IMG/VR virus record: IMGVR_UViG_3300028797_000005
Span: 1 to 64,000 of that record
Source of the DNA: a virus
Taxonomy: Duplodnaviria; Caudoviricetes
Reading direction: 5' to 3' (one strand)
DNA length: 64,000 nucleotides
Part shown: one piece after another, positions 1-64,000 of the stretch
How positions within the stretch are numbered: the stretch's first letter is position 1
Layout: each line of letters opens with the position of its first letter
Made by a program: the position numbers and the translations under genes
Notes under the pieces: model-generated
Seen by the model: the letters and a program-made list of their open reading frames with translations, nothing else
Told to the model about the DNA's origin: nothing
Databases searched by the model: none

Positions 1-2
1 CA

Positions 3-266
3 TCTAATGCGTTTTGCTTCCCTGTTGTGGATAGCGAGGGAAATGACCTTTATATCCGTGTAAAGGTTGAAATTCCAAAGGGTTCCAAAGACGAGCCGTT
101 TGATGGGTACGCTATGCGTGATGATTATACGCTGAAGTGCGCCGAAAAGGCGGCGAAAGCCGAAAAGGCGAAAGCCGAAAAGGCAAAGAAAATCGAGCGT
201 GACAAGAAACAGCGTGAAGTCGCCGCTCGAATCAAAGCCGAAAAGGCGAAAGCCAACGCTAAATAG
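3..266 (+). CDS. hypothetical early protein, 5'-truncated, basic Lys/Ala-rich C-terminal helix
   Basis: Frame open from window edge to TAG 264-266; followed by terminator. Confidence 0.7.
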   Translation, partial: SNAFCFPVVDSEGNDLYIRVKVEIPKGSKDEPFDGYAMRDDYTLKCAEKAAKAEKAKAEKAKKIERDKKQREVAARIKAEKAKANAK

Positions 267-286
267 CAAGCGTTGACGCTATTCAC

Positions 287-315
287 GGCGGTGCATAAAT
301 ATGCACCGCCTTTTT
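287..315 (+). terminator. intrinsic terminator
   Basis: GGCGGTGCAT-AAAT-ATGCACCGCC-TTTTT; near-identical hairpin at ~1913-1944. Confidence 0.8.
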
Positions 316-328
316 CGTGCATAAATAT

Positions 329-380
329 AATTGTCAAAATATTCTGACAATTGCGCCCGGCCGCCGTTGTCAGAAAATTC
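329..380. repeat. inter-cassette palindromic repeat, copy 1
   Basis: AATTGTCAAAATATTCTGACAATT + GC core CCCGGCCGCC + half-site TTGTCAGAAAATT. Confidence 0.85.
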
Positions 381-416
381 AAAACAATTTTAATATTCCG
401 CGTTTTAATTTTCCTA

Positions 417-444
417 TTGACTTTGCCGTTGAAAGTGCTATAAT
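417..444 (+). promoter_or_regulatory. sigmaA-type promoter
   Basis: TTGACT-N16-TATAAT with TG extension. Confidence 0.7.
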
Positions 445-533
445 AATATTGTCAAGGGGCGCGAGGAACTTACGAGGGCGCGCACTCCATGAGCGAAGCG
501 AGAAAATTTTTCAAAGAAATTTTGAAAAACCCC

Positions 534-562
534 TTGACAAGGCGACAAAAGCGTGCTATAAT
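534..562 (+). promoter_or_regulatory. consensus sigmaA promoter
   Basis: TTGACA-N17-TATAAT with TG extension. Confidence 0.9.
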
Positions 563-621
563 AAGTGCGTAAGATAAAGAGAGCCGAAAGGCAAGTCATC
601 ATTGAAAGGATAGGTGATACT

Positions 622-936
622 ATGATGAAGCAGTACGATTTTTTCACGGCAGTTGCTAATGGTATGGACGGTGAGGTCAAGGCTTACGCTGAAGCGTGGC
701 TGACCAAGCAGAACGAGAAGAGAGCCGAGAAGTCGGCCATCCACGCTGAAATTGATTCGGCGGTTCTCGGTGAACTCGCTCAGGCTACTGAGCCTGTCAC
801 GGCGTCTGAAATCACGGCGTCCATCGAGGACGAGGACATCTCCCTCGGTAAGGTCGTTGCGTCTTGCAAGCGGTTGGTCGCTTGTGGCAAAGTCGTGAAG
901 GTCGGGGCCAACCCCTCGCAGTACACGCTTGCGTAG
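622..936 (+). CDS. putative winged-helix DNA-binding protein
   Basis: ATG 622 after GAAAGGATAGGTG; PVTASEI...SLGKVVASCKRLV..GKV.K...YTLA pattern; similar to 10686..11096. Confidence 0.6.
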   Translation: MMKQYDFFTAVANGMDGEVKAYAEAWLTKQNEKRAEKSAIHAEIDSAVLGELAQATEPVTASEITASIEDEDISLGKVVASCKRLVACGKVVKVGANPSQYTLA

Positions 937-994
937 GGCGTAATTCCAACGCTTTGGGGCGGTGCGTAAACCGCCCCTTTTAATTGTAAACTTA

Positions 995-1052
995 AATTGT
1001 CAGAATATTCTGACAATTGCGCCGGCCGCCGTTGTCAGACAATTCAGAATAT
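995..1052. repeat. inter-cassette palindromic repeat, copy 2
   Basis: perfect 24-bp palindrome AATTGTCAGAATATTCTGACAATT (995-1018) + GCCGGCCGCC + half-site. Confidence 0.9.
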
Positions 1053-1072
1053 AATTATTTTTAATTTTTCGC

Positions 1073-1101
1073 TTGACAAAATATAATATCGGTGCTATAA
1101 T
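1073..1101 (+). promoter_or_regulatory. consensus sigmaA promoter
   Basis: TTGACA-N17-TATAAT with TG extension. Confidence 0.9.
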
Positions 1102-1134
1102 AAGTATACAAGTTAAGGAAAGGAGAAAATAAAC

Positions 1135-1905
1135 TTGAGAATCTTAATTTTTGACACAGAAACTATTGCTCTTGAAAAATGCTTCTGCTATAATCTCGGC
1201 TATATCGTATACGATACCGAAACGGCGGAAACCATTGAAAAACAGGACTTTGTAATCGAGCAAATTTGGCATAATGTAGCCCTTTTTGAAACCGCTTATT
1301 ATGCCACGAAAAGACCGCTTTATGTATCTGCTATGAAAGGCAAGCGTGCAAAAATGTTAAAATTTGGTCACGCTATGCGGAAAATGACAAAAGCAATTAT
1401 TGACAATGAGGTCGAATGTGCTTATGCTTATAATTCAGCCTTTGATGAAAAAGTGTTCGCTTTTAACTGCGAATGGTACAAAGTCGCAAATCCGCTTGAT
1501 TTAATTCCTGTCCACGATATTAGAGGGTGTTTCCATCACGCTTTCGCTTTCACGCAAGAGTATAAAGATTTTTGCGATAGTCACGAATTATACACCGAAA
1601 ACGGCAATTATTCAACTACCGCAGAATCCGCTTATCGCTTTCTTATGAATGATAATACATTTGAAGAAGCGCATACTGCACTTGCTGACAGCGAAATTGA
1701 ACTTGCCATTTTACTCGCTTGCTTCGACAACGGCAACGGAATCACGCTAAATCAACCCTATAAGGCTTATGCAAGCGTACCGAAAAAGTCGGGAAAATCC
1801 TTGACTATCATCGATAGAGAATTGCAAACAGAAATTTTCACTTATGATTATACAAAATCTCGCATAACTAAAAACTCGGAAGGTATGACTATCGTACTGA
1901 ATTAA
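1135..1905 (+). CDS. DEDDh 3'-5' exonuclease
   Basis: IFDTET, AYNSAFD, EAHTALADS motifs. Confidence 0.85.
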   Translation: MRILIFDTETIALEKCFCYNLGYIVYDTETAETIEKQDFVIEQIWHNVALFETAYYATKRPLYVSAMKGKRAKMLKFGHAMRKMTKAIIDNEVECAYAYNSAFDEKVFAFNCEWYKVANPLDLIPVHDIRGCFHHAFAFTQEYKDFCDSHELYTENGNYSTTAESAYRFLMNDNTFEEAHTALADSEIELAILLACFDNGNGITLNQPYKAYASVPKKSGKSLTIIDRELQTEIFTYDYTKSRITKNSEGMTIVLN

Positions 1906-1954
1906 AATGAAAGGCGGTGCATAAATATGCACCGCTGATTTTTTCTTCCGAGCC

Positions 1955-2008
1955 GTCAAAATATTCTGACAATTGCGGCCGGCCAAATTATCAGAATATT
2001 GTGTCAAT
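1955..2008. repeat. inter-cassette palindromic repeat, copy 3
   Basis: GTCAAAATATTCTGACAATT-GCGGCCGGCC-AAATTATCAGAATATT. Confidence 0.8.
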
Positions 2009-2029
2009 ACACCCAAATAAAAAACGAGG

Positions 2030-2419
2030 TCAGGCCTCGTTTTTTGCGTACCACTTAACAATATGCTTGAAAGCGTTATTAACACTAATACAAGTCACAT
2101 CCCCATCATCCCAAGGGCATCCCATAGATTCTACCTCGCCATTTTCATGCCCATAAGAACCACTATGGCAAACAAGGTCGCCGTAATTCCAAGGGAATCG
2201 AATCTGCAAGCCGTCATAAATCACATTAAGAGTGTGAGGAATATTGCGCTCAGAAAGTTTATTGGCAAGAGTTAGAATTGCATTGGCATATTCACGGTTA
2301 ATCATCATAGTATTTTCTCCTTTACTCTTCTTCAATGCTCTCAACTGTTTTACAAGAGTTACACACGCCTTTTCTTCTTCTTCTGTCAAAAGGTATCCAT
2401 TAATTTCTGCCATTTTCAT
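2030..2419 (-). CDS. hypothetical early protein (second RBS/ATG internally near 2308)
   Basis: RBS AAAGGAGA before ATG 2419; own promoter upstream. Confidence 0.75.
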   Translation of the reverse strand: MKMAEINGYLLTEEEEKACVTLVKQLRALKKSKGENTMMINREYANAILTLANKLSERNIPHTLNVIYDGLQIRFPWNYGDLVCHSGSYGHENGEVESMGCPWDDGDVTCISVNNAFKHIVKWYAKNEA

Positions 2420-2442
2420 TTCTCCTTTCCTTTGATGTATTA

Positions 2443-2471
2443 AGTATAGCACAAATCTAAATAAAAGTCAA
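2443..2471 (-). promoter_or_regulatory. sigmaA-type promoter
   Basis: TTGACT-N17-TATACT with TG extension. Confidence 0.85.
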
Positions 2472-2497
2472 GCGTTTCTTTCAAATTTTTTCGGCGA

Positions 2498-2558
2498 CGG
2501 CCGGCTAAATTGTCAGAAAATTGCGTTAATTTAACCGGGCCAAATTTTCAGAATATTT
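2498..2558. repeat. inter-cassette repeat, degenerate copy 4
   Basis: CGGCCGGCTAAATTGTCAGAAAATT...CCGGGCCAAATTTTCAGAATATT. Confidence 0.65.
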
Positions 2559-2644
2559 CAAATTTTCAAATTATTCCGCCTTCCAGATTTTACCAGCTTT
2601 CCCAAATCCGCCCTTCCAAAATTTACCAATTCCCGCGAAGCGTA

Positions 2645-3020
2645 GCAGCTGCTAAAATTTGACAAGCAGCTGCAACATACCAAGCAGCTGCAACTAAACC
2701 AGCTGGAAGGCAGCTGCAAACAGCTGCGCAGCTGTCAAATTTTTAAAATTCTCAGGCAGCTGCAAAAATCAAAACTTGACAAGCAGCTGCGTTGGAATAC
2801 CAGCTGCAAATCTTGTATACAATATACATTTTTTTTATATATATTTCCCCATTATATCATATCATAAAAAGCTGGGAATGTCAAATTTTAAAATTTTGTA
2901 TACTGTATACAAGCGCGACCGCTCGGTTAGAAAATTGCCTAGGCAGCTGTGATTGCAAGGCAGCTGGGCAGCTGCGTCGGAGGATTGCAACGACTGTGCA
3001 GAAGAAAAAACAGCTGCAAA
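2645..3020. repeat. cluster of about 14 (G)CAGCTG(C) palindromes
   Basis: counted by eye in a non-coding stretch. Confidence 0.9.
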
Positions 3021-4163
3021 CAGGCGTAGAGCGGCTCGGATTGGAGGGAAATATTTGGGGAAATGATAAAAATACCTGAGAAGGCTCTGTGAAAGGCGGG
3101 GCGCCACCCATTTTCCAACCCCTCAAAAATTTAACACAACTTTTTCAAATCATTTCAAATTAAGAACAGTTTTTCTAAATCTTTTTCAGTCTTCCATGAC
3201 CTTTCTAAACCTTTTATTCCCTCTTTCCTTTTCTTCTCCATCTCTCCATTACTTATAACTTATCCCTCAATACATCTTTCTTCTTTTAAATCCATTCCTT
3301 CCTTTAAGAAATATACTTTCAATTGCCGTCCAAATATTCCCTTAACAGCTGCATTTCCCATTAATCCAACTACAAAGAAGACCTTTTAATTAGCCCAAAA
3401 CATACATAATTTCAACGTTTTTCTTGCCGCCATTCATACCCTAAGGCGACTTTCCATAACAGCGCCAAGCTAAAGCGAATATAGTCAAACCCTGTTAAGC
3501 TACAACATCATACTGTCCAAATCATTCACATTAAAAGGTCACAAAATCGTGCTCAGCGAAGCTCGGAGAGGCGGCCGACGTTACTTACAGGTGACCTTTG
3601 CTCCGCAGCTCCGCGCCGCTTCCTTGCCATCAACCAGTATGTCTATCAGTAAACCTAGTAACCAAGTAGCAAAGCTTTTCAGGCTTACGCATCTTTAATT
3701 ACATTTCGATTCGCGCATAGCCTCGCCCGCCCTCCCGGGCGGTCTCGGGAAGCCCGACGGCCCTCCCCTAAAGCTTGGCTCGGGCAAAGCCCTCGCCGCG
3801 CTTTGGGCCCCCTCCACCTGGCTCGGAGGCCTGCCGGCCTCCTCGCAATTGGAGAGGGCTAAAAAAGCTATGGAAAAAATAAAGCATAAAAAAATTGCAA
3901 AATTTCTAGAAAATATTTTCCTAAAAAATTTCTGCAATTTATTGCAATCCCAATATTCAATTAACTGCGGCGCCTCAAATTTTCCCAAAATTTTTATTTC
4001 AATTCGACAAGGTTTCACAATTTCTACAATATTCCCTATTATATATCCCCCCTCACATCCCTATATATGTAAACTTCCCAAAACATCCCTCTATTTCCGA
4101 AAATACCAACCTTCTGAATATAAAAATAAATGCCGCGTTTGACATCGGCATTTCTAGAAAATT

Positions 4164-4508
4164 CTATGATAAGATTGCATTGGGTTCAGGGAACATTACG
4201 ACTCTCCCACAATAAAACCCAGTACCATCGCTGTTAACAGAAAGAACAGAAAAACATTCTTCCTCTGGGCCACTATCATCCTTGAAAAAGTTTTGTATCA
4301 TAGCGCCCGCGGGTCTTATTACTCCTTCCTCTTTCTCAAGTTCGTCCCATGCGGTTTCAATAAGTTTGAGCATAACAGGTATTAGCTCTTTTCTCAGTTC
4401 AATATGATTTCCAGGTTTGTTCAGTTCAACACCTACATTTATTCTCCTAGCCAAATCATACATTGCCTTCTTTTCAAAGAGCGGAATAAAATCAAAGCCG
4501 GCTTTCAT
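4164..4508 (-). CDS. hypothetical protein
   Basis: ORF track; coupled to upstream gene. Confidence 0.7.
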   Translation of the reverse strand: MKAGFDFIPLFEKKAMYDLARRINVGVELNKPGNHIELRKELIPVMLKLIETAWDELEKEEGVIRPAGAMIQNFFKDDSGPEEECFSVLSVNSDGTGFYCGRVVMFPEPNAILS

Positions 4509-4831
4509 TAATATTTCTTCACCACACAGTCGTGATCATGCGCGAGTTTTACCATGTTGGCAACTTCGGTTCCAGAAAATCTTTCAAACGGCTTAGTGCA
4601 AGCCTTGATAGCTTCTCCCAAATCCGAGATTTCTACCCCAAAGTGTTCACAATTTACGCACTTCCGCATATCTCCATAGACAGGGCAAAGCCGCACAGGA
4701 GCATTAGTTTTATAATGTAAGTCCCACTTGTCAGGTTTAATCTGTTCAAAGACTTCAGTTAAAAGGTAGCCATTCGGCAGTTCCTCGGTGATTTCAAAAA
4801 GTTCATAAAGGTTGACTTCATCTCTGGTCAT
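4508..4831 (-). CDS. hypothetical Cys-containing protein
   Basis: ORF track. Confidence 0.7.
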   Translation of the reverse strand: MTRDEVNLYELFEITEELPNGYLLTEVFEQIKPDKWDLHYKTNAPVRLCPVYGDMRKCVNCEHFGVEISDLGEAIKACTKPFERFSGTEVANMVKLAHDHDCVVKKY

Positions 4832-4854
4832 ATTTCTTACTCCTGTTCTTCATT

Positions 4855-5043
4855 TTACACCATTATAAATTCCACTTTGTCTCCATCTTTACCATATACA
4901 ACCATGCTTTTTATCTTGCGGTCTTGCATTTGGTGAATTATATCTATTGAAAAATAGTGACCAACCATGCCATAGCGTTTATAGTCCTCATACATACGAG
5001 ATATAATAGAGTCAAAGTCCATTCCTATTGCACCAGATTCCAT
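4855..5043 (-). CDS. hypothetical protein
   Basis: ORF track, operon context. Confidence 0.6.
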   Translation of the reverse strand: MESGAIGMDFDSIISRMYEDYKRYGMVGHYFSIDIIHQMQDRKIKSMVVYGKDGDKVEFIMV

Positions 5044-5051
5044 GCGCGCAC

Positions 5052-5219
5052 CTACATCATAAATTTCTCAAAAAATTTCTTATCTTCTTCCATGTGCAGT
5101 TCAAGCAAGTTCATATAATCCCGATTTAATTGGTCATATTTTTCTTGTAACGCATGACAATACACAAGTAAAACATCATAGTCATCGCACAGGCGTTTAT
5201 ATTGCTTCATTAAATCCAT
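5052..5219 (-). CDS. small coiled-coil hypothetical protein (55 aa, MDLMKQYKRL...)
   Basis: read manually; overlaps stop of upstream gene (TAATG). Confidence 0.6.
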   Translation of the reverse strand: MDLMKQYKRLCDDYDVLLVYCHALQEKYDQLNRDYMNLLELHMEEDKKFFEKFMM

Positions 5220-5482
5220 TAATCTTCTTCCTCCATGATACCTTTTACCATGTCATATGCGGTTCTTTCAAGCTGCTTATATCTGTTTCTTTCAAGTGAA
5301 TTAACACTTACAAGATGCTGCGCCCACAGGTTCAACATATCATTCTCTTTTTTTAGCTTTTGATTCTCTTCGTAGAGTTCCTCACACTTATTAGCCAAAT
5401 CAATGAGAGCCTTATCTACTTTCTCTTGTGTCATGTTAATATCCATGTCTACCACCACATCGCGGGCAAAATTTCCGACCAT
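5219..5482 (-). CDS. hypothetical coiled-coil protein (start uncertain)
   Basis: ORF track. Confidence 0.65.
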   Translation of the reverse strand: MVGNFARDVVVDMDINMTQEKVDKALIDLANKCEELYEENQKLKKENDMLNLWAQHLVSVNSLERNRYKQLERTAYDMVKGIMEEED

Positions 5483-5811
5483 AAGTACGCAGCCTCCTTT
5501 AATTTATCTAAACCAGTATCAGTCCATACCGAATCATCTTTCAAATACGCTTCAAGATCGTCAAGTATCCAAAGCATTACATCATATTGACTATACTCGA
5601 CACCTTCAATCTCAAACTTATGAAAATGTAAGTCTACCACATTTTCAGCGGCCAAGATATAGCCACGGATATGCTCATAAAGCCAAGTAGCGAAAGCATA
5701 ATCCATACTCCAAGTTTCCTCTACTCGGAAGTGATGCTTAAAAAAGAACTTCCAATCTCGCGTCGGTTTAAAAGCATTAAAGCAACAATCTTGTTTCCAA
5801 GGCATTTTCAT
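5449..5811 (-). CDS. hypothetical phage protein
   Basis: ORF track; ETWSMD...ILPAMWW pattern. Confidence 0.75.
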   Translation of the reverse strand: MKMPWKQDCCFNAFKPTRDWKFFFKHHFRVEETWSMDYAFATWLYEHIRGYILAAENVVDLHFHKFEIEGVEYSQYDVMLWILDDLEAYLKDDSVWTDTGLDKLKEAAYLWSEILPAMWW

Positions 5812-6395
5812 TACAGCACCTCAAATCCAGCATAGTCAAAGATTTCAATGCTACCATTGGCAACAGTAAAGTTACCGGTATGCACATCGTTAATGTTCAT
5901 CTTATCAAGGAAATTGACAACTCTAAGCGGCAATCTCTCTCTTACAAGGTCGCAGTCGTCAACGAACTCATTGTCAGGGTCATCGAAGTCAATGCCATCG
6001 CTGATGTAGGACATATTCTCGTCCTCGTCAACGCATACCATGTCCTGAACATAAACTACGAAATCTTCGCTTACTTTAACCTTTTCGATACCTACGAAGT
6101 AGTCAGCAACACCAGCCGCCTGTGCCGCAAGCCAGTTATCATATTCGCGCTCACAGTATTCCTTACCAGAGATGTCAAACTTATACACAAGATCATGCAG
6201 TTCGTCAAGAACAACAAGTCTGGTCGCGCCATTGCGAACCTGGTAGTCCTCGTCATAACGAGCTTCATAAGTAAAATCATCGACGGTCAGCGAAGTCAGC
6301 GTCGGCAGAACATTCTCAAAATCATAGATTTCATTCATGTGATGTAACATAAATCTGACTTCTTTTTCGTACATATCATCTATTTCCTTTCTCAT
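5811..6395 (-). CDS. protein-kinase-like fold protein
   Basis: GATRLV, VYKF, ERE, DVHTGN catalytic loop, IFDY motifs in order. Confidence 0.7.
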   Translation of the reverse strand: MRKEIDDMYEKEVRFMLHHMNEIYDFENVLPTLTSLTVDDFTYEARYDEDYQVRNGATRLVVLDELHDLVYKFDISGKEYCEREYDNWLAAQAAGVADYFVGIEKVKVSEDFVVYVQDMVCVDEDENMSYISDGIDFDDPDNEFVDDCDLVRERLPLRVVNFLDKMNINDVHTGNFTVANGSIEIFDYAGFEVL

Positions 6396-6406
6396 CTTTC
6401 ATATAT

Positions 6407-6435
6407 ATTATATAATAAAAAAGGGTAAAAATCAA
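6407..6435 (-). promoter_or_regulatory. sigmaA-type phage promoter (representative)
   Basis: TTGATT-N17-TATAAT preceded by A-tract; same design at 7915-7943, 13654-13682, 15349-15377, 16816-16844, 21559-21587, 22685-22713 and others. Confidence 0.8.
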
Positions 6436-6473
6436 ATTTTTACCCCTTAATTAAAAGTATTAATATTATAAAA

Positions 6474-6968
6474 TTATTTTTTATAGCGTTTGAGGACGGA
6501 ATAAAAATTACTAGTGGTCAAGTCTAATTCCAATTCTAGCCGTTTTTTTATTTCTTCATTTGTCATTTCATGGAAAAGTATAATTTTATCGGTACAAAAC
6601 TTAGCAGGCACCATTCCAGAAGCCGGGGCATCGGCAAGAAATTTTACATCATTAGCCATTATTTCAAATACCCGGCTACCATCTAATAATGAATAAAAGA
6701 AATGACAGTCAATAACATTTTTACAATAATGAAAACCATATCGGCAAAGGGTGAGTTCTTGTTCTGTAGTATCCAAAGTATAAACTTTGTGCATTTCATA
6801 TTTAAAACCACCTATCGCGGTCATATCTTTCGGTAACGCTTTATAACCTAAGATTGGAAGGTAACTCCCACCCATTAATAGATAATCTTCTTTCATTTCT
6901 TTTAATCTTAATTCTTCACTCAGATTTTCAGGCATATTTTCTTTAACCCACTTCCCAAATTTCATCAA
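6474..6968 (-). CDS. conserved phage protein (GYKA..FKYE..LC..GFHYC motif)
   Basis: motif recognition. Confidence 0.65.
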   Translation of the reverse strand: MMKFGKWVKENMPENLSEELRLKEMKEDYLLMGGSYLPILGYKALPKDMTAIGGFKYEMHKVYTLDTTEQELTLCRYGFHYCKNVIDCHFFYSLLDGSRVFEIMANDVKFLADAPASGMVPAKFCTDKIILFHEMTNEEIKKRLELELDLTTSNFYSVLKRYKK

Positions 6969-7437
6969 AACCTTCCGCTAATTCAGCATAAGTCATATGT
7001 TCTCCCATGTTCTTCATAACATTTTCTGGAACAATAATACCTTCTTTTCTCTCTTTATTTCTCTTAAGACACTCATCATAAGGAATTACAAAGTTTACAC
7101 CTACAGCTACAAACTCTCTAGTAAAATGCTTCTTCGCTGCATCAATAATTTCAAGGATTCTACGCCGGCGCCGCATCGTAATATTAGAAGCATCAACAAT
7201 AATGACATCAACTCTCGACTCAATGGCTTCCGCAATATCTAACGCAAACTTAGTCCTTGTCTGCTTCTCCCTTGCAAAAGGATTTTCTCCATTTCGTGCT
7301 AATGCTTTACGAATATCATCGCGATTAATGCAACGATAAGTCAATCCGTCTGTGGCGAAAAGTTCACATTGATCTTTCGCCCAAGTAGTTTTACCAGATC
7401 CGGGAAGTCCAACAAGTACATAGATATAAGTTTTCAT
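6943..7437 (-). CDS. P-loop kinase (polynucleotide-kinase-like, AAA_33)
   Basis: GLPGSGKTT, INRDDIR, IIVDASN. Confidence 0.85.
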   Translation of the reverse strand: MKTYIYVLVGLPGSGKTTWAKDQCELFATDGLTYRCINRDDIRKALARNGENPFAREKQTRTKFALDIAEAIESRVDVIIVDASNITMRRRRRILEIIDAAKKHFTREFVAVGVNFVIPYDECLKRNKERKEGIIVPENVMKNMGEHMTYAELAEGFDEIWEVG

Positions 7438-7883
7438 TATTTCTTCTCCTTATAAGGCTCAGGCTTTTCCATCCGCGCCCAAGCAATTACTCGAATACTA
7501 TTGCCGCTCGTAAGAATTTCATGTTCTACATACCATGCGCACACATTAGTATAAAAAGTACCAACGGCAACGTGCCGCCATTTTGTATCACCAGTTTCAT
7601 CTAATATAGTAACCCAATACTCATCTTCATATAATGGTATATCTTCTGGATACTTTTTCCATTCAAACTGTGGTTCCTGTGGTTCCTTCTTGAATATCTG
7701 TAGCGGCGCCTCTTGTATCTTCTTGACTATTCGGTCAATCGACTCATCGGACAGCTCTACAGTTTGAACTACTTTCCATTTAACAGGCTCATATGGCATA
7801 GTTATTGTCTTATTCTTTGGAGTAGTTATTGTTTCTAAGTCCAACCGCCAAGCCATTTGGTCCTCATCATAATATGTCTTCAT
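7437..7883 (-). CDS. DUF551-like phage protein
   Basis: C-terminal VIAWARMEKPEPY. Confidence 0.55.
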   Translation of the reverse strand: MKTYYDEDQMAWRLDLETITTPKNKTITMPYEPVKWKVVQTVELSDESIDRIVKKIQEAPLQIFKKEPQEPQFEWKKYPEDIPLYEDEYWVTILDETGDTKWRHVAVGTFYTNVCAWYVEHEILTSGNSIRVIAWARMEKPEPYKEKK

Positions 7884-7969
7884 TTGTTACCTCATTCTTT
7901 CACTTCCTATAAATAGTATACCACTTTTTTCCTGTATTTTCAAATTTTAAAAAAAGAGTAGGGCGAACC

Positions 7970-8809
7970 CTACTCTTCATTATCTAAAAGATCTGCTAGT
8001 GATGCGGCTTTAGAGCGAACGCTCTGAGTTAAATGTACATGACCGAATAGCTCTTGGCCAGTTAATACTTCTATCATTCTTATTAAGCCGCTGTCTTTCT
8101 CGAATATTTCCTTATCTGCCTGTCTCCAGTCACCATTCATCCACAGCTGCGAGCCTTCCGCAAGGCGGCTGATAAGAACCTGACACAGTTTTGTAGTCAA
8201 GTTTTCTGCTTCAGATACATAAATAAGCGAGTGCTTAATATCTCTACCCCTCATGTATCCCAAATGCGCGACCTCAATTTGATTCTTGTCAATAAAATGC
8301 TGAAGCCCTTCCATGCCGCCAAGGTGGTCAGCAAGTGGCATAGCAAAGTTTATTATCTTATCTTGAACATCACCTGGCAAGGCGCCTAATTTCTCAACGC
8401 CTTTGACCTCAATATTATTTCTTACCCAAATAAGTTTATCGAAGTCACCTTTATCCAGCCTTGATATCGCTTCATTAATCATCAAGTAATCCTTGCCGGT
8501 TCCGAACGATCCAGACAATACCTTAATCTGACTCCGCTCATCCTGAAGCATATCAATAGCTAGTTCTTGCTCTAAGTTCTTTGGCTTAATAATACCTTGC
8601 CAATGATTTTCAATTGTTTTCCAAGTTAGTTTCTTTAATTCTTTTTCTTGATAAACATATTTATCAATTATTTTCCCATTTTTGTCAGCCAGTAGAACAT
8701 ATTGATTTTCATACATATGCGGCATCCCGAAATCGCCTTGATAGAAACGGGCAATTTCTTCATCAGTTAAAGTAAAAGTATAATAACCAAGATGTTGTGA
8801 GTCTAACAT
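7970..8809 (-). CDS. phoH: PhoH-family ATPase
   Basis: PKNLEQ, GSFGTGK, LGALPGD, YMRGR, EAENL, GDWRQAD. Confidence 0.9.
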   Translation of the reverse strand: MLDSQHLGYYTFTLTDEEIARFYQGDFGMPHMYENQYVLLADKNGKIIDKYVYQEKELKKLTWKTIENHWQGIIKPKNLEQELAIDMLQDERSQIKVLSGSFGTGKDYLMINEAISRLDKGDFDKLIWVRNNIEVKGVEKLGALPGDVQDKIINFAMPLADHLGGMEGLQHFIDKNQIEVAHLGYMRGRDIKHSLIYVSEAENLTTKLCQVLISRLAEGSQLWMNGDWRQADKEIFEKDSGLIRMIEVLTGQELFGHVHLTQSVRSKAASLADLLDNEE

Positions 8810-8818
8810 AAATTACTC

Positions 8819-10582
8819 CTACAATGACATAAGTTCTTGAATAGATTCTCGAATAGATGGTAATCTGCCAACCTCTACTTCTAAAGCATACGAAAAAGAA
8901 GCTGAGTGCATTGCACCTCTAGGATCGCTATTATTTTCATTAGGATATTTTGTTTGAACATAAGCAGAGTAAGCAGCATCAGCACCACTCATATCATAGC
9001 CTACCACTCGTAATGTAACAGTGCCATCTTGAGCAGATATGCTTTTTAAAATTTCATCAACTAAAGTATAAGAAAAAATAAAATTTTTACCAATAATAAA
9101 TACATCAGGAATACCTGCAATAATAGAGTTAACATCTATATTTTCTTCTACCGCGAAATACTGTTTAGATTCTTCAGATATCTCAATAGAAGACTTATTT
9201 AAGTTCATTAACTGAGCAATAGAACTTTCTATATAAGTGCGAATACCATCTTGAACTATTTGAAATCTCGCTGCGGTTTTATCAAATTCAGTATTAATAG
9301 GAATATTATAATATTTTGAAAAGAAAAAATCTCCGAATACTGGCACCAATTCCGGCTCTCCTAAACGACCGAAACCTTGGCCAGAAAGAAATGTGTCTAA
9401 TGGTATTTTATCTGTTGGTCTTAAAAATTTAAATGATTGATTTTTTACATTTTTTGGTGTATAATTTTTAACTTGGACACCTAAGGCCCCATAAATTATA
9501 TCTATAGGAACTTCTTGTCCTTTTGTTGATTTTAATTTAACGCCAGCTGCAGCAACTTCTTTTTTTAATAAAGGACTTAATAATGCTAAATAGTCAAAAA
9601 ATGAAAGCCAATACCATTCACCTAAAGCGCCAGTTATTGCTGAGGAACTAGAGTTAATAGCTATGGCTCCTCCTATTAATGATAAATTTTTAATAAGAGA
9701 TGAACTTATTTTGCTGTCACTTATCGTTGTTTTAACTTTATTTTCTAAATATTGCTGCGTCGCCGATAATGGTGAACTACTAGTTTTAGATCCGAAAACT
9801 TGCGGATTTTGAGAAATAATATAATCATAAATAATTTTTTCTAATTTGGAGTCAGTTTTTCGTCCTCTAAAATTAATACTTAAGCGACGATCTCCATCCC
9901 ATCTTAAGGTAAGACCGATTTGTTTTAATAAAACTTCGCTACCAGATTTACCTTTTAAAGCAATACCACGAGAACCACCGCTCATTTTTTTAAGTTCTCC
10001 AATGGAACGAGTAGATACATCTTCTATATAAATGCTTAGATAATCTTTTCCAGAGATTTTTGCATCATGTCCTAATTTCATCATGCCATTTGCCATAGCT
10101 TCTGTAAATACTTCTAAAATACCGGAAGGTAATTGAACTTGTTCATCTATAATTTCCATTAATGATGGTTCTGTTCCACCAAAAATGAGCGGTTCTCCAC
10201 CTTCAGCAAGATTATTGTTTACATAATCTAAAACAGCATTACTCATTCCATCAAACATTCTTTGAATAGTAGAATTATAATCTTTAAAACTATCAAATAA
10301 AGTACGGGTTTGATCATTCCATACCTCTAGACCATTATTAAAAGCAATTATTTCTTCTTCACTACCAAAGTGTTCTTTAAATCTTTTTGTTAATAAAGTT
10401 TTTAGGCCTTCTAATTGATCCTTCTCATATTCATAGATACTATCTTTAACTTGTTTAGCCATATTAGCTACTTGCCCTTCGTTAAATATTGCATCATTAT
10501 CTATTGGAATACTGTGAATTTTTCCAAGTAAAGCATTTTGTATTTCTAAAACGCCTTGTTCGCTTCTAAAACGAGGATCCAT
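8819..10582 (-). CDS. 587-aa protein with putative PD-(D/E)XK nuclease motif
   Basis: GALGE...PIDII....GVQVKNY. Confidence 0.55.
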   Translation of the reverse strand: MDPRFRSEQGVLEIQNALLGKIHSIPIDNDAIFNEGQVANMAKQVKDSIYEYEKDQLEGLKTLLTKRFKEHFGSEEEIIAFNNGLEVWNDQTRTLFDSFKDYNSTIQRMFDGMSNAVLDYVNNNLAEGGEPLIFGGTEPSLMEIIDEQVQLPSGILEVFTEAMANGMMKLGHDAKISGKDYLSIYIEDVSTRSIGELKKMSGGSRGIALKGKSGSEVLLKQIGLTLRWDGDRRLSINFRGRKTDSKLEKIIYDYIISQNPQVFGSKTSSSPLSATQQYLENKVKTTISDSKISSSLIKNLSLIGGAIAINSSSSAITGALGEWYWLSFFDYLALLSPLLKKEVAAAGVKLKSTKGQEVPIDIIYGALGVQVKNYTPKNVKNQSFKFLRPTDKIPLDTFLSGQGFGRLGEPELVPVFGDFFFSKYYNIPINTEFDKTAARFQIVQDGIRTYIESSIAQLMNLNKSSIEISEESKQYFAVEENIDVNSIIAGIPDVFIIGKNFIFSYTLVDEILKSISAQDGTVTLRVVGYDMSGADAAYSAYVQTKYPNENNSDPRGAMHSASFSYALEVEVGRLPSIRESIQELMSL

Positions 10583-10685
10583 TCTTTACCTCCTATAAAG
10601 GTACTCTATTAAAAGTAAACTTCCGGAGATATTTCTAAATAAAATAAAAGAGCCGCATTTCTGCGGCTCAAAAGTATTTCAGCTA

Positions 10686-11096
10686 CTAAGCTCTCTTGTA
10701 ACCAGTTCTTACGCTCTGATTGACAAGGCCTTTCTTGTTGGTGTATTCACACACAATGTCCTCGGTGAGAACAGTCTTGTCCTCAATGACAGGACGAAGC
10801 GCAATCGCAATCTGTGCAGAAAGCACCTGGAGTCCAGCAGCCTTAGCAAGCTGTTCACCAGTCTGGGCTTCGTTGGTCATAACATTCATAACAGAGTTAC
10901 GAAGGTTGGTGTAGTACTCAGAGAACGCAGGATCTTTCTTAACTCCGCCATTCTTTTCAAGACGTTTCTTCTGCGCATTGGCCTTGGCCTTTTCATCCTG
11001 CTCAATTCTGCTGGTTACGAAAGCAACCATTTCTTCCGGGGCTTCAGTTTCTACGAGGTAGCTCTTAATAGCTTCATAATTTTCTCTAACAGTCAT
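10686..11096 (-). CDS. putative winged-helix DNA-binding protein
   Basis: QTGEQLAKAAG...SAQIAIALR; strong RBS; similar to 622..936. Confidence 0.55.
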   Translation of the reverse strand: MTVRENYEAIKSYLVETEAPEEMVAFVTSRIEQDEKAKANAQKKRLEKNGGVKKDPAFSEYYTNLRNSVMNVMTNEAQTGEQLAKAAGLQVLSAQIAIALRPVIEDKTVLTEDIVCEYTNKKGLVNQSVRTGYKRA

Positions 11097-11169
11097 CTTT
11101 TTTTTCTCCTTTTTTAAGATGGTAAAATGTTTGGTTGAGAGTCATCTCTCACTTTCTGTAATTATTATA

Positions 11170-11964
11170 CTAAAAATCTAAACTTTTTGCAAATTTTGAA
11201 CTATTAAATTGTGATAAAGAATTCATTTCTTCAGTAACGAGATTGTATCTGCGCGCATTGTGTTCTGAATCTGGGTCAGTATCCATCATGTAGAGGTACC
11301 ATTCACGATCAATCAATTCTTCAAAGCGTTGCTCATCTTCAGGCTTAATTCCCATTTGCTGCTTGATGATACCCTTGAAAACTTCGATAGTCTTATCGTA
11401 ATCCTTCTGTTGTGATTTTGTTTGCTGATATGTCCCTCTAGTTCCACCAGAACCAAGATGAATCAAGAATGATGCTCTTGGAAATGCAAGTCGCTTATGT
11501 CCACAAAGGAATACAGCTGCAGCTGCGCTTGCCGCCATGTTCATATTAATTGTGTACACCGGCGTTTCACTCATTAGAATTGCATCACATATAACCATGC
11601 ACTCGTTTAAGTTGCCACCGGGTGAATTAATATAAATCTTAATCGGAATACGCTCCTCAATGGGCTTGCCCATATCCTCAATATTCCATGTGATGATATG
11701 ATTGGCGAACACTATTGCGTCTTCATCAATTTCATTCTCAAACCATAGAATCCTGCGCGCCTGACTTCTATAATAGCTGACCACACTTGGGTCAGGCAAA
11801 GTCAGATTGGCGCAATTATCGTATTGAGCTTGGTCTTGGACAATTTCTTGGATAATGTCCTTAATTTCACTCGTTTCGATCGTTTCTTCCTCAGGCTCAA
11901 GAACTACATCTTCTGCTTCTTCGTCTGTGAAATAGGGGATTGATTCAAATTGTGCCATTTTCAT
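11170..11964 (-). CDS. clpP: ClpP-family serine protease
   Basis: IKIYINSPGG, MAASAA (Ser), FLIH (His); start moved to RBS-preceded ATG because the longer ORF overlaps a tRNA. Confidence 0.85.
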   Translation of the reverse strand: MKMAQFESIPYFTDEEAEDVVLEPEEETIETSEIKDIIQEIVQDQAQYDNCANLTLPDPSVVSYYRSQARRILWFENEIDEDAIVFANHIITWNIEDMGKPIEERIPIKIYINSPGGNLNECMVICDAILMSETPVYTINMNMAASAAAAVFLCGHKRLAFPRASFLIHLGSGGTRGTYQQTKSQQKDYDKTIEVFKGIIKQQMGIKPEDEQRFEELIDREWYLYMMDTDPDSEHNARRYNLVTEEMNSLSQFNSSKFAKSLDF

Positions 11965-11985
11965 CTCCTTACTAAAGAAATAAGT

Positions 11986-12059
11986 TGGTGGCGGAGAAGG
12001 GAGTCGAACCCTCAATAAGAGCTTATGAGGCTCTTCTGTTACCTTTACATCACTCCGCG
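11986..12059 (-). tRNA. tRNA-Met(CAT), C1-C72 mismatch (initiator-like)
   Basis: cloverleaf, loop CTCATAA, encoded CCA. Confidence 0.8.
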
Positions 12060-12187
12060 TCATCTCAACGCCCAGCTTATCGGACTGGGCATGGCGGCAG
12101 ACAGATATGCTGCATAAACAGCCCGTGGCCACACCGCTGGTTATATTAATGTCTACCAGAAAAGACAAAGGCGTGTGTGGGGTGCGA

Positions 12188-12382
12188 CTATTTTACAAGT
12201 CGCTTTTGTATATCTAACATGGTCAAAGACACATGAATAGATTCTGCTATAATTTCGGCTTCGTTTTCGTCGCCTGTCGTAAGGACTACCATGTTGTTAA
12301 TCCTTACTTCGTAATCGTAATCATCTTGATATACTGTTACTTCGTTACCACAGATAGCGGGATAAGAAATTAGCTTCTCCAT
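12188..12382 (-). CDS. hypothetical protein
   Basis: ORF track, RBS, promoter upstream. Confidence 0.7.
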   Translation of the reverse strand: MEKLISYPAICGNEVTVYQDDYDYEVRINNMVVLTTGDENEAEIIAESIHVSLTMLDIQKRLVK

Positions 12383-12432
12383 TTAATCTCTCCTTCATTC
12401 TGTAAATATTATATCAAGATTTTCGGATTAAT

Positions 12433-12645
12433 TCAAATTTTTGTAGCAAATTTTTCTGTAAGTTTATGGAGTTCTTCAAGAACATCTCCATTTTCCTTAT
12501 AAAACATATCGGAGCCGCAAACTTGCTGAAGATTCACTATAAGTTGCATAAACCGCAGTTCTGGCACTTTTTTCCATTCATCAAGGAAAGCGACAAGAAA
12601 ATCTTCCTTACTCACAATTATAGGTTTCATCTTTATATGCCTCAT
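12433..12645 (-). CDS. hypothetical phage protein (W..VPELRFMQL motif)
   Basis: ORF track. Confidence 0.7.
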   Translation of the reverse strand: MRHIKMKPIIVSKEDFLVAFLDEWKKVPELRFMQLIVNLQQVCGSDMFYKENGDVLEELHKLTEKFATKI

Positions 12646-12901
12646 ACATCAAATTAATTCCATCTTTAAAAGCTTCCCAGTCAAAACTATCATCGTCGGT
12701 ATCAATTACACTACAATCATGCCAAGCAATCAGTCTAATAACAGTAAAAGTAATATTATCTTTACCGAAATACTCGCCAAGCTGTTGAGCAACTTCAACT
12801 ATGTCATTAGCAACAACTAAGCAAGCCCCATTTCTTTCCTTAAAAGTATCTTCCTCAATATAACTTAGGTCAACCCGATAGAATCCAACTTCACTCAGCA
12901 T
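12608..12901 (-). CDS. hypothetical protein
   Basis: ORF track. Confidence 0.7.
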   Translation of the reverse strand: MLSEVGFYRVDLSYIEEDTFKERNGACLVVANDIVEVAQQLGEYFGKDNITFTVIRLIAWHDCSVIDTDDDSFDWEAFKDGINLMYEAYKDETYNCE

Positions 12902-13103
12902 CTGCTTCCTCCAAAAACCAATATATCAAATTTTCTACACAACTCTGTCCATGTCTATCTTCTCGTCTAATATCAAGGTCACAATTATCGCATCTATGGT
13001 CACATTTGACAGGCCTATTATGCGTAATAGCTGGCAAGTCACCGAACTCGCGTATGCAAAAAACAATCGTATCTTTATATCTCTCAAGATTCGTCACGGT
13101 CAA
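12891..13103 (-). CDS. small Cys-rich hypothetical protein
   Basis: ORF track. Confidence 0.65.
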   Translation of the reverse strand: MTVTNLERYKDTIVFCIREFGDLPAITHNRPVKCDHRCDNCDLDIRREDRHGQSCVENLIYWFLEEADAE

Positions 13104-13320
13104 TCTCCTTAATTACCAGATAAGTAGACCAAGAACCAAAGTCAATGTAGGTCTCAGACTTATCTTCCGGATTAACCCAAGAACGAGTAATCAATCTGCC
13201 GTCTTCAAGCTGATGGTCTTTTACGAGGGGTATAATTACATCTGTCCAAAGTACATCGTAATTAACCCTTTCGCCAAGATACCTGCGACCCTTCGCGCTT
13301 TCAAAATATACTTTATACAT
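13084..13320 (-). CDS. hypothetical phage protein (DFGSW motif)
   Basis: ORF track. Confidence 0.7.
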   Translation of the reverse strand: MYKVYFESAKGRRYLGERVNYDVLWTDVIIPLVKDHQLEDGRLITRSWVNPEDKSETYIDFGSWSTYLVIKEIDRDES

Positions 13321-13322
13321 AA

Positions 13323-13619
13323 TTACCCCCTATAAATATCATTGGGCATAAGGTCAGGCCAAATCTCGAAATCTTCAACCCAATCTTCATAGTGACGGAT
13401 ACCAAGCTCGTCAGCATACTTTGCCGCATTATCAATGCCAACAAAAGACGAGTCACTCATGATATAGCCATAAATAGTAGCTTCCATGTCATAAGGAATG
13501 TGCAGAGCCTGCGCCCTCTGAAGGCAGCTTTTAAAGCCGTGACCCGTAACAACAATCGGAAACGAATCTTCAACAATACCAGTATAAAGAGCAACAGCAC
13601 ATTTACAAAATCTTTTCAT
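13323..13619 (-). CDS. hypothetical protein
   Basis: ORF track, RBS, promoter upstream. Confidence 0.7.
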   Translation of the reverse strand: MKRFCKCAVALYTGIVEDSFPIVVTGHGFKSCLQRAQALHIPYDMEATIYGYIMSDSSFVGIDNAAKYADELGIRHYEDWVEDFEIWPDLMPNDIYRG

Positions 13620-13726
13620 AGCATTTCCTTTCCTTTTTTCATCTTACATATATAGTATATCATGATTTTCAAATATTTTCAAATTTTGACAAGAAAAAAG
13701 AGGGTGATTATTGCGCCCTCCTTAGA

Positions 13727-13803
13727 TGGTATCGGAGATGAGAGTCGAACTCATACCTCACGGTTTAGAAGACCGTTGCACTCTTCCATTATGCTACTCC
13801 GAC
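13727..13803 (-). tRNA. tRNA-Arg(TCT)
   Basis: cloverleaf, CCA. Confidence 0.9.
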
Positions 13804-13806
13804 TTA

Positions 13807-13893
13807 TGGTCGGGACAGAGGGTATCGAACCCACTCGAATCTCTTGATAGCAGATTTACAGTCTGCCCCGTCTCCTTAACGGCTTATGTCCCG
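13807..13893 (-). tRNA. tRNA-Tyr(GTA)
   Basis: cloverleaf, long variable arm, CCA. Confidence 0.9.
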
Positions 13894-13894
13894 A

Positions 13895-13970
13895 TGGTAG
13901 GGGAGGTGGGGTTTGAACCCACGACCGACGGCTTATAAGGCCGCAACTCTTACCACTGAGTTACTCCCCT
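13895..13970 (-). tRNA. tRNA-Ile(TAT)
   Basis: loop CTTATAA, CCA. Confidence 0.9.
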
Positions 13971-13973
13971 ATA

Positions 13974-14050
13974 TGGTGGGCAGAAGAGGTGTCGAACCTC
14001 CATCCTCAGGTTTTTCAGACCCGCGCTCAGACCGCTTAAGCTATCTGCCC
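13974..14050 (-). tRNA. tRNA-Phe(GAA)
   Basis: cloverleaf, CCA. Confidence 0.9.
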
Positions 14051-14051
14051 A

Positions 14052-14139
14052 TGGCGCGTACTGTAGGATTTGAACCCACGAAGCTGTTACACTCTCCAGT
14101 TTTCAAGACTGGCGCCATCAACCACTCGGCCAAGTACGC
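14052..14139 (-). tRNA. tRNA-Ser(TGA)
   Basis: cloverleaf, long variable arm, CCA. Confidence 0.9.
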
Positions 14140-14432
14140 ATAGAACAACTCCAAGTACAGGACTTGGAGTCTTTATCATTCACATAACTTATAATCCTTT
14201 TGCAGACTCCCTGTGTACGTTTTATAGTCTTAAATTCAAAGGGTAATTACTCCTTTCAGGTAGTGAGTTTTATCAAGCTCATCTCTCGCTTGTCAGCATC
14301 TAGGCTGTGATTAACTTCGGCGGCCAACCCGATTGATATTGTTATATGTCGGCAATTATTACGCTTATCCATCACGCACGGAGATGCCTTCTCCTGATTA
14401 TAGGCGTCATTTTTATGGTTTGACGAAACCAA

Positions 14433-14508
14433 TGGTGGACCTGACAGAGTACGATTCCGCAACCTCCCGCGTGCAAGGCGGGCGCTCTCCCAGTTGAGCT
14501 ACAGGCCC
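14433..14508 (-). tRNA. tRNA-Ala(TGC)
   Basis: G3-U70, loop CTTGCAC, CCA. Confidence 0.9.
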
Positions 14509-14509
14509 A

Positions 14510-14583
14510 TGGCGGTGAATACGAGGATTGAACTCGTGACTAATGATAGACGGTCATTTATGTTCCCACTACACCAATTCACC
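14510..14583 (-). tRNA. tRNA-Asp(GTC), atypical loop CCGTCTA
   Basis: cloverleaf, G73, CCA. Confidence 0.85.
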
Positions 14584-14649
14584 AAAATGCTCATGTGCCT
14601 CGAAAAGGGCTGCAAAGAAACTAGTTTCGATATTTGGACATGAGCGATG

Positions 14650-14725
14650 TGGTAGTCGCAACGAGATTTGAACTCGTGTCGCGAGATTGAAGGTCTCGTA
14701 TCCTCACCAATTAGACGATGCGACC
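14650..14725 (-). tRNA. tRNA-Glu(TTC), C33
   Basis: loop CCTTCAA, CCA. Confidence 0.85.
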
Positions 14726-15122
14726 ACGCGTGTGGGAGATAGTGAAAGCCGGTTCCCACTCCAGCTTGCAGCTGCTTAGTGCGCTCCGGGTTGCACCCAA
14801 CACCCCTGGTCTCACGCTTCCAGTGCGGTACTTAACGCTGTTCCTGCGGGCCGTTACGTCGATTGCCTCCGGACAATAGTTTAACGTCTTGGACATGGAC
14901 GGCTATTCTTTAAATGACCCGCTTCTAGCTTTCGAGGTATGTGTAGATTTTACTTCGCTTCCTTATATAGCGTTTTCCGCAAGCCACATATCATTGACTC
15001 CCTCGCGCCTTTGGGCTGAGATTTCCATTTAGGTCTACAGTCAAATGCCGGTGGTAGTTGAAATCTACAAAATCCGTGTTAACGCTTACGACTTCTTTTA
15101 AGGAGAAGTTACGAAGAACCTA

Positions 15123-15199
15123 TGGTGGTCATGGCAGGGCTTGAACCTGCGACCTCTCGCTTATCAGGCGAACGCGCTCACCAACTGCGCTACATGACC
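15123..15199 (-). tRNA. tRNA-Ile(GAT)
   Basis: cloverleaf, CCA. Confidence 0.92.
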
Positions 15200-15202
15200 A
15201 AG

Positions 15203-15305
15203 TGGTGGAGTACGAGGGGTTCGGCACCCTCATCTTTCGACGAATTAAAATTCCTTTGAACGACTTTCCTGCTATGGCTTATCGCGCCATTTAGTCTAGT
15301 ACCCC
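15203..15305 (-). ncRNA. tRNA-like RNA with Ala-type acceptor stem and aberrant D/anticodon arms
   Basis: GGGGTAC/GTACTCC-ACCA, G3-U70, T-arm GAGGG/CCCTC. Confidence 0.7.
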
Positions 15306-15386
15306 ATATCTATGCTAAGAGAAGTTCCTCTCTCAACCTTACATATATAGTATATCATAATTCTGAAATATTTTCAAATTTTATTA

Positions 15387-15462
15387 TGGCAGGCCGTACT
15401 GGATTTGAACCAATATCTTCGGAGTCAGAGTCCGACATACTCAACCATTATACGAACGGCCT
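15387..15462 (-). tRNA. tRNA-Gln(CTG)
   Basis: cloverleaf, CCA. Confidence 0.9.
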
Positions 15463-15463
15463 A

Positions 15464-15540
15464 TGGCTACCCCTACTGGATTTGAACCAGTACAACACAC
15501 GGAGTCAAAGTCCGCGGCGCTACCATTACGCTAAGGGGCA
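15464..15540 (-). tRNA. tRNA-Gln(TTG)
   Basis: cloverleaf, CCA. Confidence 0.9.
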
Positions 15541-15584
15541 ATATGGCGCGCCTAGTAGGGCTCGAACCTACAACCTACCGGTTA

Positions 15585-16177
15585 CTTCACCACATTGTTT
15601 TCACATCGTGGTCCGGACTGTGTCTTTACCTGCTTGAGGTATCTCGTGTACAGTCTCTACACACGAAAGAACATTTATAATTAGATATTCATCTTCAAAA
15701 TGAATACCTTTAACTTGATTATTTTTAGGTTTCTCATATCGAATAATTATTGCGGTACGAGGTGTATCAACTGGTACAAGAAAAATTTTATCTCTGGTAA
15801 TATTATAACAAGCATAATAATCTATTTCATCACTAGAATATAAATGTTTTATTCCATTTTTTCTATGAACAGTAGATGAAGTTAAATCAAAAATCATTTT
15901 TCCATCTTCTGCTTTAATAGATGTTTTTACTTGAATTTTATTTAATTTACCATTAAAATCTGCAATTAAGTCAGCTCGTTCATTATCTCCAAAAGGGACA
16001 TAAACTGGAATACCCAATTCTACAAATTCACATAAAACTTTTGCTTCTCCAATATTACCTATTTGTTTAGTATCCATATGTTCTTCCTTGCTCGGCGTTG
16101 TCATAGTAATAACCTTAGATTTCGCCGAATTAGCGAGATTTTCACTCATAAATCGCTTTATGAGGCTGCTATTTTTA
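15585..16177 (-). mobile_element. group I intron with homing endonuclease
   Basis: P1 GGCTGT/GCAGCC with U-G at splice site, AATTCGGCGAA core, GTAGAGACT..CAGTCC (P7), terminal G. Confidence 0.88.
15601..16077 (-). CDS. intron-encoded PD-(D/E)XK homing endonuclease (I-Ssp6803I-like)
   Basis: TKQIGNIGEAKV...PFGDNERADLI....KIQVKTS. Confidence 0.88.
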   Translation of the reverse strand: MDTKQIGNIGEAKVLCEFVELGIPVYVPFGDNERADLIADFNGKLNKIQVKTSIKAEDGKMIFDLTSSTVHRKNGIKHLYSSDEIDYYACYNITRDKIFLVPVDTPRTAIIIRYEKPKNNQVKGIHFEDEYLIINVLSCVETVHEIPQAGKDTVRTTM

Positions 16178-16285
16178 ACAGCCGGTTGCTCTGCCATTGA
16201 GCTACAGACGCATATAACGCATGGATTATCCCTTTTCGTTATGCCATGCATGACTACGGCTTATCGCTTATTGGGAATAGTCATA

Positions 16286-16361
16286 TGGAGCGATGTGCGA
16301 GATTCGAACTCGATCATCATCTGCTTGGAGGACAGAAATGTTACCATTACACCAACACCGC
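16286..16361 (-). tRNA. tRNA-Gly(TCC), C33
   Basis: loop CCTCCAA, U73, CCA. Confidence 0.85.
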
Positions 16362-16362
16362 A

Positions 16363-16438
16363 TGGAGCTGCTAACCAGGCTTGAACTGGTGACCTCGTCC
16401 TTACCAAGAACGCGCTCTGCCTACTGAGCTATAACAGC
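16363..16438 (-). tRNA. tRNA-Thr(GGT)
   Basis: cloverleaf, CCA. Confidence 0.9.
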
Positions 16439-16439
16439 A

Positions 16440-16514
16440 TGGAGCCGGCGATAGGACTTGAACCCACAACCTAGTGATTACAAAACACTTGCGCTGCCAT
16501 TGCGCCACACCGGC
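16440..16514 (-). tRNA. tRNA-Thr(TGT)
   Basis: cloverleaf, CCA. Confidence 0.9.
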
Positions 16515-16535
16515 ATACAACTGGAGGATTAAATC

Positions 16536-16784
16536 CTACCAGTTTTCATCTTCATCTTCATCAGATATAATTTCATTGAAATGCTCTTCAAAGACATCTC
16601 TCTGCATCAGTACGACATAGTTGCGGTCAGCAGACGGCGCCCATATCACATCAACGATATAGAGATTTTCCTCTCTCGAAAGCATGGTAATGTATTCTTT
16701 TTCATCTGCTAACATTTCCATAAACCTCAGAGCATTTTCACTTTTCTTAAAGACAATTTCTTGCTCAGGAATCATATGTACCAT
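16536..16784 (-). CDS. hypothetical protein
   Basis: ORF track, RBS, promoter upstream. Confidence 0.7.
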   Translation of the reverse strand: MVHMIPEQEIVFKKSENALRFMEMLADEKEYITMLSREENLYIVDVIWAPSADRNYVVLMQRDVFEEHFNEIISDEDEDENW

Positions 16785-16847
16785 TTTCTTTCCCCTTTCT
16801 TCATCTTACATATATAGTATATAACAAATCCCAAAAAATTTCAAATT

Positions 16848-17342
16848 TTACTTCGAAATTTTGTCTGCTATAGTACTAGCTACGAAAGATTGTGGTTTTA
16901 CTTTGCACTCAAGTCCTGTCGCATGAACCCAGCCGATAAGAGCTGGAATGAGTGACGCAGTTTTACCATTAGGGGAGTTGCCAGCATCAATATGAATAGT
17001 AACATTCGCACTCTTATATAAATCACGATAGCGCGGCTTCTCTAATATCTCAATCAGTTTAGTCGCAATTAGTAATGAATCACCTGTTTCGACCTGTAGC
17101 TTCTCCTGCACACTAGAAATGCGAGGGAGCCGTTTTACATGATCGAAGAAAATGCCACCATGACCTTCACAAGTAATAGCCACTACACTTACCATTTTTG
17201 TGTCATGGTAATTTTGACTATCGGTACCGATAATAATATGAAACGGAGTTTTCCAATGTTTATTCTTCTTGTAATAGTCAAGTAGCCGTTCTGGAATTGC
17301 TTCTAGTTCTACTTCACCATATGTCTGGCTTCGGAATAACAT
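16848..17342 (-). CDS. YkuK/DUF458-like RNase H-fold protein
   Basis: IIGTDSQ, GHGGIFF, IHIDAG..GKT, VKP.SFVASTIADK. Confidence 0.85.
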   Translation of the reverse strand: MLFRSQTYGEVELEAIPERLLDYYKKNKHWKTPFHIIIGTDSQNYHDTKMVSVVAITCEGHGGIFFDHVKRLPRISSVQEKLQVETGDSLLIATKLIEILEKPRYRDLYKSANVTIHIDAGNSPNGKTASLIPALIGWVHATGLECKVKPQSFVASTIADKISK

Positions 17343-17820
17343 TTTTCTTACCTTCTTTCGAGTTGAATTCTTTAATTTCCATGCCGTGATCCTTAAACCA
17401 AGCCTGCACCGGCCAGCGCTCGCTGCATGGATTATTAGGTGCTTCGTGAAAAATTAGGGCGAAATTAATATCATTTTTTATATCGTCTACCTTACTAAGT
17501 CTATTGGCGAGGTTATTAAAACGATCTAAAATTGCATTAAAATCATATGAATCTAATTGTTCACGATATTTTTTTAAGAAGGGACAATCTTCAGACTTAT
17601 ACTCGCACCCTTCTGGACCGTGGCATAAACCTTCGCAGGCTTTACCGGGCACAAAAGGCTCTGCGCGCAATCCATTAAAGATGCCTCTCTTATCTATGAA
17701 GATGTGTTTTTGTCCTTTATTGTCATGGAACCATGCGGGATCCCAGACAGCTGTAGATAAAGGATAAGTATTCTTAGGAAAGAATCTAATTTGATAAAAG
17801 TATGATGTATAGATTTTCAT
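17314..17820 (-). CDS. DUF488-like phage protein
   Basis: IYTSYF, Y.EQL, LIFHE....CSER. Confidence 0.6.
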   Translation of the reverse strand: MKIYTSYFYQIRFFPKNTYPLSTAVWDPAWFHDNKGQKHIFIDKRGIFNGLRAEPFVPGKACEGLCHGPEGCEYKSEDCPFLKKYREQLDSYDFNAILDRFNNLANRLSKVDDIKNDINFALIFHEAPNNPCSERWPVQAWFKDHGMEIKEFNSKEGKKNVIPKPDIW

Positions 17821-18533
17821 TATGCCCTTTCTAAATAAAAGTAATTATTTTCAATAATCATACAGGTAAGATAATACCAACTTGAATAAGTGTCAATATC
17901 AACCGATCCCTTTAATGGATATCTCCGACCATACTTTAAACGCTCTACTCTACCATATAATCCTGTTATTAAGCGTGGGTAAGTGTATGGCGTATGTCCC
18001 AATACTTGAAAGCCCGGATAATTAGAACCATACCAAGCACAAGAACGATCCCACATCCATTCTTTTTTATCGAATTGTTTAATATCTTCAAGATAACAGC
18101 CGGCATGAGAATAAAGAATACCATTCTCAAGTAAGTAAAAATCCTTAAAATATTTTCTTACAGTAGGAACCCATTTTTGCCAAGCATTATTAAAGTCTTC
18201 TTCATCTCCGTCTTTTAGAGAACAGTAATAACGACCAAATGAATAAATAGTTCTTTCACCACCATTATATTCAGGCCATGGTATCCAATCGCCATGTTTC
18301 ATTTTACTGATAAAAAGCTGCTCATGGTTGCCGCGAAGGAGAGTACATCTATCACCCATTGCATCTTTTAGGTTAACAAGATACATTAAGGTCGCATAAC
18401 TCTTAGGCCCTCTATCCATAGCATCGCCTAAAAAAATAAACCTATCTTCAGTAGGCTTAAAGTTAATCTTATCCATGAGTTCTATCATATTGTCATAGCA
18501 CCCATGTATATCTGTCATTACGATAGTCCTCAT
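17820..18533 (-). CDS. calcineurin-like metallophosphoesterase (Ser/Thr phosphatase family)
   Basis: DIHG, GDAMDRG, GNHE, HAG, GHTP; start moved to MRTIV because the longer ORF overlaps a tRNA. Confidence 0.9.
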   Translation of the reverse strand: MRTIVMTDIHGCYDNMIELMDKINFKPTEDRFIFLGDAMDRGPKSYATLMYLVNLKDAMGDRCTLLRGNHEQLFISKMKHGDWIPWPEYNGGERTIYSFGRYYCSLKDGDEEDFNNAWQKWVPTVRKYFKDFYLLENGILYSHAGCYLEDIKQFDKKEWMWDRSCAWYGSNYPGFQVLGHTPYTYPRLITGLYGRVERLKYGRRYPLKGSVDIDTYSSWYYLTCMIIENNYFYLERA

Positions 18534-18556
18534 ATTATCTTCCTTCCTAAATACTT

Positions 18557-18642
18557 TGGTGTGAGATAAGGGACTTGAACCCTTACGCCTAAAAGACACA
18601 GCGACCTCAACGCTGCCCGTCTGCCAATTCCGGCAATCTCAC
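18557..18642 (-). tRNA. tRNA-Leu(GAG)
   Basis: cloverleaf, long variable arm, CCA. Confidence 0.9.
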
Positions 18643-18643
18643 A

Positions 18644-18723
18644 TGGTGCGGAATGAGGGACTTGAACCCACACCCGAAGACATGATCCTAAATCATGCGC
18701 GTCTGCCATTCCGCCAATTCCGC
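18644..18723 (-). tRNA. tRNA-Leu(TAG)
   Basis: cloverleaf, CCA. Confidence 0.9.
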
Positions 18724-18724
18724 A

Positions 18725-18801
18725 TGGTGCTCAATGCAGGACTTGAACCTGCGACTTCCTCCTTGTAAGGGAGGCACTCGTCTCAGCTGAGTTAATTGAG
18801 C
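18725..18801 (-). tRNA. tRNA-Val(TAC)
   Basis: cloverleaf, CCA. Confidence 0.9.
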
Positions 18802-18802
18802 A

Positions 18803-18877
18803 TGGTGCAGTAGACAGGACTTGAACCTGCAACCTTCGCATTAAGAGTGCGCTCGTCTCCCATTGACATACTACTGC
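18803..18877 (-). tRNA. tRNA-Lys(CTT)
   Basis: cloverleaf, CCA. Confidence 0.88.
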
Positions 18878-18878
18878 A

Positions 18879-18954
18879 TGGTGCGCCAGAGAGGATTTGA
18901 ACCTCCGACTCACGCATTAAAAGTGCGTTGGTCTCACCACTGACCTACTGGCGC
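18879..18954 (-). tRNA. tRNA-Lys(TTT)
   Basis: cloverleaf, CCA. Confidence 0.9.
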
Positions 18955-18956
18955 AT

Positions 18957-19032
18957 TGGTGCTTCAGATAGGATTTGAACCTACACTTTACAAGGTTTGA
19001 GCTTGTTGCCTCTGCCGTTGGGCTACTGAAGC
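18957..19032 (-). tRNA. tRNA-Leu(CAA) with short variable arm
   Basis: loop CTCAAAC, CCA. Confidence 0.8.
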
Positions 19033-19034
19033 AT

Positions 19035-19110
19035 TGGTGCGCCATGCAAGAGTTGAACTCGCCACTCTCGGTCCGTAGCCGAGCGGTTTATTCCGATAGC
19101 CTAATGGCGC
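19035..19110 (-). tRNA. tRNA-Arg(ACG)
   Basis: loop CTACGGA, CCA. Confidence 0.88.
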
Positions 19111-19415
19111 ACAGTTATTAAAGAATTTTTTTCATCGGCAATAGCTACAAAACTAATAGAAATATTTGCTGTAACAGATTTTATAAATTGTAATTGACCA
19201 CACGAAATAGTTTCTTGTTGTAAATTAATTTCACCTAAATCTGGAAGTGCTTTTAAAGTTATTAAATATCCATCTTTCTTTAAAGTAAGGAATATTGGTT
19301 CCTTCTCATCAAAATTAATTGCAGACATATCATAATAAATTGTACCACAATATGGACATTTATCTAATCCAATTTCATATGGCGCACCACAATTAGGACA
19401 ATTCCTATTTTTCAT
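19101..19415 (-). CDS. zinc-ribbon protein
   Basis: CPNCG...CPYCG; RBS GAAAGGA before ATG 19415. Confidence 0.75.
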   Translation of the reverse strand: MKNRNCPNCGAPYEIGLDKCPYCGTIYYDMSAINFDEKEPIFLTLKKDGYLITLKALPDLGEINLQQETISCGQLQFIKSVTANISISFVAIADEKNSLITVRH

Positions 19416-19745
19416 TATAAAAATATCCTTTCTTAAAAATGTTCGGGCGTGCAGTTTCAATCACGCGCATCTCGGTTGGATTCAACGACTCGTAACTGGG
19501 GTAGCTTACGCGGATTTGTGTCTAGCATATAGCTTCTGTCCGTCCACCGCCGCCCTCTGTGGTGTCTCCCCACTGCTTTCCAACTTATGAGCTTTATTTT
19601 CTTCACGGCTTTTAATGCTTGCCTACCGAACCTAAATTAGCGAGGAAGAGTTGCGGATGGGTCGTCGGCCTCTTGCTACGGGTCTCTTTTAATACCTAAA
19701 TAGGATACCAACTCGCTAAAATAGTTTATTGTCTGTTTCCAGACA

Positions 19746-20150
19746 TGGTGCGGATAGTCGGAGTCGAACCGACACTCCCTAAGGGGAAACGGATTTTCTT
19801 ACTACTCCATGTTACCATGGCCGCAATTGCATTGTAGTCTGGACTATACCTTCACCTTATTAAGTGATACAAGGAATTAGTATCATTATCACGCTATCCT
19901 TTATTCAAGTCTTACGCTACCTTTATGACTTAACTTAGGTGTGTGCCATCTAGTCTCTACACATTTATAAATAGGTTATTGTTCCACTATCAACTACTTG
20001 CAGGGTCCTCTTACCCAAGCCTATTTAACTTAGCTCGGTATTGTCCTTTAAGGAGTTTCACCGAATTTGACACAATTCATTAAAGAGTTTCCAACTTTAA
20101 TGCTCAATTTTACATAAGTCCGTCGCTTCTGCCTATTTAGCCATATCCGC
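19746..20150 (-). tRNA. tRNA-Leu(TAA), split by group I intron (exons 20116-20150 and 19746-19797)
   Basis: joined exons give ACGGA-CTTAAAA-TCCGT with long variable arm. Confidence 0.88.
19798..20115 (-). mobile_element. ORF-less group I intron (trnL-UAA type)
   Basis: GGACTT^...TTGAGC guide, AAATTCGGTGAAAC, GTAGAGACT..ATAGTCC, terminal G before AAAATCC. Confidence 0.88.
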
Positions 20151-20256
20151 ATAATGCAGGCACAACCCTGCAAGCAAGGAATATTCCTTGGAGTTCCCCG
20201 ACTTAACCTATCAGGTGGTGGGTCGCTGCAGCGACACAGGGATTAAATTTTTGCTA

Positions 20257-20517
20257 CTATCTTAGAAAGTCAAACCAATCCCAGAAGAATGGGTTTGCAT
20301 CACGGATAGTAGTTTTGAAGCTACCGTAATCCTTCACAAACTTATTAAGCAAATCAGTTGCTTCTTTCTGCGCTTCACGCGCTTTTAGAAGGGCATCTTC
20401 AACTTCCTTCGCGCGAAGGGAACGCTGCTCTTTCGCAGTTGATAGAGCCTTTTCAGCTTCTACAAGTGCTTCCTCTGTGTCATAGACTTTCTTAGTTACT
20501 TCACTATAATACTTCAT
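20257..20517 (-). CDS. hypothetical coiled-coil phage protein
   Basis: ORF track, strong RBS. Confidence 0.8.
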   Translation of the reverse strand: MKYYSEVTKKVYDTEEALVEAEKALSTAKEQRSLRAKEVEDALLKAREAQKEATDLLNKFVKDYGSFKTTIRDANPFFWDWFDFLR

Positions 20518-20575
20518 ATGTATTCTCCTTGCCCACTCTTACATCTTGGGGCTTTCTGTATTTGGGATTTCTCCC

Positions 20576-20651
20576 TGGTGCGGGTGACACGACTTGAACG
20601 TGCGGCCACTAGTACCCAAAACTAGTGCTCTTCCAGCTGAGCTACACCCAC
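20576..20651 (-). tRNA. tRNA-Pro(TGG)
   Basis: cloverleaf, CCA. Confidence 0.88.
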
Positions 20652-20696
20652 ATATGCGGCTTAAGCCGCTTATCCGAATCGCATTGATTCGCTCTA

Positions 20697-21290
20697 TTAA
20701 TAAGACGCAATAAGTCTTACTTCCTGTCCATTCGCGAATGCTTCCTTAACAGCATCATTCGCATCGTACCAGCGCAACATCGCACGGGCATCCCATTCAT
20801 ATCCAAGATAAGGAGTTTCGTAGTTAAGGTCATCTACAAAATTCTGAAGATAATGATAATCCTTGCTATTGTAGTCATAATCTTCACCACAATCCCATAT
20901 CTCATCAAGGATACGATTGATTTTATTGAGGTCATAGTCTTTGAAATATTTGATAAATTCGTCCCAAACATCTTCAGTTACAGTATAGACCTCATCAAAA
21001 TCCTGATATTTGTCACATCTACCTCTGAAGAAGTTTGCAATACCCCAAGTCTTGCGGCCATAGGCAAGTTCTTCCCATACATATTCCCAAATATAACCGC
21101 CGCTTTCGAGATATTCGCCTCTCTCATAGGCGTCCGCAGAAGCCTCAATGGTAGGAATATCAAATTCCGGCACGGCAAGCTCAGCGTCTGCAGGAGAATC
21201 ATACTTAGCAACAGTAGACCAATTATCCATATATACCTGTTTGATAGGGTGCATACTATCACGAGTTTCAAGTATAAGGTCAAGTCCCAT
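20697..21290 (-). CDS. hypothetical acidic phage protein (MGLD N-terminus)
   Basis: ORF track. Confidence 0.75.
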   Translation of the reverse strand: MGLDLILETRDSMHPIKQVYMDNWSTVAKYDSPADAELAVPEFDIPTIEASADAYERGEYLESGGYIWEYVWEELAYGRKTWGIANFFRGRCDKYQDFDEVYTVTEDVWDEFIKYFKDYDLNKINRILDEIWDCGEDYDYNSKDYHYLQNFVDDLNYETPYLGYEWDARAMLRWYDANDAVKEAFANGQEVRLIASY

Positions 21291-21528
21291 TTTCTTCCAT
21301 TCCTTTCTTATTTACGATTTTTACAATACTCCAATTAGTGTAATCGTTCGTTTCAATAGTTTCATAATATTGAGAAAGTCCAAGACAATCTAAAAGATTA
21401 TTTGTAGCAGTTATTAAATTAGTTATATTCTGATGATATGCGCCGCCACAATCTGCACCATCGCATACTGCTTCTTCAATTAAATTATTGATAAGATTAA
21501 TAAGAGTAACGGACTCGATGGTAACCAC
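21280..21528 (-). CDS. hypothetical protein
   Basis: ORF track, promoter upstream. Confidence 0.65.
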   Translation of the reverse strand: MVTIESVTLINLINNLIEEAVCDGADCGGAYHQNITNLITATNNLLDCLGLSQYYETIETNDYTNWSIVKIVNKKGMEENGT

Positions 21529-21603
21529 AACATTTTCCTTTCTTCACTTTACTAATATAGTATATCATAAATCCTAAAATTTTTCAAATTTTAATTTTGT
21601 GTT

Positions 21604-21680
21604 TGGGTTGGTCGACAAGACTTGAACTTGCACCTTCTTGAGCCACAATCAAGCGCTCTACCAATTAAGCTACGACCAAC
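21604..21680 (-). tRNA. tRNA-His(GTG)
   Basis: G-1:C73 8-bp acceptor, CCA. Confidence 0.9.
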
Positions 21681-21755
21681 TGGTACCCGTGAGAGTAGTC
21701 GAAACTCCATTTACCGCTTAGAAGGCGGGTGCTCTTTCCGTTGAGCTACACGGGC
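21681..21755 (-). tRNA. tRNA-Arg(TCT), second divergent copy
   Basis: loop CTTCTAA, CCA. Confidence 0.85.
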
Positions 21756-21760
21756 AAATA

Positions 21761-21834
21761 TGGAGCGGCTAAGGGGTAACGATCCCCTTGCTTCACGTTG
21801 GCAACGTGATGTGTTTCCTTTATACCATAGCCGC
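21761..21834 (-). tRNA. tRNA-Gly(GCC)
   Basis: cloverleaf, U73, CCA. Confidence 0.85.
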
Positions 21835-21837
21835 ATC

Positions 21838-22023
21838 TTATTCAATAACTTGAGTATAAGTAATTTTTTCTCCTGTATCTCTATTGACAAAGTAAAGTTT
21901 TTGGAATTTTCCTTCAAAAATTTGTTGCGCTTCTTCGCTGGAAATGTAATATCCTATTTCATTTTTTTCCAAATCATGTCTAATAAGTTCTAAAGTTAAA
22001 TTTTCAGCATCAATTTTTTCCAT
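21838..22023 (-). CDS. hypothetical protein inserted between tRNAs
   Basis: ORF track, RBS AAGGAG. Confidence 0.7.
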   Translation of the reverse strand: MEKIDAENLTLELIRHDLEKNEIGYYISSEEAQQIFEGKFQKLYFVNRDTGEKITYTQVIE

Positions 22024-22044
22024 GTATTAACTCCTTAAAAAGAA

Positions 22045-22121
22045 TGGCACGGGCCGAGGGATTTGAACCCATCATCTTACGGTTTTGGGGACCGCCATTT
22101 TACCAATTAAACTAGACCCGC
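22045..22121 (-). tRNA. tRNA-Trp(CCA), C33
   Basis: loop CCCCAAA, G73, CCA. Confidence 0.85.
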
Positions 22122-22124
22122 ATA

Positions 22125-22217
22125 TGGCGCGGACGGTGGGATTTGAACCCACGCATCGGATTAAACCGATCTAACGCTTTAGCAGAGCGCCCTCTTTAGC
22201 CACTTGAGTACATCCGC
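22125..22217 (-). tRNA. tRNA-Ser(GCT)
   Basis: cloverleaf, long variable arm, CCA. Confidence 0.9.
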
Positions 22218-22218
22218 A

Positions 22219-22296
22219 TGGAGAGCAGTACAGGATTCGAACCTGTGAATTACTTGTTTTGCAAACAAGCCCAATCGACCACTCTGGCAACTGCCC
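22219..22296 (-). tRNA. tRNA-Cys(GCA)
   Basis: cloverleaf, U73, CCA. Confidence 0.88.
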
Positions 22297-22299
22297 ATA

Positions 22300-22381
22300 T
22301 GGTGGACCATGCGGGATTCGAACCCGCGTCTTCAGCAGTCCGCTTTGGGTTTAAGCTGAATCGAACGCCCATCGATGGCCC
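22300..22381 (-). ncRNA. mini-tmRNA-like RNA: tRNA-like domain only
   Basis: GGGCCAT..TTCGA-TTCAGC/GCTGAA-GAC-GCGGG-TTCGAAT-CCCGC-ATGGTCC-ACCA; G3-U70; no D stem, no anticodon, no tag ORF. Confidence 0.75.
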
Positions 22382-22404
22382 ATAAAAAGGTGATTGCTCA
22401 CCTT

Positions 22405-22569
22405 TTAATAATTTTCTTCTTCAATTTCATCTATTGCAATTAACAGCTCATCTGAAATATCACATAAACAACGATAACAGTAAGTGCCTACACTAGTTTC
22501 TCTAATCTCATTACCAGCATATATCTGACCACATTTCTCACAACGGATTCTGTCTTTATCGGGTGTCAA
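22405..22569 (-). CDS. small zinc-finger protein (54 aa, TTG start)
   Basis: read manually; GGAGG RBS; CEKC...CYRC. Confidence 0.6.
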   Translation of the reverse strand: MTPDKDRIRCEKCGQIYAGNEIRETSVGTYCYRCLCDISDELLIAIDEIEEENY

Positions 22570-22655
22570 TGTCTTGGCCTCCCGATTCTATCAACGACAA
22601 TCATTGTTAGCATACCTAGCATAATTCCTAAGGTAAGCCAAAAGGTGTTATCCAT
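22566..22655 (-). CDS. 29-aa membrane peptide
   Basis: read manually; AAGGAG RBS; MDNTFWLTLGIMLGMLTMIVV. Confidence 0.5.
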   Translation of the reverse strand: MDNTFWLTLGIMLGMLTMIVVDRIGRPRH

Positions 22656-22716
22656 GATTTACTCCTTACTCATTTTCTTAATTTATTATATATCATTTTT
22701 TAAAAAAATTCAAATT

Positions 22717-23511
22717 TTAAGATGGGTCAGATACTTCAAAAGTTAAAGAACGGACATATACTACAACAGGGGTATTTGCTGTATTATTTGAGGTAAAACT
22801 ACTTCCTTTAAAGCCTATTCTTAATGTTCCATCAACACATAATAATACTGCATTATCATCTAAAAGAGTAGGTGTTAATGAAGATGTACCATTAAGAAGA
22901 CCCCCTGGACTTCTAAAATCCCCTGTTATAGATACGTTAGAAATTTCTTGGTCAGATTTAATTGGAGCAGGTAATGGAATATTAATATATAACGCTGGAG
23001 AAGTCCCTGAACCAAAATAACCATAGGCAAACCATGGTTTAGTACTAGAGGCGCTTAAAGTAACTGTTTGATTCTCATATGGTACAGTAAGAATAGTTGG
23101 GTCAAATTTCCAAAAATAACTTCCTGCTGTATTATTTGTATAATCTCTTAAACCTATAACTTTGCTTCCTATATAAAGCCTAAGGCCTCCATCGGTTATA
23201 GGATTATTTGTAGTTCCAAAACCAAAATAATTTCCAAAAGTAGCATTATTAAAACCATTCCAATACGAAAAAGTATAAGGCGTTGATGTATTAGCTAATC
23301 CAAATGACCAATAAGTTTCAGGCGCTCCAGACCCACCAGAGGTAGGAGTCTGTACATAAATATGATCTAACTTGTCCTTTTCAGATGTAGCTATACTAAT
23401 AGCATTACTGGCGTTAATTGCAATACCGCCACCAGCTGATATTTTATACTCATATATTGAATTTAAATTTGTAACTAATCTAGTCACACCATTAGCATCA
23501 AGAAATGCCAT
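22717..23511 (-). CDS. putative fibre tip/receptor-binding protein
   Basis: FLDANGVTRL N-terminus, G/S/T-rich, cluster context. Confidence 0.6.
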   Translation of the reverse strand: MAFLDANGVTRLVTNLNSIYEYKISAGGGIAINASNAISIATSEKDKLDHIYVQTPTSGGSGAPETYWSFGLANTSTPYTFSYWNGFNNATFGNYFGFGTTNNPITDGGLRLYIGSKVIGLRDYTNNTAGSYFWKFDPTILTVPYENQTVTLSASSTKPWFAYGYFGSGTSPALYINIPLPAPIKSDQEISNVSITGDFRSPGGLLNGTSSLTPTLLDDNAVLLCVDGTLRIGFKGSSFTSNNTANTPVVVYVRSLTFEVSDPS

Positions 23512-23523
23512 TTATTTTCTCCT

Positions 23524-23925
23524 TTATACTAAATCCCAGCCGTATACACCTGGCTGCCAAACATTATTATCAACAATACTTATATAAATTGAACCTTGCT
23601 TATCAGGGTAGTATACCTTATCACCAGTTTGATAGGCATCTTGCGCGCCAGTAGGTTGTACCCATACTGGTATTTCTCCTGGCAAAGCTACTGGTGTAAA
23701 AAGAGCTGGAACCATGGGTGGCTCCCAACCATTTTGTGAAGTATGCGCTTGAACTACTCTATATAATACATTATCATATCTAATACGCTCATCAACAGTA
23801 TAGTCAACTCCAGCTTGCCATAAAGGATAAAGTTCTATGGCCGCGAGGGCATCTGTATCAGATAAACTTGTAGCTGCTTTTTCTATAATTTTTCTTAATA
23901 AAATTGCCTTTCTACGAGTAATCAT
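23524..23925 (-). CDS. carbohydrate-binding (CBM5/12-like) tail accessory protein
   Basis: W.AGVDY..DERIRY..LYRVVQAHTSQ..W.P; WVQPTGAQDAY..GDKV. Confidence 0.75.
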   Translation of the reverse strand: MITRRKAILLRKIIEKAATSLSDTDALAAIELYPLWQAGVDYTVDERIRYDNVLYRVVQAHTSQNGWEPPMVPALFTPVALPGEIPVWVQPTGAQDAYQTGDKVYYPDKQGSIYISIVDNNVWQPGVYGWDLV

Positions 23926-24146
23926 AACTGTTCTCCTAAAAGTATACGCATAGCTTCTTCAGGGTCAATTTGTTCTTCATCCTCTTGAATTGGAATTAAT
24001 TCTCCTTCAGTATAAGTGCGTTCTATACCTACAGGATGGTAAGCTTCTTCATATACAGCCCCATCACAAACAATATAACGGCTTTCATCAGAATAAACAT
24101 ATACATAAGTAGTCCCTTTAATTATTCTTTCTTCAGTTTTAATCAT
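23922..24146 (-). CDS. small tail-fibre accessory/chaperone-like protein
   Basis: context. Confidence 0.55.
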   Translation of the reverse strand: MIKTEERIIKGTTYVYVYSDESRYIVCDGAVYEEAYHPVGIERTYTEGELIPIQEDEEQIDPEEAMRILLGEQL

Positions 24147-24148
24147 TT

Positions 24149-25918
24149 TTATTCACCCACCATTTGAGAAGCATAAGTTGACCAGTTATCTGCAGTTTTG
24201 TATGTGTTAAGCGATGCTGACGGAACATAAAAAACTGCGTTAGGCGATATACTAGAAAAAGCATTTACATTTGATAATGTAGGCGGGTTAGTTGCTTTTA
24301 TATGAATGGCTGCAAGGCCATAACAACAATAAAAAGCTTGAGCCTCAATGGTAGTAATAGAAGATGATAATGTTATAGAAGATAAAGCTCTACAATAACT
24401 AAAAGCACCGCTCTTAATTGTTGTTATATTAGAAGGAATAGTTATTTTCCTTAATGAATAACAGTAACTAAACGCATTAGCTCCTAATGTTGTAACAGTA
24501 GTTGTTGTTGGTAATTCTATATTAGTTAATGAGTAACATGATTGGCAAAAACCTGTAGAACTAGCACTATTTAATTTAGATAAATTAATAGACTGTAAGC
24601 TATAACATGCAGCAAAAGCGTTATTACCAATACTAGTAATTTTTGACGTGTTAATTGAACTAAAATGACAATAACCTAAACCACCAGTCCCAATAGTAGT
24701 AATATTATTTAAATCTATGCTCGTTAACCAAGTAGCTCCATAAAAAGCATAATCTCCCATTTGTGTTACTGTATTAGGCATTCCATTTATTGCAGTAATA
24801 TCTTGTTGTGAACGACAAAGACTTGCAGGAATAGTAGTAGCATTACTTTCTAAAAGACTAGACATATTAATTTCATTCTTTTTAATTATAAAATTTTTAC
24901 TTTTTGCAAATCCAACTCTTTTGGCTCTAAAAGGATAATTCGATAAAGATAAGGCTGAAACGTTCATATATGAGTTTATACCTATTGATATAGATGTTAA
25001 ATTAACAGTATTATCAAATATAGCACCAACACTAGAAATTTCTTTTGGAAAAGACATATATTTTAAATTATAACAACTACTAGTTGCAGAATTATTTACT
25101 GCATAACTACTTTGTTTTGGAAAAATCATAGCTATTAAATTATAACAATTATAAAAAGTATTACCGCCTACAGTATTCGTAGAGCCGATTGAGACCGCTT
25201 TTAAATTAACTAGATAAGCACACCCATAAGACCCAATAGCAATATTCGAACCAAGTCGTATATAATTAACTGCTGATGAATATACATAATTATAATTAAG
25301 ACTAGTATTCTGTGCATTTAATAATGGATAGGTACTACTTCCAAGTAATGCTAAAGTTCCACTATCAATACTAATTTTTATTGTATAATTTCCTGGAGCA
25401 GAATAATTATGCTGTGTTCTAACTTGAGTAGTTAAACTACTTCCAGTAACAGTGCTAGTTGTTCCATCACCCCATTCTACTGTACAAGTCCCTTTTGGTC
25501 CAAGGGCTAAGTATGGACTCAATGCACCTTCAAGTAATTCAATATCAATTTCTGTTTTTCCAGAAGATGTATGATACATCTGTCCTACATCTAAAATACC
25601 ACAAGCTTCAACTTGTTCTTTTGCGTCTGCTAATGTCCAGTTCCACCCTTCGGCAACTAATCCAGTATGACTTGGATTAGCAGGTAAAGCCTCTAAGGCA
25701 AGAAATTCCTCAGCACTATAACTATATAATATTGTCCCATCATAATCAATAAATCTAACCGCATCAGCTGGAGGTAATTCTGTGCCGCTAATCTTTCCTA
25801 TCTCCGTAGCAAATTGACTAGGATACATAGTTGCTGATTTACCTGTTTTAGCCCTAATAGCATCAGCAGTATTTTGTAGAGTAATTTCATCTACTGTTAC
25901 ATAACTTGCTCTTGACAT
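24149..25918 (-). CDS. BspA-type leucine-rich-repeat fibre/adhesin protein
   Basis: repeated ITTI...AF..C..L..I units; VEWGDG PKD-like domain. Confidence 0.85.
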   Translation of the reverse strand: MSRASYVTVDEITLQNTADAIRAKTGKSATMYPSQFATEIGKISGTELPPADAVRFIDYDGTILYSYSAEEFLALEALPANPSHTGLVAEGWNWTLADAKEQVEACGILDVGQMYHTSSGKTEIDIELLEGALSPYLALGPKGTCTVEWGDGTTSTVTGSSLTTQVRTQHNYSAPGNYTIKISIDSGTLALLGSSTYPLLNAQNTSLNYNYVYSSAVNYIRLGSNIAIGSYGCAYLVNLKAVSIGSTNTVGGNTFYNCYNLIAMIFPKQSSYAVNNSATSSCYNLKYMSFPKEISSVGAIFDNTVNLTSISIGINSYMNVSALSLSNYPFRAKRVGFAKSKNFIIKKNEINMSSLLESNATTIPASLCRSQQDITAINGMPNTVTQMGDYAFYGATWLTSIDLNNITTIGTGGLGYCHFSSINTSKITSIGNNAFAACYSLQSINLSKLNSASSTGFCQSCYSLTNIELPTTTTVTTLGANAFSYCYSLRKITIPSNITTIKSGAFSYCRALSSITLSSSITTIEAQAFYCCYGLAAIHIKATNPPTLSNVNAFSSISPNAVFYVPSASLNTYKTADNWSTYASQMVGE

Positions 25919-25928
25919 CTATGTCCTC

Positions 25929-28490
25929 CTAGTATTGAATATTATTTCCATTTGCTACTGTAACTGCCGCGGCAACAGCATTATCAATTTCAGTATTGGT
26001 AAGAGCTGAAACAAGACCATCTACGTAAGCTTTATTTGCGACGTCTGTATTGTTGGTTGGTGTAACTACATTTTGAATAGTTACTCCACTGCTCCCCTGT
26101 GAAGAAATTAAAACACCATATGTATTTACCGCAACTGTTGAAACAGAATCACCTTGAGAAATCATTTCAAGAGTAGCTATATCAGAACTAATAAAGACGC
26201 TTCCTTGTACACTGGCATTATTATTTATACTTGTTAATAGTACTCCATCGCCACCCGAATTGTAAATATGAGATTCATAATTGCCATCTATTATATTAAC
26301 ATCGACTTTACCAGAAATATCTACAGCCGCAGTTGATTTGCATACAAAATAATAATATGAACTACTATATATAAAAGTAACAGTTTCTCCTGCATCCCAT
26401 AATAATGTATTGCTTGAAGAAGTTGCCGCATTATTATAATAAATTGTTTTTGCTCCAGTACTATTTACATTTAATGTAATGGCCGATCCAGTTACTGTAT
26501 TAGCTGTACTAAATGTTATAGATACTAATGATCCAGGCGTAAGCACATAGTTATCAATAGTTGATGTTTTAGCAGCAGTAGTTGCTACAGTAGAAGAAGT
26601 ACCATACCAAGTATTTGCTCCTCTAGGTGGTACGAGAGCTCCTGGAGAAATAGCAGTTATATACCTATAACCTGAACCATCATACATAAAATACAGCATA
26701 GAATTAGCCGACCACTTTAATACATTTGTCGTAGCATTCGGCGTGTCAGATCCGAGATGGATGTTTTTAGCACCAGTACTATTAACATTTAGTGTTGGCG
26801 TTGCTGCGGTATTTGCTGTTGAAAAAAGAATTCCAATAATAGATCCCGCCTGTAATGTATAACCAGAACAAGTTACAACCTTAGCTGCTGTACTATTTGT
26901 TGTACTACTAGTTCCATACCACACCATCTGCGATGCTTTACCATTCCAATTAGTAATATCACTAGCGCTAATGCCATGCGCTGCAGAAGCCGTAAATACT
27001 GGATCAGTTTCAGTATAACTAGTAAGATAAGTACCGCTTAAATCTGGAATATCTGCTGCAACCAATGCTCTAAAACTTGGTGCAGCCGCAGTTGTCCCAG
27101 AACTTGGACCAGCTAAGACATAATGTGGCGTTTTAGTCCCATAAGGATTTTTAGTATCGCCATAAGCGTCAGCGAGCGAAATAGTTGTGTTCAAGGAAGC
27201 TGTCTGTTCGGTTGAAGTGCTTGACTGAACAGGAGAAGTGGCTTGAACTCTAACAGAAGTAACTGTACCTGTGTTAGAAGTCTTTCCATTCCAATTTGTA
27301 ATATCGCTTGAAGAAATACCAGCCGCTGCAGACGCACTAAATACAGGATCTGTTTCAGTATATGAAGCTTTAGTCTTACATATAAAATAATATCCAGTAC
27401 CATCATACATAAATGTTACTGTTTCATTAGCGTCCCATAATAAGGTATTAGTTGAAGAAGTTACAGCGTTATTAGCATAGACATCTTTTGCACCAGTGCT
27501 ATTAATATTAAGTGTAATCTTTCCACTTTTATATGTATTGGCTGCGCTAAAAGTAATACTAATTAATGAACCTTTTGTTAATACATAATTATCAATAGTA
27601 GAAGTTTTAGCTTGTGTTGATGCACCGGTAGAGCTCGTGCCATACCAGGTATTTGCCCCACGAGAAGGTACTACATCTCCAGCTGATATTGAAGTAATAT
27701 ATCTATAATATGTACCATCGTACATAAAATAAATCATAGTATTAGTTGACCATTTTAATACGTTTGTTGTACTATTTGGTGTAGAGTTTCCAACATAAAT
27801 ACTCTTAGCAGTTGTACTATTAATATTTAATGTTGGTGTTGCAGCTGTATTTGCAGCAGTGAATAAAACACCGATAATAGACCCAGCTTGTAATGTATAT
27901 CCCAAACAAGATACAGCTTTTTCTGCAGTGCTTGCCGTTGTGCTACAAGTTCCACACCACAACATATAAGATGCCTTACCATTCCAATTTGTAATATCAG
28001 ATGATGTGATCCCTGCAGCGGCTGATGCGCTGAATACTGGATCAGATTCTGAAAATGCTGTTCCATAAGATGCGATATGACCTTCTGCATCAATTGTAAT
28101 TGGGTATACTGCTTGAGTTGATTGTGCAGTTACTGAATTACTATGATTGAACTCTGTACCGCTTAAGCTTAAACCGCTACCCGCTGAATACGCTGTGCCT
28201 TGTGGAATATTTACCCAAGTTCCGGCTTGTGATAAATACTTAGAGGAATTGCCAGTTCCGGTATCGAATGAAATTGATGTTCTTGCAACCTTATTGCTAT
28301 TACTAGAATCCGTAACAACTAATTTATCTCCAGTTGCTATCGCAACATCAGTGGTTTGTAGAGTACCCCCACTTTGAATATTGCCATGCGTATGATCCGG
28401 CAAACTATGGAGCGCATCTGGGTCCACCACTTTATAGGAAGTATTTCCTATAGTTAAATAATTCATATCTCCACTTGAAGTAACTGCCAT
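25929..28490 (-). CDS. tail-fibre-like protein with internal repeats
   Basis: four WYGT..AK...TLN.NSTGAK units; three E(S/T)DPVF.ASAA.GI..SDITNWNGK units. Confidence 0.75.
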   Translation of the reverse strand: MAVTSSGDMNYLTIGNTSYKVVDPDALHSLPDHTHGNIQSGGTLQTTDVAIATGDKLVVTDSSNSNKVARTSISFDTGTGNSSKYLSQAGTWVNIPQGTAYSAGSGLSLSGTEFNHSNSVTAQSTQAVYPITIDAEGHIASYGTAFSESDPVFSASAAAGITSSDITNWNGKASYMLWCGTCSTTASTAEKAVSCLGYTLQAGSIIGVLFTAANTAATPTLNINSTTAKSIYVGNSTPNSTTNVLKWSTNTMIYFMYDGTYYRYITSISAGDVVPSRGANTWYGTSSTGASTQAKTSTIDNYVLTKGSLISITFSAANTYKSGKITLNINSTGAKDVYANNAVTSSTNTLLWDANETVTFMYDGTGYYFICKTKASYTETDPVFSASAAAGISSSDITNWNGKTSNTGTVTSVRVQATSPVQSSTSTEQTASLNTTISLADAYGDTKNPYGTKTPHYVLAGPSSGTTAAAPSFRALVAADIPDLSGTYLTSYTETDPVFTASAAHGISASDITNWNGKASQMVWYGTSSTTNSTAAKVVTCSGYTLQAGSIIGILFSTANTAATPTLNVNSTGAKNIHLGSDTPNATTNVLKWSANSMLYFMYDGSGYRYITAISPGALVPPRGANTWYGTSSTVATTAAKTSTIDNYVLTPGSLVSITFSTANTVTGSAITLNVNSTGAKTIYYNNAATSSSNTLLWDAGETVTFIYSSSYYYFVCKSTAAVDISGKVDVNIIDGNYESHIYNSGGDGVLLTSINNNASVQGSVFISSDIATLEMISQGDSVSTVAVNTYGVLISSQGSSGVTIQNVVTPTNNTDVANKAYVDGLVSALTNTEIDNAVAAAVTVANGNNIQY

Positions 28491-28498
28491 TTTTCACC

Positions 28499-29926
28499 TC
28501 ATGTCATTTTCCTATAATTTGTACTTGTGCTAAACAAAGTAGACCAAGTTGAGCTGGCTTGTTCAACCCAAGTTCCATTTATCTTTTTCCAAACTTTTGT
28601 ATATTGTGTACTCCAACTGCCGCTACTCTTCCCATATAGAATCGGAGTTGAGCCACCGCCACCAATGGTAACAGCAATTGTAGCATCGCCGCTAACAGTA
28701 TAACTGTAAGTATAATATTTAGGTGGTGTATAATTAACTGTCCAAGTAATACCAAAAATATGTCCGCCATAATAGCCAACTACAAAGCGTAACTTCGCAG
28801 ATTGCAATTCATCTCTTGTCCATGTGCCAGGACTTGAAATTGTTATGGTAGTATTTGACGTACTTGTAAATTTTTGTGAAGTACTCTTTTGTGTAGTACC
28901 ACTATACAGTATTATTTCAGAATGCGCAGTTGATTCTGTTGTACTTTCTGTAGCACCATAACATTGTACAGTTACTGAGTTAATCGTTGAACCAACCGGA
29001 ATAGAACTAAAATCAAATACAAAATCAGCATAACCTGTATAATTTGTTGAGCTTCCATTTTCTTTTACGTAAGTCCAAGAACCAGAACCCGAACTTGTTG
29101 AACCAGGATTAGCCGCTGTATGTCCAACTGCATAATTGAAGTTATTACCAGTAGATGAAGATGAAGTATAGAAATTCATATTTGTGCCACCAGAAAACCC
29201 AGTTGTAAAGGAATCGGCAGTTGCTTCTATACTTTGTGCTCCAGTATGTGCAGTTAAAGTAACGGCTACCCCATTATTGGTTGCAGTTACAGTATCATTT
29301 ACATTAGTAGGATAAATAGTTAAATTATATGTTTCTCCATCGTGGTATGTAACTGCACCACTAGGCTCAATAGTACCATTACCAGTTAATGTAGTCGTTA
29401 TAGTGCGTGCAGGACTTGTACTATAAGTAACATTAATTTCAGCACCATAGATGTAGATATATGCTGCCGTTCTTGAAGAAGAACGCCTAACCGGAATACG
29501 AATAGCAAAGTTATTGCCATATCCTGACATCGTATCCCAAGTCAAATCACCAGTTGGAATTGTATATGTACCAGGAGTGCTACTACTAGTAATATCACTT
29601 TCACAAGTTGTACTTGAAATTGAAGTCCAAGAATTGCCGTTTTTATGATATAACGACATTCTATATGAAGAACCAGTAGCTTGACCGCTCGATCTAGCTT
29701 TTAACTTAACTTCAAATGCGGTAACAGTTGCTCCAGAGGGAATACTGTCAAAATTAAAATTATGTAAATATAAATAATAAGCTGTTGAGTTATTACTTCT
29801 TGTATGTTGTAAAGTAGCATAAGTAGTATTATCAGTATTATTATACATACGATCGCCATTCGTAACGCTCGTATATGAAGTACTACTTTGAGTGTAAGAA
29901 GCGGCTACTAATCTTGACGTTGCCAT
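28499..29926 (-). CDS. putative receptor-binding protein with two related beta-sandwich domains
   Basis: F.F.SIP.G.T twice; C-terminal YGK.SGSW...VWKKINGTW. Confidence 0.65.
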   Translation of the reverse strand: MATSRLVAASYTQSSTSYTSVTNGDRMYNNTDNTTYATLQHTRSNNSTAYYLYLHNFNFDSIPSGATVTAFEVKLKARSSGQATGSSYRMSLYHKNGNSWTSISSTTCESDITSSSTPGTYTIPTGDLTWDTMSGYGNNFAIRIPVRRSSSRTAAYIYIYGAEINVTYSTSPARTITTTLTGNGTIEPSGAVTYHDGETYNLTIYPTNVNDTVTATNNGVAVTLTAHTGAQSIEATADSFTTGFSGGTNMNFYTSSSSTGNNFNYAVGHTAANPGSTSSGSGSWTYVKENGSSTNYTGYADFVFDFSSIPVGSTINSVTVQCYGATESTTESTAHSEIILYSGTTQKSTSQKFTSTSNTTITISSPGTWTRDELQSAKLRFVVGYYGGHIFGITWTVNYTPPKYYTYSYTVSGDATIAVTIGGGGSTPILYGKSSGSWSTQYTKVWKKINGTWVEQASSTWSTLFSTSTNYRKMT

Positions 29927-29935
29927 CTACTCACC

Positions 29936-32386
29936 TCACGTTTGTAAATATAAGTCTCCATTATTCCCTAATGAAGAACTTGGAGCAGATGAACCTGTAT
30001 AATAATTCTGAAGCACAACACTACCACTTACGCCAAATATAGATTTTCCTGAAATAATATTACCAGCTACTAAGTTAGCATCGCCGCTAATTGTCTGAGT
30101 CCCAGTAAGATAAGTACCAGAAGCAATAGTCTGATTTGTAGTAGTTGGCGTAATTGTGGCTGCCGCCTTAGTGGTAACACTTGCAGTAAGTGTAACAGTA
30201 GCTGTACTTGCCGTTGCGCTCGAAACATAACCAGCACTAACTGTCGGCGTAGTAGTTACGCCAGTCTTGGTAAGTGTCAAGGTATTTGTACCAGTACTTA
30301 CTGTGGCGCTACTTCCGCTCAATGAAGAAGGACCGGTTGCAGAACCGTTAGCAACTGCGCTGATTGTATAATAACCACCAGCTGTATTATAGCCAGGAGG
30401 AATGTTTATATATTGTGCGGACGTAGACCTGCCAATTGTCGCCTTACTTGTATAGCCGCTCGTAGCACTTGCAGAAGCCGAAGTTGGCAAGGTCATTGTA
30501 TCTACATCTTTTGTAGTTTGTGCAGTATAATATCCGGCTGGAATCGTAACTGTCTTACCACTAGCCGTAGGTGTTGGATTAATTGTGGCAGATGCAGTAA
30601 GAGTAACTGTTGCAGTACTTGCCGTAGCTGAAGCAACATAGCCAGCAGATACTGTTGGAGTTGTACTAACACCTGTCTTAGTCAATGTAATCGTACCGGT
30701 TCCTGTTGAGATTGTAGCGCTGCTTCCGCTCAATGAAGAAGGACCCGTTGCAGATCCAGAAGTAACTGATTTAGTTGCTTGTTCAGCATAATAGCCTGCA
30801 GGAGCAGTAACTGTCGCTCCACTCGCACTTAAATCAGTTGAATCATTTCTATCAATTCCAGAGCCGACATAGGTACTTGAAATTGCTTCTACTACAACTG
30901 GTTTATATCCGTCAACACTTGAGCTATTATAAGTCTGTTCTGATTCTGTCGGCGTTACTGTTAATGAATCGATCACGGCACCAGCACCAGAATAGCTGCC
31001 AGTAACACCGAAAATTGATACACCATTCTTAATATTACCGGCCACGAGATTAGCATCTCCTAAAATTGTTTGAGTACCAACTAAATATATCCCAGAATTA
31101 ATTGTCTGATCGGTCGTTGTAGGAGTAATTGTTGCCGCTGTCTTTGTAAAAATGGAACTTGTAAGAGAAACCCTCGCGGTTGTTGCTGTACCACTACTAA
31201 TATATCCTGCTGTAGTAACAACTGGCGTTATAGAAATATCACTACTAAGCGTTATAGTATCAGTGTTGATATTTTTAGCTGAATTAGAATCGCTAATAGT
31301 CGCTGGAGCAGTAACACTACCGCTTGGCATAGCTTCGACTATGACTGGTTTATAACCGTCTACGCTTGAACTATTGAAAGTCTGCTCAGATGTAGAAGGA
31401 GTTACTGTTAAGGAACTGATAGTAGGACTTCCACCGCCGCCGGAATAATTACCAGTTACTCCGAAAATTGATACGCCATTTTTGATGTTGCCAGCGACTA
31501 AATTGGCATCTCCCGAAATTGTCTGAGCGCCAGTTAAATAAGTTCCACTTGCAATACTTTGATTCGTAGTAGTTGGAGTGATCGTTGCAGCCCCTTTAGT
31601 TGTCACAGAGGCCGTAAGTGAAACGCTTGAATTACCAGCTGTACCACTACTAATATAGCCCGCCGTAACGCTCGGCGTGACTGATATAGTTTTGCTCAAT
31701 GTAAGAGTATTCGTTCCAGTGCTTACAGTTGCACTCGAACCACTAATTGTGGCTGGCGCAGTTGCAGAACCATTAGCTACTGCATTAATTTTATAATAAG
31801 CTCCTGCTGAATTATATCCAATAGGAATGTTAATATATTGGTCTGAAGTACTTCTACTAACTGTAGCTTTACTTGTATAACCACTAGTAGCACTTGCTGC
31901 TGTGCTAGTTGGTAAAGTCATTCCAGGCATCGCCGTTACAGTAACGGTTCCTAAACCACTATACCCAGAATCTGCAGTAATGCTCTGTTCAGAAGTAGAA
32001 GGATTAACAGTTTTATCTTGATTATTAATTGTACTACCTACACTAACAGTTACACTATTAATTAATGTAGTATCATATGTATTATTACTAGTATAAGTTG
32101 CTGAAGTCTGCGCGGTCAAAGCACCGCTATGGACTACTTTTCCTTCGTCGGCAGCTACATATGAATTAGGAACTGCCACAGCCGCACTAGCATATTGCGT
32201 AACATTATAAGTACCATTAGCGGAGATATTAATGGTCCCGGTTGGTGTAATGCCGCCACCTCCGCTAATGGATAAAATCGCTGCTGCCATCTCTGATGGA
32301 TAATAATCTTCAGATAGGCCAGTCTTTGTTCTAATGGCATCAGCAATATCTTCTAAGTATTGTTCAGTAATTGCTACTTTTGCCAT
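29936..32386 (-). CDS. tail-fibre-like protein with internal repeats
   Basis: three TITPTTT.Q.I.SG.YL.G.QTI.GDANLVAGNI..G.SIFGV units. Confidence 0.75.
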   Translation of the reverse strand: MAKVAITEQYLEDIADAIRTKTGLSEDYYPSEMAAAILSISGGGGITPTGTINISANGTYNVTQYASAAVAVPNSYVAADEGKVVHSGALTAQTSATYTSNNTYDTTLINSVTVSVGSTINNQDKTVNPSTSEQSITADSGYSGLGTVTVTAMPGMTLPTSTAASATSGYTSKATVSRSTSDQYINIPIGYNSAGAYYKINAVANGSATAPATISGSSATVSTGTNTLTLSKTISVTPSVTAGYISSGTAGNSSVSLTASVTTKGAATITPTTTNQSIASGTYLTGAQTISGDANLVAGNIKNGVSIFGVTGNYSGGGGSPTISSLTVTPSTSEQTFNSSSVDGYKPVIVEAMPSGSVTAPATISDSNSAKNINTDTITLSSDISITPVVTTAGYISSGTATTARVSLTSSIFTKTAATITPTTTDQTINSGIYLVGTQTILGDANLVAGNIKNGVSIFGVTGSYSGAGAVIDSLTVTPTESEQTYNSSSVDGYKPVVVEAISSTYVGSGIDRNDSTDLSASGATVTAPAGYYAEQATKSVTSGSATGPSSLSGSSATISTGTGTITLTKTGVSTTPTVSAGYVASATASTATVTLTASATINPTPTASGKTVTIPAGYYTAQTTKDVDTMTLPTSASASATSGYTSKATIGRSTSAQYINIPPGYNTAGGYYTISAVANGSATGPSSLSGSSATVSTGTNTLTLTKTGVTTTPTVSAGYVSSATASTATVTLTASVTTKAAATITPTTTNQTIASGTYLTGTQTISGDANLVAGNIISGKSIFGVSGSVVLQNYYTGSSAPSSSLGNNGDLYLQT

Positions 32387-32387
32387 T

Positions 32388-32642
32388 TTAATACTCCGTT
32401 ATATCAGCGTCGGCGAGTGTGCCGACATTTAAAATAACTTCTTTATCTGTAGCATCATATGTTGCTGTAATTGAGGCATATGAACTGATGACGCCATTTG
32501 CATCAATCGAAATCCCATCGCCACCTGCCTTTACGCCACCCACATTAGATGCGGTGGCAATTCCATGAAGTGCATTGGCATCTTCTACTTCATATATAAC
32601 ATTGTTATATTTAATTTTATCAAATACAGGGTTCGGCATCAT
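32388..32642 (-). CDS. small fibre adaptor-like protein
   Basis: shared N- and C-terminal motifs with neighbours. Confidence 0.6.
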   Translation of the reverse strand: MMPNPVFDKIKYNNVIYEVEDANALHGIATASNVGGVKAGGDGISIDANGVISSYASITATYDATDKEVILNVGTLADADITEY

Positions 32643-32650
32643 TCACCTCA

Positions 32651-34513
32651 TTAACTTAGACTATGTGTATGACCATTATCGGTTACATTATGAGTCTTAC
32701 TTGTGACAACTGTAGTTGCATCTGTATCTTTAATAGGTACTGTTGTATCAGCATCTGCTCTAATCGGAACAGTAACATCAGTAAATGACCAAGTAGATGC
32801 ACTACCAGCTGATGTAACATTTGGAATGAAGGTTGCATCATCAGCCCTGATAGGAACGGTAACATCAGAGAAGCTCCATGTTGAAGCACTACCAGCTGAT
32901 GTAACATTTGGAATACTTGTAGCGTCATCTGCTCTAATTGGAACGGTAACATCAGAGAAGCTCCATGTTGAAGCTGAACCGGCAGAAGTTACATTCGGAA
33001 TACTTGTTGCACTATCAGCGCGAATTGGAACAGTAATGTCTGTAAAACTCCAAGTAGATGCGCTGCCCGCATCCGTTACATTAGGAATACTAGTTGCATC
33101 ATCTGCACGAATTGGAACAGTAACATCTGTAAAGCTCCAAGTAGGTGCTGTGCCATTTGAACCACTCGCTGCACTTGCGGTAGTAGTTGAACTTGTACCA
33201 GTCTTAACGCCTCTAACAGTTGTTGAACCACTAACACCAGTAACACTCGTTGTATTTTCTTGAACACCATAAATACTAATTGCAGTACCAAGAGTAGGTG
33301 CTGTATGAGTGTGAGTATCAGTACCATGAGTAGCTGGAGAAAAACTAATATTTAACTGCTTCGTATCAGTGCTATCCATGGTCATTGATAAACTGCCGCC
33401 TGTAAAAGCGCCTTGGGTAAAACTACCAGAACCTGCCGCTGTTACATTTGGAATACTAGTAGCATTAGTATTTCTAATAGGAACAGTTGTAGCACTTGAC
33501 GCGGCTGTCGGTACTGTTGTATCAGCATCCGCTCTAATTGGAACAGTTACGCTTGAAAAGCTCCAGGTAGAAGCTGTTCCATTAGAACCACTTGCTTTAC
33601 TTGCTGTAGTTGTACTATTAGTTCCAGACTTAACGCCATAAATGCTAATAGGAGTTCCTAATGTTGGAGCTGTTCCATTAGCTCCGCTTGCTTTTGAAGC
33701 AGTTGTTGTACTATTAGTGCCAGATTTTACTCCGTAAATACTAATTGGAGTACCTAAAGTTGGTGCTGTACCATTTGCACCGCTAGCCTTAGAAGCTGTG
33801 GTTGTACTATTCGTACCAGACTTAACTCCGTATATAGAAATCGGTGTTCCCAATGTTGGCGCAGTTCCATTTGCACCACTAGCTTTACTTGCAGTTGTAG
33901 TGCTATTTGTCCCAGACTTAACACCATATATAGAAATTGGAGTCCCAAGTGTAGGAGCAGTTCCATTGCCACCACTAGCCTTGCTGGCCGTAGTTGTGGA
34001 ATTTTCTCCAGTCTTGACTCCTCTAACTGAAGTAGTACTAGCTTGAACACCAGTAATTGATCCAGTACTATGGTCAGCTATTGAAATGCCAGTTGTATTA
34101 CTTGCCGCGGAAGTTGGAATACTTACCGCTGAGCCATAAGCTGAAATATGGCCATTCTTATCTATTTTAATTGGATAAACAGCTTGAGTAGTTTGTGCAC
34201 TAGTAAGAACATTACTATGTCCTACTGTAATTGTCCCGCTAGTTGTAATAGGACTTCCGCTAACTGTTAAGCCGCCATCTGTTGCATTACTAACTCCAAC
34301 ACTTGTAACTGTGCCGCTGCTGAATCCTGAAATTGCCGCCTGAACAAATGCAGTAGTAGCAATTTGTGTAGTGTCTGTACCACTAGCGGCCGTCGGTGCA
34401 GTTGGAGTACCAGTTAAAGCAGGTGAAGCAAGAGGCGCATATCCACTAGTATTGTCCACTATATCATAGGTTGTTCCTTCAACCGTTAATGATTGTATTT
34501 GCGGATTTGGCAT
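32651..34513 (-). CDS. needle-like fibre protein with mirrored repeats and HxH motifs
   Basis: PALTGTPTAPTA..QIATTAFV shaft motif; 32-aa and 29-aa tandem repeats. Confidence 0.75.
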   Translation of the reverse strand: MPNPQIQSLTVEGTTYDIVDNTSGYAPLASPALTGTPTAPTAASGTDTTQIATTAFVQAAISGFSSGTVTSVGVSNATDGGLTVSGSPITTSGTITVGHSNVLTSAQTTQAVYPIKIDKNGHISAYGSAVSIPTSAASNTTGISIADHSTGSITGVQASTTSVRGVKTGENSTTTASKASGGNGTAPTLGTPISIYGVKSGTNSTTTASKASGANGTAPTLGTPISIYGVKSGTNSTTTASKASGANGTAPTLGTPISIYGVKSGTNSTTTASKASGANGTAPTLGTPISIYGVKSGTNSTTTASKASGSNGTASTWSFSSVTVPIRADADTTVPTAASSATTVPIRNTNATSIPNVTAAGSGSFTQGAFTGGSLSMTMDSTDTKQLNISFSPATHGTDTHTHTAPTLGTAISIYGVQENTTSVTGVSGSTTVRGVKTGTSSTTTASAASGSNGTAPTWSFTDVTVPIRADDATSIPNVTDAGSASTWSFTDITVPIRADSATSIPNVTSAGSASTWSFSDVTVPIRADDATSIPNVTSAGSASTWSFSDVTVPIRADDATFIPNVTSAGSASTWSFTDVTVPIRADADTTVPIKDTDATTVVTSKTHNVTDNGHTHSLS

Positions 34514-34523
34514 TATTCACCTC

Positions 34524-35327
34524 CTATGTTGTTGGGAAAAATTCACTATCAATTAAATCAATTAAATCATCATATCTTTGACGCATACAAGATTGAGCAT
34601 CCATTCTATATAATTGCATTTTAATTGTCCAATATGTATTATCTATATCAATATCACCATATCTAGTAGTATCAAAGTATGACGTACTACATCTTGTATA
34701 TAAAATTGGCGTTTTAGGCGTAATGGTAGGACTGGCTGCGCTTGTACTTGAAAGCGCTGGAGTCGGAACGCCGCTATAAAAACCATAAGAAGATGACCAA
34801 GTATAAGTTAGTTTACTACTTGTATTATAATATTGCATCCAGGCTAATGCGGCAGCATTTGTGTAAACATTAGCGTCATCATCTTTAGCTTGAATATTAG
34901 CTAAGCTACTAGGGCGTCTCATAATCTGTTGATCAAATACATTTATTTGTAAAACAGGTAACGCTGTTAAAGTCGCTGTTTCTTTATGAGCTACATGAGA
35001 GGTTACAATCCAACGAATTAAATAAGAATATTGTGCTAAATCTGTTGCTGTAAAAGTTGTAATAGATGCTGATGATCTAAGTGATTTAGCTGTTGTTGAC
35101 GCTGTCCAAGAGCTATATGTCGAACTTGATAAGTTATATGTTAAACTATAATAATTATCATTTAAACAAGTAACATTACTACCCATCCAATCATACGCAC
35201 CGCCAGGAATTGCTGTAATCGCGGCCGCCATATCATTAGGCGCATATCCTATGGTGGTTCCGCTTTTTGATCTAATGGCATTAGCAATATTGGTCATATT
35301 GCTTCTACTAATTAATACCTCTGACAT
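34524..35327 (-). CDS. putative fibre tip protein
   Basis: IANAIRSKSG...PNDMAAAI N-terminus. Confidence 0.65.
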   Translation of the reverse strand: MSEVLISRSNMTNIANAIRSKSGTTIGYAPNDMAAAITAIPGGAYDWMGSNVTCLNDNYYSLTYNLSSSTYSSWTASTTAKSLRSSASITTFTATDLAQYSYLIRWIVTSHVAHKETATLTALPVLQINVFDQQIMRRPSSLANIQAKDDDANVYTNAAALAWMQYYNTSSKLTYTWSSSYGFYSGVPTPALSSTSAASPTITPKTPILYTRCSTSYFDTTRYGDIDIDNTYWTIKMQLYRMDAQSCMRQRYDDLIDLIDSEFFPTT

Positions 35328-35494
35328 TAGAACTCCTCACTATCCGCATTTTCTGCGGTATCGAACACTAACTCTAAGTCTAGGGTAGCGGCTGTATAAG
35401 TGGCAGTTAATTGTTTAGCTCTTGCTGTAGCATCTTTTATATCATATATTGTACCACTTGGTAGTTGAATTTGCTCAATTGTACTATTTGGCAT
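35327..35494 (-). CDS. 55-aa fibre adaptor-like protein (MPNSTIEQIQLPSGTIYDIKD...ENADSEEF)
   Basis: read manually; AAGGAG RBS; TAATG coupling to next gene. Confidence 0.75.
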   Translation of the reverse strand: MPNSTIEQIQLPSGTIYDIKDATARAKQLTATYTAATLDLELVFDTAENADSEEF

Positions 35495-35563
35495 AATTTT
35501 TCAACTCCTTATATGAGTTAAACTTATCCGGAGATAAATCCGGATAAGTTTAACGAAAATTTA

Positions 35564-37201
35564 TTAATCAGTATCTCCACCACGGAAAACAGATACATCA
35601 GTTGAATTATTAAGAACTGTCTTCTGATCTTTACTATTCCAACTAACAGTTGTTCCAGAGGCTGCCGCACTTGCTTTGGCCTGGGTAACACCACTAATGT
35701 ATTGAACTTCATTAACATCTGTCCATTGGCTACGGTCACTACTAGTAGATAATTGAACTGTTGGTTGAGTTACTGAAGAAATACCAGTGGCAACACTAAT
35801 AACTCCTGTGCCAGCTGTCGCGCCAGTTGCAAGGCCCACAGTAGGTTGAGTAATGGTGAAAGTGGAATCTGCGCCAATAACATTGGCCGTTGTCGGACTT
35901 GAATATCCAGTAACAGCACTAAAAGTATCACCAACACTAACATCAGTAACAATATCTGCTCCACTTCCTGTAGTGGTAGTTGAACCAGTTGCTACAGTCG
36001 TTGCAGAAGATGCTGCAGTTGGAACTGTAATTGTACCAGGAGCATCTGCAGAATATGTTGTTTGCGTATCAAGTGTTGCAGCGCCAATAGTAAGTACACC
36101 ATTCGTAACACTAACACCTTTAAGCCAATCGGTATTAGTAGAGCTTGCTGTACCAGTGCCATCAGCTGTTGTCTGGGAAGTTCTTGATTGTATTACACTT
36201 GGCGTAGTGCTACCACTAACACCAGTAACTGTAGTTGTTGCTAATTTTTTCGTTGTTGGTGTAACTGATTTAACAGCACTTTCAGTACTTGGAGTACCTA
36301 ATGCAGTAATAGCCGCTTTCTGATCTTTACTATTCCAAGCCGTGCTACCGCCACTTGCAGTTGCTTTAATATTAGTAGTGGTTGGAGTAACAGCTGTTCC
36401 ACTCGCCGATGCTGTGAAAAACAGTCCTGTACTACCAGTAAGGATATCAATATCACCTGTTGATCCAGTCGATAAAGTAACTGTTGGATTACTTGCAGTT
36501 AAAGTAGAATTTGCACCAATAACATTATCAGTATATTTAACTAATGATACGTCTGTCACAACAGCTCTTAAATCAATTAAAGTATCTCCGATTTTTTCCC
36601 ATTTTTTACTACCGTCTGCTCCTACCGGAACATATTCTTCATATACATCAATGTAAGAACTTGGTGTTTGAACAATAATTTTAGTAGAACCTGTCGTTGG
36701 AGTACCATCATATTCTATTCCATATGTAGTATATAAATTAACTGGCGTAGTAGTATCAGGCGATAAATACCATGATGTACCAATATACTTAAATTCATAT
36801 AAAGTGTTAACACTATAATTGGTAGCATTAGCAAAAGTTGCTGCATTAACTTGAAGATTAGTAATTGGACCATTAGTGTCTACAATTAATTGCGGTTGTG
36901 TTCCAGATTTAACCAAATAAAACGCGCCGGCTTGTGCATGAGCACCAGCGCCTGTGGTTTCAGCTGATAAAGTACCAGTATAACTAGTATCATTATAAAT
37001 AACTGTGACGCCAGCAGGAATTTGTGCAACTTGAGGAGTACTAGCACCATCCCAAGCAATTATAAAAGATACGCCTCCAGCAACCGTCTGACTTAACGCA
37101 TCCACTACGTCTCTAATTTCTCTGTCTGCAATATAGTAAGAATTACCAGAAGGCAAAGTTATTCTTTCAATAACAGGAGTATTTACATCTGAGTATGACA
37201 T
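35564..37201 (-). CDS. tail-fibre-like protein
   Basis: T/S/G-rich; YEEY...KWEKIG; WNSKDQK twice. Confidence 0.7.
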   Translation of the reverse strand: MSYSDVNTPVIERITLPSGNSYYIADREIRDVVDALSQTVAGGVSFIIAWDGASTPQVAQIPAGVTVIYNDTSYTGTLSAETTGAGAHAQAGAFYLVKSGTQPQLIVDTNGPITNLQVNAATFANATNYSVNTLYEFKYIGTSWYLSPDTTTPVNLYTTYGIEYDGTPTTGSTKIIVQTPSSYIDVYEEYVPVGADGSKKWEKIGDTLIDLRAVVTDVSLVKYTDNVIGANSTLTASNPTVTLSTGSTGDIDILTGSTGLFFTASASGTAVTPTTTNIKATASGGSTAWNSKDQKAAITALGTPSTESAVKSVTPTTKKLATTTVTGVSGSTTPSVIQSRTSQTTADGTGTASSTNTDWLKGVSVTNGVLTIGAATLDTQTTYSADAPGTITVPTAASSATTVATGSTTTTGSGADIVTDVSVGDTFSAVTGYSSPTTANVIGADSTFTITQPTVGLATGATAGTGVISVATGISSVTQPTVQLSTSSDRSQWTDVNEVQYISGVTQAKASAAASGTTVSWNSKDQKTVLNNSTDVSVFRGGDTD

Positions 37202-37212
37202 GTTTCATCTCC

Positions 37213-37578
37213 CTAATTTCTATTAAAAATTAATGTCCCATCCACTACTTCTTGTGGATCGTAAACATTTAACTTATTATTCCAAAAAAGTCTATCAGCT
37301 TCACTTATGTGAAGATTTGGATTATTAATATGGTTCATTATAGTATCGCGTAATTCATCATCAATAAATGGTAAATCCTGCACATAAGTTCTGCCGTCCC
37401 CAATTTTAATTCCGGGAACAGTAACGATTTGAATGTAACCACCGACTTCTTTTTGATAAGTTTGATAATCATTATAGATAATTAATTCACCTTGTAATGG
37501 AATAAAACCTCTAGCATTATTCCATGCTTGTGTATTATCTCTCTTAAACTTGATTCTTGTATTTACTGTAGCACTCAT
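37213..37578 (-). CDS. Mtd N-terminal-domain fibre protein
   Basis: RIKFKRD...W.....PLQGE...IKIGDG...DLPF; GAGG RBS before ATG 37578. Confidence 0.75.
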   Translation of the reverse strand: MSATVNTRIKFKRDNTQAWNNARGFIPLQGELIIYNDYQTYQKEVGGYIQIVTVPGIKIGDGRTYVQDLPFIDDELRDTIMNHINNPNLHISEADRLFWNNKLNVYDPQEVVDGTLIFNRN

Positions 37579-37588
37579 ATCATACCTC

Positions 37589-38149
37589 TTAAATAACTGT
37601 GGTACTTGTGCCACATTCTAAAATTAAATCATCTAAAGAAAATTCATAATCATTGAGAACAAGACCATTACCAGCTGTATAATAATCATGCTGCAAAGCT
37701 GAAATATCATTCATAAATGGTAAATCAATCAATAAAGTCTGTCCATCACCAATTTTGAACCCAGGCTGACCATTAAGTGTATCTGTCGTATAATCAGTAT
37801 ACACATAAATATCACCCTGTTTACTAACTAAACTACTTTGAGCGTTCCAGCCAGCTGTGGTATCATACTTAACATTTGAACCTGCGCCATAAAGGATTGC
37901 CCGCGTAGTGCCGTTTTTGTCAGTTACTATAAATTCTACATAATTTTCATGTTGTACGACAACTGCCGTCGGGGAAGTTGCTATAGCAACCAAACCTTCC
38001 CAGTCACAAAGGATTTCTTTTTCATTATTATAAACTTTATATTCTATTGGTTTGTGTACATCAACCGGTAAACATAAAGCATTTCTTTCTTCTTCAATTT
38101 GCATTCTAATGCAAGGCTCTAAATCAGGAACTCTTGTTTTAATTACCAC
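37589..38149 (-). CDS. Mtd N-terminal-like domain fibre protein
   Basis: DTTAGW...GDIYVY...FKIGDG...DLPF; ends LILECGTS. Confidence 0.7.
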   Translation of the reverse strand: MVIKTRVPDLEPCIRMQIEEERNALCLPVDVHKPIEYKVYNNEKEILCDWEGLVAIATSPTAVVVQHENYVEFIVTDKNGTTRAILYGAGSNVKYDTTAGWNAQSSLVSKQGDIYVYTDYTTDTLNGQPGFKIGDGQTLLIDLPFMNDISALQHDYYTAGNGLVLNDYEFSLDDLILECGTSTTVI

Positions 38150-38159
38150 GATGCACCTC

Positions 38160-38486
38160 CTACTCTATTGGAGTAAGAATATCATTAGTAATTGTTTCAC
38201 CAATCTTATAGTTAGAAATACAAGTTTTCCAAGCGGTTCCATCAGCCATAAGGCCGTGGATTTGTACTCTCAATTTTTCCCTTACATTAAAATGAGATGT
38301 TTCTTCTTGAGTCAGCGTCACCATAATAGTGCCCATGTCAGGATTAATGACTACCGAACTATCAACAAAATACTTTTGAATTAGAAAGCTCCCTTGCTGT
38401 ATGTCTATACGGCAATTTGACAAACCAGTAGTATACTTTTGTCCAACCAAACATACGAAGGTCGGAGTAGTTTCAGGCATTATCAT
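38160..38486 (-). CDS. putative baseplate/fibre attachment protein
   Basis: TTPTF...VTLTQEET..F...VQI pattern; first gene of fibre unit. Confidence 0.55.
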   Translation of the reverse strand: MIMPETTPTFVCLVGQKYTTGLSNCRIDIQQGSFLIQKYFVDSSVVINPDMGTIMVTLTQEETSHFNVREKLRVQIHGLMADGTAWKTCISNYKIGETITNDILTPIE

Positions 38487-38586
38487 AGATTGCCTCCTAT
38501 AACTATAACATCAAATCCTCTTTTTAATTTATTTCATACATAAGTAAGATTTACGATAAACATTCATATAAATAAAAAAACGGCAA

Positions 38587-38736
38587 TTACTTGCCGTTTC
38601 TTTTCTTAATTCGAACTTTCTTTTCTGGTTCGTCTTCTTCTTTCTTCGCTCCAAGAGTTTTCATCAATTGCCGGATATAATCTTCACTCCAGCGTTTTTC
38701 AATTCTCTCACTAGCGTTTCTATGACGTCTCGGCAT
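38587..38736 (-). CDS. 49-aa basic peptide (MPRRHRNASE...)
   Basis: read manually; own promoter, RBS and terminator. Confidence 0.55.
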   Translation of the reverse strand: MPRRHRNASERIEKRWSEDYIRQLMKTLGAKKEEDEPEKKVRIKKRNGK

Positions 38737-38792
38737 TTATCAATTCTCCTTTCTCAATTCTATATATAGTATACCATAATTTTCCAACAAAA

Positions 38793-38945
38793 TCAAATTT
38801 TGTTCTTAATCAGATATTTAATGATATCGTAAAGAGTCTTACAAATACCGTAGATTATCCTATCTTGCCAAATGTCTGTTCTATCACCAAGTTTAATCAT
38901 GGAGTTTTCACAAAATTCCATGTCTTTAAGAAGTTGTTCTTTCAT
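38793..38945 (-). CDS. 50-aa hypothetical protein
   Basis: read manually; GAAAGGA RBS. Confidence 0.5.
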   Translation of the reverse strand: MKEQLLKDMEFCENSMIKLGDRTDIWQDRIIYGICKTLYDIIKYLIKNKI

Positions 38946-38957
38946 TAGGAGTCCTTT

Positions 38958-39260
38958 CTAAATGTTTAGTGCCGACGGCTGTCCGTCTGGAGAATCGGTA
39001 ATAAATGTTCGAGTTAATGTTTCTACCATATATTCTCCATGGTCTTCATAAACATCAGTTACATAAGCTGAGCTATAATCTCCAAAAAGTAAGAAAACGG
39101 GAATACCTTGAGTATAAATATCATGAATTTCTTCCCAAGTATCATCTAGAGTTAATATCTCATCATTTTCAGAAACATGAATTTTACAAGCATTTAAATC
39201 AGATGAAGGCTGAGATCCACCGCCAAGTGACTTGGCTAGGAGCACATCAAAATAATTCAT
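38958..39260 (-). CDS. hypothetical virion-associated protein
   Basis: DVLLAKSLGGG N-terminus. Confidence 0.6.
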   Translation of the reverse strand: MNYFDVLLAKSLGGGSQPSSDLNACKIHVSENDEILTLDDTWEEIHDIYTQGIPVFLLFGDYSSAYVTDVYEDHGEYMVETLTRTFITDSPDGQPSALNI

Positions 39261-39269
39261 GATTACCTC

Positions 39270-39455
39270 CTATTTAGGATTGTCGCCGTCGTCACCGCCG
39301 CCGCTACCAAACAACAGCCAATCTTCTCCATCAAAATAATAGAAATCACCAGTATCTAATTCAAGGAACATAGCATTAATAGGAACGAATTTATCAGTTG
39401 GCTTGGTATCTTCAGAAGTGCCAACATATTGCTTTACTTCACCAATAGTTACCAT
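39270..39455 (-). CDS. small virion-associated protein
   Basis: G.S.DTKPT....NA.FLELDTG..YYFD...W motif. Confidence 0.65.
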   Translation of the reverse strand: MVTIGEVKQYVGTSEDTKPTDKFVPINAMFLELDTGDFYYFDGEDWLLFGSGGGDDGDNPK

Positions 39456-39461
39456 GTTACA

Positions 39462-40118
39462 TCACTCCACTAAATAAACATCAAGGTATTTAATACCCCA
39501 TTGATAACAAGCTGAAACATCACCTAAGTACATATCCATCCAGTTATCACCATGCCACGAAGCGCCACGGTCTTCTACAACATAATAGCCATAACCTTCA
39601 ATATAAACCTGAGTACCGAGCGGAAGACTATTACAAGCTACAGTATAGCCGCAGGTTGGATAATTTCCATTCGCGCATGGATTACCAGTCCACTCATAAG
39701 CTGTCATTTCAAAAGTCCCAAGATAAGTGAGATTAGATGCAGTTTCTTCAACTACTTCTTCCTCTACTGGTTCTTCTTCGACAACTTCAGGCTCTTCTTC
39801 AACTATTTCTGGTTCAGGCTCAGTTTCAACAACCGGCTCTTCGACAATTACTTCAGCAGCCTCAATTACAACTTCTTCCTCTTTAGTAGCTTCTTCTAAT
39901 TGCGCTTTAAGGTCTTCAACCTCAGCCTCTAGCTCTTCAATCTTCTTTTCATCATCAAGAGTTTGTTCCATGTAGTTATTACGCTCTACAGAAACATCAT
40001 TGAGTTCTTCTTCCAATGCTTTAATTCGCGCCATCTTTTGCTTACTAATAAGGCCAAGACAAATTACACAAAATACAAGTAATACAATAATTGTCTTTTC
40101 AAAATCTTTAATTTTCAT
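39462..40118 (-). CDS. membrane-anchored 3D-domain (lytic transglycosylase-like) protein
   Basis: N-terminal TM, coiled coil, acidic linker, TAY...LPLGT...VEDRG...MDMY. Confidence 0.85.
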   Translation of the reverse strand: MKIKDFEKTIIVLLVFCVICLGLISKQKMARIKALEEELNDVSVERNNYMEQTLDDEKKIEELEAEVEDLKAQLEEATKEEEVVIEAAEVIVEEPVVETEPEPEIVEEEPEVVEEEPVEEEVVEETASNLTYLGTFEMTAYEWTGNPCANGNYPTCGYTVACNSLPLGTQVYIEGYGYYVVEDRGASWHGDNWMDMYLGDVSACYQWGIKYLDVYLVE

Positions 40119-40120
40119 AA

Positions 40121-41545
40121 TTATCCTTTCTTCGTTAATACCCAGTCCGCAGTTTCATTACTTACGGTGCCTTCGCCGCCTACGACGTAAGCTTTCTTTG
40201 GGCTTAAAGTAGTAACATATCCTTGAGCTTCTCCCCAAGCGCCTGGATCGGCAAGGAGAAGTGGATGTCTTCCTAAGTTGCAAGAGCAAAGACCATCTGG
40301 GAAGCTCTTACCAGTAGCAATTACAATAGTATCAGCTTTAGCAAAGAACCTCTTAGCGATAGCAGCTGAAGTACTGTAACGATTATTACCATAGCAACGA
40401 GTGGTCTTACCATATTTCTTTAACTCTTCCTCAACCTTATCAGTAACTGCCGCGCTTCCACCGATAATGTAGAAAGTTCTATCCATCTTACCATAGTAAA
40501 TTTCCATTTCACTTAAGAATCTTGCCTGGTCTGGTAAAAGGCTTTTGCCTACGAGAAGAATTGGAATCTGTAAAGTAGATGCGCAGAGAGCATCTGGAAA
40601 ACTTTGTCCAGAACAAACTGCAATAGCTTGTCCAATCTCTACGTCCTTAAAAATCTCAAGGTTTGTATAGTAACGATTCTTGCCAGCATAGCGTTTTACC
40701 TTATAAGCAGAAAGTTTTTCTTCCATCGCTTTTGGAATTACGCCTTCACCGCCGCAGATAAATACTTGAGCATCTTCTTCAAGTCTACCTTTTAAATAAG
40801 TAGCTACTGAGTTCATAACTGATTCAGTATTATTGGTAAGAAGAAGTGGCCCGCCAACTCTTGACACGAGATAGCCAGCTGAAAGAGCATCGGCATAATT
40901 TTCACCACTTGCAATAACTGCCGCGGAGAACTTGCCTGGATATGTAATATTAGCTAAAGCCTTAGCTGTTTCATATCTATTATTACCCCAGACTCTTTCA
41001 AACCCCATAACTGGTTTTGGCTCCGGGTTAGGCGGATTAAGTCTAAGATTTACTTGGTTAGCTATATAGTCAAACTTACTTCCTAGATATGGGCCTGGGC
41101 AAAGAGTTGCCGCGAACCAGCAATGCTTTGTTAAATTGCCGGAAGTATCACCAGTATAATTGAGTTTTGCAATACCATTGCGCTGACAAATATCAACTAC
41201 AAGATCAATGCACTTTGCAATTACCTTATCGGCGACATGCCAATTTCCGCCAATCTCATCATTGGCAAGTTCAATAGTAACCGCTCTACGGTCATTATCG
41301 CCATTTGATGACGCCCAAGAGCGATCTTTTTCTTCAACATACATTCCAACTTGGAGGTCATTGTCAATAGCATAATTGGCTGATGCCTCTCTATAACCAT
41401 CAGAGAAAACTCTGCCAACTGTTTCTACTGATAGATCACCAGCCATATGATGGATAGTAATAGTATCAATTTTATGGCCAAGCCGGCTTGATTGATTAGG
41501 GCTGATTCTTGTATAAGTAACCAAAGAACTATTGCTCATAGCCAT
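40121..41545 (-). CDS. endolysin: N-acetylmuramoyl-L-alanine amidase (Amidase_2) + three CW_binding_2 repeats
   Basis: ITIHHMAG, ASANY, SWAS, TIE, H....T.CPG; three R..G.NRY.T...G..(F/Y).D.L; GGAGG before ATG 41545. Confidence 0.9.
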   Translation of the reverse strand: MAMSNSSLVTYTRISPNQSSRLGHKIDTITIHHMAGDLSVETVGRVFSDGYREASANYAIDNDLQVGMYVEEKDRSWASSNGDNDRRAVTIELANDEIGGNWHVADKVIAKCIDLVVDICQRNGIAKLNYTGDTSGNLTKHCWFAATLCPGPYLGSKFDYIANQVNLRLNPPNPEPKPVMGFERVWGNNRYETAKALANITYPGKFSAAVIASGENYADALSAGYLVSRVGGPLLLTNNTESVMNSVATYLKGRLEEDAQVFICGGEGVIPKAMEEKLSAYKVKRYAGKNRYYTNLEIFKDVEIGQAIAVCSGQSFPDALCASTLQIPILLVGKSLLPDQARFLSEMEIYYGKMDRTFYIIGGSAAVTDKVEEELKKYGKTTRCYGNNRYSTSAAIAKRFFAKADTIVIATGKSFPDGLCSCNLGRHPLLLADPGAWGEAQGYVTTLSPKKAYVVGGEGTVSNETADWVLTKKG

Positions 41546-41663
41546 CGTCCTCCCCTTTACCGTTTGAAAGTTCTTCAACAGTTGATTGAACCGCACATTC
41601 ACTTTCTGGGATTTCTACATCTCCTATTTGGGAGATTTTTTGTTGTTTAAATTCAGTTAACAT
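41529..41663 (-). CDS. 44-aa acidic peptide overlapping the amidase start
   Basis: read manually; ends EELSNGKGEDDGYEQ. Confidence 0.5.
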   Translation of the reverse strand: MLTEFKQQKISQIGDVEIPESECAVQSTVEELSNGKGEDDGYEQ

Positions 41664-41665
41664 TG

Positions 41666-42442
41666 TTATGCTCCTAATTTACTTAAGGTAGTTATACGGT
41701 AGGCAACAATTATATCTGACATATCGGTTCCAGAATTTTGAACTAAATTTATATAACGTGTCCTTGCCGCCATATCTGGATTCTTGTAAGTAAAACACAA
41801 GTGACAATAAGTATATCCACCTGTTACTGCAGATCTAATGTCTTGAAATCTATGAGATTCTCTAGTTCCACCAGCAGTAGCTGATACATTAACTCCTCTA
41901 TATCCATTCGCATTGGTTGGAAAACGAACTGCAATTTCAATTAAACAAACTGTTTTAGCCGGAATGCTCATTTCTTTTTTAGACTGCCAGGAGGTCCCAG
42001 TAGTTAAAGTAATAGTTTCATCTCTAACTTCACTTGGACATTTTACTCCACCAATTGTATCTCCGTCTGGATCAAGTATTGTACCCTCATTAGTAAATTG
42101 CCATCGGTAAAGAGAAGAATCATCTACATCTGTCCAATTTTGACATCCTGTCGCAACATAAACATTTGTATCTGCTGTTATATGTGTTGCTTCATTAGTT
42201 GCACTTAAATTTTTTAATGTATTATATTTTGCAGCAGATTCTCCTCCACCAATAACAACTGGTCCAAGCCCTGTAATTATAACTTTTCCAGCATAGCTAG
42301 TACTACTTGGAATTAGATTAATTTGCGGGGGCTCTTTTGCCAATGGATAAGCTGGCTCAGTTCCCATATCATCAGAACGACTATTATTAATAACTGCGTG
42401 TTTTCTAATATATGCTAATATCTGATCTAAACTAACAGCCAT
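41666..42442 (-). CDS. hypothetical virion/fibre-like protein
   Basis: ORF track; beta-rich C-terminus. Confidence 0.6.
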   Translation of the reverse strand: MAVSLDQILAYIRKHAVINNSRSDDMGTEPAYPLAKEPPQINLIPSSTSYAGKVIITGLGPVVIGGGESAAKYNTLKNLSATNEATHITADTNVYVATGCQNWTDVDDSSLYRWQFTNEGTILDPDGDTIGGVKCPSEVRDETITLTTGTSWQSKKEMSIPAKTVCLIEIAVRFPTNANGYRGVNVSATAGGTRESHRFQDIRSAVTGGYTYCHLCFTYKNPDMAARTRYINLVQNSGTDMSDIIVAYRITTLSKLGA

Positions 42443-42443
42443 A

Positions 42444-43385
42444 TCACAACACCTTATTTAAGAACTTCTGCATAGCTAATGCCGATTCTTCACCGAATAT
42501 TCCGTCAATAACAATATTATATCCCTGTTTCTCTCTCAGCCATCTTTGCCATGCTCTAACAGTATTTTCATCAACATAACCATTCGTGGGAGCTGCAATG
42601 CCTTTCTTAATCAGATAATTTTGAAATACTTTAATCATCTGACTGCCGCCACCGTCAGTATCATATGAAAGAATGGCAGGTGCATATCTCTTAATTGAAC
42701 TTAACTGGTCACTAATAATACCATCTTGAGTAGTTCCAAGCCATTTCTGCATGGCCGCAATACTTAATTTACCAAATTCGCCATCTTCATCTAACTTAGC
42801 TTTATCTTCATAATTGATAGGATTATAAATAAAACCTTGGAAAGTGTACTGGCCGAAATGATAAGGCGGCTTATGAGTGCTTAACCAGAATCTAGTACTG
42901 TAATAAGCTGAGTTAGAACAAGTGATGCTACCATCGGCATTAATCTTTTCAACAATAGCTACATGGCCCATGCCGTCACTATCATCGTAAGCATTTCCTC
43001 TTCTCCAACAAATGACAGCTCCAAGTTTAGGAGTCTTACCACGCTTATAGCCGTCATTAGTATTATACCATCTTTCAGCATCGGCGCGGCTTAGATTATG
43101 CTTTGCTCCAAGTAATTCTCTCCAGCGGCCCCAGGCATAGCCTACACAGTTAGGAAGGCAACTTTTCCCTTCAATTTTAATGCAATAATTGTAGCCGCCA
43201 GCTGTATAATGGATCCAGTTTTTATCAGTCGTACTAGGTGCCTTTAATCTAGGGACCCAGATCGCTCCAATGCCTTCAGGAAGTTCTTCTCCGTCTTGTA
43301 CTTCAATGCCAGCATCAAGACAAGCCTGATAGAAATCATCTTCTATCATTTCTTCCAAAATTTGGCTATTATTATCTTTTTCCAT
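42444..43385 (-). CDS. CHAP-domain peptidoglycan hydrolase with PG-binding repeats
   Basis: NCVGYAWGR, PKLGAVICW, GHVAIVE; DG.FG..S..AMQK.L; RBS AAGGAGG before ATG 43385. Confidence 0.9.
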   Translation of the reverse strand: MEKDNNSQILEEMIEDDFYQACLDAGIEVQDGEELPEGIGAIWVPRLKAPSTTDKNWIHYTAGGYNYCIKIEGKSCLPNCVGYAWGRWRELLGAKHNLSRADAERWYNTNDGYKRGKTPKLGAVICWRRGNAYDDSDGMGHVAIVEKINADGSITCSNSAYYSTRFWLSTHKPPYHFGQYTFQGFIYNPINYEDKAKLDEDGEFGKLSIAAMQKWLGTTQDGIISDQLSSIKRYAPAILSYDTDGGGSQMIKVFQNYLIKKGIAAPTNGYVDENTVRAWQRWLREKQGYNIVIDGIFGEESALAMQKFLNKVL

Positions 43386-43443
43386 AACTTCCTCCTTAAT
43401 TTTTATCATTATCAAGTAACCTTTCCTTTATATTTATATAATA

Positions 43444-43476
43444 AAAAAAGGTTGGCTTTTTATCAAATAGCCAACC
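43444..43476 (-). terminator. intrinsic terminator closing the large ncRNA unit
   Basis: GGTTGGCT-loop-AGCCAACC-TTTTTTT. Confidence 0.85.
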
Positions 43477-43589
43477 CTATATGTTAAGAGGTCATAATAA
43501 AGGGGGTGACCTCATAGTGGGCAGTATGATAAGGAGGAAACTGCCCCTTATTCAACCCACTAAGGTAGGGTTGCACCAGAAAGGTTTAG

Positions 43590-44200
43590 TACGTATCATT
43601 GGGGCTTCCCCCTACAACCAATCAAAACTTGATTTAATCAATCACGGTGGAGATAAGTCTGAGCAGAAGGGAGCTACCCTCAAGCTTCTTACCCCGGTCT
43701 CTCGACCTAGTACACCGACAGGATTGGAACCTGCTACTTTCACCCGCTTTCAGAAACCTTCATGTTGTTTAAACATACAACTTTTATCTTGTATGTTGCG
43801 GCTGTTGGGCTACTCGTACCTTCCTTAGTGTCATAGCCGGATTTCACGGCTTCTCCGCAAATTCGATTCTTTGGTATTCCCTTAGGGGCCTTACTTGGTT
43901 ACCAGTCAAGCGGCATAAGGGTTATTCTCCACAGGAGCGTCTATTACTCGAACCACTTCGGAAGTATTTTAATCTTATTAAGTTGGTGCGCTGTTACTAT
44001 ACTTTGAGGTTTGACTCTCTTCAGGACTAAAGGCTTATTCACCTAATCCAGCATCTCACTTAAAGAACTATCGTTCTAAAAGGATTAGCACATAGCCACC
44101 CCGGCAGGTTGCGCCTTCTACACCGGGATAATGATACGGGAATTTTAGTTCAGCCGAAGCCTTAACAGCTGCGCCACGGGAAGGCAATTCCATGCAGCCA
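43590..44200 (-). ncRNA. ROOL-like large ornate ncRNA
   Basis: no credible ORF; segments TAATAGACGCTCCTGTGGAGAATAACC, CGAATTTG, AAGGTACGAGTAGCCCAA, CTGAAAGCGGGTGAAA..AGGTTCCAATCCT, GTAAG..GGTAGCTCC..GCTCAGACTTATC, GTGATTGA occur in the order I recall for ROOL; long-range helix CGTATCATT/AATGATACG; ends approximate. Confidence 0.75.
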
Positions 44201-44253
44201 TCGGTCGAGGTTGAAAGGAAAGGAAAGAAACATATCCTCGACCTTACTTAAAT

Positions 44254-44458
44254 ATTATATCAAAAATTTCAGAAACTTGCAAATTTTCGATTCCGAATTT
44301 TTCGGAAAAATTTTATCTGACTAATCTCTCAACCTTACATAAATATTATATCAAAAATTTCAAAATTAATCAAATTTTCATTTATATCTTTCAGTAAGGA
44401 TTTCGTTCCTCTCTCGACCTTACTTATATAGTATATCAAAAATCTCATTTCTTTTCAA
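44254..44458 (-). promoter_or_regulatory. three tandem sigmaA-type promoters
   Basis: -35/N17/-10 at 44254-44282, 44345-44373, 44430-44458, each followed by GTAAGGTYGAG. Confidence 0.85.
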
Positions 44459-44470
44459 ATTTTCGTAGCT

Positions 44471-45328
44471 TCAAATTTTCAAAAATTCTGGATTCATGGT
44501 AAGATTATAAAGAAGCATATAATCTTCCTTTGTCGGTTCAAACGGCAAGAAAGACAAAAGTTTTCTCCACATATTCATGTTATCAAAGATACTGAATAAA
44601 TCCCAAGATACCCATTGTTTCTTATGATTATTAGGCTCCGCAATAAACTCAGCTAATTTACCAACATAAGGCTTATATAATACTTCTATTTGACTTCTAA
44701 AATCTTCCCAGTCAAATTCATTGACTTTATGATTTAAGATAAGACACTCACCACTCTTTGTACTTAAGATACAATGATCAAAGTTAGGAGCATCTTCTCT
44801 TGTCAAAATAGAGCTACACAATTCACTATCTACTGAACTGCCAGCGCCAAATATAAAGTGGGAATAGTGAACATTCTTACTATAAAAAATTGCCGTACTT
44901 TTATCAACATTATAGCTATGCCATATGATAGATGAATCCATAATTTCACTACTCATATCATGGACATTTGTACTTTTTATAATATGAGAACTATCGAATA
45001 CACTTACACTATCGAAAACTCTTGTAGAATCTATAACATAACTTGAGTTCTTAACCTTGCGGCTGCCGGCGACCATCATACTACCAGTAATTTCACAGCT
45101 TTTATAAATGCCGCTTGACTTTTCATCAATCATGGCGCACCCGCGCAAAAGCTGCTTATCTTCATCTGGCAGCTCAACCTCGAACATCAAGTTGCAAGCC
45201 AGCTGAGGAGAACAGTAATCTTCAATAATGTCCTTAACTTCTTTGCCAACATAATCGCCTTCATACATGGCTTTTCTAGTCCAGTCAGTCACATATTGAC
45301 CTTGTAACATTTCATCAGTTATTACCAT
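44471..45328 (-). CDS. hypothetical protein with hexapeptide (S..V..) beta-helix-like repeats
   Basis: SRKVKN SSYVID STRVFD SVSVFD SSHIIK. Confidence 0.65.
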   Translation of the reverse strand: MVITDEMLQGQYVTDWTRKAMYEGDYVGKEVKDIIEDYCSPQLACNLMFEVELPDEDKQLLRGCAMIDEKSSGIYKSCEITGSMMVAGSRKVKNSSYVIDSTRVFDSVSVFDSSHIIKSTNVHDMSSEIMDSSIIWHSYNVDKSTAIFYSKNVHYSHFIFGAGSSVDSELCSSILTREDAPNFDHCILSTKSGECLILNHKVNEFDWEDFRSQIEVLYKPYVGKLAEFIAEPNNHKKQWVSWDLFSIFDNMNMWRKLLSFLPFEPTKEDYMLLYNLTMNPEFLKI

Positions 45329-45665
45329 AATTAGTCATCACCGCCAAGTTCAGCTTTGCATTAAGCAAATCAAGCCAAGTAGAAAGATTCTTACCCTTTC
45401 TCCAATACGCGACAGGATAATAAGAACCCTTGCCTTCAATCGTTACATCATCACCAAAGAACAGTTTAATGAAGCGCAGATAATCCACATAAGTCAGACC
45501 AAGCACCCGTGCCGGCGCGACATTATAACTTCCACCATTTTTTGTATTAAAAGGGAAAGTCTCATAATCAGCTGGCACAATAATGCAACGAGTCATATCG
45601 CCAGGAATTGCCTCCCTATATGTAAAATATACTTTCTTCGCCATTACAGAGACAACTCCTTCCAA
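45315..45665 (-). CDS. hypothetical phage protein (start probably MAKK)
   Basis: ORF track. Confidence 0.7.
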   Translation of the reverse strand: MEGVVSVMAKKVYFTYREAIPGDMTRCIIVPADYETFPFNTKNGGSYNVAPARVLGLTYVDYLRFIKLFFGDDVTIEGKGSYYPVAYWRKGKNLSTWLDLLNAKLNLAVMTNYGNN

Positions 45666-45946
45666 TACTCTTCCATCTCAACTCTTTCATCGCCAGTTAA
45701 GTCAAGCAGCCACGGGTCTTCCATCAAATTTTTACTCATAACGAAAGTCTCAAGACGCAATCTCATAGCCTCACCATCTATCTGGACAGGCTGAATATCA
45801 GCTTCCGGCACATAACCGGGAATGACATATCTCTTGACAGTCGAAGCTGAAATTCCAAGTTCCCTACCTACGGCGGCATAAGTCTTAAGTTTTAAATATC
45901 TTTCATTAATCTGTTTCTTAATTTCCGGCGTAATTCGCGTAGCCAT
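45644..45946 (-). CDS. helix-turn-helix protein
   Basis: TYAAVGRELGISASTVKRYV. Confidence 0.8.
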   Translation of the reverse strand: MATRITPEIKKQINERYLKLKTYAAVGRELGISASTVKRYVIPGYVPEADIQPVQIDGEAMRLRLETFVMSKNLMEDPWLLDLTGDERVEMEEYWKELSL

Positions 45947-46163
45947 ATCTTATCTCCTTATTAAAGAACTTACCTGCGGACTCTGCGCCCATCCAATCAC
46001 GGACAACTCTCTCAGGAATACCCGGATAAGAATATACTCCACCATGAGAGAAAGTTACGCTCAAGATATTGGTTTCTTTGTTGTAAGTAAAGTCTTTAAT
46101 ACAAGCTGAGTTGATTACCTGTGCAATAATTTCTTTGTTATTTTCAAAAATCTGTACGTTCAT
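45918..46163 (-). CDS. KTSC-domain protein
   Basis: SACI....YN.....LSVTF..GGVYSY.GIP......MGAESAGKFFNKEIR. Confidence 0.85.
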   Translation of the reverse strand: MNVQIFENNKEIIAQVINSACIKDFTYNKETNILSVTFSHGGVYSYPGIPERVVRDWMGAESAGKFFNKEIRYGYANYAGN

Positions 46164-46252
46164 TTTCTTTTCCTTTCACTAATAATCCAGTCTGTAATTA
46201 AAAATCCACAAGCAAATCCACCTAAACCACAAATAAAATATATCGCCGCCAT
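46160..46252 (-). CDS. 30-aa membrane peptide
   Basis: read manually; MAAIYFICGLGGFACGFLI. Confidence 0.45.
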   Translation of the reverse strand: MAAIYFICGLGGFACGFLITDWIISERKRK

Positions 46253-46279
46253 ACCTACACCTCTTTCAATTCTATATAT

Positions 46280-46340
46280 AGTATATCATATATTTATATT
46301 TTTTTCAAATTTTGACTTTTTTTAAAAAATACGATATACT
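46280..46340. promoter_or_regulatory. back-to-back divergent promoters at the strand switch
   Basis: minus TTGAAA-N17-TATACT 46280-46308; plus TTGACT-N17-TATACT 46312-46340. Confidence 0.85.
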
Positions 46341-46346
46341 ATAATT

Positions 46347-46627
46347 GGTGAGGTGGAAAGTAGTGAAGTCCACATAAAACTCATCGGGAGGCGACGGCTG
46401 AAACCGGCGTGGCATATTCGTAAGGGATATGCTAGTATATTCACGATCCTTGACGGCTCCGGAAGCGGTGCTGCTAAAACGCGTTTTAATCCATAGCTTA
46501 TAGGAAGTTAAAGTAGGTCTGGGCTGGCGTTCAGGCTTATTAAGTGTACCCAAATTCCGATTTTCGATTTGCGATGAGAGGGGTTTGGGGAGAGTATTTT
46601 TCTTAACTTCCTAAGCGGTGGATTAAA
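46347..46627 (+). ncRNA. putative ~280-nt structured ncRNA
   Basis: own promoter, no plus-strand ORF, nested helices. Confidence 0.55.
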
Positions 46628-46687
46628 TTTGATTTTTTTATAAATTTATTATATAATAAATATATAATAGTAAGGAAGGATAAAAGA

Positions 46688-47170
46688 ATGATATGTATTT
46701 ACACCGACGGCGCTTGTAGTTTTAATGGATCATCTGATGCAATAGCAGGATGGTCTTTTTGCGTTGTTAGAGGGAATGAACTATTAGATAAATATTATGG
46801 TACTGTTTATAATGGAACCAATAATATTGGCGAACTTTGGGGTATCCTTAGCGCATTGACTTATATTGATAAATGGGCAGAAGAAGAAACTGAAATTATT
46901 ATTTATTCTGATTCAGCTTATTGTGTTAATGGCGCAAATGAATGGCGGCATAATTGGCGGTGCAATGGTTGGAAAAGAAGTAGTGGAGAACTTAAGAACG
47001 CAGAACTCTGGCAAAGCATTGATTATTTCTTAAATAAACACCCTAATGTAAGAATAGAAAAAGTTAAGGGCCATGCTGGAGTTGATTGGAACGATTATGC
47101 TGACACACTAGCTAAGAAAGGAGTAGAAGATGGAAAAAATAGTCATAGACCTGACGAACTTTACGGATAG
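46688..47170 (+). CDS. rnhA: ribonuclease HI
   Basis: YTDGAC, TNNIGEL, SDSAY, KNAELW, VKGHAG..WNDYADTLA. Confidence 0.95.
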   Translation: MICIYTDGACSFNGSSDAIAGWSFCVVRGNELLDKYYGTVYNGTNNIGELWGILSALTYIDKWAEEETEIIIYSDSAYCVNGANEWRHNWRCNGWKRSSGELKNAELWQSIDYFLNKHPNVRIEKVKGHAGVDWNDYADTLAKKGVEDGKNSHRPDELYG

Positions 47171-47642
47171 AGAAGACCAGCTTAATTTACTTGCTATGTT
47201 TATTGTAAATAGGGCGGCCATGTATGATGGTACGAAGTATAATAGAATTGCCGTCGAACTTTCAGATGATGCAATCAGTTGTACTGCTTATCATTTCTTA
47301 ACTATTATCAGTAATTATAATAAGATTCCTATTTATGTAAACTGGAAAGCTAGGGCGGCAAGATATGTCAATCATAAAGCATTAAGATTTAGACCGCAGT
47401 TTTGGCTTGAATGGATTAAGAAAAAGGAAGATACGCTTTATCTTGACTGTGTATCTACTACGACATTTGAATTAAGCCATGATGTCCCAAAAATTTTTTC
47501 CGGATTCTCAAAGCAAGAAATTGAAGAAATTGCCGAAAAGCTCTATGGCTGGCAAGATGACTTACAGAGTTACAAAGAATGGAAGAAACAACTTAAGAAG
47601 GAGCTAAAAAATGCACGTAATAACAGTAAGCGGGAAGGCTAG
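47130..47642 (+). CDS. hypothetical protein
   Basis: ORF track. Confidence 0.7.
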   Translation: MEKIVIDLTNFTDREDQLNLLAMFIVNRAAMYDGTKYNRIAVELSDDAISCTAYHFLTIISNYNKIPIYVNWKARAARYVNHKALRFRPQFWLEWIKKKEDTLYLDCVSTTTFELSHDVPKIFSGFSKQEIEEIAEKLYGWQDDLQSYKEWKKQLKKELKNARNNSKREG

Positions 47643-48147
47643 ACATGGTAAGGATACTGCGGCAGAATACATGGGCGATTGGCTCAAGATGCACGGTTAT
47701 TCATACATGATAGTGCATTATGCTGATTTGCTTAAGTTCATTCTCCGTGAATATTATCATTGGAATGGTTCTAAAGACAAAGATGGTAGAGCGTTACTTC
47801 AGCACGTCGGCACAGATATTGCCAGGAAGAAAGATCCAGACTTTTGGATTAAACAGCTAGAAGCAATTATTAACACTTTCTTCTCCCATGTTCATTTTAT
47901 AATTATCGCCGATGCTCGTTTCCCAAATGAAATTGAACATTGGATAGAGCAAGGTAAATTGGAACTATGCGTTAAAGTAGTGCGGCCTGAAGAAAAACTG
48001 CCCGAACATCTTACTCCGGTAGCTAAGCTGCATGAATCTGAAACCGCACTTGATGATTATAATTTTGACTATACTATTGTAGCTGAAGACTTGAATGAAT
48101 TAAAAGATGCTGTAACTATGGTAATGAATGAGGCAATTGAAGCATGA
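47611..48147 (+). CDS. dNMP kinase-like P-loop protein
   Basis: SGKARHGKDT, YADLLK, R.LLQ.VGT, DARFPNE, HESE. Confidence 0.85.
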   Translation: MHVITVSGKARHGKDTAAEYMGDWLKMHGYSYMIVHYADLLKFILREYYHWNGSKDKDGRALLQHVGTDIARKKDPDFWIKQLEAIINTFFSHVHFIIIADARFPNEIEHWIEQGKLELCVKVVRPEEKLPEHLTPVAKLHESETALDDYNFDYTIVAEDLNELKDAVTMVMNEAIEA

Positions 48148-48479
48148 GTATAGAAAATGCGAAGATTACAGATGTTTCTCTTACGTTTGAAGACCATGGT
48201 TGTTTGACTTTTTACATAACTGTAGAAGGAAACGGTTGGGGAGTCAGTATTGGCGGTTACTGTATTGGTAAAGGCTATCGCGGTGCCAAGGAGTTTACAT
48301 CTACTGATAAAGGTTTAGTAGCTATGATGAAAATTATGGATGTCATTGGTGTTGATAAATGGGAAGACATTAAAGGAAAATATTGCAGAATAGAAATAGG
48401 TAACTGGGGTGACACAGTTCATAAAATTGGTAATATTATAACAGATAAATGGGTAGATTTGAAAGAGGAATTTAAATGA
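48144..48479 (+). CDS. conserved hypothetical phage protein
   Basis: ENAKI...L.FEDHG. Confidence 0.75.
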   Translation: MSIENAKITDVSLTFEDHGCLTFYITVEGNGWGVSIGGYCIGKGYRGAKEFTSTDKGLVAMMKIMDVIGVDKWEDIKGKYCRIEIGNWGDTVHKIGNIITDKWVDLKEEFK

Positions 48480-48637
48480 CAATAGGAGAAGTAATTGCAT
48501 TATTAACAACTTATTGTTCTGATGAAGATTATCTACTTATGTGTAGATCAATTTATAGTATTGAAGTAGATGATGATTCAATAATTATATATACAAAAGA
48601 TGGTAAATCTGATATTATAATTAAAAGAGGAATTTAA
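48476..48637 (+). CDS. 53-aa hypothetical protein flanked by 18-bp direct repeats
   Basis: read manually; ATGA coupling. Confidence 0.55.
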   Translation: MTIGEVIALLTTYCSDEDYLLMCRSIYSIEVDDDSIIIYTKDGKSDIIIKRGI

Positions 48638-49741
48638 ATGAATGGAATAATTAGTGGATTTGATTTTTATAATGCAGAGGCTCAGAAATATTGGTCGTTC
48701 CCTGCATCATATGATAACAAGAAAAGAACAGATACTCTGAACTCAATGCTTTACTCTAATGATTATATTGCTTCAGAGAAGCGCGATGGTTACTTCCAAT
48801 TTGTTATTAAAGACGATGAGGGAGATGTCTTAATGCGCGCTCGTTCTAAAGGCGTCAATGGCTGGGTCTTTAAACAAGACTGGGTGCCGCATCTTAATCC
48901 ATTCTTTGAAGCACTTCCTAATGGTACTTGCCTTGTCTGTGAAGTCTATATTCCTGGTAAGACGAGTAAGAATATTACTACTATCTTAGGCTGTTTGAAA
49001 GAGAAAGCTATTCAGCGGCAAGAAAAAGGTGACAAACTGCGTCTTAGTGTATTTGACGTATTAGCTTGGGATGGTGAGCTGCTCTATAATAAACCTATTA
49101 TTGAGCGTGTGAAATATTTACATGAATTACCTACTCCAGAATATGTCGATGTTGTAACATATTGGGATGGTCCCGAAAATATCACAGAGAACTGGCTTAA
49201 TATCTTATCAAGGGGCGGTGAAGGTGTAGTCCTTACGCGCAAGGATAACAAGTACGAGTTCGGTAAAAGAACAGCAAAGCATACTCTGAAACTTAAGAAA
49301 GAGCTGTCCGATACACTTGATGTATTCCTTACCGGTCGCTGGAAAGAACCAACTGTTCAGTATAGTGGTACTGAATTAGCCACTTGGCCATATTGGTACA
49401 ATGTACTGAAAGATGAGCGTGTTTATGGCGACATGAGTACAAGAGTTCATAATAATGAGTTTATTCCTGTTACCAAACTCTTCTTTAATAAATGGGCGGC
49501 CGCAGTTGAAATTGCTATGATTATTGATGGTAAAGAAACTCCTATTGGTTGGATTTCCGGTGTAAGTGATGATGTTCGAGAAGAGATTGTTAAAATGCCG
49601 GAAGAATATATTCATCAAGTAGTTGAGCTTCAGGCTATGGAAATTGATACAAGTGGAAAAACTCCTACTCTGCGCCATGCTAAAATTGTAAACTGGCGTA
49701 GTGATAAAAATTGGCAGGATTGTATTTGGCATGAGAAGTAA
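48638..49741 (+). CDS. ATP-dependent DNA ligase
   Basis: SEKRDG, VFDVL, EGVVL, Y..GKR....LKLK, LRH. Confidence 0.9.
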   Translation: MNGIISGFDFYNAEAQKYWSFPASYDNKKRTDTLNSMLYSNDYIASEKRDGYFQFVIKDDEGDVLMRARSKGVNGWVFKQDWVPHLNPFFEALPNGTCLVCEVYIPGKTSKNITTILGCLKEKAIQRQEKGDKLRLSVFDVLAWDGELLYNKPIIERVKYLHELPTPEYVDVVTYWDGPENITENWLNILSRGGEGVVLTRKDNKYEFGKRTAKHTLKLKKELSDTLDVFLTGRWKEPTVQYSGTELATWPYWYNVLKDERVYGDMSTRVHNNEFIPVTKLFFNKWAAAVEIAMIIDGKETPIGWISGVSDDVREEIVKMPEEYIHQVVELQAMEIDTSGKTPTLRHAKIVNWRSDKNWQDCIWHEK

Positions 49742-50120
49742 AGGTGAGCAATTAATTGCTACTCTTCTTAATAAGAGTAATATTAAGTTTAGGACAGAAG
49801 CTACTCTGCGCGGCTGTAAGGGATATAGAGGTAAACTATTACGTTTTGACTTTTATATCCCAAGTAAGAATTGCTGTATAGAATGGCATGGCGAACAGCA
49901 TTATCAGTTCGTTAAGCATTTTAGCAAGAGTCAAAAAGAGTGGTTATATAGGAGAGAGATGGACTTGAGAAAAGCCCAATATTGTCTTGAGCATAATATT
50001 GCTCTTTATGTCATTCCTTATACAGATTATGATTTACTAAAAACTGCCGACGATATATTTCAAGACAAGTATAGGGTAAAAAGTAAGTGGTATCTTTATG
50101 AGCAAAATAATAAAAGCTAA
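49731..50120 (+). CDS. PD-(D/E)XK (Vsr/DUF559-like) endonuclease
   Basis: SKGE, LRFDFY, IEWHGEQHY, D..K..YC. Confidence 0.8.
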   Translation: MRSKGEQLIATLLNKSNIKFRTEATLRGCKGYRGKLLRFDFYIPSKNCCIEWHGEQHYQFVKHFSKSQKEWLYRREMDLRKAQYCLEHNIALYVIPYTDYDLLKTADDIFQDKYRVKSKWYLYEQNNKS

Positions 50121-50280
50121 GTATTGCCAATTTTGTGGAAAACTTTTTCCATGGAATTATCCGTATAATAAATGTGATCAATGCGGTCGAGATAATTTGA
50201 AAATCGCCATAGCTGAAGTTAATAAGTTTTATATAGCGCAAGATGCAGAGATAATAAGTAGTGAGCCGATTAAAAAATAA
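50098..50280 (+). CDS. small zinc-ribbon protein
   Basis: CQFC...CDQC. Confidence 0.55.
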   Translation: MSKIIKAKYCQFCGKLFPWNYPYNKCDQCGRDNLKIAIAEVNKFYIAQDAEIISSEPIKK

Positions 50281-50351
50281 CGGCTCTTTTTATTTGAGAA
50301 ATTTGCAAATTTCTACATTTATGTTATAATATAATTAAATGGAGGTAAAAT

Positions 50352-51293
50352 ATGTATTTATACACTACAATTTTGCTTCTAATTTGTTGTATTGTAATTA
50401 TTATAAAAACACAAGTAGACAAGAAAAATGTAGAAAAAATTCAACACAAACGCCAAGTACTTCAAGAATTAGAACAAGATTTAATTGTTAAAGAAAATGC
50501 TTATCTTACATTAGGCGAATTAGAAGCAGAAGAACAGCAACGCTTAAGAGATATAGAATCTCAAGTAAAAAATTATAACAATACTTTAGAGCAACTTGCG
50601 CGTGATGGCAGAAGAACAATGGCTGAGCAACTTGGACAAGAAGAAATTGCACGCCGCAACTTGCTCAATGAAAAAATGAATAAAGAGGAAGAAGCCCTCT
50701 GGGAAGAATATCTGCAAAGAAAACAGACATATGAGGATTTGCTTGGCCCAATTAAAGCTGAATTAGCTGAATATCAAGCAAAAAAAGAAGCAACTATTGA
50801 GGCTATGAAGCGCGAGCAGGAACTGCAAGATAATCTGAACTTCCATCGCATATGTCTAAAAGAAGCAGATATAGAGGACATCGCCTATCTTAATTCAATC
50901 TTAAACAAATTATCCAATAAAACTGCTATTGCAAAGGTGATTTATGACGTTTACATCGCGGGGCCAGCTAAAGAAATGCTTACAAGAGTTGTCGGATCAA
51001 CTACTAAATCCGGTATATACCGTATTACTGATGTTAATACTCAAGAGTGTTATGTGGGCCAATCAACGGACTTGAAGGCACGCTTAACACAGCATATACG
51101 CGGTAGTCTAGGTATTCAGACTATTGCTGACCAGCGGATTCACCATGCGATGGCTGAACGTGGTATTCAGAATTGGACTTTTGAAATCCTTGAAACTTGT
51201 GATAAAAAGGATTTAAATAACAGAGAAAAATATTGGATTAACTATTACAAGAGCAACGAGTTTGGCTTTAATAATACAAAGGGTAATAAATAA
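50352..51293 (+). CDS. TM + coiled-coil + C-terminal GIY-YIG nuclease
   Basis: SGIYRIT....CYVGQS...R..QH...E..WI....GFN. Confidence 0.85.
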   Translation: MYLYTTILLLICCIVIIIKTQVDKKNVEKIQHKRQVLQELEQDLIVKENAYLTLGELEAEEQQRLRDIESQVKNYNNTLEQLARDGRRTMAEQLGQEEIARRNLLNEKMNKEEEALWEEYLQRKQTYEDLLGPIKAELAEYQAKKEATIEAMKREQELQDNLNFHRICLKEADIEDIAYLNSILNKLSNKTAIAKVIYDVYIAGPAKEMLTRVVGSTTKSGIYRITDVNTQECYVGQSTDLKARLTQHIRGSLGIQTIADQRIHHAMAERGIQNWTFEILETCDKKDLNNREKYWINYYKSNEFGFNNTKGNK

Positions 51294-53176
51294 TGCAATT
51301 TAGTGATGAACAGATGGCAATTATTGAGGCGCCACTTGATGAAAAGACCATTGTAATGGCTAGTGCGGCCTCAGGGAAAACAGCCACATTAACAGAACGA
51401 ATTAAATATGTAATTAGTCATGGTATTGACCCAGCTAAAGTTGTGGTCTTAACCTTTACTAACAATGCCGCCGCAGAAATGAGAGATCGGCTTGGAGCGC
51501 ATTATTACCCAGGAATGTTCATGGGTACTATTCACTCTTATGCCAATTTCCTCCTCACTTCACGTGGCTTTAATACAGCTATGATTCGTGATGATGAAGA
51601 TTTTGATAGACTTTTTGAAATGATAGAAGAGAATCCGGAGGTAGTGCGACCTGTGGATTATTTGCTTTGCGATGAAAGTCAAGACTTGAATAAAGAGCAA
51701 TTCCTCTTCATCTCTGAAGTAATTGATCCATTAGCATCATTAATTGTAGGAGATATTCGTCAATGTCAACCGAAAGGCACAAAAATTTTATTAAGGAATA
51801 ATATTGAAAAAAATATTGAAGATATTTTACCAGGTGACTCAATAGTTTATTATGAGCCAGAAAAAGGAAGAGCTTGCAGTTTAGGTAACAAGGCATATAA
51901 TTCAATTAATAAAACTGTTAAAAAAATTGAAAAAAGTTATACTAACGATTTAATTACTATTGTAACTGAAGATAATAAAATTAGTCAATATACTCCAAAT
52001 CATCGTACATATGTAAAATTAAATAATGATTTAGATAAATATGCTGTTTATTTAATGTGTGATGATAATTACAATTTTAGAATTGGCATGATTGCTATTC
52101 GTGGAACAGAGTGTTCTGTTGCTTGGCGCGTAAAAATGAAAAATGAAGGATGCTCAAAAATTTGGATAGTTAAAATTTGTAATACAAGAAAAGAAGCACG
52201 AGTTGAGGAAGCTCGGATGTCTTATCAATATGGAATCCCTCAAATTTGTTGGCAGACGGATAAAGTAAGCTGGACTAATGAAGACATTCAATATATATAC
52301 TCAAAAATTAATACTAAAGAAAGAGCAAAAAAATGTTTAGAAGATAATGGATTATTTTTAGAATATCCTTTATTAGATTTAAATATTGAATGGTCTAAAA
52401 ATAATCATTTTGCTGGCAATGCGAGTATTCAGATTTTTGCTGCAAATATTTTCCCAGAATATATGGATGCCTTATGTTATGATGGCTTTATGAAGACTAA
52501 CCATAGTAATAAATATTTTAGTACTATTATTCATGTAGAAAAAGAAAAAACTGAATCTCGGGTAGAGGTATATAGTCTTCAGGTAGAAGGTGGTAATTAT
52601 GTTGCAGATGGAATAATTACTCATAATTCTATTTATGGATTCAGAGGGGCTGAGCCTAAAATGCTCCTACGCCTTATGAGTAAACCTGAGTATACTGTGC
52701 GCGAACTAACTCAAAACTATCGTAATGGTAAGAAGATTATAGATTTCTCCAATAAATTTATTGAGAAAATGAAGAACGTTCCAAAGACCTTTGTAAAAGG
52801 TATGAGAGGCGAACAAGGTAAAGTTCAACTTATTACACAATTCGACATTCTTAACACAATAAAAAAAGACCCCGAATGGGGTCATTGGGCAATTCTATGT
52901 AGAACCAACAAAAAAGTTGATCAAATAATGGGATTGCTAGTTCGTCAAGGCATACCTTGCATAACTTTTAGACAAGCGCAAGGTAGCCTTGACGACCTAA
53001 AGGAGAAAATGAATGAAGATGCTGTTAAAGTTTTGACCATCCATTCATCTAAAGGGCTAGAATTTGATAAGGTCATTGTTTGTGACACCTTCAGTAAGGG
53101 CCAAGATAATATTAGATTAAATTATGTTGCTGTCACGCGTGCACGTGACGAATTATATATTGTAGCTAAGAACTAG
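51293..53176 (+). CDS. UvrD/PcrA-like SF1 helicase with intein
   Basis: ASAASGKT, LTFTNNAA.EM, DESQD, GD..Q/SIYGFRG, NYR, TIHSSKGLEF, YVAVTRAR. Confidence 0.92.
   Translation: MQFSDEQMAIIEAPLDEKTIVMASAASGKTATLTERIKYVISHGIDPAKVVVLTFTNNAAAEMRDRLGAHYYPGMFMGTIHSYANFLLTSRGFNTAMIRDDEDFDRLFEMIEENPEVVRPVDYLLCDESQDLNKEQFLFISEVIDPLASLIVGDIRQCQPKGTKILLRNNIEKNIEDILPGDSIVYYEPEKGRACSLGNKAYNSINKTVKKIEKSYTNDLITIVTEDNKISQYTPNHRTYVKLNNDLDKYAVYLMCDDNYNFRIGMIAIRGTECSVAWRVKMKNEGCSKIWIVKICNTRKEARVEEARMSYQYGIPQICWQTDKVSWTNEDIQYIYSKINTKERAKKCLEDNGLFLEYPLLDLNIEWSKNNHFAGNASIQIFAANIFPEYMDALCYDGFMKTNHSNKYFSTIIHVEKEKTESRVEVYSLQVEGGNYVADGIITHNSIYGFRGAEPKMLLRLMSKPEYTVRELTQNYRNGKKIIDFSNKFIEKMKNVPKTFVKGMRGEQGKVQLITQFDILNTIKKDPEWGHWAILCRTNKKVDQIMGLLVRQGIPCITFRQAQGSLDDLKEKMNEDAVKVLTIHSSKGLEFDKVIVCDTFSKGQDNIRLNYVAVTRARDELYIVAKN
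51764..52627 (+). mobile_element. intein (288 aa) in helicase motif III
   Basis: Q|CQPKGT..., TPNH block B, ...YVADGIITHN|S. Confidence 0.92.
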
Positions 53177-53628
53177 CCTACTGTATTTCCATTACCTTCT
53201 TCAGCTGGCGGTGTGTCTCCACCATTATCTGCTTCTGGCTCAGTATTACTAAATACCCAATATTCTTCTTCGCTATCATAAACTAAATAAGAATTTAAAC
53301 TAATATAATAGTCTCCTGTGCCAGATAAAATGAAGCAATCTAATCCATCACTTGGAGCAGTAGGTGTTGCATCTTCAAGAAGCATAATTCTATATAAAGA
53401 ACTTGCACTTGGAGCTGCGAGACCATCTACATAGCTAACGTGTGCTTCAGTCTGTTTAATTTCATAAACAGGAACTTCTACATTCTTTAATGCACCTTCT
53501 GGTACTCTGGCAGCTTCATCGGCTGCCTCTTTTTCTGCCGCATACTGTGCAACCATAGATTCAATCTGATTAGGATTGCTATTATATGGTGTTTTTACGA
53601 CATACTGTCTAATTTCTTGTAAAGTCAT
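53173..53628 (-). CDS. hypothetical (possibly virion) protein
   Basis: YV.KTPYNSNP N-terminus. Confidence 0.65.
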   Translation of the reverse strand: MTLQEIRQYVVKTPYNSNPNQIESMVAQYAAEKEAADEAARVPEGALKNVEVPVYEIKQTEAHVSYVDGLAAPSASSLYRIMLLEDATPTAPSDGLDCFILSGTGDYYISLNSYLVYDSEEEYWVFSNTEPEADNGGDTPPAEEGNGNTVG

Positions 53629-53631
53629 TGA

Positions 53632-53826
53632 TTATTCCTCCACTTCAGGTAAGCCTGTTGCTACTGAAGTAAGAAGTGATAAAATACCTGCTAAAACAGA
53701 AGCTGAAGCAACGACTACCCAATTTACATCGGTAAGCACATATGCAGTACCGATAGATGCAATAGCGGTTTGGCAAATTGTTTTAATAGCACGAATACCA
53801 GCCGCTTTCCAAAATTCTTTATTCAT
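53632..53826 (-). CDS. holin (r1t-like)
   Basis: [14 protein letters not shown]....DVNW....[18 protein letters not shown]. Confidence 0.88.
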
Positions 53827-53835
53827 GGCTTTCTC

Positions 53836-54249
53836 CTATAAAAAATCATTATTTGTTAATGCAGCATGGTAAACTTCATTAACATATTTAATTGCATGAG
53901 CCGCTTTATTATTCTTAAATCCCTCATGCTCTTTACAATAGGTTTCATAAAGAGTAATATCTTCATTAAGCTGATCAAAATACTCTTCTGAATGTTTAAT
54001 TGTACTGTGTCTGATACCATCGGCGGCCTGAAGGATTCTAACTCTAGCATTTATTGCTTCATTCTTATCAATCATTTCAATAATGCCCTTGATTTCCTTA
54101 CGAATTGCATCTAATTCTTCAGACACTTTTTTATCATCTTTGGCATTATCGTCCTTCCGTTTGATTAAGAATTGTATAAAATTGAATAATCCTGTGGCCC
54201 CTATAACAGACCCAGCTATCGTGACAACCAATTCCCAATTCATTGTCAC
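53836..54249 (-). CDS. holin-associated membrane protein
   Basis: N-terminal TM, coiled coil, R.RIL...YE.YC..H..FKN. Confidence 0.65.
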   Translation of the reverse strand: MTMNWELVVTIAGSVIGATGLFNFIQFLIKRKDDNAKDDKKVSEELDAIRKEIKGIIEMIDKNEAINARVRILQAADGIRHSTIKHSEEYFDQLNEDITLYETYCKEHEGFKNNKAAHAIKYVNEVYHAALTNNDFL

Positions 54250-54438
54250 AACCTCCTAGAAAATGCTAACAATATTAAGTTCAAATCGAGTAGGAGCCTA
54301 CTTCCCTATTCTTATTGTAAGTGAGATTTTTCATATAACTTTATAATACTTCAAATTAAAATTTGACTTTTAAACATATTTATTATATAATAAATTATAA
54401 GAAAAATTGAGTGTAGATATACGGATTGGAGTATAAAA

Positions 54439-54672
54439 ATGACCGACAGAGAAATCGAAATGGTAAATGACGAGGATTGCTGGATTGAATATCTTGGAAA
54501 TCTTTATGAGTTTGTTGGAATGTTAGGTATGCACTTTGTATTCTCCGATGTTAATAACGGAGATGCGATTGCGCTTAGCAGAAATACTCTTCATAATAGC
54601 TGTTTCATTATCCATCCGTCTGAATTAGAAGAAATCGAAAGAGGAGACCATATTCATGCCAGCGGGATTTAA
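54439..54672 (+). CDS. hypothetical protein
   Basis: ORF track; promoter 54363-54391. Confidence 0.65.
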   Translation: MTDREIEMVNDEDCWIEYLGNLYEFVGMLGMHFVFSDVNNGDAIALSRNTLHNSCFIIHPSELEEIERGDHIHASGI

Positions 54673-54907
54673 TTATGTTGATACAGAAGTTAAACTTATA
54701 GAAAGGCAATATCGTTGCCCAGAATGTAAAAGGGGATTTCTTATATTTCAAAGTGATGAGGTTGTCGTTACAACTTGGCCTCCACTTTATCCTCATAGAT
54801 GTAATAAATGCAGATATGAAGTAAAGTTACAAGGTAATACTTATCCTTCATTTTATATTCAAGATTCAAACGGTGAAAGAAATGTCTATCTCACAAGCAA
54901 AGTATGA
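54656..54907 (+). CDS. zinc-ribbon protein
   Basis: CPEC...PP.YPH.CNKC...YP. Confidence 0.7.
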   Translation: MPAGFNYVDTEVKLIERQYRCPECKRGFLIFQSDEVVVTTWPPLYPHRCNKCRYEVKLQGNTYPSFYIQDSNGERNVYLTSKV

Positions 54908-56738
54908 TGCTAATTCAATAGAGCAACTCACCTTTAGAGAAGGGGTGCGTGCTCGTGTAGGCATTTATCTTGGGTCAGCAGATCACACAGGAGTGATTGC
55001 TGGCCTTTTGGAGTTAGTCAATAACGCCACCGACGAGTATTTGGTCTGCCCACGCGCCAATCATATCCAGATTACTCTTGGAAAAGATTACGTCAAGGTA
55101 AGAGACTTTGGTCGTGGTATGCCACATGGTCCGAATGATTTTTCAGAAGAAGTTATGATTAACCTCTTAACTGAAAACCACAGTGGTGCAAAGTTTAATG
55201 ACAACGCTTATGGTGGAAAATCTCGTGGGCTTAATGGTACAGGCTCTGCGGCGACCTGTTGCTCTAGTGATTGGTTTACAATTTGCTCTTATCGTGACGG
55301 CGCTGGCTGGAAAATGGAGTTTGAAAAGGGTATTCCTAAATATCCAAAATGTATCAAGTTAGATACTTCTAGTCCGGAAGGTACGGAAATTATTTACTGG
55401 CCAAGTCAAGAAGTTTTCTCAGCTGAACCTATTTATTTTGACTTCAATGAAATTTGCGACATTCTTAAAGAATACTCCTATTTTAATAAAGGCATTGTCT
55501 TTAGCGTTCACGAGCCAAGCTCGGATAGCTTCAAAAGTTTTCACAGCGAGAATGGTCTCATCGACTTCGCAAAAGAGAAAGTAGTCAATCCTATTCATAG
55601 TAAGCCTATTTATATCAAGGCTTCTGAAAATGACATTGATATAGAGCTTATTATGCAATGGACTACCGGTAAAGAAAAGTTTTACCTATTCTCTAACGGT
55701 GGTGAGAACCCCATTGGCGGCACTCCAATCACAGGTATTCGTACAGCCCTCACTAACTTCTTCAAGAAATATGTTGATGATAGTAAGGATATTGTACGAA
55801 GCGGCCTGGTGTATATCTGCTCAGTTAATCTTAAGAATCCAATCTATGACGGACAGACTAAAGGGAAGATTACAAATCCAGAACTACGCGGCCTCTGCCA
55901 AAAATTAACTACTCAAGCCTTGACCGAGTATGCTGAAAAAGAGAAAGCGTCTTTTAATCAGATTATTAATTTTATAGAAAAAAATAACAAGGCAGAAATA
56001 GCGGCTCAAAAAGTTCGCAACTCTATCCTTAAAGCCAACAAGGATATTGAGAAGAACATTAAGAAGAAAGTTTTTGCTTCAGACAAGCTGAAAGATGCGC
56101 GTAAGCTGGGTAAAGATAGTATTCTTCTTATCTGCGAAGGTGATTCAGCGCTTGGTTCTTTGGCACAGGCTAGAGATCCTAATGTATATGGATTACTTGG
56201 TATTCGTGGTAAGATTATCAATGCTCTCTCTAATCCTCTTGACAAAGTAATGGAAAATGAAGAAGTTCAGCTTATTTTTGCGGCGCTTGGAGTGACACCA
56301 AATAACTATAATAGCAAGAAATTGCGCTATGGCCAAATTGGTATTGCTTCAGATGCTGACCAAGACGGCAACCATATCGCCCTCTTACTCCTAAGTATGT
56401 TTGCCGAATTAATGCCTGAGCTTCTTCATGAAGGCCGCGTATTTAGATTGGATGCTCCGACTCATGTGGTGAAACGTGGCGGCAAGGATTATTATTTCTA
56501 CAACTCAGCTGACTTCCTTAATCGCACCGTTACTGGTGATGTATCTTTCCTCAAAGGTATCGGTGAAATGTCAGCTAAGCAGGAGAAAGAATCCATGTTT
56601 GGCATTAATCAGCGCCGCACTTACTTCACATGGGACAACGAAGCAGATAAACAGTTAAAATTATTAATGGGTGAAAGTGCAGAACCAAGAAGAGAATTTT
56701 TATTTAATAGAGTAGATTTTTCAAGGATTACAGAGTAA
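54873..56738 (+). CDS. type II topoisomerase subunit B (GyrB/ParE-like)
   Basis: ELVNNATDE, DFGRGMP, H.GAKF, GLNGTG, EGDSA, RGKI.N, DADQDG.HI, KGIGEM. Confidence 0.95.
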   Translation: MKEMSISQAKYDANSIEQLTFREGVRARVGIYLGSADHTGVIAGLLELVNNATDEYLVCPRANHIQITLGKDYVKVRDFGRGMPHGPNDFSEEVMINLLTENHSGAKFNDNAYGGKSRGLNGTGSAATCCSSDWFTICSYRDGAGWKMEFEKGIPKYPKCIKLDTSSPEGTEIIYWPSQEVFSAEPIYFDFNEICDILKEYSYFNKGIVFSVHEPSSDSFKSFHSENGLIDFAKEKVVNPIHSKPIYIKASENDIDIELIMQWTTGKEKFYLFSNGGENPIGGTPITGIRTALTNFFKKYVDDSKDIVRSGLVYICSVNLKNPIYDGQTKGKITNPELRGLCQKLTTQALTEYAEKEKASFNQIINFIEKNNKAEIAAQKVRNSILKANKDIEKNIKKKVFASDKLKDARKLGKDSILLICEGDSALGSLAQARDPNVYGLLGIRGKIINALSNPLDKVMENEEVQLIFAALGVTPNNYNSKKLRYGQIGIASDADQDGNHIALLLLSMFAELMPELLHEGRVFRLDAPTHVVKRGGKDYYFYNSADFLNRTVTGDVSFLKGIGEMSAKQEKESMFGINQRRTYFTWDNEADKQLKLLMGESAEPRREFLFNRVDFSRITE

Positions 56739-56887
56739 TGGGACAGTTTTTATTAGGTTTACTTAGCTTATTTTATATCGGTGGGTTGTTATTCTTCCTT
56801 CTTTGGATTTTTACAGCATTTTTCCACACGATATTCAGTTCAATTATTAAGACCTTAGATGATTGGGACAGAACAGATGACTACTAA
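56738..56887 (+). CDS. 49-aa membrane peptide between topoisomerase subunits
   Basis: read manually; TAATG coupling; long hydrophobic stretch. Confidence 0.5.
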   Translation: MGQFLLGLLSLFYIGGLLFFLLWIFTAFFHTIFSSIIKTLDDWDRTDDY

Positions 56888-58688
56888 AAATGTAATAGAT
56901 GAATATTTTGAAGGGTACGCTGCTGCTGTCGCTCAATCGCGTGCTCTTATTTCCGTGGAAGATGGTCTTAAGCCATCTATGCGCATGGCTCTATATGCTA
57001 ACTATACTGATAAATTTGTTGAACCTAAGAAAACAGCTAAGTTTATCAAACTCGTAGGTTCTGCGGCTCGCTTTTGCTGGCATGGTGATGCTTCAACTTT
57101 TGGTATGCTTATTCGTGCCGCCAAGCCTTTTGCTATGCGTTATCCGCTCTATGACACCCAGGGCAGCTATGGTACTCTTATGTCACCAGATTCTCACGCT
57201 GCACCTCGTTATGTTGAAGGCAGGCTTAATAGCCTAGCCAAGCAGCTTTTCAAAGGCATCCAAAAAGATGTAGTATCGGAGTGGCGTGATAATTATGACA
57301 ACACGGAACAGTATCCTGGCCTTTTACCGAGTTTTGGCTTTTGGAATCTTTGTAACGGTACTCAGGGTATCGGCACGGGCGTATCTAGCAGTATCCCACA
57401 ATTCAACCTCAGAGAAATGAATGAGGCGCTTGCCCATCGTATTTTGGGTGAAGCATATGAAATTCCTCTTCCAGATTTTGCAACTGGTGGAATCCTTTTA
57501 AACACAAAAGAAGTCAAGGAATCTCTACTTAATGGAACTGGTGCTGCTTGTAAACTTCGTGCAAAAATTATTTATGACCCAAAAGGCAATCTCTTTAAGG
57601 TAACTGAACTTCCTTACGCAACATATACAAATACGATTTGTAATGAGCTGGAAGAATTGCGACAAGATGAAAGTAGTGGAATTGATTATTTCAATGATGC
57701 TACTGGTGAAAAGGTAGACCTTGAGATTTATCTTACTAAAGATGCTAACCCAAACCAAGTATTGTCCTTGCTTTATAAAAAAACTTCTCTTCAAAATAGT
57801 TATCCTATTAATATGACTATGTTGGAGAATTGCCGCCGGCCAAGACTTTATACAATCCATGAAGCTATGGAATGTTATTGTAATCATCAGATTAAAATGT
57901 ATCGGCGCGGCTATGAATATGATTTAAATGACGCATTAGCGCAGAAGCATATTCTTGAAGGTTATATTATTGCTTGTAATGATATTGAAAATGTAGTCCA
58001 GATTATTAAGAATAGTAGAACGAAAGAAATTGCAAAACAAAATCTTTTATCACATTATCCACTTGATGCTAAACAAGTAGATGCCATTCTTAAGTTAACC
58101 CTTAGTAGACTGGCCGCATTTGAAATTGATAAATTCGTACATCAAATTGAAGATTTAGAAGCATTAATTGTTGAGTTAGAAAAACTTTTAGCCGACGAAA
58201 GTAAAATTAGACGAATCATAGCCGACGATCTTCGCGCAACTGCAATCGGCTTTGGTGACGCACGTCGGACTGAATTATTAAATGTAACAGAGGAACAAAT
58301 GGAAAAATTAATGTACTTTACTGAGAGCGGTAAGCTGTGTTTAACTCCTCCTAAAAATGAGCCAATTTTGACTACGCTTACTTATGGTATTCCTTACTTC
58401 TGTGTTACTCAAAGCGGTATTGTATATCGTAGCTCTGAAATCCCAAAACGCGCGAAGCAAATTTTTAAATTTGAAAATGACAAGATATTAGGTATTTTCC
58501 CTGATGCACCAGAAAAATTCCTTGTCTTTATTGACCAAGAAGGACATTTCAGATGCAAAGAGATGTCTACTCTTAATAAAATAAAGACACAACTTACCTT
58601 GTCTAATTTAAAATTTGTCGGAGTAACTTCAGAGCGTGCGACGAAACAAAACTATAAACAATTAATTTCTGAAGAAATCAAAAGTTGA
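56859..58688 (+). CDS. type II topoisomerase subunit A (GyrA/ParC-like, short C-terminal domain)
   Basis: DGLKP, HGDAS, AAPRYVE (catalytic Tyr), NG..GI..G, PDFATGG. Confidence 0.95.
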   Translation: MIGTEQMTTKNVIDEYFEGYAAAVAQSRALISVEDGLKPSMRMALYANYTDKFVEPKKTAKFIKLVGSAARFCWHGDASTFGMLIRAAKPFAMRYPLYDTQGSYGTLMSPDSHAAPRYVEGRLNSLAKQLFKGIQKDVVSEWRDNYDNTEQYPGLLPSFGFWNLCNGTQGIGTGVSSSIPQFNLREMNEALAHRILGEAYEIPLPDFATGGILLNTKEVKESLLNGTGAACKLRAKIIYDPKGNLFKVTELPYATYTNTICNELEELRQDESSGIDYFNDATGEKVDLEIYLTKDANPNQVLSLLYKKTSLQNSYPINMTMLENCRRPRLYTIHEAMECYCNHQIKMYRRGYEYDLNDALAQKHILEGYIIACNDIENVVQIIKNSRTKEIAKQNLLSHYPLDAKQVDAILKLTLSRLAAFEIDKFVHQIEDLEALIVELEKLLADESKIRRIIADDLRATAIGFGDARRTELLNVTEEQMEKLMYFTESGKLCLTPPKNEPILTTLTYGIPYFCVTQSGIVYRSSEIPKRAKQIFKFENDKILGIFPDAPEKFLVFIDQEGHFRCKEMSTLNKIKTQLTLSNLKFVGVTSERATKQNYKQLISEEIKS

Positions 58689-58777
58689 AAATAAATAAAA
58701 ATTATTATATAATATTTATATCAAAGGAAATGAAAGTTTCCTAAAATTAGTATACTTAAAAATAAGGAGAATTTGTA

Positions 58778-59077
58778 ATGGCGAAATTAACTGAAAAGAC
58801 CAGAGCTGTGTTCGAATATGTACGTGACTTTGATGGTGGTAACGGTGTTACTTTTGAAGACATCGCTGCAGCAACCGGACTTGGCACTAAATCTATCGGC
58901 CCCATCGTTTGGATGAGCCTCAACACCAAGAAAGATAAGCAGGGTAATATCCTCCGTGAAGCCCTCGTATCTTATGAAAAGAGAACCATTAAGGGAGAAG
59001 ATAAACCCGTTGGTTATGTTCACATTACTGAAGCAGGAAAAGTTTACGAAGACCCAGAAGAAGAAGTAGCAGAGTAA
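58778..59077 (+). CDS. winged-helix DNA-binding protein
   Basis: VTFEDIAAATGL..KSI...ITEAGK. Confidence 0.7.
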   Translation: MAKLTEKTRAVFEYVRDFDGGNGVTFEDIAAATGLGTKSIGPIVWMSLNTKKDKQGNILREALVSYEKRTIKGEDKPVGYVHITEAGKVYEDPEEEVAE

Positions 59078-59102
59078 GAATTTAAAAGAAGGAGAAAATA
59101 TA

Positions 59103-59996
59103 ATGGCTAATATGATGAATAATGGTATTATTGAAGGCGTTCTCGCTGAGATTGATCTTCAAGAAAGAGTTTGGAACGGAAGCGACGTAATTAGTGGTAA
59201 AGTTGTTGTCAGAGTTAAAGCACCTATCGTTAAGGGTGGCCCTGTTGTAGAATGTGATACTCCGGTGCAGTTCTTCACAAAGAAACTCACCAATAGTGGT
59301 AATCCCAACCCATCTTATAATGATGTTTCTACTATTCTCCACGAAGGAAAGTCCATCGCGACGGTTGGAGAAGCTGATGCAGATGGAGTAAGGCTTACTG
59401 GTATCCGCGTCACCATGAACGATTATTATGGTAGAGATGGTCGTTATATTTCCTTCCCAAGAATTAACGGTTCCTTTATCCGTGTAGTTCCGAAGAGTCA
59501 GCTTAATCCTGTGGCAAAAGTTGACCTTGACCTTATCATTCGTGATATGAAGCATGAAGTGGACAAGGACGGAATCGAAACTGGTAGATTCTTCATTAAT
59601 GGTATCAATATTGGTTTCAATGATTATACTGATATCATTCCAATTGTGACAGAAAATCCTGAGTATATCGCCTCTATTGGTGCTGTTTATCAGCCGGGCG
59701 ATGCAATCACCGCATCTGTAAGACTCAACTTCACCCAGAAAACTACTACCACTTATCAGGAAGTAGAAATTGGTGAACCGATTGAGAGAACTCGTACCGT
59801 TACTGTCAGCGACCTCGTAATTGCGGCTATTAGTCGTAACGACAGAATCGTTGAAATGTATAGCAGCGAGCAGGTTAAGGCTTGCCTCGAGAAGCGCAAT
59901 CAGCGCATTGAGGGCAAGAAAATGGCCTCTCAGCAGTCTGCTAACGCCGAGAGAACTCAGAACGTTGCGCAGAGCAGAATTGACCTCGGATTTTAA
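59103..59996 (+). CDS. putative single-stranded DNA-binding protein
   Basis: position in replication block, beta-rich, flexible tail ending DLGF. Confidence 0.55.
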   Translation: MANMMNNGIIEGVLAEIDLQERVWNGSDVISGKVVVRVKAPIVKGGPVVECDTPVQFFTKKLTNSGNPNPSYNDVSTILHEGKSIATVGEADADGVRLTGIRVTMNDYYGRDGRYISFPRINGSFIRVVPKSQLNPVAKVDLDLIIRDMKHEVDKDGIETGRFFINGINIGFNDYTDIIPIVTENPEYIASIGAVYQPGDAITASVRLNFTQKTTTTYQEVEIGEPIERTRTVTVSDLVIAAISRNDRIVEMYSSEQVKACLEKRNQRIEGKKMASQQSANAERTQNVAQSRIDLGF

Positions 59997-60014
59997 TATA
60001 GGTGGTGAGGTTGT

Positions 60015-60989
60015 ATGGCAATTTTAAATCTTCTTGACCTACAGCCTACCACTATTTCAAGGGATTTAAAAGATAAGTATTTGCTGTTATATGGACCAGC
60101 AAAATGCGGTAAAACTTCATTCGCAGCGCAGATTCCAGATAATCTTATCTTTTCCTTTGAAAAGGGTACAAATTTCTTAGGCGGCATTTATGCTGTGCCG
60201 ATTGAGAAATGGTCAACCTTTAAGTTAATGTTAAAGCAGCTCAGTAAGCCAGAAGTGCAGAAGAAATTTAAGACTGTCACAATAGATACACTGTCTATTG
60301 CGTGGTCTCTCTGTGAACAGTACATTTGCGATACCGCTAATGTAAGTTCAATCTCCGATATTCCTTGGGGCAGAGGCTATGCACTTCTGAAAGATGAATT
60401 TTCAGATGCTCTTCGTCAAATCTCTATGATGGGTTATGGTATTATTCTAATCACTCATGCTAAGGTTAAATCAACCAAGATTGATGAAGATACTACTATT
60501 GACACTATGGCGCCTAATATTCCGGAAAGGGCGCAGGATGTTGTCAATGCTCTTGTAGATATTATCGGCTGCATCAAAGTAACTCCCCATGCGGACGGTA
60601 CATCTGATAGAACTCTTATTACTCGCTCTACGCCTTATATCGTAGCTGGATCAAGACTTCGCTATTTGCCGAGTGAAATTCCCTTCGGTTATAAGGAATT
60701 AGTAGAAGCCATGAACGAAGCTATTAATCGACAAGAAGCTGATGGCGATGTAGTTGTTGATCGTACAGAAAAACAACAAATCGTTTCGCAGCGTACATAT
60801 GACGAAGCTCTCGCAGAAGCCCGCGGTATTTGGGAAAGTCTTTTAAACAGGCCTAACCCAGAAGAGGCCGTTGAGAAAGCAAGTAAAATTATTGAAAAAA
60901 TAATGAAAAGACCTTGCCGCATCTCAGAAATTAAGCCTGAACAGCTTGACCTGCTAGAACTAGTTATCGACGAACTTCATACGCTTTAA
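60015..60989 (+). CDS. AAA_24/Sak4-like NTPase
   Basis: YGPAKCGKT, FEKG, TIDT, WGRGY, ILITH, AGSR. Confidence 0.8.
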   Translation: MAILNLLDLQPTTISRDLKDKYLLLYGPAKCGKTSFAAQIPDNLIFSFEKGTNFLGGIYAVPIEKWSTFKLMLKQLSKPEVQKKFKTVTIDTLSIAWSLCEQYICDTANVSSISDIPWGRGYALLKDEFSDALRQISMMGYGIILITHAKVKSTKIDEDTTIDTMAPNIPERAQDVVNALVDIIGCIKVTPHADGTSDRTLITRSTPYIVAGSRLRYLPSEIPFGYKELVEAMNEAINRQEADGDVVVDRTEKQQIVSQRTYDEALAEARGIWESLLNRPNPEEAVEKASKIIEKIMKRPCRISEIKPEQLDLLELVIDELHTL

Positions 60990-61072
60990 CAGGATTGCGA
61001 GGTGTGATATTGCACCTCGCAATTTGCATTTTTAGGAAATTTTTGGTATACTATATTTAGAGAGGTATACCA

Positions 61073-61588
61073 ATGAGACAAAATGTTCATTGTAGAATTT
61101 GTAAGAAAGAGATTAATAGAGATTTAGAGAAGGAAGGAGTCGACTGGATAATGCGTTCTGAAGGATGGTATTATCATAAATCATGTTGGGAGACATATGC
61201 TAAGCAGAGTATTCCCAAGACAGATGAAGAATGGTTCGACCTTCTTTTTTATATCATCACTAATGATCTCCATAGTTCATATAATTACTTCCAGATAAAG
61301 AGCCAATGTGAGAAGATGAAGGCAGAGGGCAAGACAATGAAAGGCATCTACTTCACGACATATTGGTATTTTGTGTTACAGAAAAAAGAGTATAAACCAG
61401 AGTATGGCTTAGGTATCATTCCTTATGTGTACGACCAATCAATTGAGTATTGGGCAGAGCGTGAAAAGAAAGAAAAAGGTATCTTAGCCGAAATCACAAG
61501 ATTAAAAAGAATCGAAGCAGGAGAAGGGCGCAATGTAGCTGCGCGCAGAACAAACCGAAAGAAAGTTACAGCTGAACCAGTTATATAG
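61073..61588 (+). CDS. zinc-binding replication-associated protein
   Basis: CRIC...YYH.SC; GIIPYVYD; directly upstream of helicase. Confidence 0.6.
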   Translation: MRQNVHCRICKKEINRDLEKEGVDWIMRSEGWYYHKSCWETYAKQSIPKTDEEWFDLLFYIITNDLHSSYNYFQIKSQCEKMKAEGKTMKGIYFTTYWYFVLQKKEYKPEYGLGIIPYVYDQSIEYWAEREKKEKGILAEITRLKRIEAGEGRNVAARRTNRKKVTAEPVI

Positions 61589-61601
61589 AAAGGAGTCGGC
61601 A

Positions 61602-63161
61602 TTGGCACAACAGAATACTGAACAGTTGCTGATAGGTAGCTTAATGCACGAGCCGAAATTATTATTGCAGACGGATCGGTATCAGATTACATCTGCTGAT
61701 TTTGAGAACCCTGTATACAAATATATCTTTTGGGCAATAGAGAATCTAGCACCTGGGGCAACTAAAGAATTAACTCCATATGAAATTGAGAAATGGATGT
61801 TTAATAGTCCATCTGCGAAAGCAATATATGAATCAAGGAATGGACGTCAAGCATTAGTTGATTGTGAAGCTGTTCCAGTTGGTTCATTTGATGGTCTTTA
61901 TTCATCATTTAAAAAAGAAAACTTGATACATGATTTATCGAGTAAAATGAAAATTGATACAAGTGATCTCTATGTAGAAACACCTGTAACAGAATATGAG
62001 AAAAAAGTTGATGAAGTATTTGCGAACTCAACAACTCAAGACATAATTGATAGAATTGATAAAGAATTTGTCCAGTTAAAGAGTAAGTATATTCTAAATG
62101 ATACAAGTGAAAGTCAGACATTGTATGAAGGAATGGAAGATATGTTGGCCGACCTTGAAGTTAATCCAGAAATTGGACTGCCGCTTCAGGGTAAGATATT
62201 TAATCATGCAGTAAGCGGCGCAATTAAAGGTCGTTTTTATCTTCGTTCTGGTCAAAGCGGTCTTGGTAAAACTCGTTCATTAATGGCAGATGCGTGTGAA
62301 TTGGCATTTCCTGTGTGTTTTTCATGGGATCAAATGAAATGGGTACAAAGTGGCTGCTGTGAAAAAGTAATGATTATCATTACAGAGCAGAACTTTGATG
62401 AAGTTAGGAAGATGGCAATAGCTTATCTTACTGGAATTAATGAATCCAAGATTAAGCGTGGACTTTGTAATGCACAGGAAAAGGCAGTCATAAGTCAAGC
62501 ACTGTCAGTATTTAAGTATTATGAAGATAACTTTAGAGTAATCAGAGTACCTAGTCCAAGTATCTCACTTATTAAGCAATTAGTAAGAGAACAGGTCATG
62601 ATGTATGATATTGGATATGTGTTCTACGATTACATTTTTGTGTGTCCGTCATTATTATCTGAGTTTAAAGGAGTAAACTTGAGAAACGATGAAATTTTAT
62701 TAATGTTCTCAGATGCGCTCAAACAATTAGCTGTCGAACTTGATGTGTTCGTAATGTCAAGTACACAAGTTAATGCAAATGCAGATAATAATAAAGATAT
62801 TAGAAATGAAGCATCAATTGCAGGCAGCCGCGCAGTAATCAATAAAGCTGACATGGGCTGTATTATGGCGCGACCTACAAAAGATGAATTAGAGGTTATC
62901 GGTAGAGTAAATGATAGCGGTTGGACGCCGAATATTGTAACAGACATCTATAAGCTACGAGGTGGAGAAAACACGCAGATAAGAATTTGGTCTATCATGG
63001 ATTTAGGCACCTTGAGGAAATGTGATTTATTTGTAACAGATTCAAGATTAAATATAGTAGATATTGGTTATGAGAAAATTGAATATACATTATTAGAAGA
63101 AGATTATGATAAGTTAATGAAAATCTTGGGTGAACTAAACGAAGGAGTGATGATTGAATGA
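61602..63161 (+). CDS. DnaB-like replicative helicase
   Basis: SGLGKT, TEQ, VFYDYI, LKQLA..LDV...STQVN, KAD, KLRGG. Confidence 0.9.
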   Translation: MAQQNTEQLLIGSLMHEPKLLLQTDRYQITSADFENPVYKYIFWAIENLAPGATKELTPYEIEKWMFNSPSAKAIYESRNGRQALVDCEAVPVGSFDGLYSSFKKENLIHDLSSKMKIDTSDLYVETPVTEYEKKVDEVFANSTTQDIIDRIDKEFVQLKSKYILNDTSESQTLYEGMEDMLADLEVNPEIGLPLQGKIFNHAVSGAIKGRFYLRSGQSGLGKTRSLMADACELAFPVCFSWDQMKWVQSGCCEKVMIIITEQNFDEVRKMAIAYLTGINESKIKRGLCNAQEKAVISQALSVFKYYEDNFRVIRVPSPSISLIKQLVREQVMMYDIGYVFYDYIFVCPSLLSEFKGVNLRNDEILLMFSDALKQLAVELDVFVMSSTQVNANADNNKDIRNEASIAGSRAVINKADMGCIMARPTKDELEVIGRVNDSGWTPNIVTDIYKLRGGENTQIRIWSIMDLGTLRKCDLFVTDSRLNIVDIGYEKIEYTLLEEDYDKLMKILGELNEGVMIE

Positions 63162-64000
63162 TAGATGCCAAGAAACTAAAAGAATCATTAACTCCGGAAA
63201 TGATAATCAACTTAATGCGGCTCCTGGGAGCTACACAGTATGAAGATAAAGGTGAATATATTATGTTCCCGACTATCTGTCATAATGTACATGAAGAAGA
63301 TGCTGGCTTCAACTTAAGCTATTACAAAGATAGTCACAGATTTTATTGCTTCAGTAACTGTCATGCTATGGATATATTCCAATTAATTGAGAGGCGCTGG
63401 CGGCTTATTGATAGTGACGAAGACCTGCACTTTGAAAATATCCTATACTGGGTAATGAACCATTCCAAGATAGACCTTGACAACTATCAACCGGAAGATT
63501 TCAAAAGCCCAATAAATATTAAAGATTATCAGACAAAAACTACTGAAGTCGTGCTTCCAGAAAAAGACCCAACTGTATTAGATGCCTTTTCTAATTATCA
63601 TGCAATAGAATGGCTTAATGATGGCATTTCTGATGAAGCTATGGACAAGTATAACATTAAGTATTCACAACTGCGCAATGCCATAATTATTCCACACTAT
63701 GATATTCATAATAGATTAGTCGGAATTAGACGGCGCGCGTTAGATGAAGAAGAAGCTAAGAAAGGCAAATATAAGCCTATTTATATAGAGAATGTCAGTT
63801 ATTCTCACCCATTAGGCTATAACTTATATGGTCTTAATAATGTATGGGAAGAGATTAAAAGACAAAGAAGAGTATTCGTAGCTGAAGGTGAGAAGTCAGC
63901 GCTGCAAGCATATACATTATATGGTGATAGGAATGTCGTTGTATCGGTATGCGGCAGCCGGATTAACCGTTGGCAGATACATCTCTTAATGAAATATTGC
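63158..64000 (+). CDS. DNA primase, 3'-truncated
   Basis: read manually: TICHN...FYCFSNC zinc finger, IIIPH, VGIRRR, NLYGL, AEGEKS TOPRIM. Confidence 0.88.
   Translation, partial: MIDAKKLKESLTPEMIINLMRLLGATQYEDKGEYIMFPTICHNVHEEDAGFNLSYYKDSHRFYCFSNCHAMDIFQLIERRWRLIDSDEDLHFENILYWVMNHSKIDLDNYQPEDFKSPINIKDYQTKTTEVVLPEKDPTVLDAFSNYHAIEWLNDGISDEAMDKYNIKYSQLRNAIIIPHYDIHNRLVGIRRRALDEEEAKKGKYKPIYIENVSYSHPLGYNLYGLNNVWEEIKRQRRVFVAEGEKSALQAYTLYGDRNVVVSVCGSRINRWQIHLLMKYC

Follow-up and report, generated by a model that had tools for sequence, protein, structure and literature searches.

The gene described here is an 82-nt RNA gene on the minus strand of a phage genome. It lies within a window of 64,000 nucleotides (the whole stretch analysed, positions 1 to 64,000 of IMG/VR record IMGVR_UViG_3300028797_000005) that is part of a virus record of 123,246 bp, complete and with direct repeats at its ends. 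Trans-translation is the main bacterial pathway of ribosome rescue and protein tagging, and is an antibiotic target. The gene has the layout of a tmRNA pared down to its tRNA-like domain (TLD), here called a mini-tmRNA, and its parts are as follows.

22300–22381, minus strand: whole mini-tmRNA gene (TLD-only tmRNA), 82 nt; matched end to end by the Rfam tmRNA model RF00023, and at 63.2 bits by the family model R2
22375–22381, minus strand: 5′ strand of the acceptor stem, GGGCCAU, with G3 at 22379; seven of seven pairs with 22304–22310
22361–22374, minus strand: stemless D-loop analogue, 14 nt, ending in UUCGA (CGAUGGGCGUUCGA); aligned to GGaUUCGA of the tmRNA model
22355–22360, minus strand: 5′ strand of helix 2a, UUCAGC; 6 bp with 22331–22336
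22337–22354, minus strand: 18-nt loop in place of the pseudoknots and tag frame, with the core AAAnCCrAAGyG
22331–22336, minus strand: 3′ strand of helix 2a, GCUGAA; covariation in family and lineage
22328–22330, minus strand: GAC linker 5′ of the T arm; aligned to GGAC of the tmRNA model
22311–22327, minus strand: T arm, GCGGG-UUCGAAU-CCCGC; by alignment to the tmRNA model
22304–22310, minus strand: 3′ strand of the acceptor stem, AUGGUCC, with U70 at 22306; by sequence and covariation
22300–22303, minus strand: discriminator A73 and encoded CCA; by sequence, and constant in five alleles of the lineage

Inspection of the sequence gives a 7-bp acceptor stem with a G3-U70 wobble pair and A73, the identity elements recognized by AlaRS. 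No D stem could be drawn on inspection of the fold, and the D-loop analogue aligns to positions 8–20 of RF00023. Pseudoknots, resume codon and tag frame are all absent, just 18 nt separating the two strands of helix 2a; ARAGORN detected no tmRNA tag in the element, and a loop of this length is too short to hold a tag frame. An earlier sequence-only reading of the minus strand agrees with ours letter for letter, and the TLD features that it had named (G3-U70 with A73, a stemless D region running to TTCGA, helix 2a and GAC) are all present. Within the loop, a motif of UUAAA, a short hairpin and AYU is common to the window element and three other loci (L021, L067 and L074), the last three letters being ACU in the window and AUU in L021. 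When the sequence is folded alone to minimum free energy (z −1.8), its D region pairs with the T arm; this is not the conserved structure, and the fold was set aside because covariation supports the other one.

The surroundings of the gene, again on the minus strand, are these.

22685–22713, minus strand: promoter-like site TTGAAT-17-TATAAT, matching the consensus at 10 of 12 positions in a scan; a putative promoter for the small ORFs and the RNA array
22405–22569, minus strand: small ORF of 54 aa with a CxxC...CxxC arrangement and an acidic tail, directly upstream and 23 nt from the mini-tmRNA
22385–22406, minus strand: hairpin with a 9-bp stem, located between the 54-aa ORF and the mini-tmRNA; terminator-like score on the plus strand
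21604–22296, minus strand: downstream tRNA array of Cys, Ser, Trp, (a 61-aa ORF), Gly, Arg and His, by ARAGORN

With tRNA-Cys 3 nt downstream of it, the mini-tmRNA opens a run of seven minus-strand RNA genes, in keeping with its earlier placement as the first RNA of a tRNA run. Neither Pfam nor PHROG gave a match to the 54-aa ORF. Read on the minus strand, the hairpin carries its U run inside the stem, and it may act as a leaky terminator or protect a 3′ end after cleavage by RNase P. The promoter-like site and the hairpin, both identified by consensus matching only, point to a possible single transcription unit of the RNA array and the two small ORFs.

The phage appears to come from a bovine gut metagenome, and its host is probably a Firmicute. 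Its lysin and helicase most resemble proteins of [Clostridium] innocuum phages, which is a weak hint of a possible host. Searches of IMG/VR for close relatives by a 589-aa tail-fibre-like protein and by the helicase each returned one distant locus. The sequence-only reading had also associated the RNA with a ClpP of the phage's own, and one gene bears on this.

11170–12168, minus strand: ClpP-domain protein of 332 aa, the domain at residues 172–293; best PHROG, head maturation protease

The ClpP domain is thus present as described, but the link to tag-dependent proteolysis does not hold: the best matches of the protein are to head maturation protease families, so that it most likely belongs to that type and lends no support to such a link. 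The gene adjoins a PhoH-like gene (7970–8809), with no obvious capsid module there.

Assignment of the RNA to the tmRNA class rests on covariance-model scores. In an Rfam search with 4227 families, mt-tmRNA (RF02544) among them, in which overlapping lower-scoring clan members are not shown, the element was matched by RF00023 from end to end (model positions 1–374) with 23.2 bits (E 5.5e-8). Its 5′ and 3′ ends map to positions 1–27 and 340–374, the 312 positions in the middle being reduced to 18 nt; in a search of the whole genome the score was 31.8 bits. Both values lie under the RF00023 gathering score of 47 bits, so that by Rfam's rule the element is no called tmRNA, a shortfall that is to be expected since it lacks 312 of the 374 model positions. 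At relaxed thresholds the tRNA model was dropped at this site as the weaker clan member against tmRNA. At the Rfam gathering score, which is 29 bits for tRNA (RF00005), 27 of the window's 29 other ARAGORN tRNAs were recognized as tRNA and the mini-tmRNA was not. A match to Y RNA-like (YrlA) RNA, which scored 19 bits where the gathering score is 69, was rejected.

Two models built from the mini-tmRNAs themselves also set the element apart from tRNAs. With R2, made from 32 tag-less mini-tmRNAs with the window sequence left out, the element's 63.2 bits (E 4e-13) compare with 30.8 bits for the highest-scoring true tRNA of the window. With R1, made from 19 sequences, the family scored 57–90 bits and tRNAs 37 at most, the window element having 72.1 and the RNA of mycobacteriophage DS6A, discussed below, 65.7. 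Scores with RF00023 elsewhere were 52–77 bits for most relatives and 52–75 for L021, L074 and L067, with DS6A at 43.2, also under 47. On this evidence 22300–22381 is the tRNA-like domain of a tmRNA with no mRNA-like domain, as had been proposed, and it is a rather divergent member of the family, with acceptor strand GGGCCAU and a U-A first pair in helix 2a. Standard tools mislabel or miss such RNAs: here ARAGORN calls a tRNA-Leu and Rfam stays under its threshold.

About 38 distinct tag-less mini-tmRNAs were collected, almost all on viral contigs. A first, narrow pattern scan returned only tmRNA 3′ ends and tRNAs. Scans for UUCGA placed 20–50 nt before GAC and a T arm found many sequences of the same layout, 75–90 nt long, in IMG/VR and few in bacterial assemblies. 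One such pattern matched 33 viral contigs, but in bacterial genomes (596 Gb, 185,579 species) only 13 places; by score, four of these 13 belong to the family, and each of the four lies on a MAG contig no longer than 50 kb. A pattern for the subfamily with the UUAAA...AYU loop gave four matches in IMG/VR and none in the bacterial genomes. By these match counts, in which the viral collection is of unstated size, the family is phage-enriched, and the window gene adds to the evidence that such RNAs make up a sizeable family of this kind. Six further pattern matches of 88–101 nt on bacterial MAG contigs (L144, L140, L143, L134, L136 and L135) scored only 38–52 bits with the family model; some have six of seven acceptor pairs, and they may stem from permuted genes or be reduced forms of another kind.

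The family's structure is held together by covariation. In an alignment of 32 members 99.6% of cells are paired, with compensatory changes at 11 of the 17 modelled pairs; in helix 2a such changes occur at all five modelled pairs, with 98.7% of cells paired. The pairs G1-C72, G2-C71 and G3-U70 are constant in all 32 members, and in all five alleles of the window's own lineage, while acceptor positions 4–7 covary. Constancy of U70 in 32 of 32 members is a real observation because position 70 was never fixed by the search patterns. The invariance of UUCGA, GAC, the T loop and ACCA in the wider family is uninformative because the patterns imposed them (ACCA in the first scan). These results suggest selection on the structure of the mini-tmRNA, and selection also appears to act on the elements needed for charging (retention of G3-U70, A73 and CCA).

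No general conserved partner gene emerged across 32 carrier loci, only small clusters in mutually related marine contigs and none in the window. One small protein family, of ~70–118 aa and with ..VRRxLP....GNHWGN in some members, recurs near TLD-only genes (L059, L062, L066 and L068, also L016, L046 and L092); the contigs are mutually related, the protein gene lies 12–97 nt upstream of the RNA in three of them, and it is absent from the window.

Cultured phages were searched in GenBank by BLAST with the element and a GC-rich family member, which returned 3′ halves only and, among the eight records inspected, no TLD-only gene. ARAGORN reads permuted tmRNAs in Pseudomonas phage PA_L9, Alcaligenes phage QDWS595 and Xanthomonas phage BUDD. 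By their paired acceptor ends, Nanosmite (confirmed by Rfam) and Phass-1 carry full-length tmRNAs. Kikimora and CcrRogue have tmRNA-type 3′ ends and are taken as permuted tmRNAs because there is no 5′ partner within the range of the mini-form; the match in Klebsiella DP is an odd tRNA. DS6A thus appears to be the only cultured TLD-only example that could be pointed to. In PA_L9, QDWS595 and BUDD (L114, L117 and L120) the permuted tmRNA is in two pieces and has a tag frame, where GenBank shows nothing or a hypothetical protein.

Variation particular to this case is found at a single locus in related bovine-gut phages. The 54-aa upstream ORF was matched exactly in at least 24 contigs of other samples, its sequence identity across contigs following by construction from the exact-match look-up. 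In all seven loci with DNA available a mini-tmRNA (57–68 bits with R2) lies 23 nt downstream of this ORF, and in these relatives (L158–L164) the order of tRNAs that follow is the same as in the window. The lineage contains five distinct mini-tmRNA sequences in four allele classes. Identity between loci is 95–99% over the 150 nt upstream, the ORF and the spacer, and 91–100% over the downstream tRNA-Cys; between allele classes of the mini-tmRNA itself it is 67–77%. All 17 modelled pairs are nevertheless intact in each of the five syntenic alleles, and 11 of the 17 show compensatory changes, including three of the five T-stem pairs; helix 2a is 100% paired. G1–G3, U70, A73, CCA and the loop core AAAnCCrAAGyG are unchanged while acceptor pairs 4–7 turn over, and the constant loop positions are A30–32, C34, C35, A37, A38, G39, G41 and A43. 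One allele, that of L158, has GAA in place of the GAC linker.

Beyond these loci, homologues in other bovine gut DNA contigs cover just positions 8–70 of the element at ~84% identity, and in one relative the mini-tmRNA is replaced by 71 unalignable letters. A possible resemblance between the loop core and the 5′ strand of helix 2 in E. coli tmRNA, where the Rfam consensus is a GAa bulge only, was considered and no claim is made of it. The nearby tRNA-Ser(gct) (22125–22217, minus strand) also falls into two allele classes across the window and L158–L164, with 67% identity between classes and 96–100% within them; in one relative it is replaced by 78 unalignable letters.

The mini-tmRNA locus is thus a sharp local hot spot of divergence with strictly kept structure, and its alleles turn over unusually fast within the phage lineage while preserving that structure. 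Either recombination between phages or rapid substitution could have produced it. It is conceivable, though we think it rather improbable, that an arms race underlies the pattern, the stems being swapped or re-evolved, with the AlaRS set and loop core kept, so as to match the SmpB or EF-Tu of different hosts or to escape a host factor; if this were true, hosts would have means directed specifically against phages that disturb ribosome rescue. The divergent alleles of this single locus provide a mutational map of features for charging, SmpB binding and inhibition, in which G1–G3/U70, A73, CCA, the D-loop analogue and the 11-nt loop core are kept.

The kind of RNA is not new, and the earlier suggestion of an undescribed system has to be withdrawn. 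A TLD-only tmRNA of Mycobacterium phage DS6A appears in a passage of Hudson, Lau and Williams (PMC4131195), whose tmRNA list has the entry ‘Mycobacterium phage DS6A (TLD only)’. According to the same passage, a DS6A-like molecule, chargeable or not, strongly inhibited E. coli tmRNA, perhaps through titration of SmpB (Mao et al. 2009, cited in PMC4131195). The 2025 tmRNA database paper (PMC11915505) repeats the DS6A inhibition in a passage citing Mao et al. 2009, and adds plastid tmRNAs of ~65 bp without a CDS. The DS6A entry is tmID 11587 (Phage__Mycobacterium.9) of the tmRNA Website, and we located the gene at JN698994 28478–28560, 83 nt between gp33 and gp34, unannotated. No broader description of phage TLD-only tmRNAs was found in the literature searched, and DS6A, one phage RNA that blocks trans-translation, is mostly mentioned there in passing. 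The window gene adds a divergent member to this known kind.

The two RNAs have much in common: both are phage-encoded (83 and 82 nt), with a G3-U70 acceptor, a stemless D region, a T arm, a helix 2a of 5–6 bp, and an A-rich strand with a short capped segment, and both fit the R1 covariance model. The DS6A gene, however, belongs to a GC-rich actinophage and stands alone between protein genes, does not encode CCA, has CAC as its linker in place of GAC and forms a loop hairpin CCG-CACG-CGG. The window gene is the first of a tRNA array, encodes CCA, has the acceptor strand GGGCCAU and has a loop without a clear stem. Standard tmRNA (SsrA, RF00023) shares G3-U70, A73, UUCGA, GAC and the T arm, but has four pseudoknots, a resume codon and a tag frame where the window gene has 18 nt. 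The tag-less organellar tmRNAs (jakobid mt-tmRNA and the ~65-bp plastid forms of Mallomonadaceae, PMC11915505) are likewise reduced to the tRNA-like domain and are thought to act with SmpB and without a tag; they are organelle genes with nucleus-encoded SmpB and their own ribosomes, whereas the window gene is viral and would act on its host. A tRNA-Ala resembles it in G3-U70, A73, T arm and CCA, but the window RNA has no D stem, 7-nt anticodon loop or anticodon and scores lower on the tRNA model than on that for tmRNA.

We propose that the mini-tmRNA probably interferes with the host's rescue-and-tag system. Neither SmpB nor a full-length tmRNA is encoded in the complete 123-kb phage genome, and neither Pth nor RF-1/ArfB domains are encoded by the phage, so that any activity would have to run through the AlaRS, SmpB and EF-Tu of the host. 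SmpB is absent from five other carrier phages too, and RF00023 found no full-length tmRNA in seven carrier records (two locus sets, in partial overlap with the set searched for SmpB). The two mechanisms first suggested, sequestration of SmpB and acceptance of stalled peptides without a tag, appear to be those that the evidence allows. The best explanation would be that the RNA is a charged, tag-less competitor of host tmRNA, to which we give a probability of about one half.

Such a competitor would be co-transcribed with the tRNA array, excised by host tRNA-processing enzymes, charged with alanine by host AlaRS through G3-U70 and A73, and bound by host SmpB. EF-Tu would then bring it, as a rival of host tmRNA, to ribosomes stalled on broken mRNAs, where it would receive the nascent chain; because it has neither a resume codon nor a tag frame, no degradation tag would be added. 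The net effect would be that tagging by host trans-translation is out-competed, and SmpB tied up, during infection. Repeated tag-less transfer of alanine could possibly leave short alanine tails on stalled chains, and any benefit to the phage is conjecture.

A charged molecule is favoured because the AlaRS identity set is strictly kept while the neighbouring acceptor pairs turn over. It is also favoured by work on engineered TLD fragments, which are the same minimal RNA as laboratory constructs, the window gene being natural and conserved. According to a passage in PMC3895274, peptidyl transfer to TLD-only tmRNA is blocked by kirromycin (Shimizu & Ueda 2006), and by implication the transfer takes place when the drug is absent.

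A real but clearly lesser possibility is that the RNA is purely a sponge, which would sequester host SmpB and shut down trans-translation with neither alanylation nor entry into the ribosome. Entry may be dispensable, given the passage in PMC4131195 on DS6A-like inhibition in E. coli, for which chargeability was not needed; and the D-loop analogue, helix 2a and the T arm, which make up the SmpB-binding tRNA-like domain, are all kept. Against this, G3-U70, A73 and CCA are constant both in the 32 family members (ACCA being imposed by the pattern in the first scan) and in the five fast-diverging alleles, and the AlaRS pair stays while its neighbours in the acceptor stem change freely. A sponge is disfavoured because it is hard to see why it would need the AlaRS identity pair.

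We know of no defence system that targets the tRNA-like domain of tmRNA. It is nonetheless conceivable, although quite unlikely, that the RNA acts on some other target, as a decoy for a defence that recognizes or cleaves tmRNA or tRNA-like RNAs or as a regulator working through its 18-nt loop. The allele hot spot, with 67–77% identity between flanks of 91–100%, is what an arms race would give, but recombination of alleles between phages explains it equally well. The loop core AAAnCCrAAGyG is kept in sequence and not as a clear stem, as this reading would allow, and predicted defence systems with SmpB-like domains have been described (PMC11090510).

Readings of the RNA as a tRNA or as a relic are jointly very improbable. 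That it is an ordinary, odd or decayed tRNA, either the tRNA-Leu(UAA) that ARAGORN calls (tRNA-Leu(taa)) or a degenerate tRNA-Ala, is hardly credible, even though it is located in a tRNA array and encodes CCA as its neighbours do. The ARAGORN cloverleaf has two mismatches in its five-position anticodon stem and a D stem of only 2–3 bp, and the other three allele classes of the lineage receive no ARAGORN call. Covariation backs helix 2a and not the anticodon stem; the Rfam tRNA model stays under its gathering score and loses to the tmRNA model. The phage already has a tRNA-Ala(UGC) (14433–14508) and an intron-split tRNA-Leu(UAA) (near 19750–20160). We consider the tRNA reading already largely refuted.

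Phages often integrate into tmRNA genes, carrying the 3′ ends along, and several matches of the first scan were such 3′ ends or full tmRNAs. That the element is a non-functional remnant of this kind, for example a fragment of a tmRNA gene retained as an attachment site, is least likely of all. It has both strands of the acceptor stem, and the covariation between them already contradicts this reading. Every relative examined has the gene in synteny and with its structure intact, and the element sits inside a tRNA operon of a genome with direct terminal repeats.

Two other RNA genes of the window deserve mention in their own right. The tRNA-Leu(UAA) at 19631–20160 (minus strand) appears to be split by a group I intron (Rfam, 19821–20125, 71.5 bits); removal of ~317 nt in silico restores a tRNA call with the anticodon loop one base off, the boundaries being approximate, and in the related loci L158–L160 an intron-less tRNA-Leu(taa) joins the equivalent of window positions 20115–20160 directly to that of 19631–19797. 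A full-length ROOL RNA (RF03087) lies at 43584–44151 on the minus strand, with 273 bits (E 1.9e-61).

Follow-up and report, generated by a model that had tools for sequence, protein, structure and literature searches.

The window, a stretch of 64,000 nucleotides, belongs to a complete 123-kb phage record whose host is probably a gut or rumen anaerobe. It contains a cluster of minus-strand fibre genes whose products are labelled 'hypothetical' in every library; receptor-binding machinery is the least annotatable portion of uncultured phage genomes. Read in the direction of the genes, the cluster is preceded by two small proteins of 133 and 186 aa (37213..38149) with a K-I-G-D-G...LPF motif, encoded immediately before the first gene bearing the N-terminal root motif that we call N4. 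This gene encodes a 545-aa fibre protein (35564..37201), which has no junction tail, had no match in Pfam, PHROG or NCBIfam, and is read as a chain on its own. A mini-connector of 55 aa follows (35327..35494), composed of the N4 motif and an acidic C1 tail (codons 35330-35356), and then a 267-aa protein (34524..35327), in which an A-domain (35199-35327; HMM E 1.2e-16 over residues 1-43) precedes a tip without assigned fold; this protein weakly matched phrog_29123, a PHROG of unknown function. The 620-aa fibre (32651..34513) combines N4 with a tail-fibre-like segment at residues 20-65, where the generic tail-fibre PHROGs phrog_2631 and phrog_7032 matched, and with internal repeats, and likewise has no junction tail. 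Next come an 84-aa mini-connector (32388..32642; N4 motif and C1 tail, the latter at 32391-32417), an 816-aa protein (29936..32386) with an A-domain (32252-32386; HMM E 6.3e-23), repeats and a C2 half-motif at its extreme C-terminus (29939-30010), and a 475-aa distal protein (28499..29926) of a family found after C2 tails. The 853-aa fibre (25929..28490) carries N4 (28401-28490), a C3-like TNTEID segment (25974-26006) and a C1 tail (25932-25958), and the 589-aa protein downstream of it (24149..25918) joins an A-domain (25781-25918; HMM E 5.1e-15) to a BspA-type leucine-rich-repeat tip (PF13306, LRR_5, E 3.3e-41, three stretches). A 133-aa protein (23524..23925) with a carbohydrate-binding module (CBM_5_12, E 1.5e-14) and a 264-aa protein (22717..23511) with an N3-like head (23452-23511) complete the series.

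A regular expression for the hairpin-like N4 motif retrieved exactly five proteins genome-wide (545, 55, 620, 84 and 853 aa), the same five in which an earlier, sequence-only reading of this DNA had noticed a shared N-terminal motif. That reading had also described the 55- and 84-aa products as pure connectors; both indeed consist of N4 and C1 only, and they belong to a conserved family, other contigs encoding homologues 53 to 57 aa long. The two K-I-G-D-G...LPF proteins are possible sockets for the N4 roots, and contig L024 repeats that order, with a 105-aa KVGDG protein followed by a 411-aa N4 protein. Searched with PF00078, the complete 123-kb record yielded no reverse transcriptase and hence no diversity-generating retroelement (DGR), in agreement with the earlier claim.

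The three A-domain genes, encoding 816, 589 and 267 aa, begin 1, 10 and -1 nt past the 84-, 853- and 55-aa genes, respectively, and each of these upstream genes encodes a protein with an acidic tail and a terminal Y or F. The shared N-terminal motif (IADAIRTKTG..PSEMAAAI type) previously read in three genes was confirmed in precisely these A-domain proteins, all on the minus strand. The consensus of the C1 tail is hydrophobic-x-[D/N]-[A/G]-[D/E/N]-x3-[Y/F/W]-COOH. When mechanical ORFs of at least 50 aa were screened with the pattern [DNEQS][AG][DEN]xxx[YFW]-end, only 3 of 400 genome-wide fitted, namely the three preceding A-domain genes.

The same association held in both directions in unrelated viral contigs; all related loci are metagenomic, and many are kin to one another. 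In a forward test, 46 of 49 unique A-domain genes had an upstream ORF ending at -6 to +30 nt; this ORF ended in Y, F or W in 40 of the 46 (background, 101/1130) and fitted the tail pattern in 33 (background, 7/1130), with a Fisher p of about 1e-46 for the test, whose loci are not independent. Among loci gathered for other motifs, an aromatic end was present in 12 of 14 upstream ORFs. In the reverse direction, a DNA pattern specifying only the tail and an overlapping ATG gave 56 matches in viral contigs, and an A-domain began at that ATG in 30 of them by HMM and in 36 by eye, the base rate of A-domains being about 1% of ORFs within these loci. The rule is not absolute: some 15 to 25% of A-domain genes have no canonical upstream tail (for instance in L016, L020 and L023), and similar tails occur elsewhere, in SSB-like proteins, in a 170-aa tail-protein family and in a protein upstream of a baseplate hub.

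Two further junction types were recognised. At junction 2, the C-terminal half-motif of one protein is completed by the C-terminus of the next. The C2 half-motif was C-terminal in 66 of 80 loci, and the second half-motif ended 38 of 52 unique downstream proteins, compared with 13 of 358 in the background; another 9 of the 52 were truncated members of the same family. In five proteins both halves are contiguous within a single chain, an arrangement also noted in some collagen-like fibres. The pairing of GSSAPSSSLG.NGDLY with YGK.SGSW..WKK.NG.W, which had been proposed from the letters, is present in the 816- and 475-aa proteins and conserved elsewhere; in the latter, two copies of the second half-motif (YxKxxGxW-type) fall within the last 47 residues (28502-28642). 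Junction 3, a TNxEID tail before a YLDxxGL head, was borne out in about 21 of 24 cases of a first set and in 11 of 14 of a second. The corresponding pair suggested for this genome, LTNTEIDNAV and FLDANGVTRL, stood only in part: both motifs are present, but the genes (853 and 264 aa) are not adjacent, and the TNTEID segment lies 17 residues short of the 853-aa C-terminus. The 264-aa head is the only N3-type head of the genome, and the gene preceding it has no C3 tail. Junction 3 is no more than vestigial or non-adjacent here, though present in relatives. One contig (L058/L198) encodes a five-protein chain with junctions 3, 3, 1 and 2 in series. The motifs of three junction types therefore co-occur in adjacent genes of other genomes, the check that had been suggested for the docking idea, and that idea survives it.

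As these matching end motifs flank gene borders in many unrelated phages, they probably mark end-to-end joints between fibre subunits. We propose that the cluster encodes several multi-subunit fibres, whose subunits would be joined end to end in gene order via short junction modules, and we put the probability of this reading at roughly 0.65. Five N4-rooted chains would be formed here: 545; 55-267; 620; 84-816-475; and 853-589. At junction 1, each A-domain would capture one acidic tail of the upstream protein, either in a basic and hydrophobic pocket or by strand addition, as with SSB tail partners, and a trimeric connector would hold flexibly tethered tips. At junction 2, a small beta motif would be assembled from two halves, the first from the 816-aa end and the second from the 475-aa C-terminus. 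Stop/start overlaps and ribosome-binding sites embedded in the tails couple the synthesis of partners. The sequences themselves show the motifs, the two-way conservation of their adjacency, protein-level selection, mosaic tips and the fused forms of junction 2; that the proteins physically dock, in what ratio, and where N4 attaches, we infer. No covariation of tail variants with A-domain variants was seen by eye, so that this reading offers no account of specificity among the three pairs per virion. The branched fibre with interchangeable tips that had been envisaged earlier is borne out as regards the tips, since the A-domain is found on unrelated distal parts, but not as regards branching, as gene order implies linear chains of 1-3 proteins; tip swapping may influence host range, as that reading supposed.

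The A-domain comprises about 45 residues at the N-terminus, among them an invariant Arg, and in most cases leads into a Gly-rich linker. AF2 predicted a strand (residues 3-7) and two helices (8-22 and 30-39) with a pLDDT of about 90. The domain matched 11,607 cluster representatives, was N-terminal in about 142 of the best 150, and is attached to unrelated distal parts, giving mosaic tips. No match was obtained in Pfam, NCBIfam or PDB sequences, and PDB sequence searches were empty for the A-domain profile, the N3 profile and the 267-, 475-, 620- and 853-aa proteins. The model was of a related protein with tandem A-domains and an LRR part, and Foldseek and VIA searches with it returned matches to the LRR part only (VIA Z 8.9 to 4h09). 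Queries of GenBank phage records with A-domains by tblastn gave no match, so that the module was seen in no cultured phage; GenBank matches to the LRR protein came exclusively from uncultured faecal phage records. When residues 1-50 of the 267-aa protein were used in a word-indexed protein search, only that protein's own cluster came back, and a bacterial genome scan yielded only 9 loci, all in MAGs. An A-domain and a tail occur together in chain-link proteins, namely P0052, P0134 and the upstream protein in L031; AF2 without alignment modelled P0052 with an uninformative pLDDT of 42.

The position of the A-domain genes invites another explanation, in which their products are assembly factors or tip adhesins of the Tfa/gp38 type that bind the fibre C-terminus transiently or as a cap. 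In T-even, Mu and P2 phages the tfa or gp38 gene is placed downstream of the fibre gene, and A-domain genes similarly lie right downstream of a fibre gene and are translationally coupled to it; numerous A-domain proteins are moreover small, such as a 173-aa family in L009-L019. Numerous others, however, reach 400 to more than 1000 aa with adhesin-like LRR_5 or Ig-like repeats, some bear a C1 or C2 tail of their own followed by another partner, and no chaperone family matched in Pfam, PHROGs or NCBIfam (E 0.01 to 0.1). We consider this explanation unlikely; it too requires binding between tail and A-domain, and to that extent it overlaps with the proposal of end-to-end fibres.

Part of the similarity among tails has a different origin, and here the earlier claim of a shared C-terminal peptide (LADADITEY, VANGNNIQY, AENADSEEF) needs to be divided: the tails are present with their core kept, whereas the E-V or T-E residues represent an embedded ribosome-binding site. 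At the border of the 55- and 267-aa genes, stop and start overlap (TAATG), and GAGGAG in the last codons of the 55-aa gene forms the Shine-Dalgarno site of the 267-aa gene; at the 84-/816-aa border, with its 1-nt gap, GGAG sits in the Thr-Glu codons; and at the 853-/589-aa border, where the genes are 10 nt apart, the 589-aa gene has its Shine-Dalgarno site in the spacer. (A programmed frameshift at the TAATG overlap was considered and rejected, there being no slippery site and no fused form among the 150 best A-domain proteins.) The same held across loci, tail positions -4 to -2 tracking where the Shine-Dalgarno site falls. At -1 overlaps, Val occupies position -3 and is preceded by Glu or Gly at -4 (GAGGTG or GGGGTG), Glu at -4 being encoded by GAG in 9 of 9 cases; with gaps of 1 to 4 nt, Glu moves to -2; and with gaps of at least 8 nt, the site is located in the spacer. 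Tails resemble each other in Glu-Val or Thr-Glu because these codons hold the Shine-Dalgarno site from which the next, coupled gene is translated, a caution that a conserved 'peptide' can in part be a nucleotide signal.

This shift of positions -4 to -2 across gap classes, together with the mosaic distal parts, would fit the view that the shared ends are expression and recombination signals only, bounding cassettes for gene swapping, and that the proteins never touch. Yet the D/N-A/G-D/E core and the terminal aromatic residue are kept across every gap class, including those in which the Shine-Dalgarno site is spacer-borne and so outside the ORF. Third-base identity at the conserved four-fold degenerate sites of the A-domain was 0.32, compared with 0.27 expected from composition, which indicates selection at the protein level, its synonymous sites being near saturation. 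The A-domain is also a confidently folded unit by AF2, and junction 2 occurs as a single contiguous motif in other proteins. We accordingly find a purely nucleotide-level explanation improbable. There is also only a slim chance that each cluster protein is attached to the baseplate independently, with the A-domain, N3 and N4 as alternative anchors and the tails as unrelated trimer caps: a conserved N-terminal anchor with a variable distal part is the rule in phage receptor-binding proteins (Latka et al. 2019, PMC6872550), and N4 is common to five proteins without a conserved upstream tail, but the two-way adjacency of tail and A-domain, the mini-connectors of 53 to 84 aa made of root motif plus tail, and the proteins with both A-domain and tail are left unaccounted for.

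The end-to-end reading can be extended beyond this phage. That an as yet undescribed code for end-to-end assembly, with at least three junction types, is common to the tailed phages of gut and rumen is in our estimation as likely as not; its commonest junction would be an A-domain (>11,000 clusters) capturing the upstream tail. Were this so, the order of genes in uncultured phages could reveal whole fibre architectures, some with as many as five proteins, and the 853-aa protein, with two tail motifs in tandem, could be a genuine branch point. If the junctions were verified, thousands of orphan proteins would receive positions in fibres, scaffold could be told from tip, and the exchange of tips among phages without a DGR would be accounted for.

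A full-text search of the literature with the motif string turned up nothing relevant, and a topical search retrieved known work on branched receptor-binding proteins only. Several known systems nevertheless offer models for parts of the proposal. The C-terminal tip of SSB is reportedly acidic, ends in Pro-Phe and is bound by partner proteins. The C1 tail is similarly acidic with an aromatic end and a free carboxylate, and our DNA pattern also retrieved SSB-like tails; the context of SSB, however, is replication, and the resemblance is chemical only, a model of binding mode and not a family assignment. The long tail fibre of T-even phages is said to be built from gp34-gp35-gp36-gp37, with gp38 as tip adhesin in T2/S16-type phages. 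As there, consecutive genes would encode consecutive segments joined via their termini, the adjacency of genes with matching termini being conserved here, and, as in the gp38 system, a conserved N-terminal attachment part is found on a variable adhesin encoded downstream of a fibre. The junction motifs described here differ in being short, repeated across the chains of one genome and common to thousands of otherwise unrelated proteins; searches of Pfam and PHROGs revealed no homology to gp34-gp38, and the A-domain proteins had no such match. In the lactococcal phages TP901-1 and Tuc2009, the baseplate protein BppU holds trimers of BppL or BppA. The arrangement is alike in that a scaffold grips, by its C-terminal part, the N-terminus of a receptor-binding protein whose gene lies downstream, but a large adaptor domain acts there in place of a terminal peptide, and no sequence matches were found.

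In podophages of Klebsiella and E. coli (KP32, K11, KP34 and K1F), RBP1 provides an anchor and a branching domain, and RBP2 a docking peptide (PMC6872550; PMC13352976). These branched systems share with the present one a short conserved peptide matched to a conserved domain of the neighbour, variable distal parts, adjacent genes and exchangeable modules. The polarity, however, is reversed: here the peptide ends the proximal protein and the folded domain begins the distal one, so that an N-terminal docking peptide on the secondary protein contrasts with a folded strand-helix-helix domain of about 45 residues. Moreover, no sequence relation was found, no cluster protein matched a T4gp10-like branching domain in Pfam, PHROG or NCBIfam, and the gene order suggests chains instead of branches. 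The principle of docking modules with swappable tips has precedents in Klebsiella, Ackermannviridae, T-even and lactococcal phages; what would be new here is not the principle but a very widespread set of modules with a clear rule.

The window covers the initial 64 kb of a viral genome that is complete at 123,246 bp and has direct terminal repeats. Its fibre cluster, a run of tightly packed genes, extends on the minus strand from 38486 down to 22717, with 30 tRNA genes directly downstream on the same strand (11986-22381), lysin genes at 39.4-43.4 kb and replication genes on the plus strand from ~48 kb. In transcription order the cluster encodes proteins of 108, 186, 133, 545, 55, 267, 620, 84, 816, 475, 853, 589, 74, 133 and 264 aa, which are referred to here by length. 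Little in the cluster was recognised by curated libraries, which identified a BspA-type LRR_5 region in the 589-aa protein (E 3.3e-41) and a CBM_5_12 carbohydrate-binding module in the 133-aa protein encoded between this LRR protein and the 264-aa protein (23524-23925; E 1.5e-14); residues 20-65 of the 620-aa protein matched generic tail-fibre PHROGs, and the terminal motifs of the cluster proteins had no match in these libraries.

All the terminal motifs listed by the sequence-only reading were found in the cluster. An N-terminal module of ~45 residues, the A-domain, opens the 816- (29936..32386), 589- and 267-aa proteins, whose genes follow those of the 84- (32388..32642), 853- (25929..28490) and 55-aa (35327..35494) proteins, all on the minus strand, at spacings of 1, 10 and -1 nt, respectively. 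The three upstream proteins end in C1, an acidic tail whose last residue is Tyr or Phe, and the pattern [DNEQS][AG][DEN]xxx[YFW]-end fits exactly these three among 400 mechanical ORFs (≥50 aa, whole genome). The shared N-terminal motif noticed earlier, a hairpin-like root motif termed N4, is confined to five of the genome's proteins (545, 55, 620, 84 and 853 aa). The 55- and 84-aa proteins, which had been regarded as pure connectors, belong to a conserved mini-connector family in which a short middle segment links N4 to C1, with homologues of 53 to 57 aa in other contigs.

The proposed co-occurrence of motifs in adjacent genes holds in other phages for three junctions: C1 with the A-domain (junction 1), a C-terminal half-motif (C2) with a second half-motif in the next protein (junction 2), and a TNxEID-type tail (C3) with a YLDxxGL-type head (N3; junction 3). 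For junction 1, an A-domain scan yielded 38 loci from viral contigs and 9 from bacterial genomes, from which an HMM was built. Among 49 unique A-domain genes analysed with it, 46 were preceded by an ORF that ends within -6 to +30 nt. These ORFs ended in Y, F or W in 40/46 cases versus 101/1130 background ORFs, and fitted the C1 pattern in 33/46 versus 7/1130 (Fisher p ~1e-46, the loci being related to one another). The commonest spacing was a one-base overlap, TAATG or TGATG (22/46), and loci fetched later for unrelated motifs showed an aromatic end in 12 of 14 upstream ORFs. The adjacency was also observed in reverse: a DNA pattern consisting only of a C1-type tail and an overlapping ATG gave 56 matches, of which 30 by HMM, and 36 by eye with weaker variants and truncated ORFs included, had an A-domain at that very ATG, in loci where only ~1% of ORFs carry one. 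C1 is borne by at least 15 unrelated upstream protein families. The other reverse matches comprised SSB-like Pro-Phe acidic tails, a 170-aa tail-protein family, a structural protein upstream of a baseplate hub, and chance matches.

The Pro-Phe acidic tails, found on SSB-like and other replication-region proteins (loci L059, L063, L065, L069, L070, L084, L096 and L102), have the same chemistry as the fibre C1 but a different context. The 170-aa tail-region family (phrog_1194) ends in a C1-like D-A/G-D...Y (L017, L020, L023, L052, L054, L078 and L080) and the next gene encodes a member of another family (440 to 500 aa, conserved N-terminus), which in L020 and L023 itself precedes an A-domain gene; the two families may represent a fourth junction type.

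The tail had been read as one shared C-terminal peptide, and part of it proved to have another origin. The position of its near-end acidic residues varies with the spacing to the start codon of the downstream gene. At the -1 overlap, positions -4/-3 read Glu-Val or Gly-Val, with codons GAGGTG or GGGGTG, and Glu at -4 is encoded by GAG in 9/9 cases; at gaps of 1 to 4 nt, as in the 84-aa gene, Glu lies at -2 and ACGGAG encodes Thr-Glu; at gaps of ≥8 nt, as in the 853-aa gene, the spacer holds the Shine-Dalgarno site, which leaves -4 to -2 free. The E-V/T-E part is therefore the ribosome-binding site of the translationally coupled downstream gene. All spacing classes keep the core, with D/N at -7, A/G at -6 and D/E/N at -5, and the terminal aromatic. 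In the A-domain, conserved four-fold degenerate codons had a third-base identity of 0.32, versus 0.27 expected from composition, so it is the amino-acid sequence that is conserved.

A profile of the three window A-domains matched 11,607 cluster representatives at E ≤0.001 and 1,088 at 1e-10. Among the best 150 proteins the domain is N-terminal in ~142, and 27 carry a second, tandem copy ~55 residues away (P0001, P0005, P0007, P0013 and P0059 included), the two being joined in some cases by a C1-like linker. Two of the best 150 and one locus protein combine an A-domain with a C1 tail and are potential chain links. In P0011 and P0077 the entire A-domain-plus-LRR unit is duplicated. The A-domain has no Pfam, NCBIfam or PDB match by sequence, and its ESM Atlas neighbours are all "hypothetical" viral proteins. 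In an AF2 model of a tandem-domain relative (31-row alignment, mean pLDDT 92), each copy consists of a strand (3-7) and helices 8-22 and 30-39; against solved structures, the LRR part alone matched. The A-domain is mosaic: when it is 60-70% identical between two proteins, any similarity in the remainder is found in only 20% of pairs. ESM Atlas structure neighbours of residues 1-50 of the 816-aa protein include viral clusters with members that carry Mtd second-domain, Big_2, metallophosphatase or tyrosine-phosphatase-like families, which, as 50-residue structure-neighbour matches only, hint at a very wide cargo range. Another recurrent N-terminal motif, NKVxYGxxTLIDLTxDT, present in the upstream proteins of L057 and L003, opens fibre proteins in several loci.

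The C2 motif lies 15 residues before the stop of the 816-aa protein and also closes many further A-domain proteins; scanning with this end segment yielded 80 loci, in 66 of which the motif is C-terminal. A YxKxxGxW-type motif was present in the last 40 residues of 38/52 unique downstream proteins versus 13/358 background proteins, and a further 9/52 were members of the same family truncated by locus ends or in-frame stops; the 475-aa protein belongs to this family. A single protein contains both halves in five loci, where they are separated by a few residues and flanked by collagen-like repeats; this constitutes gene-fusion evidence that the halves make up a single unit. The motif is not covered by any Pfam family. 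Close relatives of the 816-aa gene (L002:6001-8400, L007:6001-8400 and also L006) contain 12 to 15 in-frame TAG codons where the gene studied here encodes Gln, and these phages probably read TAG as Gln in fibre genes; the present genome uses the standard code.

N3 heads (YLDxxGL...KIK) are preceded by TNxEIDxI-type C3 tails in ~11/14 and ~21/24 cases in two locus sets. The C3/N3 pairing suggested for this cluster is thus real in other loci, but here the genes are not adjacent: the genome's only N3-type head belongs to the 264-aa protein, and the single near-terminal C3-like segment lies in the 853-aa protein, 17 residues short of its end. Should the pairing operate in this genome, the 853-aa protein would hold a pair of partners and act as a genuine branch point.

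On a 111-kb contig (L058/L198), consecutive genes encode proteins of 86 aa (C3 tail), 455 aa (N3 head, C3 tail), 699 aa (N3 head, C1 tail), 253 aa (A-domain, C2) and 447 aa (second half-motif), followed by a new N4-headed protein, an order that reads as a five-protein chain with junctions 3, 3, 1 and 2 in series. N4 would open a new chain in every case, because the preceding proteins lack a junction tail, and by these motifs the present genome parses into five putative chains (545; 55-267; 620; 84-816-475; 853-589). The 133- and 186-aa proteins encoded just upstream (37213-38149) carry a KIGDG...LPF motif that resembles the N-terminal regions of HylP or Mtd and recurs near residue 2308 of a 2452-aa protein outside the window (89853-97211 of the full record). 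They are candidate N4 sockets, offered only as a lead; in L024, a small protein similar to them precedes an N4 protein.

We infer from these motif pairings that each junction is a physical contact. At junction 1, the acidic, aromatic-ended tail and an invariant A-domain Arg suggest that the A-domain captures the free C-terminus, as SSB tips are captured, or that the tail adds a strand to its N-terminal strand. The Gly-rich linker after the A-domain suggests one flexibly tethered tip per tail, and coupled translation may help to sort three similar tail/A-domain pairs in one virion. The genome lacks a reverse transcriptase, so any variation of the tips would arise by exchange of modules and not through a DGR, as had been proposed.

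Docking modules with exchangeable tips are known in T-even and lactococcal phages. They are also established in Klebsiella and E. coli podophages (PMC6872550, PMC13352976) and in Ackermannviridae (PMC11414711). The junction motifs described here are unrelated in sequence to those of the known systems and appear to be undescribed in the literature, and the polarity is reversed, the peptide being the proximal C-terminus and the folded domain the distal N-terminus. The present junction set is unusually widespread and yields a simple, testable rule.

Follow-up and report, generated by a model that had tools for sequence, protein, structure and literature searches.

The window analysed here covers 64 kb at the start of an IMG/VR phage record of 123,246 bp, which carries direct terminal repeats. 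This rumen phage is present in bovine gut samples. The CWB2 repeats of its endolysin suggest a Clostridia-type Firmicute as the host, and its helicase has just 27% identity to the helicases of SPO1-like phages. The locus of interest is a minus-strand transcription unit composed, in the 5' to 3' direction, of three tandem sigma-70 promoters, a hairpin (H5), a ROOL RNA, three further hairpins (H1, H2 and H3, in this order) and an intrinsic terminator. ROOL is a large phage RNA of solved structure, which forms an octameric nanocage. To our knowledge its function is not known, and we are aware of very little on its expression and processing. In the window it occupies positions 43584..44151 (minus strand), where the full RF03087 model (1-574) is matched with 273.3 bits against a gathering score of 99.1.

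A promoter scan places three promoters on the minus strand upstream of H5: P1 (TTGAAA-17-TG-TATACT, 44430..44458), P2 (TTGATT-17-TG-TATAAT, 44345..44373) and P3 (TTGCAA-17-TG-TATAAT, 44254..44282). They are carried by three copies of a 52-nt direct repeat (D1), each of which contains a sigma-70 promoter with a 10/12 match and an extended -10 element (TG). Transcription from P3 is predicted to start at about 44248-44246, as judged from the spacing to the -10 element. At the predicted 5' end of transcripts from P1 there is another perfect hairpin (44393..44424, minus strand), which was found in the hairpin census described below and has a 7-bp stem and a purine-rich loop of 18 nt. Promoters of this ROOL type, a family to which P1 and P2 belong, are present in nine copies genome-wide, and some of them precede tRNA arrays.

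The unit ends in an intrinsic terminator (43443..43476, minus strand), which was recognized both by reading the sequence and in the census. It consists of an 8-bp stem enclosing an 11-nt loop (43476-43450) and a U7 tract at 43449-43443, and it folds with -14.8 kcal/mol (z -3.55) and a stem probability of 0.97. These features qualify it as an intrinsic terminator, and it is predicted to function in the minus direction only. A candidate promoter, TTGATA-17-TATTAT (43438..43466, minus strand), overlaps the terminator; it was identified by consensus match (10/12) only. It is located between the hairpins and the first lysin ribosome-binding site (RBS), and the late-promoter type of this phage may differ from the consensus that was scored.

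Genes for cell-wall hydrolysis follow on the same strand. The first one (42444..43385, minus strand) encodes a cell-wall hydrolase of 313 aa in which a domain search identified CHAP and PG_binding_1 domains. Its 5' UTR contains a AAAGGAAAGG tract (43420..43429), and its RBS, UAAGGAGGAAG, is located at 43388..43398. The second gene (41666..42442, minus strand) encodes a protein of 258 aa; its start overlaps the lysin stop, and its RBS is UAAGGUG at 42456-42450. The third gene (40121..41539, minus strand) encodes an endolysin with an Amidase_2 domain and three CWB2 domains, also assigned by domain search, and GGUAAAGGGG at 41552..41561 forms part of its RBS. A gene for a 3D-domain protein comes next on this strand. 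Because promoters, ROOL, terminator and lysis genes share one strand and this order, the hairpins make up the leader and trailer of a ROOL cassette that stands alone and precedes a lysis module. The flanks of the cassette appear to be tailored to this neighbourhood.

We searched for relatives of this arrangement in several ways. A blastn search with the locus against GenBank phages gave no match. The closest homologues of the lysin (P0002 and P0003) have 77-80% identity. In other phages the homologous lysin is encoded directly after a holin-like gene and with no such intergenic module, and lysin-anchored loci from IMG/VR and JGI metagenomes (L002, L083-L087) contain neither ROOL nor the intergenic module. 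When RNase H was used as a query for syntenic relatives nothing was found, and the helicase query returned one contig, which was too short. Patterns describing the lineage-specific ROOL, the H2...H3 loops and the H5 stem gave 0 matches or chance matches only in viral and genome contigs, and neighbouring proteins used as queries in 80 ROOL loci revealed no synteny.

Structure and composition of the flanking hairpins

A preliminary description of the locus had reported four perfect hairpins with C/U-rich loops in the minus-strand unit that carries the large RNA. Direct reading and an exhaustive census of perfect hairpins both recover these four hairpins at the same positions and on the same strand, and their assignment to one unit with ROOL agrees with the strand of ROOL, the three promoters upstream and the terminator that is predicted to act in this direction only. 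H5 (44203..44243, minus strand) has an 8-bp stem and a CU-rich loop of 25 nt; a stretch of this loop, CCUUUCCUUU, is the exact complement of the AAAGGAAAGG tract in the lysin 5' UTR. Since the -10 element of P3 ends at 44254, H5 starts 4-5 nt after the predicted P3 start. A second leader hairpin is predicted by folding at 44164..44202 (minus strand). The trailer carries H1 (43553..43573), with a 6-bp stem and a 9-nt loop, UACCUUAGU; H2 (43519..43546), with a 7-bp stem and a 14-nt loop, UUCCUCCUUAUCAU, that contains an anti-Shine-Dalgarno (anti-SD) sequence; and H3 (43488..43513), with a 7-bp stem and a 12-nt loop, CCCCCUUUAUUA. All three are on the minus strand and were found both in the census and by folding.

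Each hairpin adopts the expected structure when folded singly, with z-scores from -1.9 to -3.6. In the context of the transcript the stems of H5 and H3 form with probabilities of 0.97-0.98 and the loops are unpaired with probabilities of 0.9-1.0; for H5 the values are 0.98 for the stem and 0.91 for the loop, and the loop of H3 is unpaired throughout. The stems of H1 and H2 reach a probability of only about 0.44 each, because an alternative fold pairs the anti-SD of H2 with an SD-like spacer, AAUAAGGGG. According to predicted folding, the anti-SD-like loops are thus exposed, as first described, in full for H3 and H5 and about half of the time for H2.

The composition of the loops is unusual. 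Taken together, the four loops contain 48 pyrimidines in 60 nt and 2 G (binomial 1.6e-6). In the census of the whole genome (123 kb) we obtained 280 perfect hairpins, corresponding to 372 strand-loops of at least 9 nt. A pyrimidine content of at least 80% is found in seven of these loops (1.9%), and three of them belong to H5, H2 and H3, in each case on the strand that is transcribed. The probability of at least three such loops among five flank hairpins is 6.5e-5. The pyrimidine bias of the flank loops is therefore beyond chance.

All four hairpins fall outside the RF03087 match. In order to compare the flanks with those of other phages, 80 ROOL loci were taken from IMG/VR, and 19 distinct full-length ones were given boundaries with cmscan. 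The 3' flanks of other ROOL loci are mainly occupied by tRNA genes that abut ROOL and otherwise by an ORF, or by a hairpin and a terminator. At the positions of the hairpins the 19 other full-length loci have tRNAs, promoters or ORFs, and a hairpin with a pyrimidine-rich loop within 160 nt of either ROOL end was found in none of them. Since these loci carry other elements at these positions and lack such hairpins, sequence comparison indicates that the hairpins do not belong to ROOL proper. In this survey of ROOL flanks, of the kind suggested in the preliminary description, the arms are not a general feature of ROOL (0 of 19 other loci).

Other origins and contacts of the flanks were considered and dropped. 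A tRNA-like remnant is contradicted by wrong geometry and by the absence of a tRNA call in the flanks, a processing stalk formed between leader and trailer would rely on a duplex that is no better than shuffles (115/200), and pairing of the loops with the ROOL body is limited to short matches with segments that are already paired.

Predicted partners of the loops

We called 153 genes crudely and compared each loop with the translation-initiation region (TIR, -25 to +3) of every gene using RNAduplex. The loop of H2 finds its best partner (rank 1 of 153 TIRs) in the RBS of the gene that follows immediately, the UAAGGAGGAAG of the CHAP lysin, with -15.2 kcal/mol and 10 Watson-Crick pairs plus one GU pair (11 bp). 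The loop of H3 ranks the GGUAAAGGGG of the amidase endolysin, the third gene, first among the same 153 regions, with -14.7 kcal/mol and 8 Watson-Crick pairs plus two GU pairs (10 bp). The loop of H1 pairs weakly with the RBS of the middle gene, which takes rank 9. In a control with the anti-SD of 16S rRNA the CHAP lysin ranks 50th, the gene for the 258-aa protein 118th and the amidase endolysin 41st. When a wider TIR window is used, the partners of H2 and H3 drop to ranks 2-3. The 10-mer UAAGGAGGAA is encoded in the genome only at the lysin RBS and in the antisense of H2, and UAAAGGGG is present in just one TIR. In addition, the H2 loop can be paired along its entire 14 nt with the lysin leader (AUGAU ... 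AAGGAGGAA) if a bulge of 7 nt is allowed.

We examined how often such partners would be expected. Among the 372 genomic loops, seven have their best partner within the next three genes on the same strand, which is close to the chance expectation of about 2% (3/153), and two of these seven are H2 and H3. Shuffled loops choose one of the three downstream genes in 27 of 400 cases for H2 (6.8%) and in 17 of 400 for H3 (4.3%). Composition-matched shuffles attain energies as good as the best ones of H2 and H3 on some gene in 83/250 and 68/250 trials, respectively. The pairing energies are thus ordinary for CU-rich loops, and it is only the choice of partner genes that is unusual; the positional coincidence corresponds to p of about 0.001-0.01, a value judged after the data had been seen. 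After subtraction of opening costs, the net energies for the partners of H2, H3 and H5 are about -10 to -13 kcal/mol (-11, -10 and -12.6, respectively).

The loop of H5 best fits the AAAGGAAAGG leaders of several small genes, some of which are under the same promoter family. In the leaders of genes that start at 122185, 121228, 13619 and 2413 (genome coordinates, of which the first two are outside the window) it finds matches of 13-17 nt, and its top five partners beat those of shuffled loops in 246 of 250 trials. The loop of H2, in turn, binds the mean phage RBS with an energy that is reached by just 2 of 250 shuffles. Nested folding of the read-through RNA gave no pairing between the lysin SD and H2; the contact proposed below would be a pseudoknot between loop and strand, which is beyond the scoring of these programs.

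The preliminary description had also proposed that the loops are complementary to RBSs and form a panel that captures them. The complementarity is upheld by prediction, with partners in the phage itself for H2 (CHAP lysin), H3 (amidase endolysin) and H5 (AAAGGAAAGG leaders). The idea of a panel is retained in part: phage RBS partners exist, but the likely targets are the lysis genes immediately downstream, possibly reached in cis, and not a broad set of mRNAs.

Possible roles of the hairpins

Two adjacent loops of non-random composition, that of H3 predicted to be fully accessible and that of H2 about half of the time, in hairpins that belong to one minus-strand unit, thus have the RBSs of two adjacent lysins as their best partners genome-wide. 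By analogy with T4 gene e, we tentatively propose for this one genome that H2 and H3 are anti-SD arms which silence the translation of the lysins, either on RNA made from the ROOL promoters or in trans, and we assign to this reading a probability of roughly 0.4. The stems would provide the transcript with a protected 5' end and with a structured and terminated 3' end. The pyrimidine-rich loops, above all those of H2 and H3, would serve as anti-SD sequences, each matched to the RBS of one downstream lysin: H2 to that of the CHAP lysin about 130 nt away, and H3 to that of the Amidase_2-CWB2 endolysin about 2 kb away. RNA from the three strong host-type ROOL promoters that leaks through the terminator would bring the anti-SD arms along with it 1:1; the lysins would not be translated from such RNA, and the lysis genes would be insulated from the ROOL promoters. 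Lysin mRNA started downstream of the hairpins, for instance at the candidate promoter over the terminator, would be free of the arms and could be translated. A trailer released by 3' processing of ROOL may add repression in trans. The pairing, the read-through and the effect on translation are inferred here.

Several observations speak against silencing. The anti-SD of H2 is about half sequestered by the adjoining SD-like tract, H1 is a weak match, the best partners of H5 are other genes, and a good terminator separates the arms from their targets. Endolysins are usually harmless without a holin, and a need for silencing is therefore assumed.

It is also quite conceivable that these are ordinary leader and trailer hairpins. 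The 5' stem-loop would then shield the primary transcript from 5'-dependent decay, and the three hairpins of the trailer would, together with the terminator, block 3' exonucleases or mark sites of processing; the flanks would be trimmed and degraded, the RBS matches would be coincidental, and the loops would be poor in purines for another cause, such as the avoidance of ribosome or RNase binding on an abundant transcript. The position of H5, only 4-5 nt from the predicted P3 start, fits this explanation, as does the fact that P1 transcripts also begin with a hairpin, in this case one with a purine-rich loop. Short 5'-proximal hairpins with unrelated loops are seen at other ROOL loci (L016 and L020), and the pairing energies of our loops equal those of shuffled loops.

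The ends of assembled contigs are a further, weak hint in the same direction. An identical contig from a bovine metatranscriptome run breaks off at 44171, inside the leader, and in a run of unrecorded kind from another study a 571-nt contig of a 94% relative spans only 43601-44167; both stop in the 3' arm of the second leader hairpin. A contig of a near-identical strain from a DNA run, again of another study, crosses both flanks with two differences in each. ROOL relatives at 85-94% are present in contigs of two runs (X3 and X6). No RNA contig extends over either set of hairpins; these hints rest on assembled contigs and not on reads, and missing contig cover over the hairpins carries no weight. 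The ROOL of L. salivarius, whose ends were mapped by circular RACE, is processed from a transcript that starts at a promoter 225-450 nt ahead of its mature 5' end (PMC5643018), and this RNA is as abundant as 16S rRNA (PMC12286853). The contigs that stop near 44170 and the distant promoter in L. salivarius are hints that the abundant mature ROOL loses its flanks by cleavage and does not keep them attached.

Stabilizing and terminator loops are, however, normally small, whereas those described here measure 9-25 nt, are 80% pyrimidine and are rare in the genome. It is likewise at odds with ordinary hairpins that two neighbouring loops have their best partners in the RBSs of two neighbouring lysins.

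We regard as unlikely the model put forward in the preliminary description, in which seed loops of the RsaE/RNAIII kind, attached to ROOL or cut from it, act in trans by capturing numerous phage or host mRNAs and might, for instance, shut off early genes with AAAGGAAAGG leaders. Such a panel agrees with the better-than-shuffled binding of H2 to the mean RBS and of the top five H5 partners (2/250 and 4/250 shuffles, respectively, do as well), with the fit of the H5 loop to 13-17 nt of four gene leaders and to genes of the same promoter family, and with a trailer that ends in a terminator, like an sRNA derived from a 3' end. It is weakened by the fact that any CU-rich loop is drawn to purine-rich TIRs. 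Kinship with known sRNAs also found no support: the RsaE/RoxS model (RF01820) scores 17.9 bits on the trailer (E = 0.61), where the gathering score is 79. ROOL is the sole Rfam match at gathering score in 43400-44300, with no RNAIII or other catalogued sRNA, and a permissive scan of the 3' trailer (43420-43600) gave sub-threshold noise only, the leader having been scanned at the gathering threshold. As far as these models can tell, the likeness of the arms to RsaE and RNAIII is one of design and not of membership.

A more elaborate proposal, which we consider rather improbable, makes the ROOL precursor a multi-arm riboregulator. The loops of leader and trailer would hold the two lysins and, through H5, early genes with AAAGGAAAGG leaders silent until late transcription outruns them, and lysis would be timed by a threshold tied to ROOL synthesis. 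Leader and trailer would in this case be made in rRNA-like amounts from three early promoters.

It is very unlikely that the trailer is a transcription attenuator, in which the 5' arms of H1 and of the terminator (UGGUGCAACCCUA and UAGGGUUGGCUA, respectively) would pair with each other and a factor that opens H1 would permit read-through into the lysis genes. The antiterminator conformer is within 3.2 kcal/mol of the terminator conformer and, until the 3' arm of the terminator has been transcribed, it is the fold of lowest energy for the nascent RNA. The alternative helix (-14.8 kcal/mol) is nevertheless only marginally unusual, being reached by 57 of 1000 shuffles (5.7%) and in 28 of 1232 genomic windows; no effector is known, and the L20 leader model (RF00558) scores 22.7 bits on the trailer against a cut-off of 58.7.

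Features of the plus strand, either SD-like loops of a plus-strand gene (the 115-aa ORF at 43481-43828, plus strand, in whose direction the loops do read as SD-like tracts) or inverted repeats bound by a protein at the DNA level, can practically be dismissed, given that ROOL, promoters and terminator are all specific to the minus strand, that no Pfam family matches the ORF, which runs antisense to a conserved structured RNA, and that the stems share no sequence and hence form no common operator.

Silencing of the lysins by H2 and H3 remains the reading that we prefer. If it holds, the locus would represent a Gram-positive-type phage counterpart of T4 gene e with modular loop seeds and one arm per gene, and it would tie the expression of ROOL to the timing of lysis in a concrete and testable way. 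Should the arms not silence the lysins, the hairpins are just an unusual leader and trailer of one uncultivated phage.

Comparison with known systems

Like other ROOL loci of rumen phages, this one encodes a full-length ROOL behind an extended -10 promoter of the same kind on the same strand. The other loci are located in tRNA arrays or abut ORFs, whereas the present locus has three promoters, a 96-nt leader, three trailer hairpins, a terminator of its own and lysis genes downstream. If transcription starts where predicted, H5 would resemble the protective 5' stem-loops of Gram-positive bacteria in being a stable hairpin about 5 nt or less from the 5' end, but its 25-nt polypyrimidine loop far exceeds what stability needs.

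Like RsaE/RoxS and RNAIII, the trailer has C/U-rich loops that are complementary to SD sequences and lie ahead of an intrinsic terminator; the CCCCC of the H3 loop is predicted to be unpaired (1.0). It differs from these sRNAs in that it has no homology to them in sequence or structure, is encoded by a phage and is co-transcribed with a giant RNA.

Control of an endolysin by RNA has been proposed for Pseudomonas phage PAK_P4, where the antisense RNA PAK_P4as15 at the endolysin gene is thought to repress endolysin translation and delay lysis (PMC12197685). PAK_P4as15 is a long cis-antisense RNA made from the opposite strand, in contrast to the short loop seeds on the same strand that we describe here.

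The closest parallel to the proposed silencing is found in phage T4, where gene e, soc and I-TevI are subject to translational masking in early read-through transcripts (PMC3014915). The mask in T4 is a local hairpin that includes both the SD and the AUG. In the rumen phage, where the arrangement is known from sequence alone, the anti-SD instead occupies the loop of a hairpin of its own, which is 130 nt to 2 kb ahead of its target and on the far side of a terminator, with one arm for each gene. As in T4 gene e, lysis genes are encoded behind strong early-type promoters and a complement to their SD is present upstream on the same strand (11 bp for H2 and 10 bp for H3). The candidate promoter recognized by consensus match is positioned between mask and RBS; if it is active, lysin transcripts of its own would escape masking, as in T4 gene e.

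Promoter family and the ROOL transcript

The extended promoter upstream of ROOL, a large RNA encoded on the minus strand (window 43584-44151), belongs to a family of the form AAAATTTGAAA-N-TGATATA(A/C)TATATATGTAAG, which is present in nine copies in the phage genome. Copies lie on the minus strand at window positions 44262-44438, 21567, 16824, 15357, 13662 and 6415, and on the plus strand at genome coordinate 112079; the genes downstream are ROOL, tRNA arrays and small genes with purine-rich leaders. The first of the tandem ROOL promoters and the tRNA promoter at 15357 have a common initial transcribed sequence, GTAAGGTTGAGAGAGGAAC. The same promoter, discriminator included, is found upstream of ROOL in otherwise unrelated rumen phages (loci L003, L016, L019, L020, L024, L044, L050 and L074).

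The sequencing run X6, of a kind that was not recorded, contains a 571-nt contig with 94% identity to window 43601-44167. Because this contig corresponds near-exactly to the extent of ROOL and carries no other sequence, it suggests that ROOL is a discrete abundant RNA in a related phage.

Sequences 3' of ROOL

The region of the terminator 5' arm is present twice, as a 26-nt direct repeat with 73% identity (window 43409-43434 and 43460-43485). The copy just downstream, at 43409-43434, bears a AAAGGAAAGG tract. In read-through RNA, this tract is also able to pair with the 3' arm of the terminator together with its U tract. On the plus strand, a 115-aa open frame (window 43481-43828) runs antisense to the trailer hairpins and the 3' portion of ROOL; it matched no Pfam family and was judged spurious.

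Two other ROOL loci share a hairpin whose 21-nt loop, GGCGAG(A/T)GC(C/G)(G/T)CGTTCCAGAA, is conserved and whose stems covary fully (CGACCT versus GTCAGCT); it lies 46 nt 3' of ROOL on the minus strand in L019 and 126 nt 3' in L060. The hairpin is followed by AACACGGGGCTG and immediately thereafter by a tRNA gene; no Rfam family reached its gathering score at the site.

The endolysin gene and the host

An acidic ORF of 44 aa (window 41529-41663, minus strand), preceded by a good RBS, begins where the 258-aa gene stops and extends over the start of the amidase endolysin gene in a different frame; its translation could influence access to the amidase RBS. Since the endolysin itself (window 40121-41539) combines Amidase_2 with three CWB2 cell-wall-binding repeats, it points towards a host of the Clostridia type that has an S-layer or CWB2 ligands.
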